From: a virus
Taxonomy: Duplodnaviria; Caudoviricetes
Virus record (IMG/VR): IMGVR_UViG_3300017651_000001
Location: 3,937-67,936 of that record
Reading direction: 5' to 3' (one strand)
Length of the DNA stretch: 64,000 nucleotides
Positions 1 to 64,000 of this stretch are shown here, piece after piece. Under the pieces are notes generated by a model, which searched no databases, was not told where the DNA came from, and saw only the letters and a list, made by a program, of their open reading frames with translations. The translations under genes were made by a program, and so were the position numbers. How positions within the stretch are numbered: the stretch's first letter is position 1; each line of letters starts with the position of its first letter.

Positions 1-77
1 CAGGTGAACGCGGCGGCTGGCCTCCAGGCGGCGGCTGCGTCGTCGCAGGGGTTCTGAGCAAGACCCACAACTGAATA

Positions 78-111
78 GCCGAGGACGGCTGGCCTAACTT
101 CCGTCCTCGGC
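78..111 (+). terminator. GC-rich hairpin after an upstream gene that is truncated by the window edge (stop at 55-57)
   Basis: GCCGAGGACGG...CCGTCCTCGGC inverted repeat; no U-tract. Confidence 0.45.
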
Positions 112-113
112 AT

Positions 114-185
114 GGCCCTGACGCTCAGTGGGAGCAACGCTTGCCTGTCGAGCAAGCGGGGCGGGTTCAACTCCCGCCAGGGTCG
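114..185 (+). tRNA. tRNA-Asp(GTC), atypical D-arm region, no encoded CCA
   Basis: Acceptor GGCCCTG/CAGGGTC, discriminator G, anticodon stem CTTGC/GCAAG with loop CTGTCGA, T-arm GCGGG-TTCAACT-CCCGC. Confidence 0.75.
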
Positions 186-229
186 CGATACAAAACTGTC
201 CACTATTTCCATCCGAAGGGAGCACGAGC

Positions 230-2761
230 ATTTCCACCCCGACTCCCGCCCAGGGCTACGCCGCCGTCGCATACCCGTACCTTGAGCGTGGCCTTTGGCC
301 CGTTCCCGTCGAGGGCAAGATCCTGCTGGTGCGCGGCGCGACGGGCCGCGATGGCATCGTCAGCGAACCGAAGGTGGCCGACTGGGCCGTAGAGCACGCC
401 GGAGCCAACGTGGCCCTGCGCGCCGACGGATGGATCGGCATCGACGTGGACGCCTACGACGGCAAGATCGGCGACAAGACCCTCGCCGCGCTGGAGGCGG
501 AACTCGGCGAACTGCCGGTCACGATCTCGTCGACGAGTCGCGGGCAGGGTCAGCCGAGCCGGATCTGGTTCTACCGCGTGCCGCGCGGGATGCATTTCGT
601 GCATAACTTCCCCGACCTGGAGGTCATCCAGTACGGGCACCGCTACGCCGTCGTGGCTCCGAGCATCCACCCCGAGACCGGCCAGCCCTACGCCTGGTAC
701 GGCTACGAGGGCGAGCTGCTCGACGAGTTCCCGAGCATCGACGACTTCGAGGAACTGCCCGAGGCGTGGCTGAACCGGCTCGCCATCCCGGACGATCAGA
801 ACCCGCGTGACCTGCAAGGCTTCTCCGGCTCGGTCAAGGAGTGGCTGGAGCGCGTGCCGGGCGGCACGCCGGGCCTGTGGATTCAGGAGGTCATCAACGA
901 CATCCCGAAGACCGACTTCGGGCACGACGAGATGGTTTCCCTGCAATCCCGCATCGTCAGCCAGGCGGCGCACGGCGACACGGGCGCGGCCCAAGCGCTG
1001 GAGATCCTGAAGGCCGAGTGGCTGCGTGACCCGTACAACACACCGGAGTATCGCCGGGACTGGGACGTGTCGCTTCGTGGCGCGATCGAGAAGTTCGGAG
1101 CCCTCGCGCCGGCGTCAGCCGACATCCTGAAGCAGGATCAGGTCGCGCTGTTCCGCAAGGTCGGCGCGGACGGCTTCCTCGACTTGTGGACCGGCGTCCC
1201 TGAGATCCCGACGCCGGAGTCGCTGCGCGAGCAGGTGGAGAAGGTGGTTCACGCGGCGCTCGGGAGTGGGCTCTCCGCTCTCGAGGCGGCGACGCTGGGC
1301 TGGCATTCGGCCGCCGCTCAGCGTGACGGGGGAATCCGAGGCGGCGTCGCGGACGGGGATACGAGCGCCCGCGACGCCGCCCTGGAGGAGATGTGGAGCC
1401 TGGCGAAGCAGGTCGAGGAGCGCCTGATGGCGGAGCCGGTGGCACAGCCGGAACCGTCGACGGAGGTCGACCCGGCGAAGCCGCGCCGCGCGGTGACCCT
1501 GCTTCTCGACGAGGAGCGCGAGCAGGCGCTCAGCACGCAATGGTGGGGTACGGAATACATGCGGGTGATGCGCGAGACGCACGCCGTCATGTCGGACGAG
1601 TACTACGAGACGCTGAAGTGGGTGGCGCTGTCGCTCTGCTTCGCGCACAAGGCGGTGATCCCCTCGGAGGAGGGCTACGACATCCCGCTGAACTTCTATG
1701 TGGTCATCATCGGCGGATCGAAGACGGGCAAGTCGCGCAGCATCAAGCCGGTGCAGGAGATCGCGAAGCGGTTCTGGCTGACATCCGGCGACAATCCTGA
1801 CATCGGCGGCGATGCGACGCGAGCTGCGCTGACGCAGGCTCTCATCCGCCGCGACGGCCTGCCGACCCTGTTCCGTGCGGATGAGGCGGACGCGACGATT
1901 GCGGCTTGGAAGAACTCGAAGGGTGAGTTCGTCGGCATGGCGCAGGCGATCACCGACATCTACCTCGGCGACGTGCCGCCGATCAACCGCGTCACGCACA
2001 AGGACATCTCCGGCATCCACGCCAAGGCGTTCTTGAACGTGGTGCTGTCGGGCATCGACTACCGCATCGCGGACGCGATCGAGCCGGGGGACTGGGAGAC
2101 CGGCTTCGTCAACCGCTTCGTGATCGCGAAGGGTGAGCGCAAGGCTCGCACCCGAGACCAGAAGAAGTTTCGCGTCAGGCGCTCGGCTGGCGGGAATGCG
2201 CAGACGCAGAGCCTGCATCACTGGTACGACCAGTGGGCCGCGAGGTTCAACCGCATCGCCAGCACGGTGCTCATGCCCGCGGCGGGCGAGAAGATGGTCT
2301 GGATCGACTTCGAGGACGACGTGGTGGAGCGCCACACGGACGCCATCGAGAGGCTCGAGGCGATCGCGCGGGCATCCAGGTACACCGAGAGGCTCGATGC
2401 GACGTTCGGCCGCCTGGAGGAGACCATCCTCAAATGCGCAGCCCTGGTCGCCATCACCAGGGAGCGCAAGGTCGTCAACATGAGCGACTACCTGATCGCC
2501 CTGGAGCAGGGCGAGGCGTGGGTGAACCGGATCGTGGAGCTGGTGTCGGCGACCGACCTGTCGCCGAGGGCGAGGCAGGTGAACCGGCTCTACGAGCTGC
2601 TGGCGTCGAGGCAGAGGTGGAGGGTCGCGGACCTGCGTCGTGAGGAACAGTACGCCGGCGACTATCGCTTCCTGGACGGGCTCATCGCCGAGCTGAAAGC
2701 GCAGGGCCGCATCGACACGGATCGAGACGCGGTGTGGGTACTGAGAGAGGGGGAGTCATGA
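230..2761 (+). CDS. Bifunctional primase/polymerase (Prim-Pol) fused to an ATPase/helicase domain; start uncertain (ATT at 230 proposed)
   Basis: GLWPVP, IGIDVD and YAVVAPSIHP Prim-Pol motifs; Walker A GGSKTGKS and Walker B-like RADE. Confidence 0.85.
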   Translation: MSTPTPAQGYAAVAYPYLERGLWPVPVEGKILLVRGATGRDGIVSEPKVADWAVEHAGANVALRADGWIGIDVDAYDGKIGDKTLAALEAELGELPVTISSTSRGQGQPSRIWFYRVPRGMHFVHNFPDLEVIQYGHRYAVVAPSIHPETGQPYAWYGYEGELLDEFPSIDDFEELPEAWLNRLAIPDDQNPRDLQGFSGSVKEWLERVPGGTPGLWIQEVINDIPKTDFGHDEMVSLQSRIVSQAAHGDTGAAQALEILKAEWLRDPYNTPEYRRDWDVSLRGAIEKFGALAPASADILKQDQVALFRKVGADGFLDLWTGVPEIPTPESLREQVEKVVHAALGSGLSALEAATLGWHSAAAQRDGGIRGGVADGDTSARDAALEEMWSLAKQVEERLMAEPVAQPEPSTEVDPAKPRRAVTLLLDEEREQALSTQWWGTEYMRVMRETHAVMSDEYYETLKWVALSLCFAHKAVIPSEEGYDIPLNFYVVIIGGSKTGKSRSIKPVQEIAKRFWLTSGDNPDIGGDATRAALTQALIRRDGLPTLFRADEADATIAAWKNSKGEFVGMAQAITDIYLGDVPPINRVTHKDISGIHAKAFLNVVLSGIDYRIADAIEPGDWETGFVNRFVIAKGERKARTRDQKKFRVRRSAGGNAQTQSLHHWYDQWAARFNRIASTVLMPAAGEKMVWIDFEDDVVERHTDAIERLEAIARASRYTERLDATFGRLEETILKCAALVAITRERKVVNMSDYLIALEQGEAWVNRIVELVSATDLSPRARQVNRLYELLASRQRWRVADLRREEQYAGDYRFLDGLIAELKAQGRIDTDRDAVWVLREGES

Positions 2762-3156
2762 CAACGGCTCTTGAGCAGGCGCTGGATTTCTACAAGCGCC
2801 ACAAGGACATGGACCGCCAGGCTCGCTTCGACGCGGCCGTGGCGCTGGGCGAGTGGGGCGTGTTCAGCGCGCGGAACATCGCCGACATCGTGGGGCTGCC
2901 GAAGAACGTGGTACCTGCGCTGATCGGCAAGAAGAGCCGAGACGGCGGGAAGTTGAACCCGGCTGCGCTGGAGCACATCGCCGAGGTGGCGAGGCTCTGG
3001 GCGCGCGGCGAGGTGGATGTGTTCGCCACGAGGCGAGCGATCGACGCCGGCACGACGACGTGGGTGGTAGCTCGCTTGACGGGCATCAGCAGGTCGCAGA
3101 TCAGGCGTCAGTACGAGAAGGCCGTCAAGTTGGCGGGCGAAGGGAAGGGGGAGTAG
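2758..3156 (+). CDS. Helix-turn-helix DNA-binding protein
   Basis: Two HTH-like segments (FSARNIADIVGLPK; TTWVVARLTGISRSQI); ATGA overlap with the primase gene. Confidence 0.6.
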   Translation: MTTALEQALDFYKRHKDMDRQARFDAAVALGEWGVFSARNIADIVGLPKNVVPALIGKKSRDGGKLNPAALEHIAEVARLWARGEVDVFATRRAIDAGTTTWVVARLTGISRSQIRRQYEKAVKLAGEGKGE

Positions 3157-3965
3157 TGGACTACTCGAATCACAAGGTTCTTGAGCTTTTCGCGGGACAC
3201 GGGGTTGGGGTGGCGATCAAGCGCCTCGGCGCCAGCGAGCATGCCGTCGAGATCAACAAGGATGCCATCGCCACGCGGCGGCTGAACGGCATGGACATCG
3301 CCTACGAGGATGTCTGGGATGTTCACCTGGCCGAAGGGCTGGAGCACGATACACAGTGGGGCTCGCCGCCTTGCCCGACGTTCTCGGCCGCAGGCAAGGG
3401 CTCTGGCCGCAAGCAGATGCCGCTGATCCTCGACGCGATCAAGACTGGCGTGTGGCAGGACATCCACGCGCTGCGCCAGTGGTCGGACTCGCTGGAGGAT
3501 GCACGTTCGGGGCTGACGCTCATCAACCTGCACTACGCCTACCGCTTCAACCCGACCTACATCGCGCTCGAGCAGGTTCCGACGGTCCTGCCGATCTGGG
3601 AGGCGTATGCCGAGGAGTTGCGCTCGTGGGGCTACAGCGTGTGGACAGGCAAGCTCTACGCCGAGCAGTACGGCGTGCCGCAGACCCGCACCCGCGCGAT
3701 CCTCATGGCGAGGCGTGACGGCAAAGAGGCGAGGCCGCCGAGGCCGACGCACTCGCGCTACTACTCCAGGTCGCCGGAGAGGCTCGACCCCGGCGTGAAG
3801 AAGTGGGTCTCTATGGCGGAGGCGCTGGGCGAGGATGGGTTCACTGTCGTCAGCAACTACGGCAGCGGCGGAGACCCCAAAAACCGCGGACGCCGAGACT
3901 CCAGCGAGCCAGCAGCGACGATCACGAGCAAGTTCGATCGGATGAAGAAGGAGGTGGCAGCGTGA
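3156..3965 (+). CDS. DNA (cytosine-5) methyltransferase, N-terminal catalytic part (motifs I-VIII)
   Basis: LELFAG (I), GSPPC (IV), EQV (VI), GVPQTRTR (VIII); lacks motifs IX-X. Confidence 0.85.
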   Translation: MDYSNHKVLELFAGHGVGVAIKRLGASEHAVEINKDAIATRRLNGMDIAYEDVWDVHLAEGLEHDTQWGSPPCPTFSAAGKGSGRKQMPLILDAIKTGVWQDIHALRQWSDSLEDARSGLTLINLHYAYRFNPTYIALEQVPTVLPIWEAYAEELRSWGYSVWTGKLYAEQYGVPQTRTRAILMARRDGKEARPPRPTHSRYYSRSPERLDPGVKKWVSMAEALGEDGFTVVSNYGSGGDPKNRGRRDSSEPAATITSKFDRMKKEVAA

Positions 3966-4267
3966 AGCGAGCAGTGAAGCGCATGGGGCGCGGCATGGTT
4001 GAGCGCTACGGTGAGCGCCCTGGGCGCCTTGTCACCGAGCCCTCATTCACGATCCGAGGGCTTGCTGGCGGCACTGAGCCACACGGCTTCGTCTGGGAGG
4101 ACGACATGAAGAACACCGCGAAGGTCACACCCCGCGAGGCCGCGGCGCTCCAGACCTACCCCGAGGACTTCGAGTTCGCTGGCACGAAGGGCAGCGTCGG
4201 CCTCCAGATCGGCAACGCCGTCCCGCCCCTGCTGGCGGAGGCCGTGCTGAAGGAGTTGTGGTCGTGA
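3962..4267 (+). CDS. C5-methyltransferase C-terminal part, copy 1 (TRD-like segment plus motifs IX-X)
   Basis: EPSFTI, TPREAAALQTYP, QIGNAVPPLLA; GTGA-coupled with SD GGAGG. Confidence 0.8.
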   Translation: MKRAVKRMGRGMVERYGERPGRLVTEPSFTIRGLAGGTEPHGFVWEDDMKNTAKVTPREAAALQTYPEDFEFAGTKGSVGLQIGNAVPPLLAEAVLKELWS

Positions 4268-4560
4268 TGGTGTTGTATCGGGCGAGCAACCAGGCGCACG
4301 CCGCCCGGCGTCCGCTATGGGCACCTGCGCCAACGGTGATGTTCGGCGGACGAAGCAACAAGGTGGAGTGGATGGAGGAAGCCCTGGCGCCCGACCCGCG
4401 CGCTTCTGGCGTCCGCGTATCTGTGGAGGAGGCGGCAGTCCTCCAGTCCTACCCTGGATCGTTCGCCTTCTCTGGGTCTGTGTCTTCGCAGTTCCTCCAG
4501 ATCGGCAACGCCGTCCCGCCCCTGCTGGCGGAGGCCGTGCTGAAGGAGCTGTGGTCGTGA
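4201..4560 (+). repeat. 67-bp direct repeat (4201-4267 and 4494-4560; one mismatch)
   Basis: CCTCCAGATCGGCAACGCCGTCCCG...GTGGTCGTGA present twice. Confidence 0.95.
4264..4560 (+). CDS. C5-methyltransferase C-terminal part, copy 2
   Basis: PAPTV, SVEEAAVLQSYP, QIGNAVPPLLA; GTGA-coupled. Confidence 0.8.
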   Translation: MMVLYRASNQAHAARRPLWAPAPTVMFGGRSNKVEWMEEALAPDPRASGVRVSVEEAAVLQSYPGSFAFSGSVSSQFLQIGNAVPPLLAEAVLKELWS

Positions 4561-4943
4561 CAGCCCTGCCGCTTCCCTGTTTCCCCTGGCCGCTCTCCGA
4601 CGCCCGCCTCGCTCTCCTGAAGGCGGCGAAGGCGTCGCTGGATAGTCCACTGCTGATCGTGCCCGTGGAGGCCGCCTACGGCTCGCCAGGCCGTGTTCTC
4701 TGCTTCGGGGAGACGCCGGACTGGCTCTGTGCCACGGCCCCGATCCGCCCGGAGAACGTCGACAGCGTGACCAGCATCGCGGGTGCGCTGAAGCTGTGTC
4801 TCGGCGAGTTGGAGGGCTGGGCGCCGAGCGAGCAGTTCGACGAGGCCTGGCTGCTCGGCAAGTGGCTCGGCGGAGAGGTTCGCAAAGTGCGCGAGGAGCG
4901 CTGGAACGAAGACATTCAGGAGTGGGAGGAGGTCTGGACATGA
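4557..4943 (+). CDS. Hypothetical protein
   Basis: Translationally coupled ORF. Confidence 0.7.
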   Translation: MTALPLPCFPWPLSDARLALLKAAKASLDSPLLIVPVEAAYGSPGRVLCFGETPDWLCATAPIRPENVDSVTSIAGALKLCLGELEGWAPSEQFDEAWLLGKWLGGEVRKVREERWNEDIQEWEEVWT

Positions 4944-5605
4944 CCATCGACACCGCCCTCTACCTCGACGAACTCGACGAGCGTGACAGCGCTCCGATCG
5001 TCGATCATCGCACGGCACCGCTGTTCCCGACGGCGGGGCATCCGGTGACGGGCGAGTCGTGGAGCGAGTTCTTCAGGCGGGTGAAGGCTCCGGCCGAGCC
5101 GGTCGAGGCGGAGCCCGTTGAACCCGAGAAGATCGCCATCCTCGAGCCTGCTCACGAGGTTCCGCTGGCGGCGCTCAGTGCCCGCTCTACGCCCGCTCAG
5201 GTGGCGAAGCGGCTCATCGGTCAGGGGTGGGAGGTTCGCGTCTCACAGAGCCGCGTGGCGGTCCCTGCGGTGCTTTACGTGGCGGACGGGGACGACTACA
5301 GCGCGGGTGATGTGCGCTATGAGGCGCACGAGCTGGTGACAACGGTGCTGGTCGGCGTGAAGCGCGGGGACGACGGCCGCGTCGGCCTGGCCCTCGACGC
5401 GACGTGGACGAGTCGGGATGGTTTCGCAGGCGCGAAGACGTTCGACCCGATCCTCGGGCGCGAGTGGCGCAGCGGGTATCGCGCGCCCCGCAAGCCGAAT
5501 GAGATCGAACTCGAGGACGGCATCCAGCCACCGGCCTCGCTGGAGCAGTGGTTGAACATGGTCGCACCGAAGCCGGTGCGGAAGAAGAAGGGAGAGGTGG
5601 AATGA
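4940..5605 (+). CDS. Hypothetical protein
   Basis: ATGA-coupled ORF with SD. Confidence 0.7.
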   Translation: MTIDTALYLDELDERDSAPIVDHRTAPLFPTAGHPVTGESWSEFFRRVKAPAEPVEAEPVEPEKIAILEPAHEVPLAALSARSTPAQVAKRLIGQGWEVRVSQSRVAVPAVLYVADGDDYSAGDVRYEAHELVTTVLVGVKRGDDGRVGLALDATWTSRDGFAGAKTFDPILGREWRSGYRAPRKPNEIELEDGIQPPASLEQWLNMVAPKPVRKKKGEVE

Positions 5606-6120
5606 CCCTCACAGGTTTCAAGGCGAAGAACCATCCCCAGCAGACCGGCAAGAACGGCGCTCGGGACGAGGTGGACGACCGCGGAACCCGCTGGGAGGAC
5701 TTCGATGAGTTCGACCGGCTCTACGGGCCGCACACGCTGGACGTGGCGGCGGCTCCGCACAACGCGAAGTGCGAGAAGTTCTTCACCCGCGAGGATGACG
5801 GCCTGGCGCAGTCCTGGGCGGGCGAGCGCGTCTGGTGCAACCCGCCCTACTCGGACATCGGCGCATGGGTGCAGAAGGCGTGGCGCGAGCGGGCGGGGAC
5901 GCTCGGCATCACAATGCTCCTGCCCGCCAACCGCACGGAGCAGAAGTGGTGGCAGGAATGGGTCGAGCCCTACCGCGACGACAAGAACTACGGGCTAACG
6001 GTGCGGTTCCTGCCTGGCCGCATGAGGTTCGACCGCCCGAACGCGGTGATCGGGCCGAAGGGCGACAGGCCGCCGTTCGGGTGCTGCCTGCTGATTTGGA
6101 AGGGAGGCACGGATGGCTAA
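5602..6120 (+). CDS. Phage DNA N6-adenine methyltransferase (Dam-like)
   Basis: TLDVAA, DGLAQSW, VWCNPPY, MLLPA, GRMRF motifs. Confidence 0.85.
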   Translation: MTLTGFKAKNHPQQTGKNGARDEVDDRGTRWEDFDEFDRLYGPHTLDVAAAPHNAKCEKFFTREDDGLAQSWAGERVWCNPPYSDIGAWVQKAWRERAGTLGITMLLPANRTEQKWWQEWVEPYRDDKNYGLTVRFLPGRMRFDRPNAVIGPKGDRPPFGCCLLIWKGGTDG

Positions 6121-6304
6121 AGGTGCTCCGCGCGGGACGAAGCGCACAAAAAACCTCGTGATCGCACTGACGGACGAGGAGTACGAGACGATCCTGTCGG
6201 CTGCGGCGTTCGAGGACATGTACGGCGCCACCTGGGCGCGCAACGTTCTCCTCAGCCGGGCCCTTGGGCTCTACCGGGCAAGGACGTGGGGGCAGGCCGC
6301 ATGA
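6113..6304 (+). CDS. Small, possibly ribbon-helix-helix DNA-binding protein
   Basis: Beta-strand NLVIALT followed by two helices. Confidence 0.5.
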   Translation: MAKGAPRGTKRTKNLVIALTDEEYETILSAAAFEDMYGATWARNVLLSRALGLYRARTWGQAA

Positions 6305-6741
6305 CCCTCCTCCTCACCCTTGACCCCGGCGTCACGACCGGCTACGCCTTGTGCGCCTTCACCGACGCTGAGCCGCTGAGCCTTGTCGAGGCGGGGCAGA
6401 TCGACCGGGGCGTCGACGGCTTCGTGGAGTGGTGGCAGGAGCGCTGGGCTGACGATGCGCCGGACTTCGTGGTCGCCGAGGACTTCGTGGATGACGGACG
6501 CACGCAGAAGCCGAACCTCATGCCGCTGCGCATCCTCGGCGCACTGCGGGTTCTGCATCCCGGCTTCATCTCGCCCCGCAACACGGCGATGATCCACGCC
6601 CCGGACCCATTTCTCCGCAAGCACGGCCTCTACGTCAACGGCCAGCGCCACGCTCGCGACGCGATCAGGCATGCGTGGGCCTGGGCCAAGACGACGAAGC
6701 ACCGACCGACGATCGAGAAGTACTGGGGGAGAGGACGATGA
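6301..6741 (+). CDS. RuvC-like Holliday junction resolvase
   Basis: LTLDPGVTTGYA, VVAEDF, HARDAIRH. Confidence 0.75.
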   Translation: MTLLLTLDPGVTTGYALCAFTDAEPLSLVEAGQIDRGVDGFVEWWQERWADDAPDFVVAEDFVDDGRTQKPNLMPLRILGALRVLHPGFISPRNTAMIHAPDPFLRKHGLYVNGQRHARDAIRHAWAWAKTTKHRPTIEKYWGRGR

Positions 6742-7162
6742 CGAAGAAGCGCAAGAAGAGGTGCTCGTGCAAGGGGCGCAGCGGCGAGTTCAAGGAGGCA
6801 TACCCGACCAGACGAATCGCGACGACCAGGGCAATCCGGCGCGGCGGAGTCTTCAGGACGTACCCGTGCCCCGAGATGAAGGGACGATGGCATGTCACAC
6901 ATGGATGAGGTGTCGAATGCGTGAAGTCTGCACCTGCGGAGCCGTGTTCGAGTTCATCTGGCCAAAGACCAACTGGGCCCCTGAGCGCATGGAGCAGGTC
7001 TACGGGTGGCTCCTGGAGTGGCGGGAGAACCATCGCCACGAGCCGCGCGAGCCGGAGCCCGAGCCCGAGAGGCAGGGAGCCGGCATGAGTGACAACCAGC
7101 TCGCGCACCGCGATCGGGACTGGTCGCACCCGACGATCGGCTTCACGCCGAATGGGTGGTGA
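6738..7162 (+). CDS. Two small hypothetical Cys-containing ORFs (6738-6908, 6917-7162)
   Basis: Consecutive ORFs ending the rightward arm. Confidence 0.55.
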
Positions 7163-7232
7163 CGTTATAAATCTCGTACATAAGCAGGATGTCGGATAAA
7201 TCTGACATCCGCGATAGTCGCCTATATCCCAC

Positions 7233-7272
7233 AAGGCCCCGGCCACCCGCTGAGATGCGGGGCCGGGGCCTT
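7233..7272. terminator. Bidirectional terminator-like hairpin where the two arms converge
   Basis: AAGGCCCCGGCC...GGCCGGGGCCTT. Confidence 0.7.
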
Positions 7273-7351
7273 GATCGAGATACTTGGATCACTTCCTCTC
7301 TGTGCTCGCTTGGGCCGATTTCTCGGCACTTGGGGGCTCAGAGAGGGAGCG

Positions 7352-7570
7352 TCAGGCGGTCTCCGTTCCGCCGTTGCCGCGGAAGGCGATGGTCGTCAGG
7401 ACGGAGACGAGGCCCGCGAGACCGGCGATGGAGCCGACGCCCGCCCAGTCCACGTCGATGAGGCCGGTCACCTCGGCGGTGAGGGCACCGACGGCGGCCT
7501 GCGCCACGGTCGCGACCGCACGGTCGAACACGTCGATCCAGAACTGCTTGTCGCTGTACTTGCTTGCCAT
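7352..7570 (-). CDS. Holin (r1t-like)
   Basis: FWIDVFDRAVATVAQAAV plus two hydrophobic helices; end of the lysis region. Confidence 0.8.
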   Translation of the reverse strand: MASKYSDKQFWIDVFDRAVATVAQAAVGALTAEVTGLIDVDWAGVGSIAGLAGLVSVLTTIAFRGNGGTETA

Positions 7571-7615
7571 GTTGTCTCCTTGTTAGGCGGGCGTGGTAGA
7601 TCCCAGTTTAGTGGA

Positions 7616-7813
7616 CTAACGGGCCTCGATCGGCTGGCGGGTGTCGAGCACGTCGCAGCCGAGCAGGACGAGTTTGTCCACGTAAGCGTCGGCATGATGC
7701 CCGCAGTACTGGATCTCGCGGCCGTCGGGAAACTCGAAGTAGACCTTGGCGGTCACGCCACGAGAGCCGCAACGGGGTCCGTCGCAGAGGTTCTCGTGGA
7801 TGATGAGTTCCAT
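7616..7813 (-). CDS. Small Cys/His protein
   Basis: CD...C and YCGHH. Confidence 0.55.
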   Translation of the reverse strand: MELIIHENLCDGPRCGSRGVTAKVYFEFPDGREIQYCGHHADAYVDKLVLLGCDVLDTRQPIEAR

Positions 7814-7842
7814 GACCTGAGTTTACTCTTCGGGATTGCCCG

Positions 7843-9111
7843 CTAAACGATCTTGAGCGACCCCAGGTCGAAGCCGGTCTCGGGCAGCACGTCGAAGATC
7901 ATCGTGCCGGGAAGACTGTCGCGGCCCTTGATGTTGCGGTACCAGTCGGAGCCGCTGTCCAGGGTCGGCGCGCCGAGCCACATCCGCTCGCGCTTGGTGA
8001 AGGGGTTCTGGCCTGCGACGCCGGCGCCGAAGGAGTGATAGTGAGCTGTGACGCACACGTCGGCGCGGGTGACCGCCTGGTCGCCGAATGCCTGCTGTGT
8101 CCACCAGTCGATCGCCTTGCCGGGGCCGAACTGGTTGCCGTGGACGAGACCGATGGGCGTGCCATAGAAGTCAACGCAGATGGACTCGTCGTACTCGTCG
8201 GGGAAGTGCCAGGTGGCGTCGAGTCCGGCAGCGTCGGCAACCTTCGCGACCTGTCGGTGGACGAAGATGCCGAGGTCGTCGCTGGGGCGGCCGAGGTTCT
8301 GCTTGCCGCGACGCCAGGCGGAGTGGTTGCTCGGGACGATGGCGATTTCGACGGGTGCGTAGCGGTGCGCCATCTCGATAAACTTGAACATCTCGGTGGC
8401 GTAGCAGTCAAGCTGGTCGGGCAGGGAGAGGTCGTTGGTGTGCATCGGATTGCCGCCAGATTCGAAACCCTCGAGCCCGTCGCCCCCGTCGAGGATGAGG
8501 ATGCGCTCGGGGCGACGCGCGGCGAACTCCTCATCGAGCTTCTGACGCGCGTCCTCGAGTCTCTGGAGCAACTCGACGGTGCCGCCACGGCGGCCGGTCT
8601 TACCGACCTGCCAGTCGGCCAGGGTGACGACGGTGCCGCGCTGTGCGGGCCTGCCGCCCACGCGCGACTGGGGGCGCTTCTCGGCTTCGGCGTAGAAGTG
8701 GGAGAGGGGGAAGGTCTCGGCGAGCGATACGCCTGTCTTGGGCCAGGCTGTGATGCGGTTGGATGACTTGCCATCCCCGTAGGCGATCGACTTGATGCCG
8801 ATGTTGTAGTGATCGGGGTTATCGCCGGTCGACCGGATCAGGTCGCGAGCGTCTTCGAGGGTGACGGGGCGGTGCCTGATGAAGTTGAACTGGCGGCCGT
8901 TCGGCCCGTCCGTTATGTCGGTGGTCTCGCCGTCTTTCAGGCTTGGGGCACCATCTTTGGTGCGGGACTCGTCGACCTTCCCGCCGTGCTCCTTCTTCAC
9001 GTCGACGACCAGGCCGGACGAGACGCCCCAGTCGGCCATGACTTCCTTCTTCGGACGATTCAGGCAGTCGGATACGAACTTCGGATCATCCCAAAGGGGT
9101 GAACGAGCCAT
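7843..9111 (-). CDS. Metallophosphoesterase-fold (Mre11-like) protein
   Basis: ADWQVG, GDGLE, PSNH, VHG, AHYH metal-ligand pattern. Confidence 0.7.
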   Translation of the reverse strand: MARSPLWDDPKFVSDCLNRPKKEVMADWGVSSGLVVDVKKEHGGKVDESRTKDGAPSLKDGETTDITDGPNGRQFNFIRHRPVTLEDARDLIRSTGDNPDHYNIGIKSIAYGDGKSSNRITAWPKTGVSLAETFPLSHFYAEAEKRPQSRVGGRPAQRGTVVTLADWQVGKTGRRGGTVELLQRLEDARQKLDEEFAARRPERILILDGGDGLEGFESGGNPMHTNDLSLPDQLDCYATEMFKFIEMAHRYAPVEIAIVPSNHSAWRRGKQNLGRPSDDLGIFVHRQVAKVADAAGLDATWHFPDEYDESICVDFYGTPIGLVHGNQFGPGKAIDWWTQQAFGDQAVTRADVCVTAHYHSFGAGVAGQNPFTKRERMWLGAPTLDSGSDWYRNIKGRDSLPGTMIFDVLPETGFDLGSLKIV

Positions 9112-9151
9112 CGGTGGTCTCCTCTCGGGCCGAGGCGCAGGTGGTATTCAG

Positions 9152-9439
9152 TTATCGAGGCAGGTGATCCGGCCACATCGGGCGGGGACGCTCGGGCGTC
9201 TCAACCCAGCCGCCCCACTCGTGCAGGATGTTCGCGTGCGAGCGGTAGGCGTTCCGCTCGGTCTCGAGCTTCTCGACGCGGGCGCGAAGGTCTTCGGCGA
9301 TCTCGAGGGCGAGTTGCCCGGCGTCGATCTTGTTCCTGTTGCGGCCGGTCAGCCAGTCGCGGAGAACCATGGCCGCACCCGTGATGGCGACTCCGAAGAA
9401 TCCCCACACGGGTCCAGGGATGGTGTTGAGCCAGTCCAT
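9152..9439 (-). CDS. Membrane protein with coiled coil (lysis accessory)
   Basis: N-terminal TM helix; next to the endolysin gene. Confidence 0.6.
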   Translation of the reverse strand: MDWLNTIPGPVWGFFGVAITGAAMVLRDWLTGRNRNKIDAGQLALEIAEDLRARVEKLETERNAYRSHANILHEWGGWVETPERPRPMWPDHLPR

Positions 9440-9449
9440 TGTGCTGAGC

Positions 9450-10214
9450 TCAACGCGAGAGGCGCACGTTGTTGAGCGCGTTCTTCAGGACGTTCGCGTG
9501 AGCTTCGGTGATCTTCGGCCAGGAGTTCGTCTCCCACGACGTTGCGATCTTGTTGTTGTAGTCCGCGGGGGCACCGGAGTGCTCAACATAGAAACCGGAC
9601 ACCTCGTTGAACAGGATGTACACGGTCACGTCGCCCTTCTTGTACTGGGCACCCTTCATCTTCATGTCGTCCTCCTCGGACTCTTCTACTGGGTTCTGCT
9701 CGGGGAACGGCTCCGCTCCCTCGCTGGCGGGAACGGCCCGCCAGGGGTCAAGGTCGATGATGTGCCAGGGCTCGTCGATCCCGGCGATGTCTTTGGTGAT
9801 GGCTCCGCAGAGGAAGCCTGCAGTGCGGCACGCCTCCCACACCTGAGCCCAGGTGAGCCCGTTGGGGTCCACGTCGATAGCGAGAGCGTCGACGAGACGG
9901 CCGCCCGTGTGGCGACTGCTCGACCATGTGCCGCCATGCGACGAGGTGCCGGGCCAGGCCGCGCCGAGGCAGTTGCCCTGCGCACAGGCGCGGTCGCGGG
10001 CCTGCTGCTGGATGTTGAGCGGGCGGTACACGTTCCATCCGGTGCGGATGTAGAGCGTGCGGCCCCACTTGTTCTCGGCGTAGCGCTTCGCGGCCTGCCA
10101 CTTCGCCCAGGTTCCCTGAGAGAACTGGAACTCCCAGTAGCCATTGGAGTCCGTGCCGGACGCCACGGTGAACAGCACCCCGGCGGGGATGCGTCCATTG
10201 GCGTACTTGGGCAT
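9450..10214 (-). CDS. Endolysin, M15-family peptidase
   Basis: YRP..Q, PGTSSH, ALAID, EPWH zinc-peptidase motifs. Confidence 0.85.
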   Translation of the reverse strand: MPKYANGRIPAGVLFTVASGTDSNGYWEFQFSQGTWAKWQAAKRYAENKWGRTLYIRTGWNVYRPLNIQQQARDRACAQGNCLGAAWPGTSSHGGTWSSSRHTGGRLVDALAIDVDPNGLTWAQVWEACRTAGFLCGAITKDIAGIDEPWHIIDLDPWRAVPASEGAEPFPEQNPVEESEEDDMKMKGAQYKKGDVTVYILFNEVSGFYVEHSGAPADYNNKIATSWETNSWPKITEAHANVLKNALNNVRLSR

Positions 10215-10225
10215 GGTCGGCGTCC

Positions 10226-10795
10226 TCACTCGATGTACCAGGAGCCGGTGAGCGGAACTACGTCACTTGCGTCAAGAGAGCCGGATCGGAAGGATGCAGG
10301 GACGGACAGGATGCCGGTGGAGGAGAGAAGGAGCTGCCCCTCGGCCCGGTTACTGGTGGCGCGGAAGTGGCCGAGGAAGATGAGGCCAGGCGGGCGATAG
10401 CCGACAGGAACTGTCAGCAGGTGATCCCAGGACCCGCCGACGGCGATCGTAACGGCGCCCATGATGTCGACGCGCTTGCCCATCCTACGCACGCGGGGAG
10501 CGTGGACGGGCGTAGCCGACCAACCTGTTCCGAATGTGGAGATGTTGACGGTGCCGGAGTCGAAGGGCACCCACGCGGAGCCGCTGTCGATGTAGTCGGC
10601 CCCCGTGTCGGTGGCGTAGTAGCGCCTGCCGCTGACGCCAGGTTCGGGCATCGCGGACTCGAGGCCGGCGAAGTACCAGAGGTTGTCGACGAGGGCGGTG
10701 TCGACGGACTCGGCCATCGCCCCGAGGTCAATCGGGAGCGACCACTCGTCGCCGTAGTCGGGCGACCAGATCTGATAGTTGTCAGTTTCGGCCAT
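10226..10795 (-). CDS. Minor tail protein
   Basis: GRRYYATDTG; C-terminal VPVGYRP receptor-binding-like domain. Confidence 0.65.
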   Translation of the reverse strand: MAETDNYQIWSPDYGDEWSLPIDLGAMAESVDTALVDNLWYFAGLESAMPEPGVSGRRYYATDTGADYIDSGSAWVPFDSGTVNISTFGTGWSATPVHAPRVRRMGKRVDIMGAVTIAVGGSWDHLLTVPVGYRPPGLIFLGHFRATSNRAEGQLLLSSTGILSVPASFRSGSLDASDVVPLTGSWYIE

Positions 10796-10831
10796 TAGTC
10801 CACTATTCCCCTTGCATTCCAGAGTACCTGA

Positions 10832-11449
10832 TTACGCCGTGAAAGTCGCAAACAGCGCAAGCACGGCGTAGGAGCCCGTGCCTGAGGGCCAGATGCCGTC
10901 GCTGACAGGATCGACCTGGAGACTCACCGAGATGGTCTCCTCGGGGATGACGGTGGCGCTCCAGGTGTACTTGGGGGAGATCGACGCCTCGTAGCGGTCG
11001 AAGCCGAGGAACCACGCTCCGGTCAGGGTGGGCGAGGTGCCGACGCCCGCGAAGGAGAGCCGGTGGTTCACGTCGCCGGGGGAGCCTGGGGAGGTCTGCG
11101 TGAGCAGGTGCGCGGAGCCGAGCGCCATCAGGTTGACCCGCCGCGCGCCTTCAGGTACCAGCAGCGACGCGGTGACGACGGTGTTCCACCCGGCGCCGAG
11201 CCCGAAGTTCGTTGCGGTGTTCGTTGACTGCGCGGGCTTGGGGATGGCGTCGTAGACCTCCTGGAGTCGCCGGAGCTGACGGGCGAGATCCTCGAGGCTG
11301 GCGGCGGTGGTGCGGTTGAGGCCCGCAGCGGACTGCTTCGTCGTGACGGCGGCGTTCTCGACGCCGCGGATGCGCTTCTCGACTTCACGACCCCATGGCT
11401 CAGCCAGGTCGGGCAGGTTGCGACGGGGGAACACATCGTTCGGATTCAT
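10832..11449 (-). CDS. Minor tail protein (paralog of 11446-12525)
   Basis: FPRRNL...WGR.VE.RI N-terminus. Confidence 0.65.
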   Translation of the reverse strand: MNPNDVFPRRNLPDLAEPWGREVEKRIRGVENAAVTTKQSAAGLNRTTAASLEDLARQLRRLQEVYDAIPKPAQSTNTATNFGLGAGWNTVVTASLLVPEGARRVNLMALGSAHLLTQTSPGSPGDVNHRLSFAGVGTSPTLTGAWFLGFDRYEASISPKYTWSATVIPEETISVSLQVDPVSDGIWPSGTGSYAVLALFATFTA

Positions 11450-12525
11450 GACGAGAAGATCCCTTCCACCGTGAGCACTGCCTTGTTGAACGGGTCACCG
11501 TCGAGCCCGTTCGTCGTCCACACCTGGAGCGCCACGTCGACGTTCCCGTTGGGGGTGAGGGCGCGGCCGTAGACGGGCTCGAACCAGCAGGGGAGCCCGT
11601 CGTTCATCGCGACATCCTTGAATGGCTTGAAGGAGAGCGACGCGGAGCCCTCGATGACGAGGCGGCACACCACATCGGGGTCGGACGTTTCGATGCCGGT
11701 GGAGAAGGCGTCCATGAACTCGCGGGGGCTGCGGGCGGTGCGGGGGGAGGCGTAGGACGGGTTGAGGTTGTCCCAGGTGAGCGAGCCGCCGGGCGGGACG
11801 GTGTGGGTCTCGAAGTGGAGGTGCGCGCCGAACGAGTTTCCGGTATTGCCGACGTAGCCGAGCGTCTGCCCCTGGGAGACGCCGGCGCCCTGCGAGACGG
11901 CCGTGGCGGACATGTGGGCGTAGAGGGTGTAGGCGTTCCATCCGGCGATGCCCACGGGGCCGTGGGAGACGATGACGTAGTTGCCAAACCCGTTGGAATA
12001 GTTGACTGTTATGGCTGTTCCGTCTGCGGCGCAGGGGATCGGGTTGCCCGCCGCAGCCTCGCCGCCGGCGAAGTCGATGCCTTCGTGGAAGCGGCCCGAG
12101 CGCGGCCCGTACTCACTGGTGACGCGGCTGAGCGGGAACGGCCAGATGAAACTCGGGGTCGAGGATCCGCCGGTCTCGGCCTTGAGTTGCACGTTGGCGG
12201 TGGCGATGACGTTGCACCGGCCCTTGCCGTCGAAGGGGAGCACGGTGGACAGGACGGTGTTCCAGCCTGCCCCCATCGCGAAGCCGCTCTTGGAGACTCC
12301 CGCGGTCCGGACGATCGGCAGGTCGGTGAGTGCCTGTTCGAGCAGTTCGAGCTGGCGGGCCAGTTCGTCGGCTGAGGTTGCGGTGGCGCGCTCCGTCCCG
12401 CCGACCCGCTCGTCGACGACGCCCCACTGCTTCTCCGCCTCGGCGATGCGCTGCTCTACGGTGCGGCCCCAGAACTCGGCGCGGCCGAGGTTGCGACGCG
12501 GGAAGGTGCTCAGGTCAACTGCCAT
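11446..12525 (-). CDS. Minor tail protein with an inserted M23 peptidase domain
   Basis: HEGIDF, YAHM, GNTGNSFGAHLHFE. Confidence 0.8.
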   Translation of the reverse strand: MAVDLSTFPRRNLGRAEFWGRTVEQRIAEAEKQWGVVDERVGGTERATATSADELARQLELLEQALTDLPIVRTAGVSKSGFAMGAGWNTVLSTVLPFDGKGRCNVIATANVQLKAETGGSSTPSFIWPFPLSRVTSEYGPRSGRFHEGIDFAGGEAAAGNPIPCAADGTAITVNYSNGFGNYVIVSHGPVGIAGWNAYTLYAHMSATAVSQGAGVSQGQTLGYVGNTGNSFGAHLHFETHTVPPGGSLTWDNLNPSYASPRTARSPREFMDAFSTGIETSDPDVVCRLVIEGSASLSFKPFKDVAMNDGLPCWFEPVYGRALTPNGNVDVALQVWTTNGLDGDPFNKAVLTVEGIFSS

Positions 12526-14038
12526 CGTAGAGTCCCGCCCATTCGACCTGCTGGTATGTGAGGCCGTCGTAGATGGCCTGGACATCCGCGTAGGTGCGAC
12601 CGATGTGGAACTCGTCCATGTCCCCGAATGTCAGGTCGTCGTCGGCTTGGAAGGAGATGGAGCCCGGAGTGACGGTGGCCTGGCGGATGCGGTACGGGCG
12701 GCGCGTGGCGCGGTCGAAGTAGCGCGCGCCGTTGACGTTGCCGAACACGGGGTCGCCTGCGGTCTGGAGTGTGTTGACGGCGATGGTGTCACCGGAGATG
12801 GCGGGAACCTGCCCGGCGTACTGGCGGGCGGCACGGGTGCCGGCGCGGTACACGTCGTTCACCGTCGACAGGAAGGGGTTGTCGATTGTGACGCCGATCT
12901 CGGTGCCGGTCTTGGATGCGGGGATGCCTGTTCGGATGCGCTTCTTGCGCTTGTTGAAGGCGACGCCTGTTCCAATGATCCGCAGCGTGGAGTAGCGGTT
13001 GCCGGTGGTGTCGGACGCCAGGGCGAGCGAGAAGTTCGTAGCCGCCTCGCCGTAGGTGGTGGGCACGTTCGTCGCGCCCGTGAGGCGCACGTTGAGGCTG
13101 ATGGTGTCCGGGTTGATGCTGATCTCGACCCGGCCGCCGTTGTCGGCCCACAGATCTGGGTCGACCGGGAGCCCATCGTTGGCGACGACGGTGTAGACGG
13201 ACGAGGAGTAATGGAAGCGATCGACGAACTCCTCCATCACGGGAGCCTCGATGCTGGAGACGCTGGCGGACAGTTCGAGGGTGTACTCGGCGGTCTCGCC
13301 CGCGTTCACGTTGAGGATCTCGAGTTCAGGCGTCCACCCGCCGGGCGGGTAGACGGGTTCGTTCTCGATGGGGTAGTTGCCGTAGTAGTAGACCTCGACG
13401 GCCTGTGCGAGCGCCTGGGTGGAGAGGCTCCGGTCGCGGGAGGTGAGTCGCCCCTGGGCGATCTCCCGCTGACGGAGCGGGCGGAGCGTGACGACACCCT
13501 CGACGTAGTGGATCTCGGTGTCGGTCGCCGCTGCCATCTGCTTGAGGTAGTACCAGAGTTCGCCGTTCCAGCCAGGGAACACGACGGGGCGGTCGGCGAT
13601 CTCCTCGTCAACGGCAGTCTCGAGCGCGGCACCGGCGAGCGAGACGTAGTACTCGAAGGCATCACCGAGGGTGCCGACGAACGGCTGCGCCTGCACCCCG
13701 TACACGTTGGCGTCGCCGAGGCCGGAGATGCACTCCAGTTCGATCGTCGCGGTCGCCTCGGTCTCGCGGGCGGCGTTGACGACGCCAAAGGTGGTTCCTC
13801 TGGTGGTGTCGTACAGGGTGACGGGCTGCCCGATGAGCACCTGCGGGCCGAAGGTGCGGATGCGCTTCCAGCCGGTGTCCTGCGCGCCGGTGATGCCCCG
13901 GTCGGGCATGGGCAGGCTGATGCTGAACAAGCCGACGGCACCCTGCGGGTCGCCCGCGGCGAGCGGCGTGGCGGATTCCTGGACGCTGTAGTCGTGGGCC
14001 TCGAACGTGTGGTCGCCGATTGTTACCCGTATACCCAA
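12515..14038 (-). CDS. Minor tail protein (hub/Tal-like)
   Basis: Second gene after the tape measure; TTG start at 14038 with GGAGG. Confidence 0.7.
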   Translation of the reverse strand: MGIRVTIGDHTFEAHDYSVQESATPLAAGDPQGAVGLFSISLPMPDRGITGAQDTGWKRIRTFGPQVLIGQPVTLYDTTRGTTFGVVNAARETEATATIELECISGLGDANVYGVQAQPFVGTLGDAFEYYVSLAGAALETAVDEEIADRPVVFPGWNGELWYYLKQMAAATDTEIHYVEGVVTLRPLRQREIAQGRLTSRDRSLSTQALAQAVEVYYYGNYPIENEPVYPPGGWTPELEILNVNAGETAEYTLELSASVSSIEAPVMEEFVDRFHYSSSVYTVVANDGLPVDPDLWADNGGRVEISINPDTISLNVRLTGATNVPTTYGEAATNFSLALASDTTGNRYSTLRIIGTGVAFNKRKKRIRTGIPASKTGTEIGVTIDNPFLSTVNDVYRAGTRAARQYAGQVPAISGDTIAVNTLQTAGDPVFGNVNGARYFDRATRRPYRIRQATVTPGSISFQADDDLTFGDMDEFHIGRTYADVQAIYDGLTYQQVEWAGLYDGS

Positions 14039-14994
14039 GATCCGACCTCCCTGAAGCTCGCGGCGGTCTTCACCCGTCCGCCGTTCGTCGTGGTGATGGT
14101 GCTCCAGGTTGGTGCGGCGGTGAAGCGTGCCCCGCTGTGGCCCATGCCGCCGACCCAGCCGCCTTGCAGTTGCGCGATGATGTCTGCGGTGAATCCTCCG
14201 TAGGGTTCGAGGCCGTAGGCGCCCTGCCCGTACCCCATTGCGGACAGCGGGGCGAGGGAGATGAAGCGGGCCATGATGCCCGCGATGGTGACGGATCCGT
14301 TGCTGGGGCCGTCCTTGCCGACCCAGATCCAAACGCCGGGGATGCCTACCGCGACATCGGTGAGGAGCAGTTCGTCGTCATTGCCGTGCTTGGTGAGCAT
14401 GGTGTCATTGCCGACCTCACCACCGCCGAGGTGCTCGGTCATGAAGACGCCGCCGGATCCGGTGGCCGAGTAGGCCGCGCCGATCACCATCGCGTAGCCC
14501 TCGGGGATGGAGACGTAGGTGGCGTCCTCGACGCCGCGGAACCCGTCCGTGATGTCATTCATGTCGTAGACGGCGGAGCGGACGGGGAGGTTGTGGACTT
14601 CGCGGTCGGCGGTGACGACCGACGTGGGGGTGAGGCCGTAGACGAGCGAGGAGCCCTCGGTGTCGCACGCCATCGAGGGGTCGGCGACGCGGGCGGGGAG
14701 GACGTTGTGCCCGTAGGTGATGGGATCATGGAAGTAGAGCAGGCCACGGCCGTAGGAGCCGTCGAAGTACGACTTGAGAACCTGCACCATCTCGGGGCCG
14801 GAACGCTCGGGCCACTCGAAAGCGTAGGTCTTGTGCGATCCCCACGAGGAGAGCTGGTAGCCGCCGCCGTTGAGCAGCGTGCCGCCGGCGCTCCACGCCT
14901 CGGAGTTCGCCTCCGCCCCCTGCATGGGGGTGGGGAGCCACTGGGAGTGCTCCAGCGTTCCGAACCAGAAGCATCGGTCTGGCGACTGCATCAC
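14023..14994 (-). CDS. Minor tail protein (distal-tail position)
   Basis: First gene after the tape measure. Confidence 0.7.
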   Translation of the reverse strand: MMQSPDRCFWFGTLEHSQWLPTPMQGAEANSEAWSAGGTLLNGGGYQLSSWGSHKTYAFEWPERSGPEMVQVLKSYFDGSYGRGLLYFHDPITYGHNVLPARVADPSMACDTEGSSLVYGLTPTSVVTADREVHNLPVRSAVYDMNDITDGFRGVEDATYVSIPEGYAMVIGAAYSATGSGGVFMTEHLGGGEVGNDTMLTKHGNDDELLLTDVAVGIPGVWIWVGKDGPSNGSVTIAGIMARFISLAPLSAMGYGQGAYGLEPYGGFTADIIAQLQGGWVGGMGHSGARFTAAPTWSTITTTNGGRVKTAASFREVGSWVYG

Positions 14995-17900
14995 ATGGCT
15001 CCTTGGCTGGTTGACTGCGCGTAGGATCGCGACGTGCTCTGCGCGACGACCTGCCCGTCGATCGTGATGATCTGACGCAGGGCCGACATGAGCTGCTGGT
15101 AGGCCATCGGCCCGAACGACTCGATCTGGCCGCCGCCCGCGTTGATGACGCGCGGAGGCTGGACGAAGCCGCCGCCCGCGTAGCCGGTCTGGCCCGCAGG
15201 GCCGCGCGTGAGCGCGTTGAACGCGCTGGCGTAGGGAAGCCCGGTGCGCTGGTCGACGTACTTCTTCGGCACGACGTACTCGCCCTTGTGGACCAGGCCC
15301 GCCACGTCGTACTTGCCGCCGCGGCCGGTGTAGCCGCCGTCGGCGAACGCCTGGACGCTGGCGACGCGCCCGCCGCGCTGGTCGATGAACTGGATGCCGC
15401 CGCCCTTGTTGATGTAGGCGCGGAACCCGCTGCGCCAGTCGGCGGCGTAGACCTGGCCGTCCTGGTAGCCGGTGTTCTTGAACAGCCCACCGATGTCGAT
15501 CGTCGCCTTCTTCGCCGCGGCCTGTGCGAGGAACTCGTTGAGGGCCTGGAAGGCGGGGCGGGTGTCGGCGGAGACGGTGATGTTGCGCGGCACGTTCTGG
15601 ATGGCGATGCGCATGTCGTCGAAGGCGACGGCGTACTTCTCGACCTCCGTGCGGTTGTAGCCCATCCGTGTCGCCTGCTGCACGAACTCGGCGCGAAGGC
15701 GGGCGCTCTCACGCTGGAGGTCTTCCTGGCTGGCTCCGCTGGCGGCGAGGGCCTGGAGGTAGTTCTGGTAGTTGGTGACCAGGCCGAGGATCTCGGCGCG
15801 GTTCTCGACGGCGGCGTCGCTGTTGCCGGTGAGGGTCTTGTTGGTCTTCGCCTGCGCCGCGTTGAGCTTCTTCTGGATGTCGGCCTGCTTGCCATCCAGC
15901 TCGGCGAGTTCGGCGCGGAGCTTCTGCGCGCGGAGAGTGTCGCCGTAGTTCTCGGCGACCATCAGCCAATACTGCTTGATCGCACGGTCTGCGGCGAGCT
16001 GGCCGAGTTCGATGCGGTACTGCGCCATCTCATCTCGCGCGGCGGCGATGTTCTTCGCGATCGTCGACCAGCCGCTCGTGATGCTGTCGAGGCCCTGCTG
16101 GGGGCCGAAGCGGATGTCGAATGCCCGCTTGAAGACGCCGCCCAGGTCGTTGGCGTAGTCGACGAGAGTGCGGACCTCCTGGGCGGCGGTGTCGGCCGCG
16201 TCGGCGATGTCACCGAACGAGTCGGCGAAGTCGTAGTTCGCCTCCTCGAAGTCGGCGGTGGCGTCGCGGGCCTTGCGAGCCTCGTTGGCCCACTTGTTGA
16301 AGTTGTGGTGAGCCAGGGCTCCGGCGCTGTTGAAGAAGTTCTCGATGCCCTTGTCGGAGATGAGCGGGATGCCCTTGAACGCCTCTCCGATCAGGGGGAT
16401 CGACTGGAGGAACTGCACGAGGTTGCGCCCGGTGTACGCGATTGCCTTGCCGAGCCCGACGATGGCGTCGATGACGAAGTGGATCGGCTGCTCGACCGAG
16501 AGGATGGTCCCCTCGAAGTCGACGAAGAGGCCGATGAGGAAGCCGAGCGCGGCGATAGCCGCGCCGATGCCTGTGGAGATGAGGGCGAGGCGGAAGATGC
16601 GGAGGCCCACAGCGGCGCGGGTCGCACCGGCCTCGAGGCCGAGGAAACTTGCGACGAGGGCGCGCACGCCGCCCGCGCTGAGGAGCGACGTGACGCCGAG
16701 TTCCGCGGCTGCGGTGCGCATGGCGAGGACCGCAGCGCCCGCGAGGGCGGCGCCGCCGACGACAGCGGACAGGGCGGCGACGATTCCAGCCAGTGCGGCC
16801 GTGAGTCCGACCGCCCACGCTCCGGCGGGCGTCTGGGCGAGATCGGAGATGCCGGCGAAGACCCTGGAGAGGATCTCGAGGACCGCGCCGAGAGTGGGGG
16901 CCAGGGTTGCGCCGACGGCGGCACCGGCCTCGCTGAGCGCGTTGAGGAAGATCTGCCACTTGGAGGCCAGGTCGTCGACGACGAGACCGTACTGGCGGGC
17001 GAGTTCCGCTCCCTCGCGGTAACCCTTGGCTCCGATGCCGAGGAATCGGTTGAACTCGCTGCTGCTCTGCGAGAGGCGCTGGAACACGTCCGACACGCGG
17101 AGCTGGGAGAGGCCGAGGGCATCGAGAGCCTGGGTGACCTCGACGACATCGGAGCCGCGGCCAAGGCCCTGGATGAACCGCTGAAAGACCTCGACGCCCT
17201 GGCCCTGGCGCACCATCGCCGACAACTGGTCAGCGGCAAGGCCGGTGACAGTGGCAAAGTGCTGGAGGTCTTCGCCGCCTTCGGCTACGGCTTGGTTGAG
17301 GGTCTGGAAGTACGTCGTGAGCGAGCCGCGCGCACGCTCCGGCGGGACGCGGAGCTGGCCGAGCGTGCCGGCGAGTGCTACGACCTGATGGGCGGAGAAG
17401 CCCGCCTGGTGCGCCTGCACGCCGATCTCTCGGGTGAGCGAGAGGATCTCAGGCTCAGTGGCGACCGAGGAGCGGCCGACGAGGGCGATCGCGGCGCCGA
17501 GGTTCTCGAACTCGCTAGCTCGGACACCGAGGCTGAACTGCATCGCACCGAACGCCTTCGCGGCCTCGTCGACGGAGACTCCCGTGACGGCGGAGAAGCG
17601 GGCGACGGTCTCGGTGAACGATGCCACGTCATCCCCCGCGATGCCAAGCTGGTTACCCAGGGTGGCGATGCGGGAGACTTCGGTGAAGGCTACGGGGATC
17701 TCGCGGGTGAGGCCGATGAGTTCCTCGCGCAGCTCCTCCACGGATTTGGTTCCGGGCTCGAGGGTTCGCTCCACATCGGTGAAGGCGGACTCGAACTGCG
17801 CGGAGAGGGCGGCGACGGCGACTCCGACTCCGGTGATCGCGCCGGAGACGATCATCGCGGTGGACGCGATGTCATAGAGGGCGTAGCGCAGGCGGGGGAG

Positions 17901-18491
17901 GTTGCCCGCCATGTCCCCCGTTGCGGCCGTCGCCTTGTCGAGTGCCTTGAACTCGGCATCCCAGGCCGACATCTGCTGCCGGTGGGTCTGATTGCCCATG
18001 CGGCGCTGGCGATCAAGTCGGGCCTCTGCGGCGACGCGCTTGTCGAACGCGGCGGAGGCGCGGTCGATGCCCGCAACAGCCTGAGCGCGGACGGCCGCGT
18101 TCTCCTTCTCTACCGCGAGTCCAGCGCGCTGGGAGGAGAGGTAGTCGTCGTAGATGCGCTTCTGCTCAGCGGCGGCGGCCTTCTGTGCGGCGGTCTGTGA
18201 TGCGACGTGCGCCTTCTGCGCTGCGGTGACATCCTGGTACGCCTGCACCTGGTTGTAGATGCCTTCAGCGAACTTGAGTTCGGCGTCAGTCATCCTGCGG
18301 GTTGACTTGGTAGCTTTCTCAGCCTCGCCGATGTGCTCCCTGATCTGGCCCGATACGCGGGCGACCGTGCGGCCGTACTTGTCGAAGCGCTTGTCTTCGG
18401 TCGCCTCGTAGAGGCGTTCGAACCCGGCTACCGCCTCGTTGAGCCCCTCGACGACAACCTTAAGCTCTGCCCGAGCGTTGAGGTTGTCCAT
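14991..18491 (-). CDS. Tape measure protein
   Basis: 1166 aa, Ala-rich helical; FESAFTDVERT TMP domain, hydrophobic middle, FADGGYTGRGGKY..AGLVHKGEYV. Confidence 0.95.
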   Translation of the reverse strand: MDNLNARAELKVVVEGLNEAVAGFERLYEATEDKRFDKYGRTVARVSGQIREHIGEAEKATKSTRRMTDAELKFAEGIYNQVQAYQDVTAAQKAHVASQTAAQKAAAAEQKRIYDDYLSSQRAGLAVEKENAAVRAQAVAGIDRASAAFDKRVAAEARLDRQRRMGNQTHRQQMSAWDAEFKALDKATAATGDMAGNLPRLRYALYDIASTAMIVSGAITGVGVAVAALSAQFESAFTDVERTLEPGTKSVEELREELIGLTREIPVAFTEVSRIATLGNQLGIAGDDVASFTETVARFSAVTGVSVDEAAKAFGAMQFSLGVRASEFENLGAAIALVGRSSVATEPEILSLTREIGVQAHQAGFSAHQVVALAGTLGQLRVPPERARGSLTTYFQTLNQAVAEGGEDLQHFATVTGLAADQLSAMVRQGQGVEVFQRFIQGLGRGSDVVEVTQALDALGLSQLRVSDVFQRLSQSSSEFNRFLGIGAKGYREGAELARQYGLVVDDLASKWQIFLNALSEAGAAVGATLAPTLGAVLEILSRVFAGISDLAQTPAGAWAVGLTAALAGIVAALSAVVGGAALAGAAVLAMRTAAAELGVTSLLSAGGVRALVASFLGLEAGATRAAVGLRIFRLALISTGIGAAIAALGFLIGLFVDFEGTILSVEQPIHFVIDAIVGLGKAIAYTGRNLVQFLQSIPLIGEAFKGIPLISDKGIENFFNSAGALAHHNFNKWANEARKARDATADFEEANYDFADSFGDIADAADTAAQEVRTLVDYANDLGGVFKRAFDIRFGPQQGLDSITSGWSTIAKNIAAARDEMAQYRIELGQLAADRAIKQYWLMVAENYGDTLRAQKLRAELAELDGKQADIQKKLNAAQAKTNKTLTGNSDAAVENRAEILGLVTNYQNYLQALAASGASQEDLQRESARLRAEFVQQATRMGYNRTEVEKYAVAFDDMRIAIQNVPRNITVSADTRPAFQALNEFLAQAAAKKATIDIGGLFKNTGYQDGQVYAADWRSGFRAYINKGGGIQFIDQRGGRVASVQAFADGGYTGRGGKYDVAGLVHKGEYVVPKKYVDQRTGLPYASAFNALTRGPAGQTGYAGGGFVQPPRVINAGGGQIESFGPMAYQQLMSALRQIITIDGQVVAQSTSRSYAQSTSQGAM

Positions 18492-18542
18492 AGTTCTCCC
18501 GATCAGGCGGTTAGGCGTGCTGATCCCAGTTTAGTGGACTAA

Positions 18543-19193
18543 TCAGGCGTCCTCGTCGGCGGCAAGCACCCACGGCCGGTAGAGCCTCAGGATCTCCACC
18601 GCCCAGTCCGCCTTGTCCTCCACGCGCTGACCCGCAGGTTGCGATTTACTCCACAATTCGAGGTTCTCGATGCGGTTGTCATCCCGCACGCCGTTGATGT
18701 GGTGCACGTTCTCGTGGGGGAGAAGCGGGCGGCCGAGGTGCTCCTCCATGAGGACGCGGTGCTCTAGGCGTTCTGTATGCTTCCCGTTTGGGTATCCCCA
18801 GAGTGCCGCATATCCCCGGCTGTTTATCATCCGCTTCCAGGGCGTCCCGCCGATCACTACGTCTGGCTCCATCTCGACGCCATGAGGGCCGCAGTATTTC
18901 CTCGTGGCCCTTACCTTCCTGTCGCAGCCCCGAATGGCGCAGAACAGATCCTGCCGCTTCTTCCGCCCGAGTCGCTCTTCCTTGGGGATGGGCGCAATGT
19001 CCGGCATGGTGAAGTTTCGCCGCGCCTTCGGTGCATAGTTCCGGTAGGCGCTCAGTCGGGCGTAGTGCGTCTTGCAGAATCCCCACTTGAGGTTCCAATG
19101 CCGGTTTGAGCAGTCCCCGAAGCGGCAGACGCCCCTCGGCTTGTCGTCCCGGATGACGTGCTCCCGGTTCGCCTCACTGTCAGTCTTCGGCAT
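18543..19193 (-). CDS. HNH endonuclease
   Basis: [32 protein letters not shown]; N-terminal CxxH repeats. Confidence 0.9.
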
Positions 19194-20309
19194 CTTCGCT
19201 CGCCTCTCGCGCCGCCTGCTCGTAGTACATCTTCCGCAGCTTCACCAGCGGCATATCCTCATCAGGCCGCCAGACGAACTCCGGTCGCACCGGCTCGTAG
19301 TCCGCATCCTTGTCACGCTTCTCGTCGTGCCTGCGAATCTCTTCGGCCACGTAACAACCCCTAGCGGGCTTGAGCTTCAGGTCGAGGCGGGGGTCTTCGG
19401 GGTCCCACCGGCAGAGCCAGATCGGCCCGCCGTGCTCGGGGCAGGTCTCGTCCTTGTACTGCTGGAACGCTTGCATCACGAGCACATCCATCTGCGACCA
19501 GCGCTTCCTGTTATCCTCGCCGAGGATCATCGTGGTTGGTCGAACCCCTGCCGTGATCGACGCTTCGATCAGTCGGACGTACGGGGCTCCGGCGTCAGAC
19601 CAAAACCACTCCGTCAGAAATCCGGGTCAGCGGTCCCTGCGTCGCCGATCGCCTTCTGCGCCTGGAGTTCGTCGATGGCGCGGCGGACCTTGCCCCACTC
19701 CTCGGGGAGGACGAAGTTGTTCAGGGCTCGCGCGTCCGCGACACTAATCGCGGTTCGTGTCGCCTTCTCGGCGTGGTCTACCCATTCCACGACGCACTCC
19801 GAGAGCAGAATGGCGTACAACTCGTCGTTGTAGTCCTCCGCCTGCTCCGGGTCCAGGTTGCCCTTGACCGGGAGGCTGAGGTTGCGGCGAGCCTTGCGGG
19901 CGGTGGCCTTGAAGACCAGTTCCGGGACGGCGCGCAGCGTGAAGTCATGCGAAGTCGACTTGAGCTTCGCGAGGAGCGTCTTCTCCTTCTTGGCGAGCGC
20001 CGCGAGTCGGGCCTTGATTTCGTCGACTTTGGCCTGGTCGACTTCCTCAGCGCCGAGAAGTGCCTTGGCCTCCTCGCGGAGTTCGTCGATCTCGCCGCGC
20101 ACGCCCCAGCGGCGCGTCTCGGCGATCGCCTTCGTTCCGGGGTAGTGGATGTGCTCGACGCCGCCGAGGGCCTCGCCGGTCACCTCGTCGGTGTAGATGG
20201 TGATGTCTCGCGTGCGCCGCGAGATGCCGGCGAGCCTGGTCGCCAGGTCGAACGACTCCTTGGCCTCCTCGACGATCTCGTCGATGCGGGCCTGCTTCTT
20301 CTTCGCCAT
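19180..20309 (-). CDS. Tail assembly chaperone (19614-20309) with a -1 frameshift extension to 19180
   Basis: Between major tail and tape measure genes; G-GAT-TTC at 19623-19617 leads into an open -1 frame. Confidence 0.75.
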
Positions 20310-20359
20310 GCGAGGTTCCCTTCGGAAGTGGTCTGAGCCCAGTTTAGTCCACTAACGCG

Positions 20360-20396
20360 CGAAGAAGCCCAGCGCGGGCGACGCTGGGCTTCTTCG
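20360..20396 (-). terminator. Intrinsic terminator after the major tail genes
   Basis: CGAAGAAGCCCAGCG/CGCTGGGCTTCTTCG. Confidence 0.75.
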
Positions 20397-20405
20397 GTGA
20401 GGGGG

Positions 20406-21161
20406 TTACGGGGCGGAGACGGTGACTTCCGTGGGCGTCCCGGCGGCCGAGCCGGGGTACGTCGCCGAGATGTCGGCGGTCCCGGCCGAAACGCCGATGA
20501 CCAGGCCATGCGGGGTGACGATGGCGACGCTCTCGTCGCTCGAGACCCACTGGGCGCCGACGGTGATGTCGTTGCCTTCGTAGGAAGCCTTGAGCTGCGT
20601 CACATCGCCCTCGTCGACAGTCGCCGTGCCCGTGATGGTGACGGCCGTCGCGACGGCGGAGGGGACGATGCGGTTGATGCCGACGAAGCCCTTCGACTTG
20701 AAGTCGATCTCGTAGTAGCGGTTCTTGTCGCCACGAAGCTCAGCGTTGGCGTCGGTGATGGTGTGGAAGGCGTTGAACACCTGGCCCGCGGCCCACGCCG
20801 TCGAAGCCGGGTAGCCGTCACGCTGGGCGAGCACCAGTTCGGTGTGCGGCGTGCTGACGAGCGAGCGAACCGCGCGGGCGGTCGTGCCGGTCTCGCCGGG
20901 GAGCGGCGGGAAGAAGGCGATCGTGCCGCCGAAGTTCTCGTAGCCACGGGTGGCGGCGGTGGCCGAGTCGGTGAGAACGCGGTCCTCGTCCTGCTCCGAT
21001 GCCTCGATGCCGAAGTCGTAGCCGTCCCACTTGGTCTCGGTCGAGGCGTTCGTGAGGGTGTTGAGTTCGGCCAGCGTCGGCTTCGTGACATCGGTGACAG
21101 CCGAGATCACGCCGATGTCGAGGCGGGTGTTCTTGTTGGATGCGATCTTCGTGGCAGCCAT
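20406..21161 (-). CDS. Major tail protein with a C-terminal Ig-like (Big_2) domain
   Basis: PTLAELN; QWVSSDESVAIV..GLVIGVSAGTADISATY. Confidence 0.8.
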   Translation of the reverse strand: MAATKIASNKNTRLDIGVISAVTDVTKPTLAELNTLTNASTETKWDGYDFGIEASEQDEDRVLTDSATAATRGYENFGGTIAFFPPLPGETGTTARAVRSLVSTPHTELVLAQRDGYPASTAWAAGQVFNAFHTITDANAELRGDKNRYYEIDFKSKGFVGINRIVPSAVATAVTITGTATVDEGDVTQLKASYEGNDITVGAQWVSSDESVAIVTPHGLVIGVSAGTADISATYPGSAAGTPTEVTVSAP

Positions 21162-21167
21162 GATTCC

Positions 21168-21749
21168 TTACGCCTCCAGCTCGCGGGGGCCGAGTGCGGC
21201 CTTGGGGATGAAGTCCATCTGGATCTTCTGCTTCGATCCGTCTTCGTGGATCGCGAGCGGCCAGTCCGTGTGGACGTAGTAGGTGTAGACCTCCTGGTCG
21301 GCGTCGAACGCCTCGGCGGAGTCGAACCCGACCCGGTGGATGATGATGTACGGCACGTCGGCTGTGAACGTGAGGTTCTTCCACAGGACGTACACGCTGT
21401 CGGTCGCCGCAGGGTTCGCGTCACGGAAGCCCTGCATCGACGCCTCGAAATTGAAGTCCGTCAGTTCGGTCGAGTTGCCGGGCTCGCAGAGCGAGCGCTC
21501 GTCGTCCTCAGTCGAGTCGGTCATGCGGAGGTTGAAGTTGTCCGACACGAGCGCGCAGGTCACGTTGCCGCCGGCGCCCGCATTCGCGTGCCCGGTCGAG
21601 GTGACGACCGCGTAGTGGTTGATGTGGCTGGACTCCAGCTCATCCCAGGGGACGAGTCCGACGCCGGGGATAACGGCATTGGGGACTCCGCCGACTTCGT
21701 GAGCGGGAAGCAGGACGACTGCCTCGTTGGTGTTGTCAATCCTCGCCAT
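21168..21749 (-). CDS. Major tail protein (second paralog)
   Basis: NVTCAL, DERSLC, FRD, IIHRVG typical of actinophage tail tubes. Confidence 0.75.
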   Translation of the reverse strand: MARIDNTNEAVVLLPAHEVGGVPNAVIPGVGLVPWDELESSHINHYAVVTSTGHANAGAGGNVTCALVSDNFNLRMTDSTEDDERSLCEPGNSTELTDFNFEASMQGFRDANPAATDSVYVLWKNLTFTADVPYIIIHRVGFDSAEAFDADQEVYTYYVHTDWPLAIHEDGSKQKIQMDFIPKAALGPRELEA

Positions 21750-21948
21750 CGGCGGGCTCCTCTGTCTTGGATTCGGACTGCGCCGCGATCGCCTTTTCGA
21801 TGACGGCCTTGGCGATGGGTGCGTATGCGAGCGGCTTGGCGCCGTCGGCAACCTCGACGAGGTTCGGGTCAGCGGCGGCGACGCGCGGGTGGAGACGCTG
21901 GGTACGCCCGGTCAGCCGGTGTCGGTACGTCTTCCACGCGAGACTCAT
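21736..21948 (-). CDS. Small hypothetical protein
   Basis: Leaderless-type promoter upstream; overlaps the tail tube start. Confidence 0.6.
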   Translation of the reverse strand: MSLAWKTYRHRLTGRTQRLHPRVAAADPNLVEVADGAKPLAYAPIAKAVIEKAIAAQSESKTEEPADGED

Positions 21949-21995
21949 GGAATCCAGTTTAGTCGGCTAATTGACGCTTGACGCAGGGCGTGATA

Positions 21996-23072
21996 TCACA
22001 CCTCGAGGACGCCGAGGACCCAGAGGTTGGCGTTGGACTGCACCAGCTCGGTCGGGGGAACCCTGCGCGAGCCAGGGCGGTAGATCCAGAACCGCATGTC
22101 CGTGGATGCGGTCTTTACCGACGTGGTGGAGTTGTAGGGGAACACGGTTGCCGTCATCGTCGTGGCAGTCACGCCACCTTGCGACATTCGGTTGGTTCCG
22201 TCCGTGCGCATCTGAATGATGCCACCGAGAGCAGGGCCACCGAGATCCCCAACGTCTTCATGGTTGAAGGTGATGAGGCCAGTGGTTCCGTTCATGGAGA
22301 CCGAAGAGATGAAACCGTTCGATGACACCCACGCAGACCCGTTGTACTGCACGTAGTCGTGGTACCCGATCGGCTGCCCGACGTAAATGGTGGCGTCACT
22401 GAGGCCAACGGAGGCTCCCGCGGTATACCCGAGTCGGGCGAGAGTCTCGTCGCACCCGACGATAAGGGAGATGACCTTCGTCGCCGAGAAGGAGAAGTCG
22501 AGAGTGATGCCCGTTCCATCGGATGACACCGCACCGATGCCAACGGGGTCGTGCCCAGAGTCCTCAAGGGCGAAGAAGCCGTCCCCGGTGTTCCGAAGCG
22601 GGCCGCCGACCACGCGGTAGTTGCGACCGTCATCGCCCATGATGTAGCCGCGATCGCCCGTCGGGAGCGAGTCGATGAGCGCCATGAGCGACGCGGGCGT
22701 AACGATTCGAGTCGAGTCGGAGCCCGCAATGACCTCTCCCTCTGTCGCCAGTTCGGCCAGCCCGGCCCGCGACGTTGTGGCAGTGAGCGCGGCCAGGCCG
22801 GCGGGGGTGACTGCGCGAACGGCATCGGTCCCAGCCTGCACTTCAGCCTCGGTCGCCAGCTCCACAAGACCTTCAGCCTCGGTGGTAGCAGACGAAACTT
22901 CGACGGCATCCTCGGCCGCAGCCTCAGCGGCGGCTGCGACGGCTGCGCCGATCACGGTCTCAGGGTTGGCGACATCCTCAGGAAGACCGTCAATAGCAGC
23001 CTCGATGGCTTCGAGGTTGGGGTTCAGATTCCACGGGAAGGCACCCTCTTCGGGCTTCGGGGGCCAGGCCAT
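21996..23072 (-). CDS. Virion fibre / receptor-binding-like protein
   Basis: Two GL(V/A)ELAT..EV.AG.D..R.VTPA fibre repeats; beta-rich C-terminal domain. Confidence 0.7.
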   Translation of the reverse strand: MAWPPKPEEGAFPWNLNPNLEAIEAAIDGLPEDVANPETVIGAAVAAAAEAAAEDAVEVSSATTEAEGLVELATEAEVQAGTDAVRAVTPAGLAALTATTSRAGLAELATEGEVIAGSDSTRIVTPASLMALIDSLPTGDRGYIMGDDGRNYRVVGGPLRNTGDGFFALEDSGHDPVGIGAVSSDGTGITLDFSFSATKVISLIVGCDETLARLGYTAGASVGLSDATIYVGQPIGYHDYVQYNGSAWVSSNGFISSVSMNGTTGLITFNHEDVGDLGGPALGGIIQMRTDGTNRMSQGGVTATTMTATVFPYNSTTSVKTASTDMRFWIYRPGSRRVPPTELVQSNANLWVLGVLEV

Positions 23073-23519
23073 TTACACTCCTTGATTGACGACGCACTCG
23101 AGGAAGATCCCCGAGCCGAACCGGGTGGGCGTATTTCCTGTGCTCGGCCGATTCGTGCCGTAGCCGCCCTTCGCCTCCCAGGGGTCGGACGTGGCGCTGG
23201 GAGCCCAGTCGACGAGGAGGTTCACGACGGCGGCCATCACGGCGTCAGCGGTGTCCGCGTCACCGGCGACACAGAGGACGTTGGCGGGGAGGACGTGCGG
23301 CTGGCCGAGTTCAGGGTTGGCGATGTTGCGGTCGCGCGCCGCCTTCACGGGAGCCCCGAAGTCGATGATGATGTGCGGCAGAACGGTTCCGTCCCCGTTG
23401 CGGGGGATGTCCTCGCCGTCAGGGACGGCGCTGCGGTAGACGCGATCGCCGACAGGCTGGATCGCATTCATGAGGCGGGCGACGGTGTTGCGGCGCTCCG
23501 CGAGGCCATGTGCCGCCAC
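23073..23519 (-). CDS. Tail terminator
   Basis: RVYRSAVP...LPHIII; synteny. Confidence 0.7.
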   Translation of the reverse strand: MAAHGLAERRNTVARLMNAIQPVGDRVYRSAVPDGEDIPRNGDGTVLPHIIIDFGAPVKAARDRNIANPELGQPHVLPANVLCVAGDADTADAVMAAVVNLLVDWAPSATSDPWEAKGGYGTNRPSTGNTPTRFGSGIFLECVVNQGV

Positions 23520-23520
23520 G

Positions 23521-23973
23521 TCAGACCTCCCTGCCGATCTGCTTGAGGCGCTTTCTGAACTTCTCGCGGGCCTGGATGAAGGAGCCCTGGAGCGCCTTCA
23601 TGCCATCGAAGTGAACCGCGAACCCATTCTCGGGGTCATCGCCGTACTCCTGGTAGACGAAGTAGTCCAGTACCTCGTCAAGCCAGCCCCAGGCGCCGAC
23701 GGTGCGGTCCTTGCTCTTTTGGAGGATGCGCGAGCGGATGGCGTCTCGCATGGTGCCGGTGTCGACGCGGCCGGGACCGTTGCCGCCCTTTTCAACTCGG
23801 CGGTGGCCGGTCTCGGTGTAGGCGGCCTCGAGGATGCGGATCATGTCGTCGGCGGCCTCGGCGATGATCTCTTCGAGGATCTCGTCGAGTTGCTTCTTGA
23901 TCTTCTTACCCTGGGCCTCGGCCCAGGTGCCGGGGTTCTCGCCGACCCAGCGGAAGCGGACACTGTGAGCCAT
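23521..23973 (-). CDS. HK97 gp10-like tail completion protein
   Basis: GRVDTGTMRDAI...YFVYQEYG. Confidence 0.75.
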   Translation of the reverse strand: MAHSVRFRWVGENPGTWAEAQGKKIKKQLDEILEEIIAEAADDMIRILEAAYTETGHRRVEKGGNGPGRVDTGTMRDAIRSRILQKSKDRTVGAWGWLDEVLDYFVYQEYGDDPENGFAVHFDGMKALQGSFIQAREKFRKRLKQIGREV

Positions 23974-24395
23974 CAGGTGCCCGCCTCGGTGCTCGTCTCG
24001 ATAGTCCGCAGGGCCGCGTGACTGGAGTTGACGGCGCTGTTCACCTGGAAGACGAACTCCTCCAGGGTGTGATCCTTGCCGCCGCGGAACTCGACGTACA
24101 TGCCCTTGTGGACGATCGGGTCGCCTTCGCGCAGTTCGCACTGGAAGCGGAAGCGGCGCTTGGTCGACCAGCCGTTGCCGTCGTTGTTCTCGAGCGGGAG
24201 CCGAATGTGCTGCGCGCGTGCGGGGCGCCAGTCGATGACGACGGTCGGGTCGGTTCCGCCGGTCGTCGTGTTGGTGTCAGGGTTGTACTGGCCTGGCGTG
24301 CCGGGGAGCATGACGCGCAGCTCGCCGTTGAAGAACTCGGAGGCGGCCTCGTAGATCTCGGCGCTCCAGTCGTCGGAGATGGGTGAGAGTGCCAT
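23973..24395 (-). CDS. Head-to-tail stopper
   Basis: GQYNPDTNTTTG...PARAQ; synteny. Confidence 0.65.
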   Translation of the reverse strand: MALSPISDDWSAEIYEAASEFFNGELRVMLPGTPGQYNPDTNTTTGGTDPTVVIDWRPARAQHIRLPLENNDGNGWSTKRRFRFQCELREGDPIVHKGMYVEFRGGKDHTLEEFVFQVNSAVNSSHAALRTIETSTEAGT

Positions 24396-24396
24396 G

Positions 24397-26109
24397 TCAG
24401 CTCGTCTGGTCCGTGGCGGCGGTGATCGAGCCGCTGCCGTTGTCGGTGAGGGTGCCGCCGTTGCGGCACTGGTTGCCGAAGCGACGGATGCGGTTGCCTC
24501 GGGAGCCGATCAGGATCGAGTTGTGCGACGAGCCGAGATCCGTCTTGAGGACGTTCATGGCGACGAGTACGTCGCCGACCTGCGGGTCTTCCGTGACGCT
24601 GTTGGCGATCTTGATGCCACAGGTCATGTAGTCCTCGGCGCGGTTGTTCGTGATCTGCGAGTAGCTCGTCGGCCCCCAGATGTCGATGGCGATCGTGCCC
24701 TGCCAGATCCGGTTGCCCGAGATGATGTGCCCGGTCCCGGAGCGCGACTGGACTCCGATGCCATCCGACGAGGCGTCGAACATGAGGTCATTGTCGACGA
24801 CGCTGTTGCTGTCGCCGGCGCTCCACGAGACGCCGCGCTTGTTGCCGGTGATCGTGAGCTTGTTGCGCTCGAAGAACGAGCGGGACAGGCTCGACCCGTG
24901 GAGCCCGTGCAACGGGAGGCTGTCGGCGGTGTTGTCGGTGACGCGGACGCCGCTGGCTGCGCCGGAGCCCTGCACCATGTACCCGGTCGCGGGAGCGGGA
25001 TGGTTGGCGAAGTCGACGAGAGTGTTGTGCGTGAAGTGGATGTCGCGACAGTCGCGCACGTAGGCGGTCGACGTGGGGGAGACCTCCCCGGCCGTCGCGG
25101 CCGTGACGACGGTTGTCGTGGCCTGGAAGTAGAGGATGGCCTCGTGCTCGATCGTGCCGGTGGCGGTCTCGCCCGGCGCCCAGAACTGGAAGGTGTTGCG
25201 GCGGACGTGGATGTTGCGCGCGCCGAGGAAGTGCAGCCAGCCCCGCATCGCCGTGGAGGAGGTGGGGCTCGGGTGCCAGCCGTAGACGTAGTTGTCCTCG
25301 AACCAGACCTCTTGCACGAAGCCGTCGTCGGTGGTGAGTGCGGAGCGGTGATTGCCGATTGGGTTCGGCGTGGGGTACCAGGTGCCGCCGACTTCGATGG
25401 GGAGGAAGGCGCACTTCTCGACACGGACACGGCGGGTCGGGAGGCCGTCGTAGGTCGCGCTGGCGTCGGTGGGCTTGGAGGACGATCCGGCGTAGGTGGA
25501 GTGGTCGAGCTGGATGGCTTCGATGTGCTCGCTGTTGCTCGACGGGTTCATGCCGGAGAACGAACAGTTGCCGACGTACACGTCGAGGCACCCGAGCAGG
25601 TCGATGTAATGCCCGCCGCTGTGCATGCCCTCCTCGAAGTGGCAGTCCTCGAAGGTGACGCCCGTGACGTGGTGGAGGTTGAAGATGCAGGAGTAGCCTC
25701 CCGCGTAGTCGCCGCGGATGGTGCCGTTGCGGAAGGTCCAGTTGTTGCCTCCAGAGCCGTAGCCGGGCGCGTCGTCGACGGTGTGGCTGGTGAGCGTGGG
25801 GCCGAGCCCGGCGTGCTGGAGGGTGGCGCCGTTGAAGTCGAGAGTGATGCCCGACAGCGTGGACGGGATGACGAAGGTGCCCTCGTGCAGGTAGGTCTTG
25901 CCCATCCCGAACAGCACGGTCTGGCCGTCCTGGAGTTCGTCGATCGCGGCCTGGATCGCGGCGGTGTCGTCGGTGACGCCATCGCCGACCGCACCGAAGT
26001 CCTCGGGTGTGATCGTGCCGTTCAGGCGACCGCGCACCGCCTGGTCGAATGCGTCACGCTTCCCGAACCAAGGCTTCTCGCCCACTTCGGGCAGCACGGG
26101 GAGGGTCAT
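24397..26109 (-). CDS. Pectate-lyase-like right-handed beta-helix protein (putative depolymerase spike)
   Basis: PEDFGAVGDGVTDDTAAIQAAID and repeated beta-helix Asn ladders. Confidence 0.85.
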   Translation of the reverse strand: MTLPVLPEVGEKPWFGKRDAFDQAVRGRLNGTITPEDFGAVGDGVTDDTAAIQAAIDELQDGQTVLFGMGKTYLHEGTFVIPSTLSGITLDFNGATLQHAGLGPTLTSHTVDDAPGYGSGGNNWTFRNGTIRGDYAGGYSCIFNLHHVTGVTFEDCHFEEGMHSGGHYIDLLGCLDVYVGNCSFSGMNPSSNSEHIEAIQLDHSTYAGSSSKPTDASATYDGLPTRRVRVEKCAFLPIEVGGTWYPTPNPIGNHRSALTTDDGFVQEVWFEDNYVYGWHPSPTSSTAMRGWLHFLGARNIHVRRNTFQFWAPGETATGTIEHEAILYFQATTTVVTAATAGEVSPTSTAYVRDCRDIHFTHNTLVDFANHPAPATGYMVQGSGAASGVRVTDNTADSLPLHGLHGSSLSRSFFERNKLTITGNKRGVSWSAGDSNSVVDNDLMFDASSDGIGVQSRSGTGHIISGNRIWQGTIAIDIWGPTSYSQITNNRAEDYMTCGIKIANSVTEDPQVGDVLVAMNVLKTDLGSSHNSILIGSRGNRIRRFGNQCRNGGTLTDNGSGSITAATDQTS

Positions 26110-26200
26110 TCCCCCAGTCTACCGGCGAGGATAGTCGGATAATTGGAGGCGGTGTACGGGAAAGCGGACACGGGCCGCGCTGTACGAATGATCGGACAGT

Positions 26201-26858
26201 CTAGATCGGGTGAACCGACCAGCAGTCGCGCGCGGGGCGACGGCATAAGATGCACCTCACGTCTCTCCGCTCGATGCAGATACGAATCCCGTACTCGGGG
26301 TCTTCGATGGCGTTGGTGCATACGTTGACGCTGCTCCCGCAACTGTGGACCCGGTAGGCGACTGGGCCGCACGTCGTCCGCTGGTGCCTGAACTGACACT
26401 TCACCTCGTCGTCGAGGATGGACTCGTCGATGATCTCGAGTTCGTGGACCTCGTTCATGCTCGGCTCCTCCCTGTGAGCGGCGCTCTGGCGCAGCAGGTC
26501 GGGCAGTAGACCCCGTAGGGCCGGTAGAGCATGTAGCGGGCGTGGCGGCCATGCCAGAGAGCCCAGGCGAAGAGGATCGGAGCCAGCCACCACTCCACGC
26601 CGCGCGCAGTCCTCATGGTGGGCTGGACCGGCACCATCACGATGCGCTGCGGTTTAGCGTTGGGGCCGTGAGCCGTGCAGGTTCCAGCCATGCAGGCGCT
26701 ACACATACTGATCCTCATCCGCCACCTGCTCGATCGCCTCCGCGAGGGACCAGAATGCTCGACTGACTGCATGTTCGCCGATGCCCTGCTCGGGCGACGG
26801 AGGCTGGGAGTTCCAACGAAGAATGTTCGCGACGCGGCGGAGCTGGTCGGGGGTCATG
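26201..26858 (-). CDS. Three small ORFs downstream of xis, including a Cys-rich ORF at 26201-26458
   Basis: Overlapping start/stop codons. Confidence 0.5.
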
Positions 26859-27048
26859 CCACCATCACCGCCCGGTGCTCGCACTCGTCGCCGCGCATCC
26901 AGGCGTGGAAGCACGCCTCGTCGACGGTCCAGGTGCCGCGCTTCTTGCGCTGCCCGCCGTGCAGGCGGCCCGCCTGAAGCTCCTTCATAATCGTGTAGCG
27001 GGACAGTCCCGACTGCTCGACCATCTCATCCATGCGCAGATACCTCAC
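26854..27048 (-). CDS. xis: Excisionase / recombination directionality factor (MerR-like HTH)
   Basis: YLRMDEMVEQSGLSRYTI...GRLHG...GTWTV; divergent from the integrase. Confidence 0.75.
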   Translation of the reverse strand: MRYLRMDEMVEQSGLSRYTIMKELQAGRLHGGQRKKRGTWTVDEACFHAWMRGDECEHRAVMVA

Positions 27049-27111
27049 CGCGCCTCCCTCCCATTAGTGGACTAATTCCCACGATACGCAACAAGCGATT
27101 AGTGTGCAAGG

Positions 27112-28125
27112 GTGGCGTGGACTCAACAACTCCCCTCGGGAAACTGGCGCGGCCTGTATCGCGGCCCGGACGGCAAGACCCGCTCAGCAGGCACGCATCC
27201 GCACAAGGCGAAAGCGCTCGCCCTTGCGATCGAGCAGGAGGAGCGTGCCAGCCTGCCTGGCTGGCGCGACCCTCGGGCCGCCGGGCGGAAATGGGGCGAC
27301 TGGTGCGACGTGTGGTGGGAGACGCGGAACGTGGCGCCGGGGACGATGAAGCGCGACCAGTCGCCGCTCGAGAGGCATATCAAGCCGTACTGGCGCGACA
27401 AGCCGCTCGCCGACATCACCCGGCATGACGTGAAGGCGTGGGCGGCGCGCATGCGCCGCGAGGGCCTCGCCGAGTCCAGCGTGCTCCGCTACGTCAGCAT
27501 ATTCTCCGCCTCACTGACGGCCGCCGTTGACGCCGAGATACTGTCGGCTAACCCGGCGATGCGGCTGAAGCTGCCGAACGGCGAAGTGGATGTAATGCGG
27601 TTCCTCACCCGCAAGGAGGTGAAGAAGATCCTCCGCGCGACACAGGACGACCGCGACAAGGCGATAATCTCGACCCTGGTCGGGTGCGGGCTCCGCTGGG
27701 GCGAGATGGCCGGCCTCCAGGCGAAGCGAGTCGACATGAAGGCGGGCATGATCCGTGTCGCCGAGACCTGGGACTCCCGCAACCGACAACTCAAGCGCTA
27801 CCCGAAGGGTCGCCGCATCCGCGACGTGCCTCTGCCGCCGAACGTCGCCGAGCGGCTCGAACCGTACCTCTCTCGGCCGATCCTGTTCGAGGGGGTCGAC
27901 ATCGACAACTGGCGCAAGCGGGTCTGGGACGACCTGCCGACCGATGCGCGCATCCACGATCTGCGGCACACCTACGCCTCCTGGCTCCTCCAGAAGGGCG
28001 TCGGCCTGGCTGAGGTTGGACGGCTCCTCGGGCACGCCTCGCCGTCCACCACGCAGCGCTACGCCTTCCTGGCGGAAACGCCGAAGAAGGCGGTCCTGGA
28101 GGCCATCGGAGACCTCGGTGTGTAG
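27112..28125 (+). CDS. int: Tyrosine integrase
   Basis: GLRWGE, HDLRH, LLGH, TQRY catalytic residues. Confidence 0.95.
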   Translation: MAWTQQLPSGNWRGLYRGPDGKTRSAGTHPHKAKALALAIEQEERASLPGWRDPRAAGRKWGDWCDVWWETRNVAPGTMKRDQSPLERHIKPYWRDKPLADITRHDVKAWAARMRREGLAESSVLRYVSIFSASLTAAVDAEILSANPAMRLKLPNGEVDVMRFLTRKEVKKILRATQDDRDKAIISTLVGCGLRWGEMAGLQAKRVDMKAGMIRVAETWDSRNRQLKRYPKGRRIRDVPLPPNVAERLEPYLSRPILFEGVDIDNWRKRVWDDLPTDARIHDLRHTYASWLLQKGVGLAEVGRLLGHASPSTTQRYAFLAETPKKAVLEAIGDLGV

Positions 28126-28368
28126 CAGAACGTGTAGCGGCGAGGCGCGACACGCCGCAACTTGGATTGTTGACTCATGCTCGGTGCGACCTCGCGAAGC
28201 CGCGTAATCACGCGGATCATGCCCGCTTTTCCACCCGACTCAACAAGAGTGAACATGCCGGTATCTCGTTCGCAATGAGAAGGTCAGGGGTTCGAATCCC
28301 CTCAGGTCCACCGGAAAATCAAGGGCTCCCCGTCACTGGGGAGCCCTTCGTGTAGCAGGCGTGTAGCG
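28120..28368 (+). other. attP: core is the 3' half of tRNA-Ala(CGC) at 28264-28312, flanked by paired arm-type repeats GTGTAGC
   Basis: TCTCG-TTCGCAA-TGAGA anticodon arm, AGGGG-TTCGAAT-CCCCT T arm; GTGTAGCAG..CGTGTAGCG at 28120-28139 and 28350-28368. Confidence 0.9.
28321..28348. terminator. Hairpin terminator after the attP core
   Basis: AAGGGCTCCCC/GGGGAGCCCTT. Confidence 0.75.
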
Positions 28369-28371
28369 AGG

Positions 28372-30339
28372 TCACACCAGCGGAACCGTGACGCCGCCCT
28401 GCCGGATCGCCATTCCGGTCACCGGGACGGTCTCGCCGTTTATGCGCACAGCAACTCCGGTGAACGTCACCGTGGAGCCGCCGATCCGCCCCTTGAGGGT
28501 TGGACTGCTCGGTGTGGGGGCAACCACCTCGAGCGTCACCCGCGACACGTCCGACGTGTCGTACCCGGTGAAACCGATAGTGATCTCTTCGCCGGTGTCG
28601 GTGACCTCAACCCACCCGTACTGTGCGACGAGGGTCCCCTCACCTGCCGGGTGGTGCCCCTCCGACCAGAGGTTCGTGAACTCGGGCGGCTCGTCGATAG
28701 TGCCTTTCCACGATGACGTGTTGCGGAACGGGCCAGCGCATAGCGACGGGAATCCGCCCCACGGGTTGTGGGAGCCGTCGTCCGCCGCGATCCCGTGAAT
28801 GTCGCCGTGGATCGTGATGACCCGCCCCACAGCGGACTCAGCAATGTAGTCGCCGAGCTCTTCCCGTTCCTCCGGGAACTCCTTCCACTGGTCGGCTTCG
28901 CCGTCGTAGTCGGGCACGATCCACGCGGAATCCTGCACCCACACCTTAACCGGCTCCGGCTCAACCAGTCGCTCCTTGAACCACGCCTTTTGGGTGGTGC
29001 CCATCTTCGACGTTGACGTGGTGAGGGTGCGGTGGTCGGTGACGATGAACCGCACCCGGCCAACGACGAACGAGTGGTAGAGGGCGTCACTGTTGGGGAG
29101 GGTCGGGTACGGGAACACCTGCTTGTTCGCCGCGAGCATGGGCGCGGTCCACGCGCCGATCTGCGGGTCGCCGCCGTCCGACGAATCATGGTCGGACAGG
29201 ACGCGGGTGGTGGGGGTGGTGGCGAGCAGCGTCCGCAGCGCCTCCGTGTCGTCGAGAACAGCCTCGAGGTCAGCGAGATGGGACGCCTGCGACGTGGACG
29301 TGGAGTCCGGGTAGCCGAAATCGCCCAGGTGGAAGAACAGGTCCGGGTCGCGGGCGAGGATTCGCGCGAACGCGGGCGTGATGTCCTCAGCGGGGTCGTC
29401 GCAGGAACCAAAAGCGAGAGTGAACGACGCCGGCTGCCCAGGGGTGGGGAGAGTGCGGGGGGACCCCATCAGGGCGGTCAGGTGGGGGGTTTCGTCCGTG
29501 TCCTCCATCTCCACCATGTAGTGGTACTGGGTGGCGGGGTCCAGACCGGTCACGACGGACTCGCACCACCCATCCCCGTCCGGGGTGTTCTGCGTCCCGT
29601 ACGTGACATCCTCGGTGACGGCTTCGTCCGTGCCGACCTTGACCCGCACTGCCGCAGCGTTGGTCGTTTTCGTGCGAACCGTGAACCCCTCATCTGTGAC
29701 GGCACCGACGATCGCGTAGGCGAGCGCGGGGGTAGCGGTCCCCCCGTACAGGAGGAGCGTGAGCGCGTGCGGCTCGTACTGGGCGGGAACGGTCCACGCC
29801 GCGGTGCCCACCGACCCCGCGGACACCTCCTGTTCCGCGACACCGACCGACGCGGACCAGCCCCCGCTCTGGTGAGGCTGCACCTGCTGGGCGCGATTCA
29901 GGGTCGCGGCGGTCGGGTAGCCGAGCGGCGACGTGGAGTCGTTCAGGTCGAACACGGCCCGCACACAGCGGGCTTCATCGGTCGCGGTCGCCGCCGGGGA
30001 CGTGACGGAGTGCTGGTCCATGAGCGCGGTTCCAGTGACGCCCGTGTAGCCGCGCACCAGAACCGCAACAGGGTTCGTAGCAGATGACGGCGCATACGAC
30101 CACGACGATCCAGGCGCGCCTGTTGACTCGAACAGCCAGTATCCAGGGTCCGAGGTCGGGGACGTGCCGTCCTCCGCCCACGACTTCACCAGCGTCCACC
30201 CGGACGGCGCGGTTACCGCTTCGTGCCCCGCCGCAACCAGCGCGATCCAGTAGTCGGCACCCGCGGGAGGGGTGACATTGAACGAACCGTCGCCAACGCG
30301 ACCACCAGTCGCCGTCCCAACAACGCTAGGAATCGCCAT
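28372..30339 (-). CDS. Probable virion protein with a PhoD-like phosphatase/phosphodiesterase domain
   Basis: FGSC, DLFFHLGDFGYPD, SDHD, TDHRT, HGDIH; FN3-like YHYMV segment; no signal peptide. Confidence 0.8.
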   Translation of the reverse strand: MAIPSVVGTATGGRVGDGSFNVTPPAGADYWIALVAAGHEAVTAPSGWTLVKSWAEDGTSPTSDPGYWLFESTGAPGSSWSYAPSSATNPVAVLVRGYTGVTGTALMDQHSVTSPAATATDEARCVRAVFDLNDSTSPLGYPTAATLNRAQQVQPHQSGGWSASVGVAEQEVSAGSVGTAAWTVPAQYEPHALTLLLYGGTATPALAYAIVGAVTDEGFTVRTKTTNAAAVRVKVGTDEAVTEDVTYGTQNTPDGDGWCESVVTGLDPATQYHYMVEMEDTDETPHLTALMGSPRTLPTPGQPASFTLAFGSCDDPAEDITPAFARILARDPDLFFHLGDFGYPDSTSTSQASHLADLEAVLDDTEALRTLLATTPTTRVLSDHDSSDGGDPQIGAWTAPMLAANKQVFPYPTLPNSDALYHSFVVGRVRFIVTDHRTLTTSTSKMGTTQKAWFKERLVEPEPVKVWVQDSAWIVPDYDGEADQWKEFPEEREELGDYIAESAVGRVITIHGDIHGIAADDGSHNPWGGFPSLCAGPFRNTSSWKGTIDEPPEFTNLWSEGHHPAGEGTLVAQYGWVEVTDTGEEITIGFTGYDTSDVSRVTLEVVAPTPSSPTLKGRIGGSTVTFTGVAVRINGETVPVTGMAIRQGGVTVPLV

Positions 30340-30342
30340 GCG

Positions 30343-31788
30343 TCACGCCCCCGTATAGAGGAAGATCGTCCCGTCGGGGTAGGAGGACTCGTCCACCGGG
30401 TCGACGATGAACTTCGCCGCCAGGCCAGCAGGCGTCACGGCCCGAGCGGTGTCGGTTCCCGCGACAGCCTCGGCCGTCGTGGCGAGTTCGACGATGCCCT
30501 GCGCGCTCGTGGAGGCGGCGGGGAGGCTCGCCCAGGCGGTGTCGAAGTCGGTGCTCGACTCCTTGCGGAGCCACTGGCCGCTCGTGCCGCCCTCGGGGAC
30601 ACCCTCGCCGTCAGCGCCATCCGCACCGTCGGAACCGTTGGCGCCGTCAGCGCCAGCCGGGCCTGTGATGTCATCGAGGTCGACGAGGTTCTGCCACTCG
30701 CCTTCGCCGAGTCGCCACTGGATGAAGCCGCTGTCGACGCGGAGGGACACCTCCTCGCCGTCGGCACCCGGCGCACCCGTGGCACCGTCAGCTCCATCCG
30801 CTCCATCGGCACCCGCGGGGCCGGTGATGACGCTCAGCGCGACGAGATCGGTCCACTCGGTCTCGCCGACGTAGCGCCACTGGACGTGAGTCGCGCTCGT
30901 CTGGAGTTCGACCTCGCGGCCATCCGCGCCATCCGCACCCGCAGCGCCGGGATCTCCGGGATCGCCCTTCTCGCCCTGCGGGCCCTGGATGGTGCCGACG
31001 TTCTCCCAGTCCTCGCCGGTCCACACGTACAGGTCGCCGCCGATCAGGTAGGCGTCGCCAGCCTCGCCGGAGACGGGCAGCTCGCCCTCGCTCTCGAGCG
31101 ACCCGAGGATCGTGACCCCGGTGCCATCCTCGCCCTTCTCACCCTTCTCGCCCTGCGGACCCTGCGGGCCGGTGATGTCGTCCAGAGAGACGAGCTGGCT
31201 CCACGCCTCATCCGAGGGGTACTTCCACTCGATGTAGCCGGAGTCGACGCGGAGTTCCGGCGACTCGCCATCAGCACCGTCGGCGCCATCGGAGCCGTCG
31301 GCCCCATTGGAGCCGTTCGCGCCGGCGGGGCCGGTGATGTCCTCGAGCGACACGAGCTGCGTCCAGGTCGAGTCGGACGGGTACTTCCACTCGATGTAGC
31401 CGCCACTCACGCGGAGTTCCGGTGACTCGCCGTCTGCACCATCCGCGCCATCGGCGCCGGGCTCGCCGGGCGTGCCGGAGACGGACGAGATCTCCTCAGC
31501 CGTCTTGGCGCTCGACCAAACGCTCGACTCCGACGTGGCGTCATCGTTGATGACCGCGCCCTCGATCGGGTTCTCGGCGAGATAGTCGGCAATTGCCTGA
31601 CCGATCGCCTCTTCGCTGATGTCGGCGCCGATCTGCGATAGGTTGTCGAAGGTGTCGACGCCGTTCCCGACGTAGAGCGTGTTCGTGTCGGTGACGTAGC
31701 CAACTTCGCCCGAGGCGAGGACGGGATTCGCGGACGCCCACTGGGCGGCAGTTCCGCGACGGAACTGGATGAGTGCGTTGCGAGGCAT
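30343..31788 (-). CDS. Collagen-like fibre protein
   Basis: IQFRRGTAAQW..NPVLA.GE N-terminus, Gly-X-Y tracts, four LRV..G.I.W-type repeats, GIVELAT repeat. Confidence 0.85.
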   Translation of the reverse strand: MPRNALIQFRRGTAAQWASANPVLASGEVGYVTDTNTLYVGNGVDTFDNLSQIGADISEEAIGQAIADYLAENPIEGAVINDDATSESSVWSSAKTAEEISSVSGTPGEPGADGADGADGESPELRVSGGYIEWKYPSDSTWTQLVSLEDITGPAGANGSNGADGSDGADGADGESPELRVDSGYIEWKYPSDEAWSQLVSLDDITGPQGPQGEKGEKGEDGTGVTILGSLESEGELPVSGEAGDAYLIGGDLYVWTGEDWENVGTIQGPQGEKGDPGDPGAAGADGADGREVELQTSATHVQWRYVGETEWTDLVALSVITGPAGADGADGADGATGAPGADGEEVSLRVDSGFIQWRLGEGEWQNLVDLDDITGPAGADGANGSDGADGADGEGVPEGGTSGQWLRKESSTDFDTAWASLPAASTSAQGIVELATTAEAVAGTDTARAVTPAGLAAKFIVDPVDESSYPDGTIFLYTGA

Positions 31789-31824
31789 TACGGAGAACCT
31801 CCGTCAAGGATGTCGGGGCCGTCG

Positions 31825-32286
31825 TCACCCGCCTTGGGGGGGAGGGCACGGCGACGAGACGGGCCAAGGCGAAGCCTCGACCCGGCGAATGGGGGAGCAG
31901 GCTCGCCCTGCGAATGGGACGATCTGGAAGAAGGCGTCCGCCTCGGCCGATTCCTCGGCGTCGGCTTCGGCGATGAACATCTTGGCGATGCTGATGAGAT
32001 CGCCCGAGCGGTTCTTCGTGTCGAGGGCCAGGTCGTCAGTCTTGATCGACCGGCCCTGCTGCGCGTACTGCGCGGCCAGTTGCAGGTAGAGCTGCGCCGC
32101 CGCGCGCTTGAGGTTGTCGCCGTTCGTGGCGATCGCGACAGCGAGCGAGTCGTCGCTCCACACCGCGTAGTCGGCGAGGCCGAACTGCGGCGGGTCGAGG
32201 GGCTTGGAGGCGGTGTCGCCGACGATCAGGCGGAGCTGGCCGACCGTCGACGAGGTGTCGATTGGGGTGGCGCCGATGTTGGGCAT
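31825..32286 (-). CDS. Head-to-tail adaptor
   Basis: VGQLRLIVGDT...SDD...IKTDDL. Confidence 0.75.
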   Translation of the reverse strand: MPNIGATPIDTSSTVGQLRLIVGDTASKPLDPPQFGLADYAVWSDDSLAVAIATNGDNLKRAAAQLYLQLAAQYAQQGRSIKTDDLALDTKNRSGDLISIAKMFIAEADAEESAEADAFFQIVPFAGRACSPIRRVEASPWPVSSPCPPPQGG

Positions 32287-32735
32287 CAGGGGGTGCCTCC
32301 GTCCATGAGGGTGATGCCCGTTCCGCCGGACGCGGCGACCGGGACGGCCGTAGCCAGGTCCACAGTCGCGCCGGATGGGGCGTTGAAGTTGAACGAGATG
32401 CTCGGGAACGAGGGGCCGCTGATCTCGACCTTGTAGGTCCAGCCGTAGGGCGTCATGTCCTCGTCATCGGTGGCGACGAGCGTCAGCCCAGCGTTCCCGT
32501 CCGGGTCGACCAGGACGCCATCCGAGTCGGTCGCGCAGATGATCGGGTCGAGGATCACAATGGCGGGCGGGTCGGCTTCTGGCACACGGACGACATTGGT
32601 CGAGGCGGTGAACTTCACCGTGAGCCCCTCGATCGGCACACCGTCCGGCTCCGAACCCTCGTCATCCGTGTCGCCGATGGCGCGAATGAACCGCCCAGTG
32701 ACAGTGCAGAACGAGAGATTCGCGGGAAGCGCCAT
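32286..32735 (-). CDS. Hypothetical virion protein
   Basis: Structural operon; beta-rich. Confidence 0.6.
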   Translation of the reverse strand: MALPANLSFCTVTGRFIRAIGDTDDEGSEPDGVPIEGLTVKFTASTNVVRVPEADPPAIVILDPIICATDSDGVLVDPDGNAGLTLVATDDEDMTPYGWTYKVEISGPSFPSISFNFNAPSGATVDLATAVPVAASGGTGITLMDGGTP

Positions 32736-32786
32736 GATGCCAATTTTAGTGGACTAAACCAGCGTCCCTCCGGCCGCCGGACATGG

Positions 32787-32829
32787 CTCGGCCCCCTCGA
32801 AGACGCAGAGTCGATCCGAGGGGGCCGAG
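32787..32829 (-). terminator. Hairpin after the capsid genes
   Basis: CTCGGCCCCCTCG/CGAGGGGGCCGAG. Confidence 0.6.
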
Positions 32830-32844
32830 TATTGCAGTTGCTGG

Positions 32845-33069
32845 TTACGCCTCGGGCTCGGTCAGGATGCCGGCCGCGACGAGCGCGTTCACGACGGCCT
32901 GAAGGTCGGCCGCAACGGCGCCCGCGTCGGCGGGGTCGTCGTCGATGACCGGGGCCTCCTGCGGCTCGAAAGCCGCGGGAGCGTCGCCAACGATGACGAA
33001 CGGCTGCGGGTCGACGTTGGGCGTCGGGTTGGCGCCATACGTGACGCTGATCGGCTTGGGGTCTGCCAT
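32845..33069 (-). CDS. Small head fibre/decoration protein
   Basis: DLQAVVNALVAAGIL C-terminus. Confidence 0.6.
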   Translation of the reverse strand: MADPKPISVTYGANPTPNVDPQPFVIVGDAPAAFEPQEAPVIDDDPADAGAVAADLQAVVNALVAAGILTEPEA

Positions 33070-33123
33070 GTGCTTCTCCTTCGGCTAGGGGCCGGGGTGG
33101 TTAGCCCCGGCCCGTCAGCGTAA

Positions 33124-34257
33124 TCAGGCTTCGCCGTCGCCGTCCGACTTGACGACGTAGGTGTCATCCCAGAGGACCGCACCCGTGAACATCCGCAGGC
33201 GGAAGCTCGCCGTGTCGTTGTCGAAGCCGCCCTCCCAGATGCCGACCTTGCCGCCACCGGGGAAGTAGCCCTGGTCCGAACGGACGCGGATCTCGGCCTG
33301 CTCGTAGCCACGGAGCGTGAGGCGCTCCAGGACCGGGCGGCGAGTCGTGCCGGGCTTCGGGTAGATGTACCAGGCGGTGCCGGTCACGCGGTCGGACTCG
33401 ATGATCGTCACGTTCGGGAAGAGCGCCTGAAGCTCGGCGTCGGGGCCGAGGGTGAGGGCACCGTCCTGGACGGAGATCACGCGACCGAGCTGCGCGATGT
33501 CGTACTCGAGGAACCGCTTGCGGCCCGGAGCGACGATCACGTTGTAGCCCGAGATGGAGCCGACCTTGCGGCCGTTCACCGTCGAGTTCTCGATCTGCTC
33601 GACCGCCGCGATGATCGACAGCGCGCCGACCGGGGCATTGACCGGGATCGAGGTGCCGTCGAGCAGCGTCGCCGAGCCGAGGACCGTCTGCGTCGACTCG
33701 AGCGCGTCGAAGATCTCCGCGTAGTGGGTGTCGACGACCGTCTGGCCGAAGGCGCCCGGCAGGGACTCGATCTCGCCGAGCACGTCGTTGATGACGGCCT
33801 CGAACGTCACGTCGGCACGGAAACCGCGCTTGCTGAGCTTCGAGTAGTAGGCTTCCTCGTCGCTCGACACGGTGACGTGCGGGTACGGGGCGCCCTCGGG
33901 CACGATCGCCGCAGCGCCGTGCTCGTCGACACCAGCACCCTCGACGCCTGCGTTGGCCCACAGGCCACGCAGCACGACCGGGTTGAAGTCCTTGACGCTG
34001 CGGACGCCCGCGAGACCGTCGATGTCCTTCAGATCCTCCGGGAGCTGCGGGATCATCTCGATGTTCGCGAGGTGCGCGATCGAGAAGGCCAGGTCCGACG
34101 TGGTGAGCAGCTCGGCGACGCGAGCCTCCTCCACGCGCGAACGGCGGGCCGCCTCGAGCAGACGCTTCGCCTCGAGCACCTTCGTCGGGGTGACGAGCGG
34201 GTGGACCTTCAGGCGACCGTCAAGGTCGAACTTGTTCTTGAATGCTTCGAGCCCCAT
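33124..34257 (-). CDS. Major capsid protein
   Basis: TTSD, VKDF, VPEGAPY, FEAVIND pattern; size and synteny. Confidence 0.85.
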   Translation of the reverse strand: MGLEAFKNKFDLDGRLKVHPLVTPTKVLEAKRLLEAARRSRVEEARVAELLTTSDLAFSIAHLANIEMIPQLPEDLKDIDGLAGVRSVKDFNPVVLRGLWANAGVEGAGVDEHGAAAIVPEGAPYPHVTVSSDEEAYYSKLSKRGFRADVTFEAVINDVLGEIESLPGAFGQTVVDTHYAEIFDALESTQTVLGSATLLDGTSIPVNAPVGALSIIAAVEQIENSTVNGRKVGSISGYNVIVAPGRKRFLEYDIAQLGRVISVQDGALTLGPDAELQALFPNVTIIESDRVTGTAWYIYPKPGTTRRPVLERLTLRGYEQAEIRVRSDQGYFPGGGKVGIWEGGFDNDTASFRLRMFTGAVLWDDTYVVKSDGDGEA

Positions 34258-34259
34258 TG

Positions 34260-34724
34260 TCAGACTCCGATCTTGATGGGGAGAGTGCCGGCGACCTTCT
34301 CGTAGGTGGCCGGGTAGTTGACTTCGCCCACCTTCGTCGCGCTGTCCGACTCGAGCGTCAGGTCGCCGCCCGAGTTCTTGGCGTAGACCGGGGTGCCCTG
34401 CGGGGTGGACGTGGGGACGGGCGTGGTGCCGGACGAGACGATGCCCTCGAACTCCCAGGTGCCGTCGACGGCAACCGGGGCAGCCTGGGTCGCATCAATC
34501 GCCGTGGCCTTGTCGTTGCCGACGCCGCCGGGCTTCACGCGCGAGACCGTGTAGGGGCCAATCTCGATCTCATCCTCGGTCGACAGGTCCGACGTGTTGG
34601 TCAGCGTGACGCCGAAGCGCGAGCCGCGCTTGACCAGCGTGCGGGCCGGAGCCGCGGCCCCGATGTCCCAGATCTCGACCTGGGAGCCCGTGTGCGAGAA
34701 TACTTCCTGCGTTGCGACGGCCAT
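34260..34724 (-). CDS. Capsid decoration / minor capsid protein
   Basis: Between protease and capsid genes; DGTWEF, GTPVY. Confidence 0.6.
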   Translation of the reverse strand: MAVATQEVFSHTGSQVEIWDIGAAAPARTLVKRGSRFGVTLTNTSDLSTEDEIEIGPYTVSRVKPGGVGNDKATAIDATQAAPVAVDGTWEFEGIVSSGTTPVPTSTPQGTPVYAKNSGGDLTLESDSATKVGEVNYPATYEKVAGTLPIKIGV

Positions 34725-35674
34725 CAGCGCCTACCTCCGAAGTTGAAGGAGAAGTCCGCGTCGGTCTCACCAGCGGCCTTCTCGATGACGTAGCCGGGCG
34801 CGGTCACGCCGGCAGCCTTCGCCTCGGCGACAACCGCCTTCGCCTCCTCGATCAGGGGGGCAACATCCTCGCCGCGCTTGGCGGCTTCGAGGATGCGCTT
34901 CTCCTGCGAGGGGAGCAGCTCCGCGTCGGAGACGGCCTTGACCGCGGCCGAGTACGACTCGATCGCGGCCTCCTTCTCCTGCGCGGCGGCGTCGGCCTGA
35001 GCCTTCGCCTCGGCCACCGCGGCTTCCGCGGCTGCCTTCTGCTCGTTGACGAACGCGATCACCGGGGCAAGATCGGCCTTGAGGGCGTTGAGCGCCTCGA
35101 GAACCTTCTCATCCATTGGATTTCGTTCCTTATCTCCGGGCGCCGCGGTGGCACCAGGCTGGTTACCCTGGGGGAGACCCAGGGAAGACTCGACGATGGC
35201 GGCGTTGCGCGCCGACTCGTACAACTTCTCGACGATCCCCGAACCCTCCAGGCCGGGGAACGACACCAGGTCGACAGAGTTCGTCCGGTGCGGAATGAGC
35301 TTCGTGACGTTACCGTCTTCGTCGATATCGCCCATCATGTAGATCGAGAGTCCGGTGTGCTCGGCGATTGTCTCGATCAGGTTCTTGTAGTGCGGGAACA
35401 CCTCGAGTTCCGAGACGAGACCGACGCCCTCCTCGTACCACGCACCATCGGGGTAGAAGCCGAACATGTCGCGGGGGTCGCGCTTCTCATCGTGATTGAT
35501 GAACGCCTTCGACTTCGGCGGCAGGGCGGCGGGGCCATACTCGCGGAGCACGCTCTCGCTGTAGTAGCCCGATGACCCCTGCTGGTCACCCTTGGCGAGC
35601 ACAACGCGCCAGCGATTGCCGCTCTTTTGCAGGGTCGACGCAGTGGTCTCCACGAGCTGCTTCTGAACGGCCAT
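34724..35674 (-). CDS. Capsid maturation protease fused to scaffold
   Basis: GSSGYY, FINH, GLSI, SVDLV protease motifs; Ala/Glu-rich helical C-terminus. Confidence 0.8.
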   Translation of the reverse strand: MAVQKQLVETTASTLQKSGNRWRVVLAKGDQQGSSGYYSESVLREYGPAALPPKSKAFINHDEKRDPRDMFGFYPDGAWYEEGVGLVSELEVFPHYKNLIETIAEHTGLSIYMMGDIDEDGNVTKLIPHRTNSVDLVSFPGLEGSGIVEKLYESARNAAIVESSLGLPQGNQPGATAAPGDKERNPMDEKVLEALNALKADLAPVIAFVNEQKAAAEAAVAEAKAQADAAAQEKEAAIESYSAAVKAVSDAELLPSQEKRILEAAKRGEDVAPLIEEAKAVVAEAKAAGVTAPGYVIEKAAGETDADFSFNFGGRR

Positions 35675-35702
35675 GTAATCTATCGTAAGGCCGTTTAGTG
35701 GA

Positions 35703-36299
35703 CTAAACGCGGGCTAGGTATGCGATCGCGGCGCGGAGCCTGTCGGGGCTGTCGCCGAACGCCCCAAGCCCGACGTTGCACGGCGAGCACAGTGATCCGC
35801 GCACGCAAGTGCCGCACGAGCGCTCGCCGGGGCAGCAGGCGTGGTCGTGGTCTATGTGGATGCTCTCGAGGGTGAGGGGATCGCCGCAACTATCGCATCG
35901 GCCGCGTCTCACGATCATGTCGAACTGGATCGCAGACAGCCCGTACATGTGAAGCCGGACGTAGTGCCTGTTGCACGCCCCGGCGGCCTTGTAGGCGTTC
36001 TCGCATCCCGTGATGGTGCAAGTCCCGATGGTTCGCTGCTGGATTCGCGAGATGAGGTTCGACCCCCTGCGGGCCATGCGCGCACGGTGCATTCCGCAGA
36101 CAGCGAGGGGCTGGCGGCTATCTGCGCGCTTGCCGCACCCACGCACAGCACAGTATGGCATCTCTCCACCACTGTGTATCTGTCGGGGCGGCGCGTCCAT
36201 GTCCTGGCCCCGCAACTTCCGCTGATAGTGCATCCCGCACAATCCGGCCGCACGGCGGGGCTTTTCACACCACTCGATCGAGCATGTATCCTGATCCAC
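35703..36299 (-). CDS. Endonuclease VII-like homing endonuclease
   Basis: CDSC...IDHDH...VRGSLCSPCN; three CxxH repeats. Confidence 0.85.
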   Translation of the reverse strand: MDQDTCSIEWCEKPRRAAGLCGMHYQRKLRGQDMDAPPRQIHSGGEMPYCAVRGCGKRADSRQPLAVCGMHRARMARRGSNLISRIQQRTIGTCTITGCENAYKAAGACNRHYVRLHMYGLSAIQFDMIVRRGRCDSCGDPLTLESIHIDHDHACCPGERSCGTCVRGSLCSPCNVGLGAFGDSPDRLRAAIAYLARV

Positions 36300-36371
36300 A
36301 TCGACTCCTATCTAGTCGGTCACACCCCCGGTGCTCGCAACACGCGGGGGCCTCCCATGTTAGTGGACTAT

Positions 36372-37898
36372 CTACGTGATCGTGTCATCCCGCGTATCCC
36401 GCGGTGCGTCTCCGCCATTCCCGCTGGACCGACCCTGAGTCGGAGCACCTGCCGAGCCGGTGGGGCCGCCATCCGTGTCGATATCCTTGCGGGCGAGCGA
36501 CTTGATGTTGTTCGGCATGAGCATCCCCTGGGGCGTGTCGCCGAGCGACGGGATACCGAGGATGTCGGCCGCCATGCCCTTGTAGACCTCATCGCTGATG
36601 ACGCCCTGGAGCCAGATGAGCGTGATCGCCTGGAGCTGGCGGTAGATCTCGGTGCCGTCCTCGTAGGGCTCGAAGTACGCCTCGAACTCACCGTTCGGGT
36701 CCATCCACCTGAGCACGCGCTCGTCGAGGGCGATGTCCTCGTCGCGACGGGTCATCATCGTCAGGCGGCCCGGCTCGTCGAGCGTGGCGGCCGAGCCGTA
36801 GGACGAGCCCGCGTCGGCGGTGTTGCTGGTGAGCGCGATCGTCGACACGTCCAGCGAGGTTGCCACCATCGCGATGACGCCCCGGATGTGGCTGAAGTCG
36901 TAGCCCTTGCCTGCCGAGGAGAGCACGGACAGGTCGGTGCCGACACCCATGATGGCGGTGCCGCCGGCGCTCTGCGGGCTGGCGAACTGCACCGCAGCGT
37001 TCTGCCCGGCGGCCTTGCTGGCGGCGTTCACCTTGAACGCGAGCGTCGCCATCGCGCTCGAGACATCCACGCCGTCCATGTAGAGGTTCTTGACGATATC
37101 GGCCCAGATCCAGGCGGCGAGTGCGTCGGGGATGCCGAAAGGCCAGTTGTCGAACGAGTTGGCGTGCATGTCGAACGCCGTCATCGACGTGTCGACTTTC
37201 TCCTCCTCGTTGCCCCAATGAATCGTCTCGACGGCCATGTCCTTGGCATGGTCGACGAAGTACCACTTCACGAAGTCCTTGTACTTGCCGTCACGCTGGC
37301 GCTGCGACCAGGCGCGACGATAGGCCCAGACGACGCCGGGGAAGTCGGGGTCGGTGAGGATGCCGGTGATCTGGTCGAGCGGGATCGGGTAGAGCTTCTT
37401 CGTCTTGTCGTCGCCGATCCACAGGCGGATGCCCTCGGTGTAGAGGCACAGGTGACGCTCGCGGCGCGCGTTCTTGCCGAAGAAGTTGCGCTGGTTAACC
37501 GGGTCGAGGATCTTCTCCTTGACGCGGGGCGCACGGCCGCGATTGTCCGCCGGAGGCTCGCCGTTGAGTCCAGGGACACCCTTGTACTTGATGCCGCCGC
37601 CCTTCTCGACGTAGGCGTGCTGGAGTTTGAAGCCGCGCTTGCCGAGCGGATTCGCGGCGGCGAACTCGCGGAGCTTCGCCGACCAGACCTTCAGTTCATT
37701 GAGCTCCATCCCCTTGACGGGGGCGCCGTTACCGCCCTGGAAGATCTCCCAGCCCTGGTCCTCGCGGGCGAGCATCGCCATCACGTTGTCGAGGGCCTCT
37801 TTCACGATCGGGTTCGCACCCGCCTGGGCCTGCGACTGGGACTGAGCGAGGAGCATTGCTTCGGCCAGTTCGCGGACCATGCGCTTATCGGAGACCAT
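36372..37898 (-). CDS. Portal protein
   Basis: 508 aa directly after the terminase gene; FGIPDA. Confidence 0.8.
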   Translation of the reverse strand: MVSDKRMVRELAEAMLLAQSQSQAQAGANPIVKEALDNVMAMLAREDQGWEIFQGGNGAPVKGMELNELKVWSAKLREFAAANPLGKRGFKLQHAYVEKGGGIKYKGVPGLNGEPPADNRGRAPRVKEKILDPVNQRNFFGKNARRERHLCLYTEGIRLWIGDDKTKKLYPIPLDQITGILTDPDFPGVVWAYRRAWSQRQRDGKYKDFVKWYFVDHAKDMAVETIHWGNEEEKVDTSMTAFDMHANSFDNWPFGIPDALAAWIWADIVKNLYMDGVDVSSAMATLAFKVNAASKAAGQNAAVQFASPQSAGGTAIMGVGTDLSVLSSAGKGYDFSHIRGVIAMVATSLDVSTIALTSNTADAGSSYGSAATLDEPGRLTMMTRRDEDIALDERVLRWMDPNGEFEAYFEPYEDGTEIYRQLQAITLIWLQGVISDEVYKGMAADILGIPSLGDTPQGMLMPNNIKSLARKDIDTDGGPTGSAGAPTQGRSSGNGGDAPRDTRDDTIT

Positions 37899-37927
37899 AG
37901 ACCCCAGTTTACGGCTCGATTAGCGGA

Positions 37928-39631
37928 CTAAACCGGCATCCCCGGCCGATTTCGCCGCTCGAACGCGATCTGGCGCGGGTCCACCGGGATGATCTCGCCG
38001 GGCTTGAGTCGTCCGAGAGGACTGTTGACCAGGGGGGACGTGTCGATCACGGCGTAGATGAGAGCGTCGAGTCGGTCGGGAGACCCATGCATCTCGCTGC
38101 GCATCTCCTTCTTGGGTGTGATCTTGATGGCTCCCTTGTTGTTCAGCTCGTAGGTGACGGCGAGCAACTGGTCGCGAAGAGCCAAGTCATCGTAGTCGAT
38201 ATCGAGTGCGCCTTCGCGCAGCAGTTCCCGCAGGTAGTCGTGGTTCTGATCTCGGACAACCTGCCAGCGGTGCGTGTCCGCGCTCGTGTTGCCTCCCAGC
38301 ACACGGAGGACGACGTATGGCCGCGGGTGAAACTCGTCGAGTCGCTGAAGCATCGCGGCGATGCCAGAGCCCATGCCTGATGCGTCCACACGGACTTCTG
38401 TCGCGCCGAGGTGCATGGCTATCGCATGGACGCGGCGCGCGCTGGTCAGCTCGTCCTCCTTGGACCATGTTCCCGTCGTGGTGCGCGTCTCGCCGCCGTC
38501 CTCGTAGGCCACGGTACCATCGAAGACGCGGCACCGGCCGCCCTTGTTGACCATGACAACCGACTCGTCATCGCCCATGCCCGCCAGGTCGACGCCGAGG
38601 ATGACCGGGGCGCCGGCGATCTGCTCCAGGTCGAAATCCCGCTCGCGCGCTGCGTCGACATACTCCTCGGGGAAGAACGAGCGGTCGTCCTCGCTGGGGA
38701 ACTCGCCGAGGACCTTCGCCTTGAACCGCGCGTCCGGGCGCCCATTGAGGTTGCGCTCGAGACCCAGTTCGGAGTCGAACGTGATGTCGCCGCCGACCTT
38801 CCAGACGCGCTCTTTGTGGGCAATCCACTTCGCGCTCGTGAGGCCCTTGAGCATGGCCTCCTGCTTCTCGGGCTCGCCTGGGTAGACTATCTCGCCGGTC
38901 ATGGTCGGCAAGTCGTAGGCGGAGATGGTGAACAGGTTCCACTCGGCTCCTTGGCGCTTGTCCGAGAACAGCGTGTGGAACGGCGTGGCGCGGTGGTCAG
39001 GGTTGCCGATGCCGACCCAGCGGGACTCCTGCCCTGTCAGGACTGCCTCTGCGGCCGTGAAGAGATCCTGCGGCATGCCGCCCATCTCGTCGAACCCGAC
39101 GAACGTGCGGCGCTTACGGGTTCCCTGGAAAGAGGAAACGATGTCCGAATCCGCGGGGCGCTTACCGAACGCGATGGCCTCCTTGCCCGCGCCATCCGGC
39201 TTGGTGTAGTTCCAGGAAAGCTGCTCGTCAATCCAGCCGATTGGAGCCGGGCCGAGGCCCGCCTTCGCTTGCTTGGCGAGGTAGCCGTAGTTGTCCTTGA
39301 GGTACTTGAAAACGACTCGCTGGATCTGGTCTCGGCCATTTGCCGAGAAGATCGCCAGTGACTCCTCCGGGGGGAAAGCGGTGACCCACCACGTCCCGAT
39401 ATCGGAGAGGATAAAGGATTTCCCGCATCCGTTCGCCGACTTGACTGCGGTACGAGTCTTCGGTGCATCCTCGCGAGTGATCGTCACCGCGATGTCCTGC
39501 ATCTTCTCGTAGTAACGTCGGCCCAGGACATCGGCCGCCCAGGCAAGGTAGTCGCGCTGGTAGAGAGACTTCTTCGATCGTGCGGCAATCTCATTCATAG
39601 CCGCCTCGAAGACGGTGGGGTCAAGGTTCAC
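37928..39631 (-). CDS. terL: Terminase large subunit
   Basis: SANGCGKS, FDEMGG, IGNP, GVDLAG, SPDRLDAL. Confidence 0.95.
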   Translation of the reverse strand: MNLDPTVFEAAMNEIAARSKKSLYQRDYLAWAADVLGRRYYEKMQDIAVTITREDAPKTRTAVKSANGCGKSFILSDIGTWWVTAFPPEESLAIFSANGRDQIQRVVFKYLKDNYGYLAKQAKAGLGPAPIGWIDEQLSWNYTKPDGAGKEAIAFGKRPADSDIVSSFQGTRKRRTFVGFDEMGGMPQDLFTAAEAVLTGQESRWVGIGNPDHRATPFHTLFSDKRQGAEWNLFTISAYDLPTMTGEIVYPGEPEKQEAMLKGLTSAKWIAHKERVWKVGGDITFDSELGLERNLNGRPDARFKAKVLGEFPSEDDRSFFPEEYVDAARERDFDLEQIAGAPVILGVDLAGMGDDESVVMVNKGGRCRVFDGTVAYEDGGETRTTTGTWSKEDELTSARRVHAIAMHLGATEVRVDASGMGSGIAAMLQRLDEFHPRPYVVLRVLGGNTSADTHRWQVVRDQNHDYLRELLREGALDIDYDDLALRDQLLAVTYELNNKGAIKITPKKEMRSEMHGSPDRLDALIYAVIDTSPLVNSPLGRLKPGEIIPVDPRQIAFERRNRPGMPV

Positions 39632-39633
39632 CG

Positions 39634-40131
39634 CTACTCCTCGATCTGCTTGGCCTGGATCTCCTGCCATGCGAGGGCCATCGCGTCCTGAACAAGCTCG
39701 TCCCACCTCTGGGGGTCGACCTCCTCGCGAAGCGCGCCCTTCATGTAGGTAAGAGCCAGGTCGACGACGTGTCCGAGTTGGCGACCGACGTTCTGGTTGT
39801 ACGTCTCGAGATCTTGCTGGCTGGCGCTGTGTCGCTGCTTCACTCGATCGCCAAGGATCTTGAGGAGTTGGATCTGCACCTTCGCGTTGCCGAGATCCAT
39901 GAACTGCTCTTCGAGCTTGTTAAGGATGCGGCCGAGTTTCCAGGTGACGAGCGCATCCTGCTGCGCGAGCGTGAGCCAGTCGTGGCTCTGGAGAAGCATC
40001 TCGATGTTGGCCGCCACGCGAGCGGGGGAGATGACGCCGCCGAGTTCTCGGCTGATCTCCTCAGGAGAGTGCGTCGCCGCGAGCAGAAGCATCTTCTCGT
40101 CGAGCTTCGAACGTGCGATCTCCGTGGCCAT
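39634..40131 (-). CDS. Terminase small subunit (probable)
   Basis: HTH N-terminus (SPEEISREL); directly upstream of terL. Confidence 0.65.
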   Translation of the reverse strand: MATEIARSKLDEKMLLLAATHSPEEISRELGGVISPARVAANIEMLLQSHDWLTLAQQDALVTWKLGRILNKLEEQFMDLGNAKVQIQLLKILGDRVKQRHSASQQDLETYNQNVGRQLGHVVDLALTYMKGALREEVDPQRWDELVQDAMALAWQEIQAKQIEE

Positions 40132-40283
40132 ACCTCCAGTTTAGTGTCGGGAAAGCAACGACAGTGGGTATCCTGGACTTCGGGGGGTCGCAACCACCCC
40201 TCCCGTGTGGGAGCCATACCGCACAGCCCAGGTGGCAGGAGTCCCGTGGATAGCGCATCCACGGGACTCCCACCATTCGAGGG

Positions 40284-40496
40284 CTACTCGTCAGCGAGGA
40301 GGGCCAGCCACTTTGAATGGAAGCAGGTGGGGCAGAGGATTCCGCCCGCTTCACGGCTCGCGTCACCGCCAACAATGAGATTCCATGTCGCCGTGTCGGC
40401 CCACCAGATTGGATTCCTCCGCCCGCACTGCTGGCAGCGCGTGTCCCCATCCTCGGGGCGCCAGGGGCGCGGGATGTGTGCCCTAGTCTCCGCCAT
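40284..40496 (-). CDS. Small zinc-finger protein
   Basis: CQQC...LCPTC. Confidence 0.6.
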   Translation of the reverse strand: MAETRAHIPRPWRPEDGDTRCQQCGRRNPIWWADTATWNLIVGGDASREAGGILCPTCFHSKWLALLADE

Positions 40497-40544
40497 ACCC
40501 CCAGTTTAGTTTGCAATCCACGCAATTAGGGCTTATCCTGAATG

Positions 40545-40620
40545 CACCGACTCCTTCATCGGTAAGTGAGCACCTCCCTAGTGCAAAGACCCCCGCGGCC
40601 CTAATCCGCGGGGGTCTTCA
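40545..40620 (+). ncRNA. Candidate small antisense RNA with two anti-SD loops
   Basis: TTGCAA-N17-TATCCT promoter (40511-40539), two stem-loops, terminator 40586-40618, no ORF on this strand. Confidence 0.55.
40586..40618. terminator. Bidirectional intrinsic terminator
   Basis: AAGACCCCCGCGG/CCGCGGGGGTCTT. Confidence 0.8.
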
Positions 40621-40630
40621 CTGTTGAAGG

Positions 40631-42067
40631 CTACTTCTTCGCCGTCGAGCGGGCCTTGGCTCGGCTCTTCGACTGCTTCGCGACCTCCTCGATCGCCTGG
40701 CGCTCTTCGACCTCGATGAGCGTCGTGTCGTGACTCGGCGCGAAGTCGATGCCTTCGTCCTCATCGACCGGCGCCGGGGGTGCTGGCACCGGGTCGGCAT
40801 AAACGGCGGGGTACGCCTCCGCACCGAGAACCGCCCAGTCCCAGATCCGCTGCGACAGTGCCACGATGTCCTGACGGCGCCCGTTGGGGCCGGTTGATCC
40901 CAGGTTGAACGTCTCCGCCGGCGTCTGCGTCCACCAGATCGAATTCTCGTGGACGGGCACGCTGACGTGCTTGGCGAGCACCTCGAAGAACTGCTCGACC
41001 TGCTTCTCGCTCCAGGCGTGGTTGTCACGCAGCTCGGCGTAGGTTCCGGCGAGGATGCGCAGGAACAGCGGCGAGCCGAGGATGGAGATCTGGCGCAGCC
41101 GGTCGGGCGTGAGGAGTCCGTCGATGATCGCTTGGAACTGCGGGAACGCTCGCACCAGGATGTCGAAGAACGTGGTGGTCTTGTTCGCGACCTCCACTTC
41201 GTTCATCTCGCGCTCCATCGCCTTGCCGAAGCGGCCCTCGATGCCGAGGTTGGAGGCGCGGATGATCTCAATGACGTGCCGCGCGGACAGCAGGTACGGC
41301 CCGGTTCGGCCGAGGCGGTCGTTCTCCGGGTCGATCCGGTTGAGCAGGAGCGGGTGCTCGGCGACCAGCACGAAGGCCCGGTTGGCGACCTTACGCTTGT
41401 CGAAGCGCGCCTTCACCGACGCGGAGATGCCCAGCGCGTTGTCGGCGATGTCGAAGAACATCTGACGGTACGAGTTGAGGTCGTCGGTGATGTGAACCTC
41501 GACGGCGACGCGCTCGGCGTAGAAGCGGTCCTGCTTGGCCTCGATCTCCTTGATCGCGCGCTCGGCGTCCTTGATGACCTTGGAGCCCTTGTCCTCGGTG
41601 CGGCGGGCTCGGTTCAGGTGGTCGAGCGCCTTCTGCCGCTCCGTCTCGAGCATCTCCAATGCGAGGTGGAAGCCGAGGATGCGGTGCTGCCCGTCGAGGA
41701 TCTGGATGTCGCCCTGCTTGCGCTTCGGGTAGGAGAGCACGCCGAATTGCGCACTGTTGTCCAGCACGTCGAGGTCAGTTGCGAAGTCGAAGATCGCCGG
41801 GGCTCGCAGGATGAGGCCGGGGATCACCCAGTTCTCGTGCTCGAGGTAGTACTTCGCGAACGATTGAGCATGGTTCAATCGGATCTGCCGGTTGCCGGGG
41901 TTCGGAGCTGCGGGGTTCGGGCGAAGGATGTTGTTGATGATCTCCGCAGGCGTGAGCGCCACGAGGTAGACCGTGCGACCGCCTTGCCGGTATCGGGTTG
42001 CGTAGAACTGCTCATCCGTCGAGTAGGCCGCGATCGGCGCGACCTTCGGCGCAGTTTCAGTGGTCAT
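40631..42067 (-). CDS. DGQHR-domain (DndB/ParB-like) protein
   Basis: GNRQI, IQILDGQHR, QMFFDIADN. Confidence 0.85.
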   Translation of the reverse strand: MTTETAPKVAPIAAYSTDEQFYATRYRQGGRTVYLVALTPAEIINNILRPNPAAPNPGNRQIRLNHAQSFAKYYLEHENWVIPGLILRAPAIFDFATDLDVLDNSAQFGVLSYPKRKQGDIQILDGQHRILGFHLALEMLETERQKALDHLNRARRTEDKGSKVIKDAERAIKEIEAKQDRFYAERVAVEVHITDDLNSYRQMFFDIADNALGISASVKARFDKRKVANRAFVLVAEHPLLLNRIDPENDRLGRTGPYLLSARHVIEIIRASNLGIEGRFGKAMEREMNEVEVANKTTTFFDILVRAFPQFQAIIDGLLTPDRLRQISILGSPLFLRILAGTYAELRDNHAWSEKQVEQFFEVLAKHVSVPVHENSIWWTQTPAETFNLGSTGPNGRRQDIVALSQRIWDWAVLGAEAYPAVYADPVPAPPAPVDEDEGIDFAPSHDTTLIEVEERQAIEEVAKQSKSRAKARSTAKK

Positions 42068-42257
42068 GGTTAGCCCTTTCCCAGATCGGGTAGTGGACTA
42101 AATATGTACCACGGGCGGAGGGTGCGGGGCAAGTACCTACAACGTGCGAAACGAATGCTTGACAATGAGAAAGTTCTCACTGACTCTTGATGTCGGGGGC
42201 ACGCTCTAGCATCTGTGACCCTCAGCAACACACGGAACAACACGCGAAACGGGGGTC

Positions 42258-42497
42258 GTGACTATGACTGTCAGGGTGAAAGAGTTCGACGGTCGGAGGT
42301 CGCTCGAGATCGAATGCAAGGATGGCGTCGTCTACATCGACGACGGCCGCAAGTGCTACGGACTCGATGCGGGTATCTTCCTCCATGCCGTCGAACGCGA
42401 ACTGGGGGTAATGCTGCTGCGGAATGCGTTCCAGATCGCGGCGAAGCCATGCGGGGGCTCCCCAGCCGCCTGCATGGGCACTCCCAGTGCGAACTGA
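42258..42497 (+). CDS. Small hypothetical protein in opposite orientation to its neighbours
   Basis: TTGACA at 42159; hairpin at about 42502-42540. Confidence 0.45.
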   Translation: MTMTVRVKEFDGRRSLEIECKDGVVYIDDGRKCYGLDAGIFLHAVERELGVMLLRNAFQIAAKPCGGSPAACMGTPSAN

Positions 42498-42624
42498 GAA
42501 GGGTGAGCGGGGCACCCTTCAGCCCACCTGGCCGCTCACCTGCTCGCACCCTGAAGACCTCAACTGTCTCACTAGATTTCTTATCGTGTGAACTGGCAAA
42601 GACGCCAGAGAGTCGCCTCTCACC

Positions 42625-42861
42625 CTAGTCAAGGGCTGAGAGGCGCTCTACTTCATCCTGGATGTACCAGATCGCCTTGCGGAGATCCTCGATCTCCTTC
42701 TCGCGCGCCGAGAGATCGGCGTCGCGCTTCAGGCCAGCGCGCCAGAGGTACTTGATCGCATTGCCCACGTTGAAATTGCGGTGCCGCGTGATCTGGATGC
42801 ACTCGACACCGGACGGGTCCGACGTGTAGTGGCTGGGGTGGTTGACGTTATCGCTGCTCAA
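42625..42861 (-). CDS. DUF3310-family protein
   Basis: VNHPSHY...ECI...GNAIKYLWRAG.K...EDLRKAIWYI. Confidence 0.85.
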   Translation of the reverse strand: MSSDNVNHPSHYTSDPSGVECIQITRHRNFNVGNAIKYLWRAGLKRDADLSAREKEIEDLRKAIWYIQDEVERLSALD

Positions 42862-44158
42862 TGGGCCACGTCCTGATCTCGTCAGTCTTCACGAGCTTCC
42901 CGCAGTGCGTTGAGCAACGGATCTGCTCGTCATTGGAGAACTCGTACTCGCGCATCTTGCAGATCTTGTAGACGTAGCCGCAGGGGAGCCGCGCCCACAG
43001 GTGCGCCTCGTGGGCCCCGCGGCCGACGATCTTGCAGTGGTTGCTCTCGCAGACGTGCGGCTCGTCGGGGTCTCCGAAGACGAGGATCTCAAGATCCTCG
43101 AGCGGCGGTGCAAGCGTCACGGTTCAGCCCTCCTCATCTCGCCACGCACGCACGACCGGCGTCGTGGTGCGGATTGTCATGCCGACCCCACCCTCGTTGC
43201 CGTAGTCGTCGGGGCCTCGGCTGGACAGTGACTCCATCTCGATCACCATCCAGGATCCGACGATCGGCTCCTGCGGGTAGTAGCCGATCAGGGGAACCCA
43301 GTCGCCGTCAGCCCTCTTCGCGTTCTCGCTCGCGCCCTCATAGCGACGGACGCGCCGGTTCGCGTCGTCGAATTCGTAGCACGCGCCGGACTCGGTTTCG
43401 ATGTGCAGCATCACTCAGCCCTCCCACCTCGCCAGCACGACGGGATCGACGACGCGGGTATCCACGCCGATCTGGATGATCGCGGCTCGCTCGGCCGAAT
43501 AGCCTACAAACGTCGCAGGGATCACACGGTCGACGAGCAGCCGCTCGCCAGGCTTGAAGTCAGTCATGCCTCCACCGCCTCCAGCACGATTGTCTTGCCG
43601 TCCTCGCTCCGGTACACGCGCCACCCGCTCACCGGCTCGCGGGTCGTCCAGCGCTTGAGCTGGAACCTGCCGCGATCGTCGGGATTCGTGATGGCGACGT
43701 GCCCGCCGGCGCTGAGGCTCAGCGTCTTCGTGGTGCCGTCGGAATGGATGTGCAGGGTCATCGTTCGTTCTCCATCACTCGGAACTTGGTCAACTTCTCC
43801 ACCGGGAATCGGCGGAACATGCCGGTCTCGCGGTTCAGGCACGCCGCCCAGACTCGGCCGTCGCCGTCCGGGTTCAGGCCGCGCACCTCGTACGCGACGC
43901 GCGTGTAGATCGGGACGGGGTGCGGTGAGTGTTGCACCAGGTCGCCGACCTTGATCTCGTCGCGGTAGGTCATGCTCCCTCCCGCTCGAACGGTTCGACG
44001 TGCGCAGCGCGCAGGAACGCGCGGTTGCGCATGAAGAGCTGGATCTGCCCGCTGCACTCAATCGAGATGCGGGAGATCTCGCCCTCGGGGTAGCCGAGCG
44101 CCTTGATGAGCGCCTTGACGGCCTTCTGGACTGCCTGGTTGTCGGGCTGAGGTGCCAT
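42848..44158 (-). CDS. Run of about six small hypothetical ORFs
   Basis: Overlapping starts/stops with SD sequences. Confidence 0.55.
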
Positions 44159-44170
44159 GCTCGGCTCCTT

Positions 44171-44437
44171 TCAGTTCAGGTCTTGCGGGTGGTCGGCTTC
44201 GTAGAGTTCCACGAGGCGGTCGATGCTCACCGGATCGAAGCCGGGGAAGTCGAAGTCGCCGTACTGCGTGATCGGTGCCGAAGCGTAGCCCTTGCTCTTG
44301 AACCACTTCAGCGCCTCGGCGTTCTCCTCGGAAGTGAGATCCTTCTCGACGAAGGGGATGCCCTTCGAGCGGAGCGAACGCTTGACCGCGTTGCACTGGA
44401 CACATGCGGGCTTCGTGTACACGATTACGGTGGTCAC
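44171..44437 (-). CDS. nrdH: NrdH-like glutaredoxin
   Basis: VYTKPACVQC...APIT...GFDP. Confidence 0.9.
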   Translation of the reverse strand: MTTVIVYTKPACVQCNAVKRSLRSKGIPFVEKDLTSEENAEALKWFKSKGYASAPITQYGDFDFPGFDPVSIDRLVELYEADHPQDLN

Positions 44438-44911
44438 GCCTGCACCCCCGCTCGGCCGAGGCGCTGCGGCTCCGGGTCGGGGTCCAGCAGCGCGGCGATG
44501 AGGTCGTCGCGGCGGAACCAGCCGAGGGGGATCTCGACATCGCCGAAGGGGTCCGTGTAGTGCAGGTGGACCTCGGGGACACCGGCCCTGGTGCCCTGCC
44601 CGGTCGAGATGTAGATGGCCGGGCGGTCCTCCGGCACCGCCTCCGGGTATGAAGTCGTGATGATCTTCCTCATGAGATGTCGTCCTCTCGCTTGTCGGTT
44701 GTCAGAAGGTGGTTCCACAGCCACAGCCCGAAGGCGGGGACTGCGATGGTCCAGGCGACGCGGCCTGCGGGATGCTTGATCTGGAAGACCTCCGCCAGAT
44801 GCCACGACAGCGTCGCCGACGAATCGCCGGTCTTGCGCATGATCTGGATGGCGACGAACTCGACGATGCCGAAGAAGACGGCCCAGGTGATCCAGAGGAC
44901 GGTGAAGGGTT

Positions 44912-45616
44912 TCATGCCTCCCCCTTCCACTCGATCAGCGGCCACTCCGCGTTCACATGCTCACCATTGCCGACGGAGCGGAAATAGGCGGTCAGCTCGT
45001 AGGCCTGGTCACGCTTCCAACCGATCTGCGCCTCATGGATCACCTGAAGCGGGATGCCGCGCAGCAGATCGCTGTCGAGCTGCTTGAGCGCGATCCTCGC
45101 CGCCGCCAGAGCGTCCGCAGTGGCGCCGTGCGCCTCATCGGCCGACAGCGGCACGTTGTACGCCTCAGCGACCGCCTGGAGCCGCCTGGAGCCCTTCCCG
45201 CGCCGCTTCGGAACGAGGCGCTGGTCGAGGACATAAGGGTCGAGGACGGGGCCGTCAAGGTCAAAGCCCAAGACACCTAGAGTGACCCGACGGAACTCGC
45301 GATCAAGCACAGAGAGGTCGTAGGGCGAGTTGAAGATCACAAGTGGGACATCCGTGGTCCACTCCTCAACTAGGACTCGACGAACCTGCGGGATGACAAC
45401 CTGGAGTGGCTTCCCGTACAGCCGCGCATGCTCAGTAGTGATGCCATGCACGGCGGTCGCATCAGCCGGGATCTCGTAGCCGTCGGGGCGGACGAGCCAC
45501 TCCTGGCTCTTCAACACGGTGCCGTCATCGTCGGCGAGCACCAGCGCGATCGTCACGATGCGAGCAGTCTCCGGGTCAACCGACGTTGATTCAATGTCGA
45601 GCGCTAGAACAGGCAT
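44912..45616 (-). CDS. DnaQ-like (DEDDh) 3'-5' exonuclease
   Basis: LDIEST, VHGIT, FNSPYD, AHGATADA. Confidence 0.9.
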   Translation of the reverse strand: MPVLALDIESTSVDPETARIVTIALVLADDDGTVLKSQEWLVRPDGYEIPADATAVHGITTEHARLYGKPLQVVIPQVRRVLVEEWTTDVPLVIFNSPYDLSVLDREFRRVTLGVLGFDLDGPVLDPYVLDQRLVPKRRGKGSRRLQAVAEAYNVPLSADEAHGATADALAAARIALKQLDSDLLRGIPLQVIHEAQIGWKRDQAYELTAYFRSVGNGEHVNAEWPLIEWKGEA

Positions 45617-48600
45617 CAGCTCGCCCCGTCCTTCAGCGAACCCGCGACGACCACGCCGAAGCGGACCTCCTCGCGGTCATCGTCGATGAGATCCTCGTCC
45701 CCGTCGACCTCTTCGGGGTCGGCGACCGGAACGTACAGCGTGTACGGCGTGATCTTGATGGTCGGCGGGCCTTCCACCTTGTCCATGTACTCCATGATGA
45801 AAGCGAAGGAGTCCTGGATGCGGGCCACCGACGCCGAGTACTCGACGTAGGAGTTCACGTCCTCGAAGCGCGTCATTTGCCGACTAATCCTTCCTGCGGC
45901 CGAACCAGCCGGACACGTCGCGGAACTTGGGGCGGACAGGCTTCGCGGGCTCGGGCGCCGGCGTGCCCGACAGCGCGTGCAGCGCGATCAGCAGGTCGCG
46001 GATGGGGAACACCAGGCCAGCGGTTGTCAGTGGCGGTGCGCTGCCATCCCCGAAGAGCGTCAGTGTCAGGGCAACGTGCTTGTCGGTGGCTGGCTTCCAG
46101 AGCACCAGAACGGCCTCGCCATCCTGACTCTCGACTTCGATGCTCATGACTTGCTCCTCTGCGTGAAGGTGGCGAACGGGTAGCGGGCGCGGCGTCGCGC
46201 CATGCGGGCAGTGGGGGAGGCGTAGATGACCGCGGCGGTGTAGACGGCGGCGAGCCAGGCGAGGACGCGGCGCATCACACCGCACCCCCGATCGCCCTGA
46301 GCAGCCCCTCGGGCGTCTGGAACAGCGGAGCCGGGAAGTACTTGTCGAACGTCGTGGAAACGCCGACCAGGCCGGTCTTGCGGTCGAGGCCGAGGAAGCA
46401 GATCGTGTCGACCCGGATGAATACGTCGAAGTTGATCTCGACGAAGTTCGCCCGGTCGCCCACGGCGTCGAGCATGTCCTCGACAACCTCTAACGCGGTC
46501 ACCGGGTAGTACGCGCCGCCGGAGAGGGTCACGCCCAGCTCGCCCGACTCGTGCTCATGCAACACCATCACGATGTCGGCGGCGCGGACGTACTGATCCT
46601 TGGCGATCTTGATGAAGCGTCGGGTCATGATGCTGCCTTCTTCTTGTCGACGTAGAACCTCATCACATGCCCTCCGTCACCGACAGCCAGGCGAACAGCG
46701 CCGCCGAGAACGCGGCGACCACGATGCCGGCGACGCCGAGGGAGATGAGGGCGCTCTTGAAGCCGTCCCGCACGATCTCGACGATGAACAGCATGAACAG
46801 GATGAACACCACGAGCACGTAGAAGAGCTGGACCTGCGTGAGGGGGATCACGTCAGCACCTCCCGCGTGCGGCGCCACACGCCACGCCTCGACTTGGGGT
46901 CAACGGCGTGATCCTGCGGGGCCTCCTCGCCCTTGCGGTCCTGCTCGATGAGCTGTGCGATCGTGGCCTGGGGGAGTCCGAAGTGGATGATGGGCCTGTC
47001 GGAGTTGAAGGTGGTCATGCGAGTGCCTCCGGGTGCCGATGTGCCCACTCGGGGTGCTGGCCGGTGATGTGGCGGCGCACGTTCACGAACGACCGCTGGC
47101 AGCCGGGGACCGGGCAGACGCCGTTCGCGATGCGGTTGCGCAGGCGGGTGATGTGGCCCTTGTACGCCCGCGCGGAGCGCTCGGCGGCTCGCGCCTGATC
47201 GCGCGCCGCGGTCAGTGCGGTGTTGGCCCAGTCGCGCTGACGGCGCGCCGCCGCAAGGCGCTCCTCGAGCTTCTGCTTCTCCGTCGTGATGAAGTGGAGC
47301 TTGTGCCCGTTCGGGCAGTACCACTCACCGCCGTTGTCGAGCCGATCGCGGTACATCTCGTCCGGGATCGCGTGCGGGATGCTGCACACCCCGCAGGTGA
47401 GGATCTCGAGAGTTCCTGTGTAGGTGAGAGTCGCCATCCGTGTCTCCTTCCCCAGTGGTCTTGGTCCGCGGGCCGCGCCGGGTCTGCAAGCGCGGCCCGC
47501 GGTGTGGGTTATCGCCCCAGAATAGCATTGCGTTAGTGGACTAATCCACCCTCACGGCGCTTATTCAGCAAGGAGAAGGCCCCGAGGAGCACGGGAAGGG
47601 CTGGGCATGCTACGACTCGGGGCCGGCGAAGACAGCGCTTGCGGACCACACGCTCTTGCTGCTCGCCCCTCCAGTCTAGGCGGCGCGGAGCGGGGTTTAG
47701 CGGGCAGAACGTCCCTCGATGCGGGTATCTAGGTACGGTTCGTTGCTGCCCCGGACCACTCGGAGCGGGGATCGTGGTCGACGAACCACTCGTAGCCCTC
47801 GCGCTCGAAGTAGGCATCGCCGTCGTGGATGGCATGGATCTTGACGATCGCGCCCGTATAGGTTTCGGGCTCGAAGTCGTCCCACGCTAGCCCGGTGAGC
47901 ATCACCGTGTCGCCAACTAGGAAGCGGCTCATTCGTGGCCCTTTCGCAGGAACTTGGCGTGGGATAGCAGGCTGTCGACAGCGTGACCTGCGGCATCGTG
48001 GGCGCCCGCCCAATAGTCGCCCACATTGGGGCTTGCGATCGAGGCTCGAATGCGGGTCTCGACGTACTCGTTCGCGAAGCCCTCCAGCGCATCGGCCGCG
48101 GCCTCGCGCTTGATGCGGTCCAGCAGCGGGGAGGCGAGGATGGCGTCGGCGAGGCGTGAGCACTCGGTACCTTCGTCGAAGATGGCCTCGCCGCGAGGCT
48201 TGTCCATCGCGGCGTTGTGGATCATCTCCGCCAGCTCTTCGCGGATGTCGCGGGTCATGCTTCCTCCTCGCGGTACGGGTTGGTGTTGCAGCCGCAGTCC
48301 CGAGACTCCTCGGCGTTGACGTAGTGGCCCTTGTCGAAGCCTTCATCCCACGCCTCGGCGCGAATCCGCCGGAGCAGCGGGGAGGCGAGGATGGCGTCGG
48401 CCGCCTTCTCGACAAGTGGGCGGATGTCTTGCCCGAGCACAGACGGTTGCACCTTCTTCGGGTAGTTCGATGCATTCCAGAGGACTGAGCGGATTGCAGC
48501 CTCGATCTCTTCGCGGATGTCGCTGGTCATGATTCTCCTCCATTCAGGGCGGCCTCAAGAGCGGCGCGCATCCGCTGATCCCGCAGAAGACCCGCCGACT

Positions 48601-50612
48601 CGGCGTATGCATCGAGCGCCGCTTCCACCATCTCGTCGGTGATCTCCACGGGCTGTTCGCGCTGCCAGGCGGCGCCCTCGGTGAAGCCCTCAGCCCCCAA
48701 TTCGGCCAGCATCCCGCCGCGATGCCGGTATCGCTTCTCGGCTACTTCGCTAGCCTTGTCGTCTGCGGTGGTCATGATTCTCCTCCATTCAGGGCGGCTT
48801 CGAGGGCATGGCGGGCCATTGCCTGGTAGTCAGCGATGCTGTACACGTCGTTGAACGCGGGATCGTCCTTTAGGATCGCTCGCGCCGCCCGCTCCACCAT
48901 CTCGTCGGTGATCTCCACGGGCTGTTCGCGCTGCCAGGCGGCGCCCTTCTCGAACGCGATGCGCCGGGCACGTCGGATGGCGCCAGGGTTCAGTGGCACC
49001 CCTCCGCGGGTACCATAGCGTCGCTCCGCCTCGCGGAATGCGGCCTGGGCGGCCTTGTCGTCTCTCATCCTGCCCTCCCTTCCTCAACCCTCAGATTAGT
49101 GGACTAAACGGGTGGGCGACAACCCCGGAACGCTGGGAGAACGGCTGGAATGTTTCGCGGATGGGTCGGTTTACTTTACTCAGGTATACGGCTGGCGTAT
49201 ATGGGGGTGAGGTGGAGGCTCAGCCGCGCAAGCGGCGGATCTCAGCCACGAGCGCTCGGATAAGGTCCGTGTAGTGCAGGGTCGGCTCGGGGTACTCGTA
49301 GACGTTCTCACCGCACTGAACGAGCTTGGCCGGGTCATAGCCGGACCAGAAGTCGAGCAGGCGGGAAAGCGTGAACTCAGCGCCGACGACAGCACCATCG
49401 CCGTCAAGCGCGGCATCCAGCGCTTCCTCGAGAAGGGTCAGGCTGGTGTCATCAAGCGGGATCGTCAGGTTGCTCATCGAGCCACTCCACTTCGGCGTAC
49501 AGGGTCTTCTGGGGGAACAGGGAGCGCAGCGAGTAAGCAAGGATGTCGCGTAGGGGGAATCCGCTGACGTAGCCGAAGCAGAAGTCGAAGACAGCTCGGC
49601 GGACGCCCCAGTCCCGCATCGGGCGGGGGATGCCGTGCCCGAGAGACTGGAGAGGGCCGCTGTAGCGGCCCGTGGAGCCGTCGGCCTTGCGCCACTGCAT
49701 GTCGGTCATGCTCCGCCGCCAGCGGGGCCCTGGAGGCGCTTCTGGCTCCACTTCTCCATGATGCGCCGCTCAGCGGGGGAGATGTCGCTGCTCCCCGCCG
49801 TGAGGCCGTAGCGCACGCCAGGCGGGACATGCTCGAGGGCTTTCTTGAACTGACGCTTGTAGAACTCGGCCTCGGCGTCGGCGTACTCCAGCGCATCCGC
49901 CAGGTCGTTGATGAGGGCGCTGCGGGCGTTGCCGGGGTGCGATCCCGCCGTGAAGCCGCGGGCTTCGGCGATGAGGGCCTGGATGTCGGTGGTCACGTCA
50001 GCGCCTCCAGGATCGCGTCTGCCACGTCCTCGACGCAGGTGCAGGCGTCGGGGTAGCGGTCGGGGTGTTCGCACCGCCAGGAGTGCGGAGAAGCGCCGTG
50101 GTCGTCGAGGCCCTGCTCGCGCAGCGCGCGGAGGATGATCTGCCTGCGGGCCGCCTCCCTGATGGCCTGGACGCGGGCGTTGTCCCAGGTCTGAAGTTCG
50201 GCGGTCATGAGAGTGCCTCCAGTTCGTCGGCGTCGAAACCGAGGATGCCCGCCGCGCGCTCGTCGAGGCGGACGCCGTATTCGTACCCATACACCTCGCC
50301 GCCGGTGATGACGCCTTCCGCCTGGCCCGTCGCGAGCACGCCGGGCTTGGTGCGCACGCGGTCGCCGATGTTGAACTGGGTGGTCATGCGTCATACCGCC
50401 TTCAGGCTCATGGCCGTCTGGGGGCTGAAGTCGTACATGGGGTGCTCGGCGTACTTGCCGAGGAAGCCTCCGCCGGCGGGGCTAGCTCCGCTCTCGCGGG
50501 TGAACTCGCCGAGCAGGTCGGCGATGCGGCGCTCCTGGTCCTCCGTGAGTTCGATCGTCGAGAAGATCTTATAGAGGTGTGCTGTCGCGATCGCCTCCGC
50601 GCTGATACCCAT
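45616..50612 (-). CDS. Cluster of small hypothetical ORFs, including a zinc-binding coiled-coil ORF (47015-47437) and duplicated paralogs (47929-49068)
   Basis: Tightly coupled ORFs; no recognised families. Confidence 0.55.
49074..49121 (-). promoter_or_regulatory. SigA-like promoter TTGTCG-N18-TAATCT with the operator overlapping spacer and -10
   Basis: Minus strand TTGTCGCCCACCCGTTTAGTCCACTAATCT, then a purine-rich SD region. Confidence 0.6.
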
Positions 50613-50924
50613 GTCCCGCTCCTTCCGCTGGTTTCGCTTGCCCTGCAAGTTCAGTTTAGTGGGCTATTGCCCCGGTTCTGCTGTGAGAGGGCTGAAATTT
50701 CTACGCGCTGACAGCCCCGCCCGCATAACCCCCGTCGCCGGCGCCACAATCTGGCATGTTTCGCCGGCGTCGCGAGCCGCGCAATCCGCGCGAGCCGCCG
50801 GCGCCGCGCCTCCCCTTGCGCCGCCCGCTACCCTGCCGCGCGAGCCCCGTTGATAACGGTTATCAACTAGCGTTTTGCCACCTCTGGGGTACACATTTGG
50901 GCCAATAGTGGGTAGAATCGCCTT

Positions 50925-53900
50925 ATGGCGAACATGATTACACCGGTTCTTGACCTTGGCGCGCCCGCGCGCGAGCGCGTCGCGCGCATGGCGCAGCTCG
51001 AGCGCGAGTACGAGCGCCGCGCGCACCACGGGCGCGCGTGCCTGAACCCGACGTATTGCGCCGCTAGCGGCGGCGTAGGCGCAGGATGCCGCAACACGCA
51101 CACCCGGAAGGACTGACACCATGCGCACTCGCTATGCACTCGCGACCCTGGCGGTCGGTATCGCCGGCGCCGCTATCGGCGTAGGCGCGACCCTCGCGCT
51201 GACGCCCGCGCCTGTCGCGCCCGCGCCGATCGTGCATGTGGCCGAGCCTGCCACGCCCGCGCCCACGGCGACGCCTGCGGACACGGCATGCCGTGACGCT
51301 GTTGACCTGCTGATCGGCATGCACGACACGGCGCATGCCGAGCTTGTCAACGTCATCCTTGCGGACCTGTACGCCGGTACGCCGCGTGACTGGTCCGACT
51401 ATGAGGCCATGCGCGCACAGCTCGGCAGTGACGCTGAGGCGAACGTCTGGCCTGTCGTGCGGGCTTGCCTGGACACTCACTGACACGTCAACCGATAGCC
51501 ACTAGGGAAGGGCACATCATGGAAATCCAGGTCACACTCACGGGACGCGAGACCATCGATGCGCGCGTCTACATTGACCACGGCATCAACACAAGCGTCG
51601 CCTACGGACTCGCATTCAACGATGACGGCGATGTCGTCGCGGAAACCGACTCGACTCGCTACGGCGGATTCTGTGAGGCGGAGATTGTCTATCACGAGTT
51701 GCACAGACTCATCGCCTGGCGATGGGGGATCGAGTCGGGGGACATCGCCGACGCGCTCGACATGCGCGGCATCATGTGCGACTGCGAAGAGGGCTAGCCA
51801 TGCTCACGCGAATTGCCCACTACCTCGCGTCGCACCTGACGCGCGCCGGCCGCGAGCGACGCCGCTACGCACAGGCGATCATCACCGCATGCGTCGCACG
51901 CTTCGCAGATCCGATCCACTAGGTACACATATAGGCCAATAGGGAAGGCTGGACAATGACCAACCACGACAGCAACGCCGCGCCGCGCGCGTGGGCCGAC
52001 GGGTTCGGCCTCTGGCACGCGGAAGTCCCTGCGACGCATCCGCACCCCGCTACGCTCGCGCGACGCCTCATCCGCCACGAGCTGACCGCACACGGAGAGG
52101 CCAAGCAGGGCTATCGGCTCAAGCTCGACCAGCGCGAGCCCTACACGCCCGGCATGCTCCACTACAAGGAACGATGACCATACCCTCTGAGCGGCCCGCG
52201 AGCGCGCGCCTCAGCGACTCTCGCGGCGGTTCAGTAGGCATGGCCTACTCAAACCATGACAAGCCACTAGAGAGGGGCGATCACGATGCCCTGGCATATC
52301 CTCATCTTCACACTCGCGACACTGGCGACGCTCACGCTGCTGCTTCTCTTTATCAAAGGCGCCTCACGACACATCCACGTCACCGACACCTACGCCGGCC
52401 TTACAGCCTGCCGAGAGTGCGGTCGAATCATCCGCGACGACGCCTCAGAGGACGATTCCCAGCGAACGTCCAGACACCCGAGAGTGTAAACCTGTGTTAC
52501 AAGCAAAACCCGCGGAATCATGCGGAACTTGCTTCGCGAGCCCCTAGAGCATGAAAAGTACCCTAGATTACTGAACTATCAGACTATCTATATGTCTACT
52601 AGGGTATTAGACACTCTAGATACTCTCAGACCTACTTCCGCGGAAAATCAACGATCTAGGTTGTAACATCGGTTTACACTTTTGGCCCTCAGAGCCTAGA
52701 CAACTGAACAGTCCGACTTTTTTTCAGTCGGAACGTCTAGACTTTCCGCCTAGACTTTCCGACCGCCAAAACAGTCCGACAGTCCACTAGTCCGATTGGA
52801 GCATCATGCCGAATCTCGACCGTATCGCCCTCGAAACGCTCACACGCCTCGCGGCAGAGCGGGCGGAGCTGGAAGCACGCCTGAGGGCGAATCTCGACGC
52901 CACGCGCGCAGAGGTCCGCACAGGCTCACGCGCCGGCGTAGCGCTCGCCAAGCTCGCCCGCGCCGCGGGAGTCTCGCGCGTTACGGCGTATCGCTGGCTC
53001 GCGGATTGACTGAACAGCCGACACACGAAAGGATCGCGACCATGAACACTGAGAACCTGCCCTACCGCGTTGAGTACCGATTTCCGAACGGCGAGACAAT
53101 CCACGTCGCCGCATTCGCGAGATGGGACGATGCCCAATGGTTCGCAAGGCGCGACGATGAGGCCGTTGGAGCTTCCTACGCTGATGAAGAGTGTCCCGAG
53201 GTCGTCGTTATCGACACGGCGCAGGGTGCCGAGGACATCGTTACGGAGCGTCGCCAGGCTTGGGAGTAAGCCTGTAAACCCCTTGACAGACAACTGAACA
53301 GTCCACTAATCTAGGCAGTACGAGATAGCCACTAGGGAGGCAATCGAGATGAACATCCAGAACTTGATCGAGGAAGCGCGCTGGCTGCGCTCCGTCGAAG
53401 GCGAGAACCCAGAGTACGATCGCGCACTGGTGGAGCTGGTGGCCGCGTTCCTGCCCGGTGAGAACGAAGAGCGCTACGGGTATCTGTACCCCGTGATTCT
53501 CGATCGCCCGATGCCGGCCTAACCCCCACAAAGTCGAAACGCCGCGAGGCGTCGCTAGGACACCGGCACCCCTGGCCTGATGAGACAGCCGACTAAATCG
53601 CCAGACACGCCACTAGGGAGGGCAATCATGGCAAGGTACGAAACCCACAAGCGAACGTCGCAGGGCAAGGCCCGCACGATCGCACGCAACACGGCCCGCG
53701 CGCTCAAGTATCAGCAGCCGGCGCGCGTCACGACCGCCGGGAGGGCTGCGCGGTGAAGTTCTCACTGGAAATCAAGCTGGGCAACGACGCGAACGGGAAT
53801 CGCGTCGGACAGTGGCGCGTGACCAAGAATGGGGAGGGCTGAGCGATGGGACTCTACCGATACAGCGCGACCGTCAACGGCAAGCGCCGCTCCGTGATGT

Positions 53901-56900
53901 TCCACGCCAAGCCTGAGGATTGGGGGCACGAGCCGACCCGCGAGGCTGACGGCACTGTGACGCCGGCGGAGCTGAACCTTGCGACGGCCCAGCTTGTCAT
54001 CGACAACAAATACGACCTGTACAAGCGCTTCTACGCTGGCGCGACGGATGCGGACTACGACGCCGAGCACGTCGGCGCGCTGCTCGAAAAGCAGGGCTGG
54101 CAGATCATCGAGGGGGACGCATCATGACCACGCACACCATGAACACCTACAGCATCGCGACCGATTACGAGTACACCGAGACTCACAAGCGCGAGCGACT
54201 GAGCATCTGGTCGGGCGCGTTCGCATCCGACTACGAGGGTGAGGCGTACAGCCGACCCCGCGGATGGACGATTCGCCCGTACTACGGCCTGGGCGACGTG
54301 ATCCGCGTTGACGGTCCGAATCGCCGCACGGATGAGAACTACCCAGAGGTGGACCGACTGATTTCGGATGCGCTCGAAGCGTACTGGGCAGAGCGGGCGG
54401 TGCTGTAGTCATGACCACCACGCCAACCACCGAGTACGGCTACCTGCTCGCTCACGCTTTCGAGCGCGAGACGGTCGGGGGATTCACCCGCGCCGCTGAC
54501 GCCTGGGAAGCCCTGCACGACGTTCTGAACGCTCAGAAAGGCTCAGACGGCGTGGTCCTGCGCCGAGACTCGAAGGATGAGCCCTGGCGCCCCGTGGGCC
54601 GCGTCGCGTGGTGGTGGTCGCTGTGAGCACCTACTACGAAACCGGCCAGCGCGTCCAGGAAGCGCTCAGAAACGGCGAAACGCTGCGCGTCGAGCTGAAT
54701 GACGGTACCTGGGATCTGTGCGGCATCCACCTTGCGGAAGAGTGGCACATGCTCGCGCCGGGTGAGCGGTTCCGAATCATTGATCCGAGCAGGTGCGATG
54801 ACTGCCAGGAAATCGAGCACGACACATGCCCTCTTGCGGAGGGCTGCACATGCTGTGCCGACACAGCGGAGAGGAGTGAGGAGGGATGAGCACGCTCTAC
54901 AGGCTCACGGTAACGGCGGAAGAACTCGCGAAGGTGCGCGACGCTATCGGCCACGACGGCGGGGCAAAGCCTTACAGGCCGCGCGCCGCCGCGGCTCAGT
55001 CTGAGCCTTTCAATCCGAACACCGGAGATCCGGCGTTGGATGCATTTATGACGGCGCATCACAACCCGAAGTGGCGCCCCGCGCCGCTGCCCAAGTCTCC
55101 CGGACTGCCAGCGTTGCGGCCCATGAAGGTCTATGAGCAGGACGAAGCGGAACGGGCGTGGAAGTTCGAGGCACAGAAGGCCGCAGAGGATATCAAGGCT
55201 GGCAAGATGCCTGAGGCTGAGGCCGCACTCCGCGAGTTCATCGCGATTCATCGCCCCGTCTGGGGGCGACGGGGAAACGTCTACCGCTCAACCGAGCACG
55301 GCTACACCATCGCGAAAACTGCGGCCGGGTGGTTCCGGGCGCTTCGCCCAGACGGGCGCGAGCTGGGCGAGTTCAGGCTGTGGAAGCAAGCAGAAGATGC
55401 GATCGATGAGCACAGGGCCGGATCGGAGAAGGCGGCATGACCACCCAAGCACCCTACGAAGTCAGCCCCTACGCCCGCAAAGCCTCAGAGGGCTTCGGGC
55501 TGGACGTGCTCTGGAATCAGGCCATCCAGACCGCCCGAGATGCGACGGTCTGCACCTGCGCTCATCGGAACGTCTCGCACGGCTACGGAGACGACGCTGG
55601 CCCGACGTGGCCGGACGGCTCGCGGATCGGCCGCGGCGCGTGCGGTATCGAGGGCTGCGATTGCCCACTATTCGAGGATTCCGCGACGCTCGCGGAGACG
55701 ATTACAGGAAGGCGAGGCAATGCCTAAGAGCACGACCGACCACTCCGCCGTTCGCTGGACCTGCCAGGAGGAGGGCTGCGGGAAATCCGGCGTCGCCACG
55801 GACACCCTCGACCGACTACTGCTTCACGACTGCAAGAGCCGAGGCCCGCTCGACACCGTTTCAATTCTTCTCATCGAGAACACGGAGGACCACCGCATGA
55901 CCACCCACAAGACCCCCGAGGATATCGCGGACGCGACGATCGACACCGTGACCACCCTTACCCCGAAGGGCGCGCGCCAGCTCATCATCCAGGCCATCGA
56001 GGCCGACCGCGCCCAGCGCCAGCCGGAAATCTACATCGTGCAGAACGAGGCGGGCGATGTGGTGGACGTGTTCCGCGACGCCGACGAGGCGACCGCCGTC
56101 TACCAGGAGGGCTACAGCGTCATCGAGGAAACGATCTGGGAGCCGGGCGAGTACGCATCTGTGCGCATCGAGGAGCTGACCGACGCATGGGAGTCGGCGA
56201 CCGGCGACACGGCGAGCGACTACGCGCTCAGCGAGGACGACTGGAAGGTCGGCCTGGACGACGACGAGGCCGCGGAAATCGCGCGCCTCATCAAGTGGCG
56301 GGAGGCTCAGAAGTGACCCCCGAGCAGATCGCAGAGGCGACCGTCGAGTCGTTCGAGTCGGATGACCGCATGAGTGTCAACCCGCACGACCTGACATACA
56401 CGTTCGGCTACCCGCTCTTGAAGGACATGCTGACCGCCGCTATCGAGGCCGACCGCGCTCAGCGCACCTGGCAAGTCCTGGCCGGCGGAACCTCACGCTA
56501 CCCGCTCGCGATCATCGGCGCGTATGCGACCAAGTTCGAGGCGGAGGCCGTGGCTGACGCATGGAATCGCGTCAATGGGCAGTACGGCATCCGCTACCGA
56601 GTCGAGGAGGACGCATGACCGCCCTCTCCCACCCCGACTGGCTGCGCGTGATGGACGTGCTCGATGCGACGCCGTGGCGCAAGGATGACGCCACCCGAGC
56701 GGAGCTGTGGCACGCGCTCGAATGCGCGGCGGCGCTTCCCCCGTCAGACCCGGAGCGCTGCGCGTCGTGGGAGCGGGTGCGCTACCTCGCTGGCTACCCG
56801 GTCGGCGGCGGCGCTCACCGCCCGCTGTACGCGCTGGGCGCCGGCCCCACGGCGGAAGATCCGTACACGGCGGGCGAGCCTCCCGAGTTCGGGGAGCTGC

Positions 56901-58603
56901 TGGCGATGCTGAACTACGCGGCAGGGTGGGCGGCGGCATGACAAATCGCAAACTCGCGCTGCCGGTGAGCATCGGCTGGGCGCTTATCACCGTCGCCGGT
57001 CTCGGCTGGTGGCTCTACTGCATGGCTGGATGAAGGAGGAGAGAGATGACCCATTCAGAATGGCGTGACGCCTACGAGGCGGCGCGAGCGAGGCTTGAGC
57101 CCTGGCTGAGCCGCGACGACGACGGGCAGGTGTGGATCGACATCAACGCGCCCGGCCCGCTGGTGAAGATCTACGTTCAGTTGCAGGAGTTCGGCCTGGA
57201 GCGGGAGTGGCTGCGGCTGGGCGACGAGGCGGGGGAGGCGGCATGACCCTCAGAATCGGAGACCGCGTGACGTTCACACCTGCGGCGCGTGACCTGTTCC
57301 CCGAGGCGCGCGGGCATGGCGTGCTCACCGTCGAGGCCGTGTGGCTCTACGGGAATGTCGGCCTGTCGAACGGGCGGCTCTGGAATCGGGCGTGGCTGGA
57401 GAAGGTGGAATGACGGGCTACCTCTGGCTGGCCGCACTCATCGGCGGCGGGATCGGCCTGGCTCCAATCGTTGTGGGAGAGCTCGGACTCCTCATCCACA
57501 AAATCCGCAACAACAGGAAGGGACAAGAACAATGGGAGACATCGGAAAGCCGTTGAAGCACATCGAGCTGGAGCCGCTGGAGGTTCCGCACGAGGCGCCG
57601 GTGCCGGCGGAGCAGCCGTCGGTGCCGGCGGAGGAGCCGGTGCCGGCATGAATCCGCAATACTGGCACTACGACCCGCCCTACGGCTACGACTATGCGGC
57701 TCAGGTCGCACGACTCAAGGCTGCTGCGGCACAGGTCAAGTCCGCGCCTGCAAAGCCCAAGGTGGATCAGTTCGCCGGCGTGACCGCGGAGTTCGCGGCG
57801 GGTGTTGTGACGGGTACGCGCTCGTTCAGTGTGGACAGGCTGGGCCGCCTCACGGGTGTCACCTACAAGAAGGTCTGGCGCCCCGGCGAGAACGTCGCGA
57901 AGTGCTACCGGAGTGAGGACCACTACCACGCCTTGCTCGGCGGCATCACGATTCGGACCAGCGGGATTGAGCGCACCGACGAGCACGCGATGACCGAGTG
58001 CGACCACGGCTTCTACGCCTACTACGAGGGGTCGAACGACTTCTACGAGGAGGGTCGCATCATGGGCGTCATCGAGGGCTACGGCGAGACGCTGATCGGC
58101 ACGCGGGGCTTCCGGGCCTCGAAGGCGCGGATCGTGGCGCTGCACATCCCGGAGGGCGTGGAGGTTGCCAAGCGCCGCCTCGTCTTGCGGAACTACCCAG
58201 ACATCCCACAGTTCGACTCGTTCGAGGCGATGGTCGAGGCGTTCCCGCCCGATGACGCCGGTCAGGGGATCAACCCGGCGAACGACCCTGACTTCTGGGA
58301 GCGGGAGGCGTGACTGTCATGACCCTCCCCGCCCCGACGTGCATTGAGGAGCGCATCTGGGATGCGCTGAACCTGCACCCCGGCCTGACCGGCCAGCAGC
58401 GCCTCGCGATCTACACGGCGATCACGGCGAAGAGCGCCGATATCGCAGGCTGCGCCTGGGTGTCGGTGTGGACGGCGCGACTCAAGACTGGCAACACGCT
58501 GCGTCATGCGGTGGTGCGCCACAATCCGGGCGTCATGCCCATGACCATGCCGTCGGACGTTCACATCTTGACGGCGCTTGAGAAGGAAGGTACAGAGCAA
58601 TGA
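50925..58603 (+). CDS. Early region of more than 20 small hypothetical ORFs
   Basis: Coupled ORFs; several preceded by a CACTAGGGA(A/G)G-type RBS motif. Confidence 0.6.
52483..52800. other. AT-rich non-coding region with nested inverted and direct repeats (putative replication origin)
   Basis: AGTGTAAACCnnTGTTACAA IR (52483-52502 / 52661-52680), TACCCTAG IR, CTAGACTTTCCG x2, ACAGTCCGAC x2. Confidence 0.55.
52806..53009 (+). CDS. Small HTH DNA-binding protein
   Basis: ALAKLARAAGVSRVTAYRWL. Confidence 0.8.
   Translation: MPNLDRIALETLTRLAAERAELEARLRANLDATRAEVRTGSRAGVALAKLARAAGVSRVTAYRWLAD
53283..53312 (+). promoter_or_regulatory. SigA-like promoter TTGACA-N18-TAATCT with an operator variant CAGTCCACTA
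   Basis: Perfect -35 box. Confidence 0.75.
53533..53591 (+). ncRNA. Type II hammerhead ribozyme
   Basis: GTC-GAA-ACGCC(GCGA)GGCGT-C-GCTAGG(loop)CCTGGC-CTGATGA-GAC: all core nucleotides and three stems present. Confidence 0.85.
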
Positions 58604-59562
58604 GCATCACCGTACGGACACAGGCAGAGCTGGACAAGGCACTCGCCGACAAAGAACCCGCCATCTACATCGAGTCACCCGCGGGTGTGTGGCTGCGGGT
58701 GACCGACACGGGCTCGTCCCACGTCGTGGCTCGGGGCTCGTCCCACGTCGCGGCCTGGGACTCGGCCCGCGTCGTGGCTTCAGGCTCGGCCCACGTCGTG
58801 GCTTCGGAATCGTCCCACGTCGCGGCTCGGGGCTCGTCCCACGTAGAGGCTACGGACTCGTCCCACGTCGAGGCTTGGGGCTCGTCCCACGTCGTGGCTT
58901 GGGACTCGTCCTACGTCGTGGCTTGGGGCTCGGCCCGCGTCGTGGCTTCGGGCTCGTCCTACGTCGAGGCTCGGGGCTCGGCCCGCGTCGTGGCTTCGGA
59001 CTCGGCCCACGTTGTGGCTTGGGACTCGTCCTACGTCGTGGCTTCGGACTCGGCCCACGTTGTGGCTTGGGACTCGTCCTACGTCGAGGCGACCCGCTTT
59101 GTATCCGTTCACCTGCACTCCAAGCGCGTCACGCTCACCGCTTCGGTGGCGGAGCACGTCATCGACGTAACCGACATCAACCTCGAAACCTTGCCCGACT
59201 TCCTCGCCTACCACGGTGTGAAGGTGACGGTCCGCGGGGACGCGGTCCTGTACAAGGCCGTGGACCAGAACCTGCAGGCCGGGCACGGGTACACGCTCAC
59301 TGAGTACCCGATCGGGGGGACGGTGACCGCCCCGGATTGGGAGGCGACGCAGGCGTGCGGGGCCGGGTTGCATTTCGGGTACACGCCGGTCGTGGCGCGC
59401 GGGTACTTCAACGGTGAAGGGGAGCCGAGGTTCTTGGAGGTGCATGTTCCCCTGGAGGGGCTGGTCCCGCTCGGGGATAAGGCGAAGGCGGAGTCGTGCC
59501 TGGTGGTGCGTGAGGTGGACCTGTACGGGCGCCCAGTCGCTGCCGAGGAGGTGGCGTCATGA
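58600..59562 (+). CDS. Octapeptide-repeat (beta-solenoid) protein with a C-terminal YKAV...CGAGLHF domain
   Basis: 16 x S[SA][HRY]V[VAE]A[RWST][GDER]. Confidence 0.8.
   Translation: MSITVRTQAELDKALADKEPAIYIESPAGVWLRVTDTGSSHVVARGSSHVAAWDSARVVASGSAHVVASESSHVAARGSSHVEATDSSHVEAWGSSHVVAWDSSYVVAWGSARVVASGSSYVEARGSARVVASDSAHVVAWDSSYVVASDSAHVVAWDSSYVEATRFVSVHLHSKRVTLTASVAEHVIDVTDINLETLPDFLAYHGVKVTVRGDAVLYKAVDQNLQAGHGYTLTEYPIGGTVTAPDWEATQACGAGLHFGYTPVVARGYFNGEGEPRFLEVHVPLEGLVPLGDKAKAESCLVVREVDLYGRPVAAEEVAS
58714..59097 (+). repeat. 24-bp coding tandem repeat, 16 units
   Basis: Consensus TCGTCCCACGTCGTGGCTTGGGAC. Confidence 0.9.
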
Positions 59563-59927
59563 CCACGATCCACACCGCCTGGCCGGATGCGCGGCCGGAG
59601 ACCCTGGACGATATGGGTTACCGCGATGAGCAGTGCTCGAACCCCGAATGCGGGTACGTCGGGGACATGGAGATCATCGGCTATCCGTCGCGCGACGAGT
59701 TCGAGCTGGAGTGCCCCGAGTGCGGACTCCCGACGTATTCGAGGGTGGGATGAGATGGCAACCATCGATCATGAATGCGGCTGCGTGATTCACGAGGAGA
59801 TCCACTACGAACTGCCAGACCAGCCGACCGAGTATGTGGTGCTTTTTGCGTGTGACCGCCACGAGTACACGCCCCAGGGCCTCCAGGTCGAGCGTCAACA
59901 GTCCACCATTCACACGAAGGAGCAAGC

Positions 59928-60557
59928 ATGAGCAATCTCACCCCCGAGCAGCAGAAGGCGCTGGACGAGCTGGCGTCGCTGGATCAGAAGTACCGGCAGG
60001 GCAAGGTGGAGGCGCACGCCCGGCATCGCCGCTTGGCCGATGAGGAGATCCACGACCTGAAGCTGGCGCGCGACATCGCGGCGGCGCGGGCGGGCGCGCT
60101 GGGCGTGCCGAAAATCCGCATCGCGCAGGACGGCCTGCACACGACGCATGTCCAGGCGGCCCGGAAGGCGATCGCGAGCGGCGAGGCGGTGCTGGCGCCG
60201 GCGGTCAGCCTGAGTGACATCGAGGCAGTTGGGGCACTCGGCAAGCGCTTGGGCATCAAGCCCAGCGAGGAGTTCGCCGAGACGGTCGCCCAGTTCACCG
60301 CCGACCCGAACCTGCTTCTCTCGTCGCCCGGCGTCGTGTCCGTGACGCTCCGCGAGGCCGACTTCCGCGCCTTCGGCATCGAGGAGGAGGGCACGGCCGA
60401 GTGGCTGTTCACCGTCTCCGAGGACGGCGTGGTGCAGCCGGTGGACGGCGAGAAGGATGAGACCTGGACGCACCCGGTCGTGCAGGTTGTGATGGGGCAG
60501 GATGACTCCTGGCGGCGGCGGATTGTAGGGTTCGCTCGGAAGGAAGGTGAGGAGTGA
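59928..60557 (+). CDS. Hypothetical protein
   Basis: ORF with SD GAAGGAG. Confidence 0.65.
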   Translation: MSNLTPEQQKALDELASLDQKYRQGKVEAHARHRRLADEEIHDLKLARDIAAARAGALGVPKIRIAQDGLHTTHVQAARKAIASGEAVLAPAVSLSDIEAVGALGKRLGIKPSEEFAETVAQFTADPNLLLSSPGVVSVTLREADFRAFGIEEEGTAEWLFTVSEDGVVQPVDGEKDETWTHPVVQVVMGQDDSWRRRIVGFARKEGEE

Positions 60558-60735
60558 TGGGACAGCCGTACAAGGTGCGCCACACGATGCAGTACACGGA
60601 AGTCGTCTACTACGACGGGAGCGGCAACGAACTTGAGCGCGACCGCATCTACGACGACCACACCTACGACACTGGCGAGCGCGAACCGCTGGACGACCAC
60701 GACCGAGACATTCTCGGCATCGAGGATGAGGGGGC

Positions 60736-62343
60736 TTGATGACGGCGGTTGATCGCCTCACACCCCGCCCGGACCAGGAGGAGTCCATTGTCCGCATCCT
60801 GGCGGAGCCGACAAAGGCGGCCCTGATCGCGGATGAGACGGGCTTCGGCAAGACTCTGATCGCGTCCGAGGTCGTGGTGCGGGCGGGCTGGCAGCGCGTG
60901 CTGTTCATCGGAATCGGTGCGACGTTCCAGCAGTGGAAGGATCGGCTCGAGGCTCAGTCGGACGGGCGCATCCAGCTCCGCCGCCTGGATTCGTCGAAGC
61001 CGGGCCGTGAAGCGTTCGACGCCTTCCTCGCCGGGGCACCGGGGCACTACTTCGCGACGATCCAGTGGCTTACCCAGCAGGACGTGGTATACCGCGACAA
61101 GGTGGACCTGCGCGGCAAGCCGGTCTGGAAGGTGAAGAAGTCCACGGGCGAGATCATCCTGAAGGACCGCAAGGAAGGCTCGATCGGCCCCGCGCAGGAG
61201 CCGGTGCGGGAGCGGCAGCGCGTCCGACTGGACACGTTCAAGAAGATGAGCGCCCGCAAATCCGGCCCGGTGGATGCGATCATCTTCGACGAGTCACATG
61301 CGATCGCGAACCGTGACAGTCAGGGCCGAAAGACGTTGGTGAGCATCGCGACGGAGTGGAAGATCGCGATGAGCGCGACGTGGGCGGGCAACTCGTTCGA
61401 GTTCGCCTGGAGCACTACGAAATGGCTGTGGCCGGACCTCATCCCGGCGTACTGGACGTGGCATGAGCAGTGGTGCCACATGCGGCCGAAACTCGACGAG
61501 GACGGCAAGCCCGTCCGCCGCAAGGGTGGCATGGTTGTGCAGGAACTCGTCGGCGAGAAGGAGCCCGAGGGGACGTTCGTGCGGTCCCTGCCGCTGTACC
61601 TGCGCCGCGAGCGGCCCGAGAAGGCGCCGGAGCCGATTGTGGTGGTTGTGGATGCGACGCCGGAGCAACGGGCGCAGTACGAAGATCTCAAGGAGGATCT
61701 GCTCACTTGGGCGATGAACTTCGAGGGCGACCATGAGCCGCTGGTTGTGGACATTCCGGCGGTGCTGCGGATGCGCCTGCGGCAGGTGGCGCTGGCGGAG
61801 TTGTCGCTCGGCGCGGATGGCGATGTCGTCTTCGCCCCGACTGCGGCATCGGCGAAACTGCGAGCGCTGAAAGGCGTCATCGACTACTGGGGCGATCAGC
61901 CGGTGGTGCTGATGACGGACTCCGAGAAGTTCGCACGCCTGACGGCTGAGCGTATGACGGCCGCGGGGTATAAGGCGGAGGCGTGGACGGGGAAGACGAG
62001 CGAGAAGGAGCGGGCTCGAATCAAGGCTTCGTTCCTTGCCGGCGAGTTCAAGTACCTCGTAATGACAGTCCAGTCGGGCGGGACCGGCGTCGACGGCCTT
62101 CAGACGGTGTGCTCGAAGATCATCTGGCTGTCGGTACCGGATGGTGACCCGAAGCTGGAGGAGCAGGCGCTCGGCCGGGTGTTCCGGCCCGGCATGACGG
62201 AGAAGTACGGCCCGTTCGAGCAGGTGCGGCTGCTCATGCGGGACAGCGTGGACGTTGACGTGCTCGAGAACCTGATCTCGAAGGGCCGCGCCATCCGCGG
62301 CTCGATCGGCGCCGCCGCACTGGCGCAGGGTAGTGGACTATAG
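60736..62343 (+). CDS. SNF2-like superfamily 2 helicase
   Basis: ADETGFGKT, DESH, SATW, GTGVDGLQ, QALGRVFRPG. Confidence 0.9.
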   Translation: MMTAVDRLTPRPDQEESIVRILAEPTKAALIADETGFGKTLIASEVVVRAGWQRVLFIGIGATFQQWKDRLEAQSDGRIQLRRLDSSKPGREAFDAFLAGAPGHYFATIQWLTQQDVVYRDKVDLRGKPVWKVKKSTGEIILKDRKEGSIGPAQEPVRERQRVRLDTFKKMSARKSGPVDAIIFDESHAIANRDSQGRKTLVSIATEWKIAMSATWAGNSFEFAWSTTKWLWPDLIPAYWTWHEQWCHMRPKLDEDGKPVRRKGGMVVQELVGEKEPEGTFVRSLPLYLRRERPEKAPEPIVVVVDATPEQRAQYEDLKEDLLTWAMNFEGDHEPLVVDIPAVLRMRLRQVALAELSLGADGDVVFAPTAASAKLRALKGVIDYWGDQPVVLMTDSEKFARLTAERMTAAGYKAEAWTGKTSEKERARIKASFLAGEFKYLVMTVQSGGTGVDGLQTVCSKIIWLSVPDGDPKLEEQALGRVFRPGMTEKYGPFEQVRLLMRDSVDVDVLENLISKGRAIRGSIGAAALAQGSGL

Positions 62344-62550
62344 GATGCCTGGACGGAAGGGGAACGAGATGGATTGGACATGGGAGTTCGGGGTTCGGTT
62401 CGCTGAGGACTCATGGGTGACGCCGGTCATGGGTGGCGCCGAGCGTGCGGTGCGGATGGCGGATGCCGAGCAGGGTGACCGGGTGTACCGTCGGCGCCGG
62501 TGTGGCTGGCTCCGGGGTCCGTGGTCCCCGCTTGGCGAGGCGGGTGCGGC

Positions 62551-63003
62551 ATGAACCGCTGCGGGGCGACCTCACTGGCGTTGTCGGCGGCTGTGCTGGC
62601 GGGGCTGGCGGCGGGGTGGATCTCGTCGCACGCTGCGCCTGTGGCGCCTGAGGAGCCCGCCCGGTTCGCGGTGTCGGGCACGATCCGCTGGGTGGACAGC
62701 GAGACATGGATCGCGCTGAACGATGCGGGGCATCGCCCGTCGGGCATCGCGTCGGTCGAGCCGCTGGCGGATCGGGTGCGGGTGACGTATTCGGAGTGCG
62801 CGGAGAAGGTGGGGCATCTTCAGGCGACGCCGGATGAGCAGTTCGCCGCGGCGGGTGTGCGCGTGGGGGCGTCAGTGGGGCTCTGCTATGCGGACGTGTT
62901 CTTCTACATGGGCGCGAGTGATGTGCCGGTGAATCCGGGACTGCTGTCGCGGCAGGGTGCGAACGTGTGGCTGTCCGGCGAGTTCGACCGGGTGGCGCAA
63001 TAG
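62551..63003 (+). CDS. Exported protein homologous to the C-terminal domain of fibre 21996-23072
   Basis: Signal-peptide-like N-terminus; shared AL.D.GH.P.GI, KV..L....DE..A..G...GASVGL and AN.W..G. Confidence 0.75.
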   Translation: MNRCGATSLALSAAVLAGLAAGWISSHAAPVAPEEPARFAVSGTIRWVDSETWIALNDAGHRPSGIASVEPLADRVRVTYSECAEKVGHLQATPDEQFAAAGVRVGASVGLCYADVFFYMGASDVPVNPGLLSRQGANVWLSGEFDRVAQ

Positions 63004-64000
63004 TCCACTAATGAGTAGGATGCCCAGTAGAAATCCTGCTGGGCGGAAGGGAGGGTGTGAGCGATGACCACCGACAAGACCGAACTCCTCGGCCAAATCG
63101 TCGAGGTGCGGAACCCAAACATTGACGACTGGGTATGGCGTGGCCGGGCGATTGCGATCGCACGGGAGCCGTCCATCATCATCGAGGATAAGACCGGGGC
63201 GCGCCACACGCTTCCGCTGGAGTGGGCGCGGCCGGCGGAGGAGATCCAATGACCCAGCCCGAACCGCAGTCGTCCCGCAAAACCCGCATCCCGATGTTGA
63301 GGTCGGGGCATTGCGAGCATCCGTCGACGCCTGAGCATCCGGGGTGCAGGCTCGCGAGCTGCGCGTGTGGGTGTCATTGCGGCGCCGAATCGACCGAACA
63401 GGAGAAGCCATGACCGACGAGCGAGTCGTGTACGCGGTCAGCAAGGGGTCGTACTCCGACGACGAGCGCGATCTCGCGCAGGCGCTGTTTCGGACGCTGT
63501 ACGACGCCGGGGTGTCGTTTCAGTCCGGTGATCTGATCCCGCGACTCACCGCGACGGTCCGCGCTGCTGGTTTCCGCCGACAGGGGCCGATCACCGACGA
63601 GTGGGAGTACGCGGTCGCTGAAGTGCTGAGTGGCGAGTTGTACGTCTACGACATGAAGGAGTGCTTTACGGAGGCGGAGGCGCGAGCGCAGCGCGTTGAG
63701 GACGACGACATCATTGTGCGCCGTCGTAAGGCCGGCCCGTGGGAGCCCGTTCCGTCTACCACCGAACAGGAGGGCGACCGTGGCTGAGGTAGTGACGATC
63801 TACACCGTGAGGCGCGACCCCTACACGGCGGCGGCGAAGAACTCTGCCGGTTACGGCTCGCCGGAGTTCGAGTACGCCGCAGAGAGTGCAGGTGAGGCGC
63901 AGCGGAAGGCGATCGACGACTGCACGTGGCGGGACCCAAAACGCCACTTCCGATTCAACGTCATCGGCTCGCGGGTGGTCGTTGTCGGGACCGAACCGAC

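Follow-up and report, generated by a model that had tools for sequence, protein, structure and literature searches.

Several RNA systems resemble the locus analysed here. The c4 RNA of phages P1 and P7 silences through loop-borne sequences around the ribosome-binding site (RBS), alongside protein repressors (PMC12197685); it targets the ant (antirepressor) mRNA and is a substrate of RNase P (PMC5499578). The P4 CI RNA is processed from the very transcript that it controls, with transcription termination at the flanking seqA and seqC (PMC4825925, PMC5499578). Outside phages, the actinobacterial 6C sRNA (RF01066) carries C-rich loops and binds several mRNAs without Hfq (PMC6486639), while YUNR U-turns are known from plasmid antisense systems that pair loop to loop and are cis-encoded, fully complementary, and single-target (PMC4485353). 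The sRNAs of PAK_P3 were proposed to act in trans, with single 11-nt phage matches (PMC4933390). Finally, the start-associated sequences (SAS), described for mycobacteriophages of cluster K and for Microbacterium phages of cluster EF, are an unusually conserved extended RBS motif ahead of some non-structural genes, the role of which was called unclear (PMC7302621). The searched part of the review PMC12197685 gave no hit for Streptomyces, mycobacteria, or actinobacteria, and a literature search with most subscription journals outside its scope returned no paper on an RNA of the present kind in Microbacterium phages.

The locus lies in a 64-kb window, i.e., the whole stretch of DNA analysed, taken from a circular phage record (G000) of 67,936 bases whose ends overlap by 123 bases, and would encode a small RNA in which the loop of one hairpin (SL2) mirrors a sequence tag at early-gene RBSs. 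Like c4, it is a predicted temperate-phage RNA with loop-borne complementarity to the RBS region; unlike c4, it would address 4–6 separate, unannotated small early ORFs 11–25 kb away that share a tag hairpin, and no antirepressor was identified. The C4 covariance model (RF01695) gave no match at the gathering threshold or at E-values up to 10, and 0 matches in the whole of G000, a search in which the controls also gave none. Like P4 CI, it is a small phage RNA with more than one pairing site that would hold down lytic genes; unlike P4 CI, it would be made from a predicted promoter of its own and act on distant RBSs, and its gene faces away from its neighbours. A survey of all matches of at least 8 nt to the RNA in G000 found the tag copies distant, not flanking. 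Whereas 6C is chromosomal, with long C-runs and host targets, the seed here is a mixed, phage-private tag of 7–11 nt; RF01066 had 0 matches in G000, in a search in which its control matched in 1 of 14 genomes.

The resemblance to SAS lies on the target side, where a conserved extended RBS motif precedes non-structural genes (four of the five CACTAGGGA copies fall in early RBS windows). SAS, however, has ~10 or more copies and an upstream ESAS motif, while the present tag differs in sequence, has 4–6 copies, and has one mirrored copy in a predicted RNA loop; upstream of the tags lies a palindrome that about 30 untagged sites have as well. As in plasmid loop-loop antisense systems, complementary hairpin loops with a YUNR-type CUAG occur on both partners, but the present RNA would act in trans, on several targets, and through only 7–12 bp. 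Features expected of a trans-acting sRNA are found in the sequence, namely its own predicted promoter and terminator, a conserved seed, and seed-target covariation.

The phage and the predicted RNA element

By its terminase, the nearest isolated phage is Clavibacter phage CN1A (53.5% identity), which has tRNA genes and no such RNA element at the syntenic place; among isolated phages, neither blastn with 39600–42100 nor tblastn with the DndB-like protein encoded beside the element (Table 1) found a match. The phage is temperate, because it has an integrase, adjoined by an Xis-like helix-turn-helix gene, and a tRNA-Ala-like attP candidate. Its relatives are proviruses and are also found within Microbacterium chromosomes, which, together with the attP-like tRNA-Ala match, makes Microbacterium the likely host. 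Elsewhere in the window, a tRNA-Asp(GTC) gene lies at 114–186 upstream of the primase gene, and an AT-rich non-coding stretch with an inverted repeat around the early region (52480–52800) is a possible origin or packaging site. Many late genes (39634–40131, 36372–37898, 21736–21948, and others) appear leaderless, with a TAnnnT box 5–7 nt before the ATG and no Shine-Dalgarno sequence. Gene starts came from a home-made caller, and two starts were added by hand for the RBS rankings.

Table 1. Coordinates of features of the element, its candidate targets, and the phage
Feature	Position	Strand	Remarks
Predicted sigma-A promoter	40511..40539	+	-35 TTGCAA 40511-40516, 17-nt spacer, -10 TATCCT 40534-40539
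Predicted small RNA, about 75-80 nt	40545..40622	+	From fold; ends inferred
SL1, C/U-rich anti-Shine-Dalgarno hairpin	40546..40563	+	Likely generic helper
SL2, seed hairpin	40570..40584	+	Loop with TCCCTAG, mirror of early-gene tag
Terminator hairpin, likely bidirectional	40586..40618	.	Would end minus-strand DndB-like mRNA and plus-strand RNA
-10 box, leaderless promoter of 70-aa ORF	40503..40508	-	Copy at 40138-40143 serves small terminase gene
70-aa CxxC...CxxC ORF	40284..40496	-	Optional insert; separate from RNA
478-aa DndB-like (DGQHR) protein	40631..42067	-	PF14072 E 3.9e-25; operator-like palindrome 42091-42100
Tagged RBS hairpin, ORF 53349	53328..53341	+	11-nt perfect complement; rank 6 of 121
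Tagged RBS hairpin, ORF 53628	53609..53623	+	11-nt perfect complement; rank 4 of 121
Tagged RBS hairpin, ORF 51519	51498..51513	+	9-nt perfect complement; rank 8 of 121; net -10.0 kcal/mol
Degenerate tagged RBS hairpin, ORF 52286	52263..52278	+	Rank 18 of 121; net -4.9 kcal/mol; weak predicted target
Degenerate tagged RBS hairpin, ORF 51956	51934..51950	+	Rank 88 of 121; net 0.0 kcal/mol; probably no target
RBS of ORF 57046	57029..57038	+	10-nt SL1 match, 16.4 kb from RNA; rank 25 of 121
Basic 42-aa peptide gene	53628..53756	+	Conserved; cognate tag on its orthologue in G001, G014
Tyrosine integrase	27112-28125	+	PF00589 E 4.8e-24
tRNA-Ala-like attP candidate	about 28266-28313	+	90-96% match to tRNA-Ala(CGC), 3/3 Microbacterium-genus genomes searched

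The element is flanked by two minus-strand genes, the DndB-like gene and that of the small terminase, and in this genome the optional insert comes between it and the latter. A preliminary description of this DNA had read a promoter, two stem-loops, and a terminator here, running against the surrounding genes; we confirmed every coordinate, and the genes around the element are indeed on the minus strand while the RNA would be on the plus strand, its promoter standing back-to-back with a minus-strand leaderless promoter. A strict promoter/terminator scan reported neither the RNA promoter nor its terminator. The whole RNA folds with z = −5.46, which is owed to the terminator, and the two 5′ hairpins alone are no more stable than shuffles (z = −1.24). 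In Rfam, no family matches the predicted RNA (the weak hits being terminator-shaped noise), and the loci of five relatives gave no hit. The terminator loop CCCTAAT resembles a decayed copy of the seed. Next to the element, the optional insert (40127–40511) is bordered by a near-identical direct repeat, through which the leaderless promoter is present twice, and contains a strong hairpin at ~40236–40275; it is missing from some compost strains, in which X4 joints skip 40104–40493 and the RNA element is kept. Its 70-aa ORF has no PHROG or Pfam hit.

Close strains, i.e., contigs from three of four runs (X4, X8, and X13) aligned to 40470–40680, vary around these features. In X8 and X13, 6 of the 17 spacer bases are changed (X8 also has one changed −35 base), with no listed change in 40534–40626 and one difference in each unlisted. 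In X4 record 3, the −10 box is shifted toward consensus, the 17-nt spacer is kept via one insertion and one deletion, and the SL1 loop is changed with its stem kept; SL2 has no listed change, while 4 of 10 substitutions, near contig ends, are unlisted, so a change in its 3′ arm is possible.

Tagged early-gene RBSs in the phage genome

The preliminary description had claimed that SL2 is the reverse complement of RBS motifs 11–13 kb away, exactly at two sites and nearly so at three. The exact pairing holds, as CCTCCCTAGTG is the reverse complement of CACTAGGGAGG at 53330 and 53611, and the distances measure 10.9–13.0 kb; of the near-matches, 51500 stands with 9 nt, and those at 52265 and 51936 are only degenerate. 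A further 12-nt match lies beyond the window (G000:C1:1739) and precedes the first gene after a promoter; the tagged ORF 53349 is the first gene after an operator-promoter. These sequences are rare by chance. CACTAGGGAGG was observed 4 times in G000 against 0.006–0.016 expected and CACTAGGGA 5 times in the 68-kb genome against 0.05–0.17 expected (both with Markov orders 2–4), and the latter is the top 9-mer common to G000 RBS windows, its copies being four early-gene RBSs and the SL2 loop. Perfect matches to the RNA of at least 11 nt occur in 3 of 121 RBS windows (shuffle mean 0.09; 2 of 2000 shuffles reach 3) and those of at least 10 nt in 5 (shuffle mean 0.33; 1 of 2000 reaches 5). With the GGAGG core fixed, six random bases would agree with the one extension common to three RBSs with a probability of 1.7e-4.

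The same description had also paired SL1 with the RBS of ORF 57046, and this finds no support beyond a generic anti-Shine-Dalgarno match: GATGAAGGAG is near chance, with 3 copies observed against 0.3–0.6 expected and one of them inside a gene.

With the whole RNA and both partners' opening costs counted, the four best-tagged sites rank 3, 4, 6, and 8 of 121 at net −9 to −13 kcal/mol, and two untagged RBSs (46851 and 57648) rank above tagged sites. The first of these, on the minus strand, has a 10-nt perfect match to the anti-Shine-Dalgarno half of SL2 and the best rank in the genome, and may be an extra target in the left arm.

The tag is also set in a common geometry. Of 14 tagged sites, 11 hold the tag inside the loop of a small hairpin with a stem of at least 3 bp; the corresponding figure for other GGA-bearing RBSs is 33 of 274, and none of 20,000 flank permutations reached 11 tagged hairpins. 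The loops are 8–10 nt and the stems 3–5 bp, with stem sequences that differ between phages; the stems are weak (−1 to −7 kcal/mol), and the sites of any one genome, having a shared ancestry, are not independent. Such tags in hairpin loops with varied stems suggest loop-loop pairing, and both seed loop and tag loop contain CUAG, fitting the YUNR U-turn motif. The most consistently tagged target is the 53628 peptide, which has 40–42 residues and a TxxGRAR-like end in five genomes; it falls in no named family, and all scores in an Atlas search were under 0.9.

Loop and tag in distant relatives

We examined 26 DndB-like loci, 24 of which have the syntenic terminator, with a plus-strand TAnnnT box upstream in 10 of these. 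The tag is mirrored in a loop at only four of the 26 (the window copy, L018, L019, and L173), and all four have a TAnnnT box 24–56 nt before the terminator and a C/U-rich first hairpin. In L018 and L019, TCCCTAG is the terminator loop and the stems are different; in the L018 record, CTAGGGA occurs three times in forward orientation, each time ahead of an ATG in the early region, and the L019 record is too short to show targets. Five elements, when aligned, have 52% identity and carry the seed in different hairpins.

The fourth locus, L173 (genome G014), is a prophage of the Microbacterium sp. M chromosome with the terminator loop TTCCTAG. There, ACTAGGAA has 5 copies in 80 kb against 0.12 expected, four before an ATG on the early strand and one in the loop, and ACTAGGGA is absent from the prophage; one of these tags precedes the orthologue of window gene 53628. 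Across the 4.0-Mb chromosome, ACTAGGRA-N3-12-ATG occurs 4 times, all within the prophage; the tag precedes an ATG twice in one further genome of the Microbacterium genus and once in another. Covariation of loop and RBS motif, which the preliminary description had named as a check on its reading, appears in G014, where both have changed, and is not seen in L047 and G003, which have no mirrored loop in the syntenic element: L047 has one ACTAGGGAG RBS, without a stem, and G003 a 4-copy RBS tag. The element of L047, L189, and L190 keeps a plus-strand promoter and terminator, with a predicted RNA that is G-rich rather than C-rich, and the G003 element likewise bears a promoter.

Ranked by the seed hairpin, own-phage tags take 4 of the top 5 of 119 places in G000, ranks 1 and 2 of 122 in G014, and ranks 1, 2, and 4 of 56 in G001, a ranking that speaks to specificity and not to independent discovery, as the seeds were picked with the tags known. 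Swapping the seeds of G000 and G014 weakened pairing by ~4–16 kcal/mol at most sites. With whole RNAs the relatives fare less well. The G001 RNA has no perfect match of at least 9 nt, and with opening costs its own tags rank only 21, 31, and 35 of 56, while the shuffle test for G014 showed no significant excess, with 5 against 5.2 for matches of 8 nt and 2 against 1.4 for those of 9 nt. In G005 (L033), a hairpin mirrors ACCCAGGAGG at several RBSs, with 7 windows at 9 nt against 1.4 and rank 4 of 99 for the first gene at the syntenic position; this mirror is no more than suggestive, because that RBS form is common (L047, G006, and G012). The second loop, TCCCCAG, has no RBS complement.

Candidate repressor, timing, and competing readings

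The complementarity and rarity of the tag, the conservation of promoter boxes and seed, the joint change in G014, and the tag hairpins make it probable, in our judgement, that a conserved unit makes an ~80-nt RNA that pairs loop-to-loop with tagged early RBSs and blocks their translation, atop a predicted repressor. The multi-target antisense RNA first proposed for this locus is supported, as far as sequence goes, by conservation, by loop/tag covariation with G014, and by the ranking of cognate seeds. A host sigma-A promoter would yield the plus-strand RNA, the first kissing contact would join the UCCCUAG loop to the ACUAGGGA loop, and the duplex would extend to 9–12 bp across the Shine-Dalgarno sequence, so that ribosomes would be kept from loading at the genes that come first on early transcripts and these genes would be repressed, with SL1 likely a generic anti-Shine-Dalgarno helper.

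The first proposal had the RNA possibly replacing a protein repressor, and this part finds no support. The operator-like palindrome TAG-Y-S-S-R-CTA has 38 matches with at most one mismatch, at early and late promoters and some inside genes (e.g., 27065, 42091, 52780, 53299, and 53586), with a 3′ half that reaches into the −10 box, and it may resemble KorB operators. The DndB-like protein encoded next to the RNA is a candidate repressor that may bind it: the lone DndB-like gene is conserved in proviruses of the group, with an operator upstream, and no classical CI-type repressor was seen among the ORFs scanned. When its model (pLDDT 80.6, pTM 0.48) was used in a fold search, nothing matched at E ≤ 0.001; BrxU, SspE, and ParB appeared as weak rows only. 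Furthermore, the tag marks only 4–6 of the 121 RBSs, and operator-led first genes, taken as a set, are not enriched for RNA matches (p = 0.51). The RNA would therefore probably act in addition to the predicted protein repressor and not in its place. A small plus-strand ORF (42264–42497), which diverges from the DndB-like gene and has no Pfam hit, contains a (K/R)EFDG motif conserved in G005, G014, and L047.

Timing is the weakest step. We lean only slightly toward an RNA that is produced in the lysogen as well as from the onset of infection, and that would silence leaky early transcripts until induction out-titrates it, over a purely lytic shut-off. Expression in the lysogen is likely for G000 because its RNA promoter has no operator: 40480–40560 contains none with up to two mismatches, the best has three, and no good one lies nearer than 42091. 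In L019, L033, L047, and L173, by contrast, the RNA promoter and an operator-like site overlap, in the register that early promoters show; this suits expression in the lytic phase better than in the lysogen. An RNA that pairs with the tags and serves purely as a lytic timer, shutting off the earliest genes after derepression with no role in lysogeny or immunity, is a timing variant that we count within the pairing reading and regard as rather unlikely; the operator-free promoter of G000 tells against it, and a repressor bound near the −35 could also activate.

Improbable, though the main rival, is a phage RNA-binding protein (a translational repressor or an antiterminator) that reads the tag hairpin in sense, the DndB-like mRNA copy being a site or decoy and the plus-strand mirror incidental. 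It likewise predicts loop/tag covariation and tags in hairpin loops with varied stems; in L018, L019, and L173 the tag lies in sense within the terminator loop of the DndB-like mRNA, and all five CACTAGGGA copies in G000 are oriented with local gene transcription. In G000, however, the sense copy is located past the minus-strand terminator but ahead of the next −10, outside every predicted minus-strand transcript, and such a protein leaves unexplained the plus-strand −10 box and C/U-rich first hairpin at all four tag-loop loci and the spacer-only variation of close strains; no candidate RNA-binding protein was found among the ORFs scanned.

We give still less credence to a generic RNA, acting either in cis, as an antisense of the DndB-like mRNA at its 3′ end, or broadly, as an anti-Shine-Dalgarno RNA against mRNAs of host and phage, with the tag match secondary. 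The overlap with the shared terminator would suit such an RNA, as would the C-rich elements of L020, L174, L079, and L187, for which no mirrored tag was found, and the similar best energies of non-cognate RNAs on any of these genomes, but it does not explain why the tag is nearly absent from host genomes (the 11-mer in 0 of 5) or why loop and tag changed jointly from G to A.

Least probable, and poorly tenable in our view, is an ordinary terminator with the relic RBS of a mini-ORF, or a stray piece of DNA operator, and no functional RNA, for although an 8-codon minus-strand ORF (MKESVHSG, named in the preliminary description as the alternative source of the motif) starts at 40559, CACTA is common to the tag and the G000 operator, and the 5′ hairpins alone are not significant, the mini-ORF has a Shine-Dalgarno-to-ATG spacing of 13 nt against 5–10 at real sites and its frame is shifted in X4 record 3 by a 1-nt deletion at 40554, and the tag is no by-product of the operator, since G014 has a different, 13-bp palindrome (G001, G005, G012, G013, and L047 share the G000 type) yet keeps the ACTAGG tag and its mirror. 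A scan of viral contigs with the SL2 15-mer gave five hits, one a copy of the same phage and four unrelated, and an operator-plus-tag scan gave 31 hits, only one of them related.

To our knowledge, the phage RNAs that regulate phage genes are mostly confined to a single operon each. Returning to the pairing reading, we tentatively propose that a family of Microbacterium prophage RNAs reads small hairpins, each with a Shine-Dalgarno sequence and a private tag in its loop, by plasmid-style kissing, but in trans and at several genes, that drift of loop and tag (GGGA vs GGAA) gives phage-specific RNA immunity, and that SAS may be sRNA addresses. If true, several distant genes addressed via a tagged RBS hairpin would constitute a compact, RNA-only regulon, and the start-associated motifs of actinobacteriophages would gain a testable function. 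The G014 prophage, residing in a completely sequenced Microbacterium chromosome, would supply natural alleles for comparing cognate with swapped pairs, and an orthogonal, chaperone-free loop-tag pair could serve actinobacterial genetics.

Follow-up and report, generated by a model that had tools for sequence, protein, structure and literature searches.

The window, i.e., the whole stretch of 64,000 nucleotides that was analysed, contains on its plus strand an ORF (62551-63003) coding for a protein of 150 residues, P0001. This protein is composed of (i) a signal-peptide-like N-terminus; (ii) a Pro-rich linker; (iii) a domain resembling the tip of a virion fibre. The features of the locus and those of the fibre encoded elsewhere in the window are collected in Table 1.

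Table 1. Coordinates (window numbering) of the gene for P0001, its surroundings and the related fibre gene.
Feature	Position	Strand	Basis
Fibre/minor tail protein P0002 with homologous tip domain, 358 aa	21996..23072	-	
Inserted all-beta subdomain of the fibre tip, ~98 aa	22074..22370	-	
Helicase gene upstream, in frame with gene 62551-63003 at the 7-bp repeat	60739..62343	+	
Accessory cassette of 672 bp (61-aa ORF and gene 62551-63003)	62321..62992	.	absent in close relatives
Operator-like palindrome and 9-bp repeat with -10-like box (62341), left end of the cassette	62331..62349	+	
61-aa ORF, its stop overlapping the 62551 start	62369..62554	+	
Gene for P0001, signal-bearing protein of the fibre-tip family	62551..63003	+	ORF, homologs
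Predicted Sec signal peptide or uncleaved anchor, residues 1 to ~28	62551..62634	+	hydropathy/charge rule
Beta-sandwich domain, residues 38-146, fibre-tip homologue; lectin-like fold predicted	62662..62988	+	
Second copy of the operator-like palindrome and 9-bp repeat, upstream of gene 63064	63001..63024	+	

The export test is a rule of hydropathy and charge made for this analysis, not SignalP. It finds in P0001 a charged n-region, a hydrophobic h-region and a small-residue c-region, and Sec export, with or without cleavage, is predicted on this basis. Residues 1-20 have a low confidence in the AlphaFold2 model. Cys is found at positions 4, 83 and 112 only, i.e., there is no lipobox, and P0001 was rejected as a lipoprotein. 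Translation of the gene is likely coupled to that of the 61-aa ORF, which weakly resembles 63410-63787 (E 0.001). Another signal-type protein with a Pro-rich linker, a low codon score and no Pfam family is encoded at 51121-51483 (+).

The window covers most of a record of 67,936 bases. The first 100 bases of this record recur at 67,813, thus the genome is likely complete and circular. It has genes for a tape measure protein, a portal, a terminase, a tyrosine integrase and an excisionase-like HTH protein, and the integrase suggests a temperate life style. The best matches of the capsid are Microbacterium phages (~29%) and the host is presumably an actinobacterium. Scans with the helicase, the capsid and the fibre gave no relative beyond one 100% identical record. 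The integrase and the excisionase-like gene (26143-28125) are localized inside the structural operon, between the head genes and the tailspike. A DndB-family protein (40631-42067, minus strand, E 4e-25) is encoded downstream of an operator-like site and immediately upstream of the terminase genes. A PhoD-like phosphatase (28372-30339, minus strand) lies among the virion genes, and similar N-termini are found in two other loci, L006 (6790) and L012 (12582). The product of 58600-59562 (+) combines 8-residue repeats with DUF7666 (E 2e-9).

The gene is a moron-like accessory which close relatives lack at this position. Contigs of X4, X7 and X8, from three studies, with closely matched flanks, join 62320 to 62993, i.e., 672 bases are skipped, and a 7-bp repeat is shared at the joint. 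This joined, cassette-less form is found in three of the four sequencing runs compared; X2, possibly from the same campaign as the source, contains the cassette unchanged. Both cassette ends bear the 7-mer, the palindrome and the 9-bp repeat, and the cassette was presumably gained or lost through recombination at these repeats. Since the helicase and the gene for P0001 form one frame at the joint, the helicase of the relatives would end on the closing codons of that gene. The arrangement is comparable to PeSL shuffling in T4-type phages, where, in the cited passages, optional genes are gained or lost at repeated regulatory elements (PMC2839356). It differs from PeSL in that the cassette repeat contains an operator-like palindrome and a -10-like box, and that no terminator was found behind the gene; no consensus (full sigma-70) promoter was found in 60500-64000. 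Further joints are observed in relatives at 63055-63752, a second variable stretch on the right of the cassette.

The gene could be a recently captured passenger without benefit to the window phage, carried by recombination between the operator repeats. The cassette-less form is indeed the dominant variant in three studies, X4 holds a cassette-bearing variant at low depth only (~5 vs 80), and the codon use is foreign: the codon score of the gene is the second-lowest among the 63 window genes of at least 90 aa. On the contrary, the frame is intact and every family-invariant residue is present, the cassette is also found in an independent study (two contigs, with 14 differences in each), and the family is old and conserved. 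A passenger is considered improbable.

The operators reported at 62331 and 63001 in the preliminary description are real but they are not specific to the gene. The palindrome TAGTnnACTA has 20 matches with at most one mismatch versus 0.74 expected, and 16 of 32 near-matches are perfect, the two reported sites included, and spread genome-wide at gene junctions; operators as a special feature of this gene were therefore rejected. The site at 62331 is localized 220 nt upstream of the gene, ahead of the 61-aa ORF. That at 63001 overlaps the stop codon, it is therefore upstream of the next gene, to which it belongs. By visual inspection, a near-match at 53299 lies between TTGACA and a -10-like box, a placement which suits a repressor site. 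The gene 52806-53009 (67 aa, site upstream, no Pfam match) could encode the palindrome-binding protein. Sites in both the structural and the early arms (e.g., 10796, 18532, 27065 and 42091) have a fixed GG/CC centre, and they often overlap -10-like boxes.

The ORF and the fibre are as initially described, and the three segment pairs quoted at that time are present in the translations. Homology of P0001 with the tip of the fibre P0002 is confirmed by: (i) BLASTP, with 25 identical residues out of 65 (38%, E 8e-10), the alignment covering residues 166-230 of the fibre; (ii) the match of both proteins to the tail fibre phrog_24580 (E 4.9e-4 for P0001 and 1.7e-16 for P0002); (iii) the pairwise comparison of the profiles of the two subfamilies, which align at 99.95% (E 2.4e-38). 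As also described, P0001 lacks the shaft and an internal subdomain of the fibre; the size of this subdomain is however ~98 aa (span from F117/Y230 to P129/P340 between P0001 and the fibre) and not ~85 aa. The insert is colinear with the core profile over 88 columns, which is not significant (probability 1.8%, P 0.028), and there is only a hint that it is a nested second copy of the core.

On the other hand, the idea that P0001 is a copy of the phage's own fibre domain has to be abandoned. P0001 shares up to 69% identity with other signal-bearing forms, versus 32% with its own fibre, which ranks 191 among 211 relatives; a recent duplication was thus rejected. A joint clade of P0001 and its own fibre was rejected as well (p-AU 0.00015, on a subset of 44 rows, i.e., short and fused rows plus 12 signal rows, with three truncated or mis-started rows excluded). 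The 14 rows nearest to P0001 have 63-69% identity over 107 columns, and 12 of them are signal-type. In the other paired genomes, exported forms are 48-58% alike between lineages and only 25-37% to any fibre. P0001 is nearer to insert-less fibres than to its own insert-bearing fibre, and ~39 kb separate the two genes (window coordinates).

A first homolog search with P0001 gave 44 sequences at E<=0.001 and a profile search 1,654 representatives at the same threshold, of which the best 150 were listed. A search for longer homologs gained two among 8,000 candidates scored. The 212 rows classed (search hits, locus translations and four GenBank fibres, with few duplicates) are distributed in 87 signal-type, 43 short stand-alone, 41 fused without insert and 41 with insert. 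Judged by homology and invariant residues, P0001 belongs to the phrog_24580-type fibre-tip domain family. The insert is absent from all signal-type rows (0/87).

The signal-peptide-like N-terminus first noticed in P0001 is an export-type N-terminus found family-wide according to the hydropathy and charge rule. This rule is passed by 78 of the 106 insert-less rows with an extension of 22-110 aa, but by no insert-bearing row (0/38), and two of the 63 genes in the window pass it; the pass rate of the signal class itself (79/87) is circular, a similar rule having defined that class. The linkers of the signal forms are rich in Pro, Thr and Ala. AxA-like sites (a loose pattern) are found in 77 of the 87 signal-type members and a lipobox-like Cys in 13. 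Some of the short rows are signal forms with a wrongly assigned start, such as P0034, which is the L020 gene; four short forms (L005, L011, L019 and L026) have no space for a signal.

Nine residues (R46, W53, D58, H61, D95, E96, S108, N138 and W140) are conserved in 88-100% of 211 rows. These polar or aromatic positions are common to fibres and exported forms alike; they may correspond to a shared ligand site, or else to a structural network. A minimum of 14 switches between the fused and the signal-bearing state is counted on the full FastTree tree, for signal and fused rows with short rows left out, without shuffle control and with many weak branches. This suggests, rather than proves, repeated origins of the signal-bearing form.

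No Pfam family corresponds to the domain and no lectin Pfam family was matched among 45 members. The domain is found in 24 of 50,697 GenBank phage records, all from Arthrobacter or Rhodococcus phages, in genes annotated as tail, fibre, hydrolase or hypothetical. None of these 24 records showed the signal-bearing form, and five signal-type queries matched no other record. The minor tail or fibre proteins of these phages (Beagle gp50 and gp42, Shambre1 gp20 and gp50, Mendel gp16, E3 gp86) belong to the same sequence family. Those of Beagle and Shambre1 are long, signal-less and insert-carrying, whereas P0001 is short, signal-bearing and insert-less; the second copies of the domain in Beagle and Shambre1 are fibres. 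In Shambre1 (L001), two minor tail genes (14553-16567), one of them with a phrog_24580-type tip, are localized among replication genes, outside the structural operon. Few bacteria have the domain: with the query genome counted, it is present in 1 of 401 genomes at the family level and in 2 of 401 at the class level, and these counts led to the rejection of a common bacterial gene.

AlphaFold2 predicts an all-beta domain for residues 38-146 of P0001 (pLDDT 89) and a two-part structure for the 217 aa of the fibre tip (pLDDT 93), with the same fold in both. When compared to viral models with Foldseek, this fold matches Arthrobacter minor tail proteins and tailspikes (top five at E<=1.5e-6, three of the five being named Arthrobacter minor tail proteins). 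The top row of the comparison with solved chains is WSSV VP37, an unrelated viral envelope protein (Z 7.0, rmsd 2.9, 95 aligned). Nine of the ten top rows are fibre or tailspike tips or H-type lectins (Z 5.1-6.6): phiAB6 tailspike (Z 6.6, rmsd 3.4, 91 aligned), AP22 gp53 (Z 6.4, rmsd 3.0, 80 aligned), R1 pyocin fibre (Z 6.1, rmsd 3.8, 82 aligned), SLL-2 (Z 6.0) and snail agglutinin (Z 5.2), LKA1 gp49, Pam1 and phi297 tailspikes being also among the best rows. Since no Z reaches 8, a lectin-like beta-sandwich is likely rather than proven. Foldseek searches of the PDB with the P0001 and fibre models gave nothing at E<=0.001, the PDB sequence search gave a single match (E 0.51), and the Atlas features yielded no usable hit, their best structure row being a phage tail protein (TM 0.47).

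The predicted likeness to AP22 gp53, the R-pyocin foot, the C-terminal domain of LKA1 gp49 and H-type lectins is one of fold (rmsd 3.0-4.0, 76-95 aligned), identities ranging from 1 to 15%. Moreover, AP22 gp53, the R-pyocin foot and LKA1 gp49 are virion-bound, at the end of a shaft, whereas P0001 is stand-alone. According to the cited passages, sugar binding by lectin-fold fibre tips has been proposed and is not general (10.1101/518761; PMC6363177; PMC5701251).

An exported enzyme, altering the surface glycan by means of an active site made of the invariant His and Asp together with the Ser of a G-x-S-x-G motif, appears very improbable. H61, D95 and S108 are conserved at 99%, 100% and 100%, respectively, and the motif (G-A-S-V-G) is presumably reminiscent of serine hydrolases. 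Nevertheless, the predicted fold matches no hydrolase, and the strand order of the model suggests that D95 and S108 would be at opposite ends of a hairpin.

Loci are available for 12 lineages of the signal form. The early arm named in the preliminary description is correct for the window, where the gene lies among early or replication genes as in one other lineage (L014/15), but it is only one of several locations. In five lineages the gene occupies moron-like places: within a tRNA array, with its own near-consensus promoter (11/12), in L003; behind the late genes in L006; pointing towards the late operon's end in L008-L010, L012 and L018. It is found directly behind tail genes in four lineages (L007, L017, L020 and L021), and the L022 contig is too short for placement. 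The tRNA array of L003 (6886-11529) comprises 24 tRNA genes and is interrupted by the signal-bearing gene. As for co-occurrence, an insert-bearing family fibre accompanies the signal form in three of the six lineages searched over whole records, i.e., the window and two others (G004 and G006-8), thus the pair recurs; on the contrary, no family fibre was found in the other three: G001/2 (68% complete), G005 (70%) and G010 (a Microbacterium MAG).

The four lineages with the gene behind tail genes, and before or near lysis genes, would agree with a membrane-anchored accessory of tail assembly or lysis. In this case the hydrophobic N-terminus would serve as an anchor, and the domain would act in trimerisation or as a scaffold instead of masking a receptor. 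The same slot is also filled by signal-less forms of 110-120 aa (L005, L011, L019 and L026). In the cited passages, KP32gp38 needs its lectin-like domain for trimerisation (PMC13082707) and a dispensable lipoprotein modulates D29 lysis (10.64898/2026.08.27.747656). Such a role is however unlikely: the gene is dispensable in close relatives, 7 of 12 lineages place it far from or against the late operon, AxA-like sites are frequent, and none of the 24 GenBank records which contain the fibre showed the signal-bearing form.

The moron-like places at prophage ends, in L008-L010, L012 and L018, rather recall an exported surface lectin with another role, i.e., adhesion, aggregation or biofilm formation of the infected or lysogenic cell (lysogenic conversion). 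The three lineages without family fibre and the lipoprotein-type members go in the same direction, as does a distant form of the domain (E 8e-7) in a lipoprotein encoded among apparently chromosomal actinomycete genes (L029, 1195-1827). This role seems rather unlikely, given the rarity of the domain in bacteria and the position of the window gene, which follows an operator-like site in an arm of lytic appearance.

The best explanation, to which a probability of about 0.4 is given, is that the exported lectin occupies a surface glycan and blocks adsorption. The following steps are proposed: (i) an optional cassette encodes a stand-alone relative of the fibre tip with a predicted export signal; (ii) it would be expressed from an operator-controlled promoter during lytic growth of the window phage, if the upstream palindrome is a repressor site; (iii) the exported domain would form a trimer; (iv) it would bind a wall glycan; (v) adsorption to the infected cell and its debris would be lost. 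Masking would thus stop superinfection and keep the progeny off lysed wall. For the members at prophage ends, expression in the lysogen is as likely. The glycan would be hidden either from the phage's own progeny or from competitor phages, and is not necessarily that of its own fibre; as insert-less fibres resemble P0001 more than its own fibre does, competitors may be the target.

In favour of masking are the homology and the predicted fold, the export-type N-termini, the residues conserved in fibres and exported forms, the accessory nature of the gene, its pairing with a family fibre in three of six lineages and the changes of state counted on the tree. Several observations count against masking. 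In addition to the three lineages without family fibre, the 32% identity of P0001 to its own fibre, the rejected joint clade and the fold Z-scores below 8 with an unrelated protein on top, (i) the insert, absent from signal-bearing forms, could be what sets specificity; (ii) the genome encodes further receptor-binding candidates, a beta-helix tailspike (24397-26109) and a collagen fibre (30343-31788), and P0002 may not be the main receptor-binding protein of the window phage; (iii) four signal-bearing genes lie directly behind tail genes. Masking would demand a large amount of protein, wall glycans being abundant. In the cited passages, the soluble head of AP22 gp53 failed to inhibit AP22 (10.1101/518761), and the lectin-like domain of KP32gp38 serves for trimerisation, not for capsule binding (PMC13082707). 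The wider proposal, that phages of several host groups have repeatedly detached the sugar-binding tip of a fibre, added a signal or lipid anchor and share it as a mobile cassette shielding the receptor glycan from outside, is possible although doubtful.

Llp/Cor-type genes sit beside the gene of the receptor-binding protein, unlike the gene for P0001, far from the fibre gene. As described in the passages cited, T5 Llp and Cor are small envelope-targeted phage proteins which prevent adsorption both to the infected cell and to fragments left by lysis; the lipoprotein Llp, distinct from the receptor-binding protein pb5, acts on the periplasmic side, where it locks the protein receptor FhuA (PMC9586334; 10.64898/2026.03.26.714494). 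P0001 differs from Llp by the lack of a lipobox and by its fibre-tip descent, and it would bind a glycan. The anti-Kronos genes, which according to the cited passages protect the progeny of lysogens, are a parallel for masking (10.1101/2024.03.05.583538). The anti-Kronos systems Zip, LESphi3 gp50 and JBD44 gp40-41, as well as P-FimU, retune, replace or chemically modify a host part, and none is described in these passages as an exported fibre-tip domain (10.1101/2024.03.05.583538; PMC12952977).

A full-text search of the accessible literature gave no exported fibre-tip paralog; gene-screen tables could hold an untitled case. The family is real and previously undescribed; its anatomy is clear, its function putative, and exclusion from outside by a fibre-tip derivative would be a way of blocking infection not found in print. 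The receptor-blocking phage proteins cited above belong to systems of Gram-negative hosts and have no kinship with the receptor-binding protein. Masking, if true, would be a self-matching block of a glycan receptor in Gram-positive hosts. It would also account for some of the many small signal-bearing phage genes of unassigned function, and the proteins, small and probably soluble, could serve to probe the wall receptors of actinobacterial phages. The presence or absence of the cassette in near-identical phages is a natural comparison.
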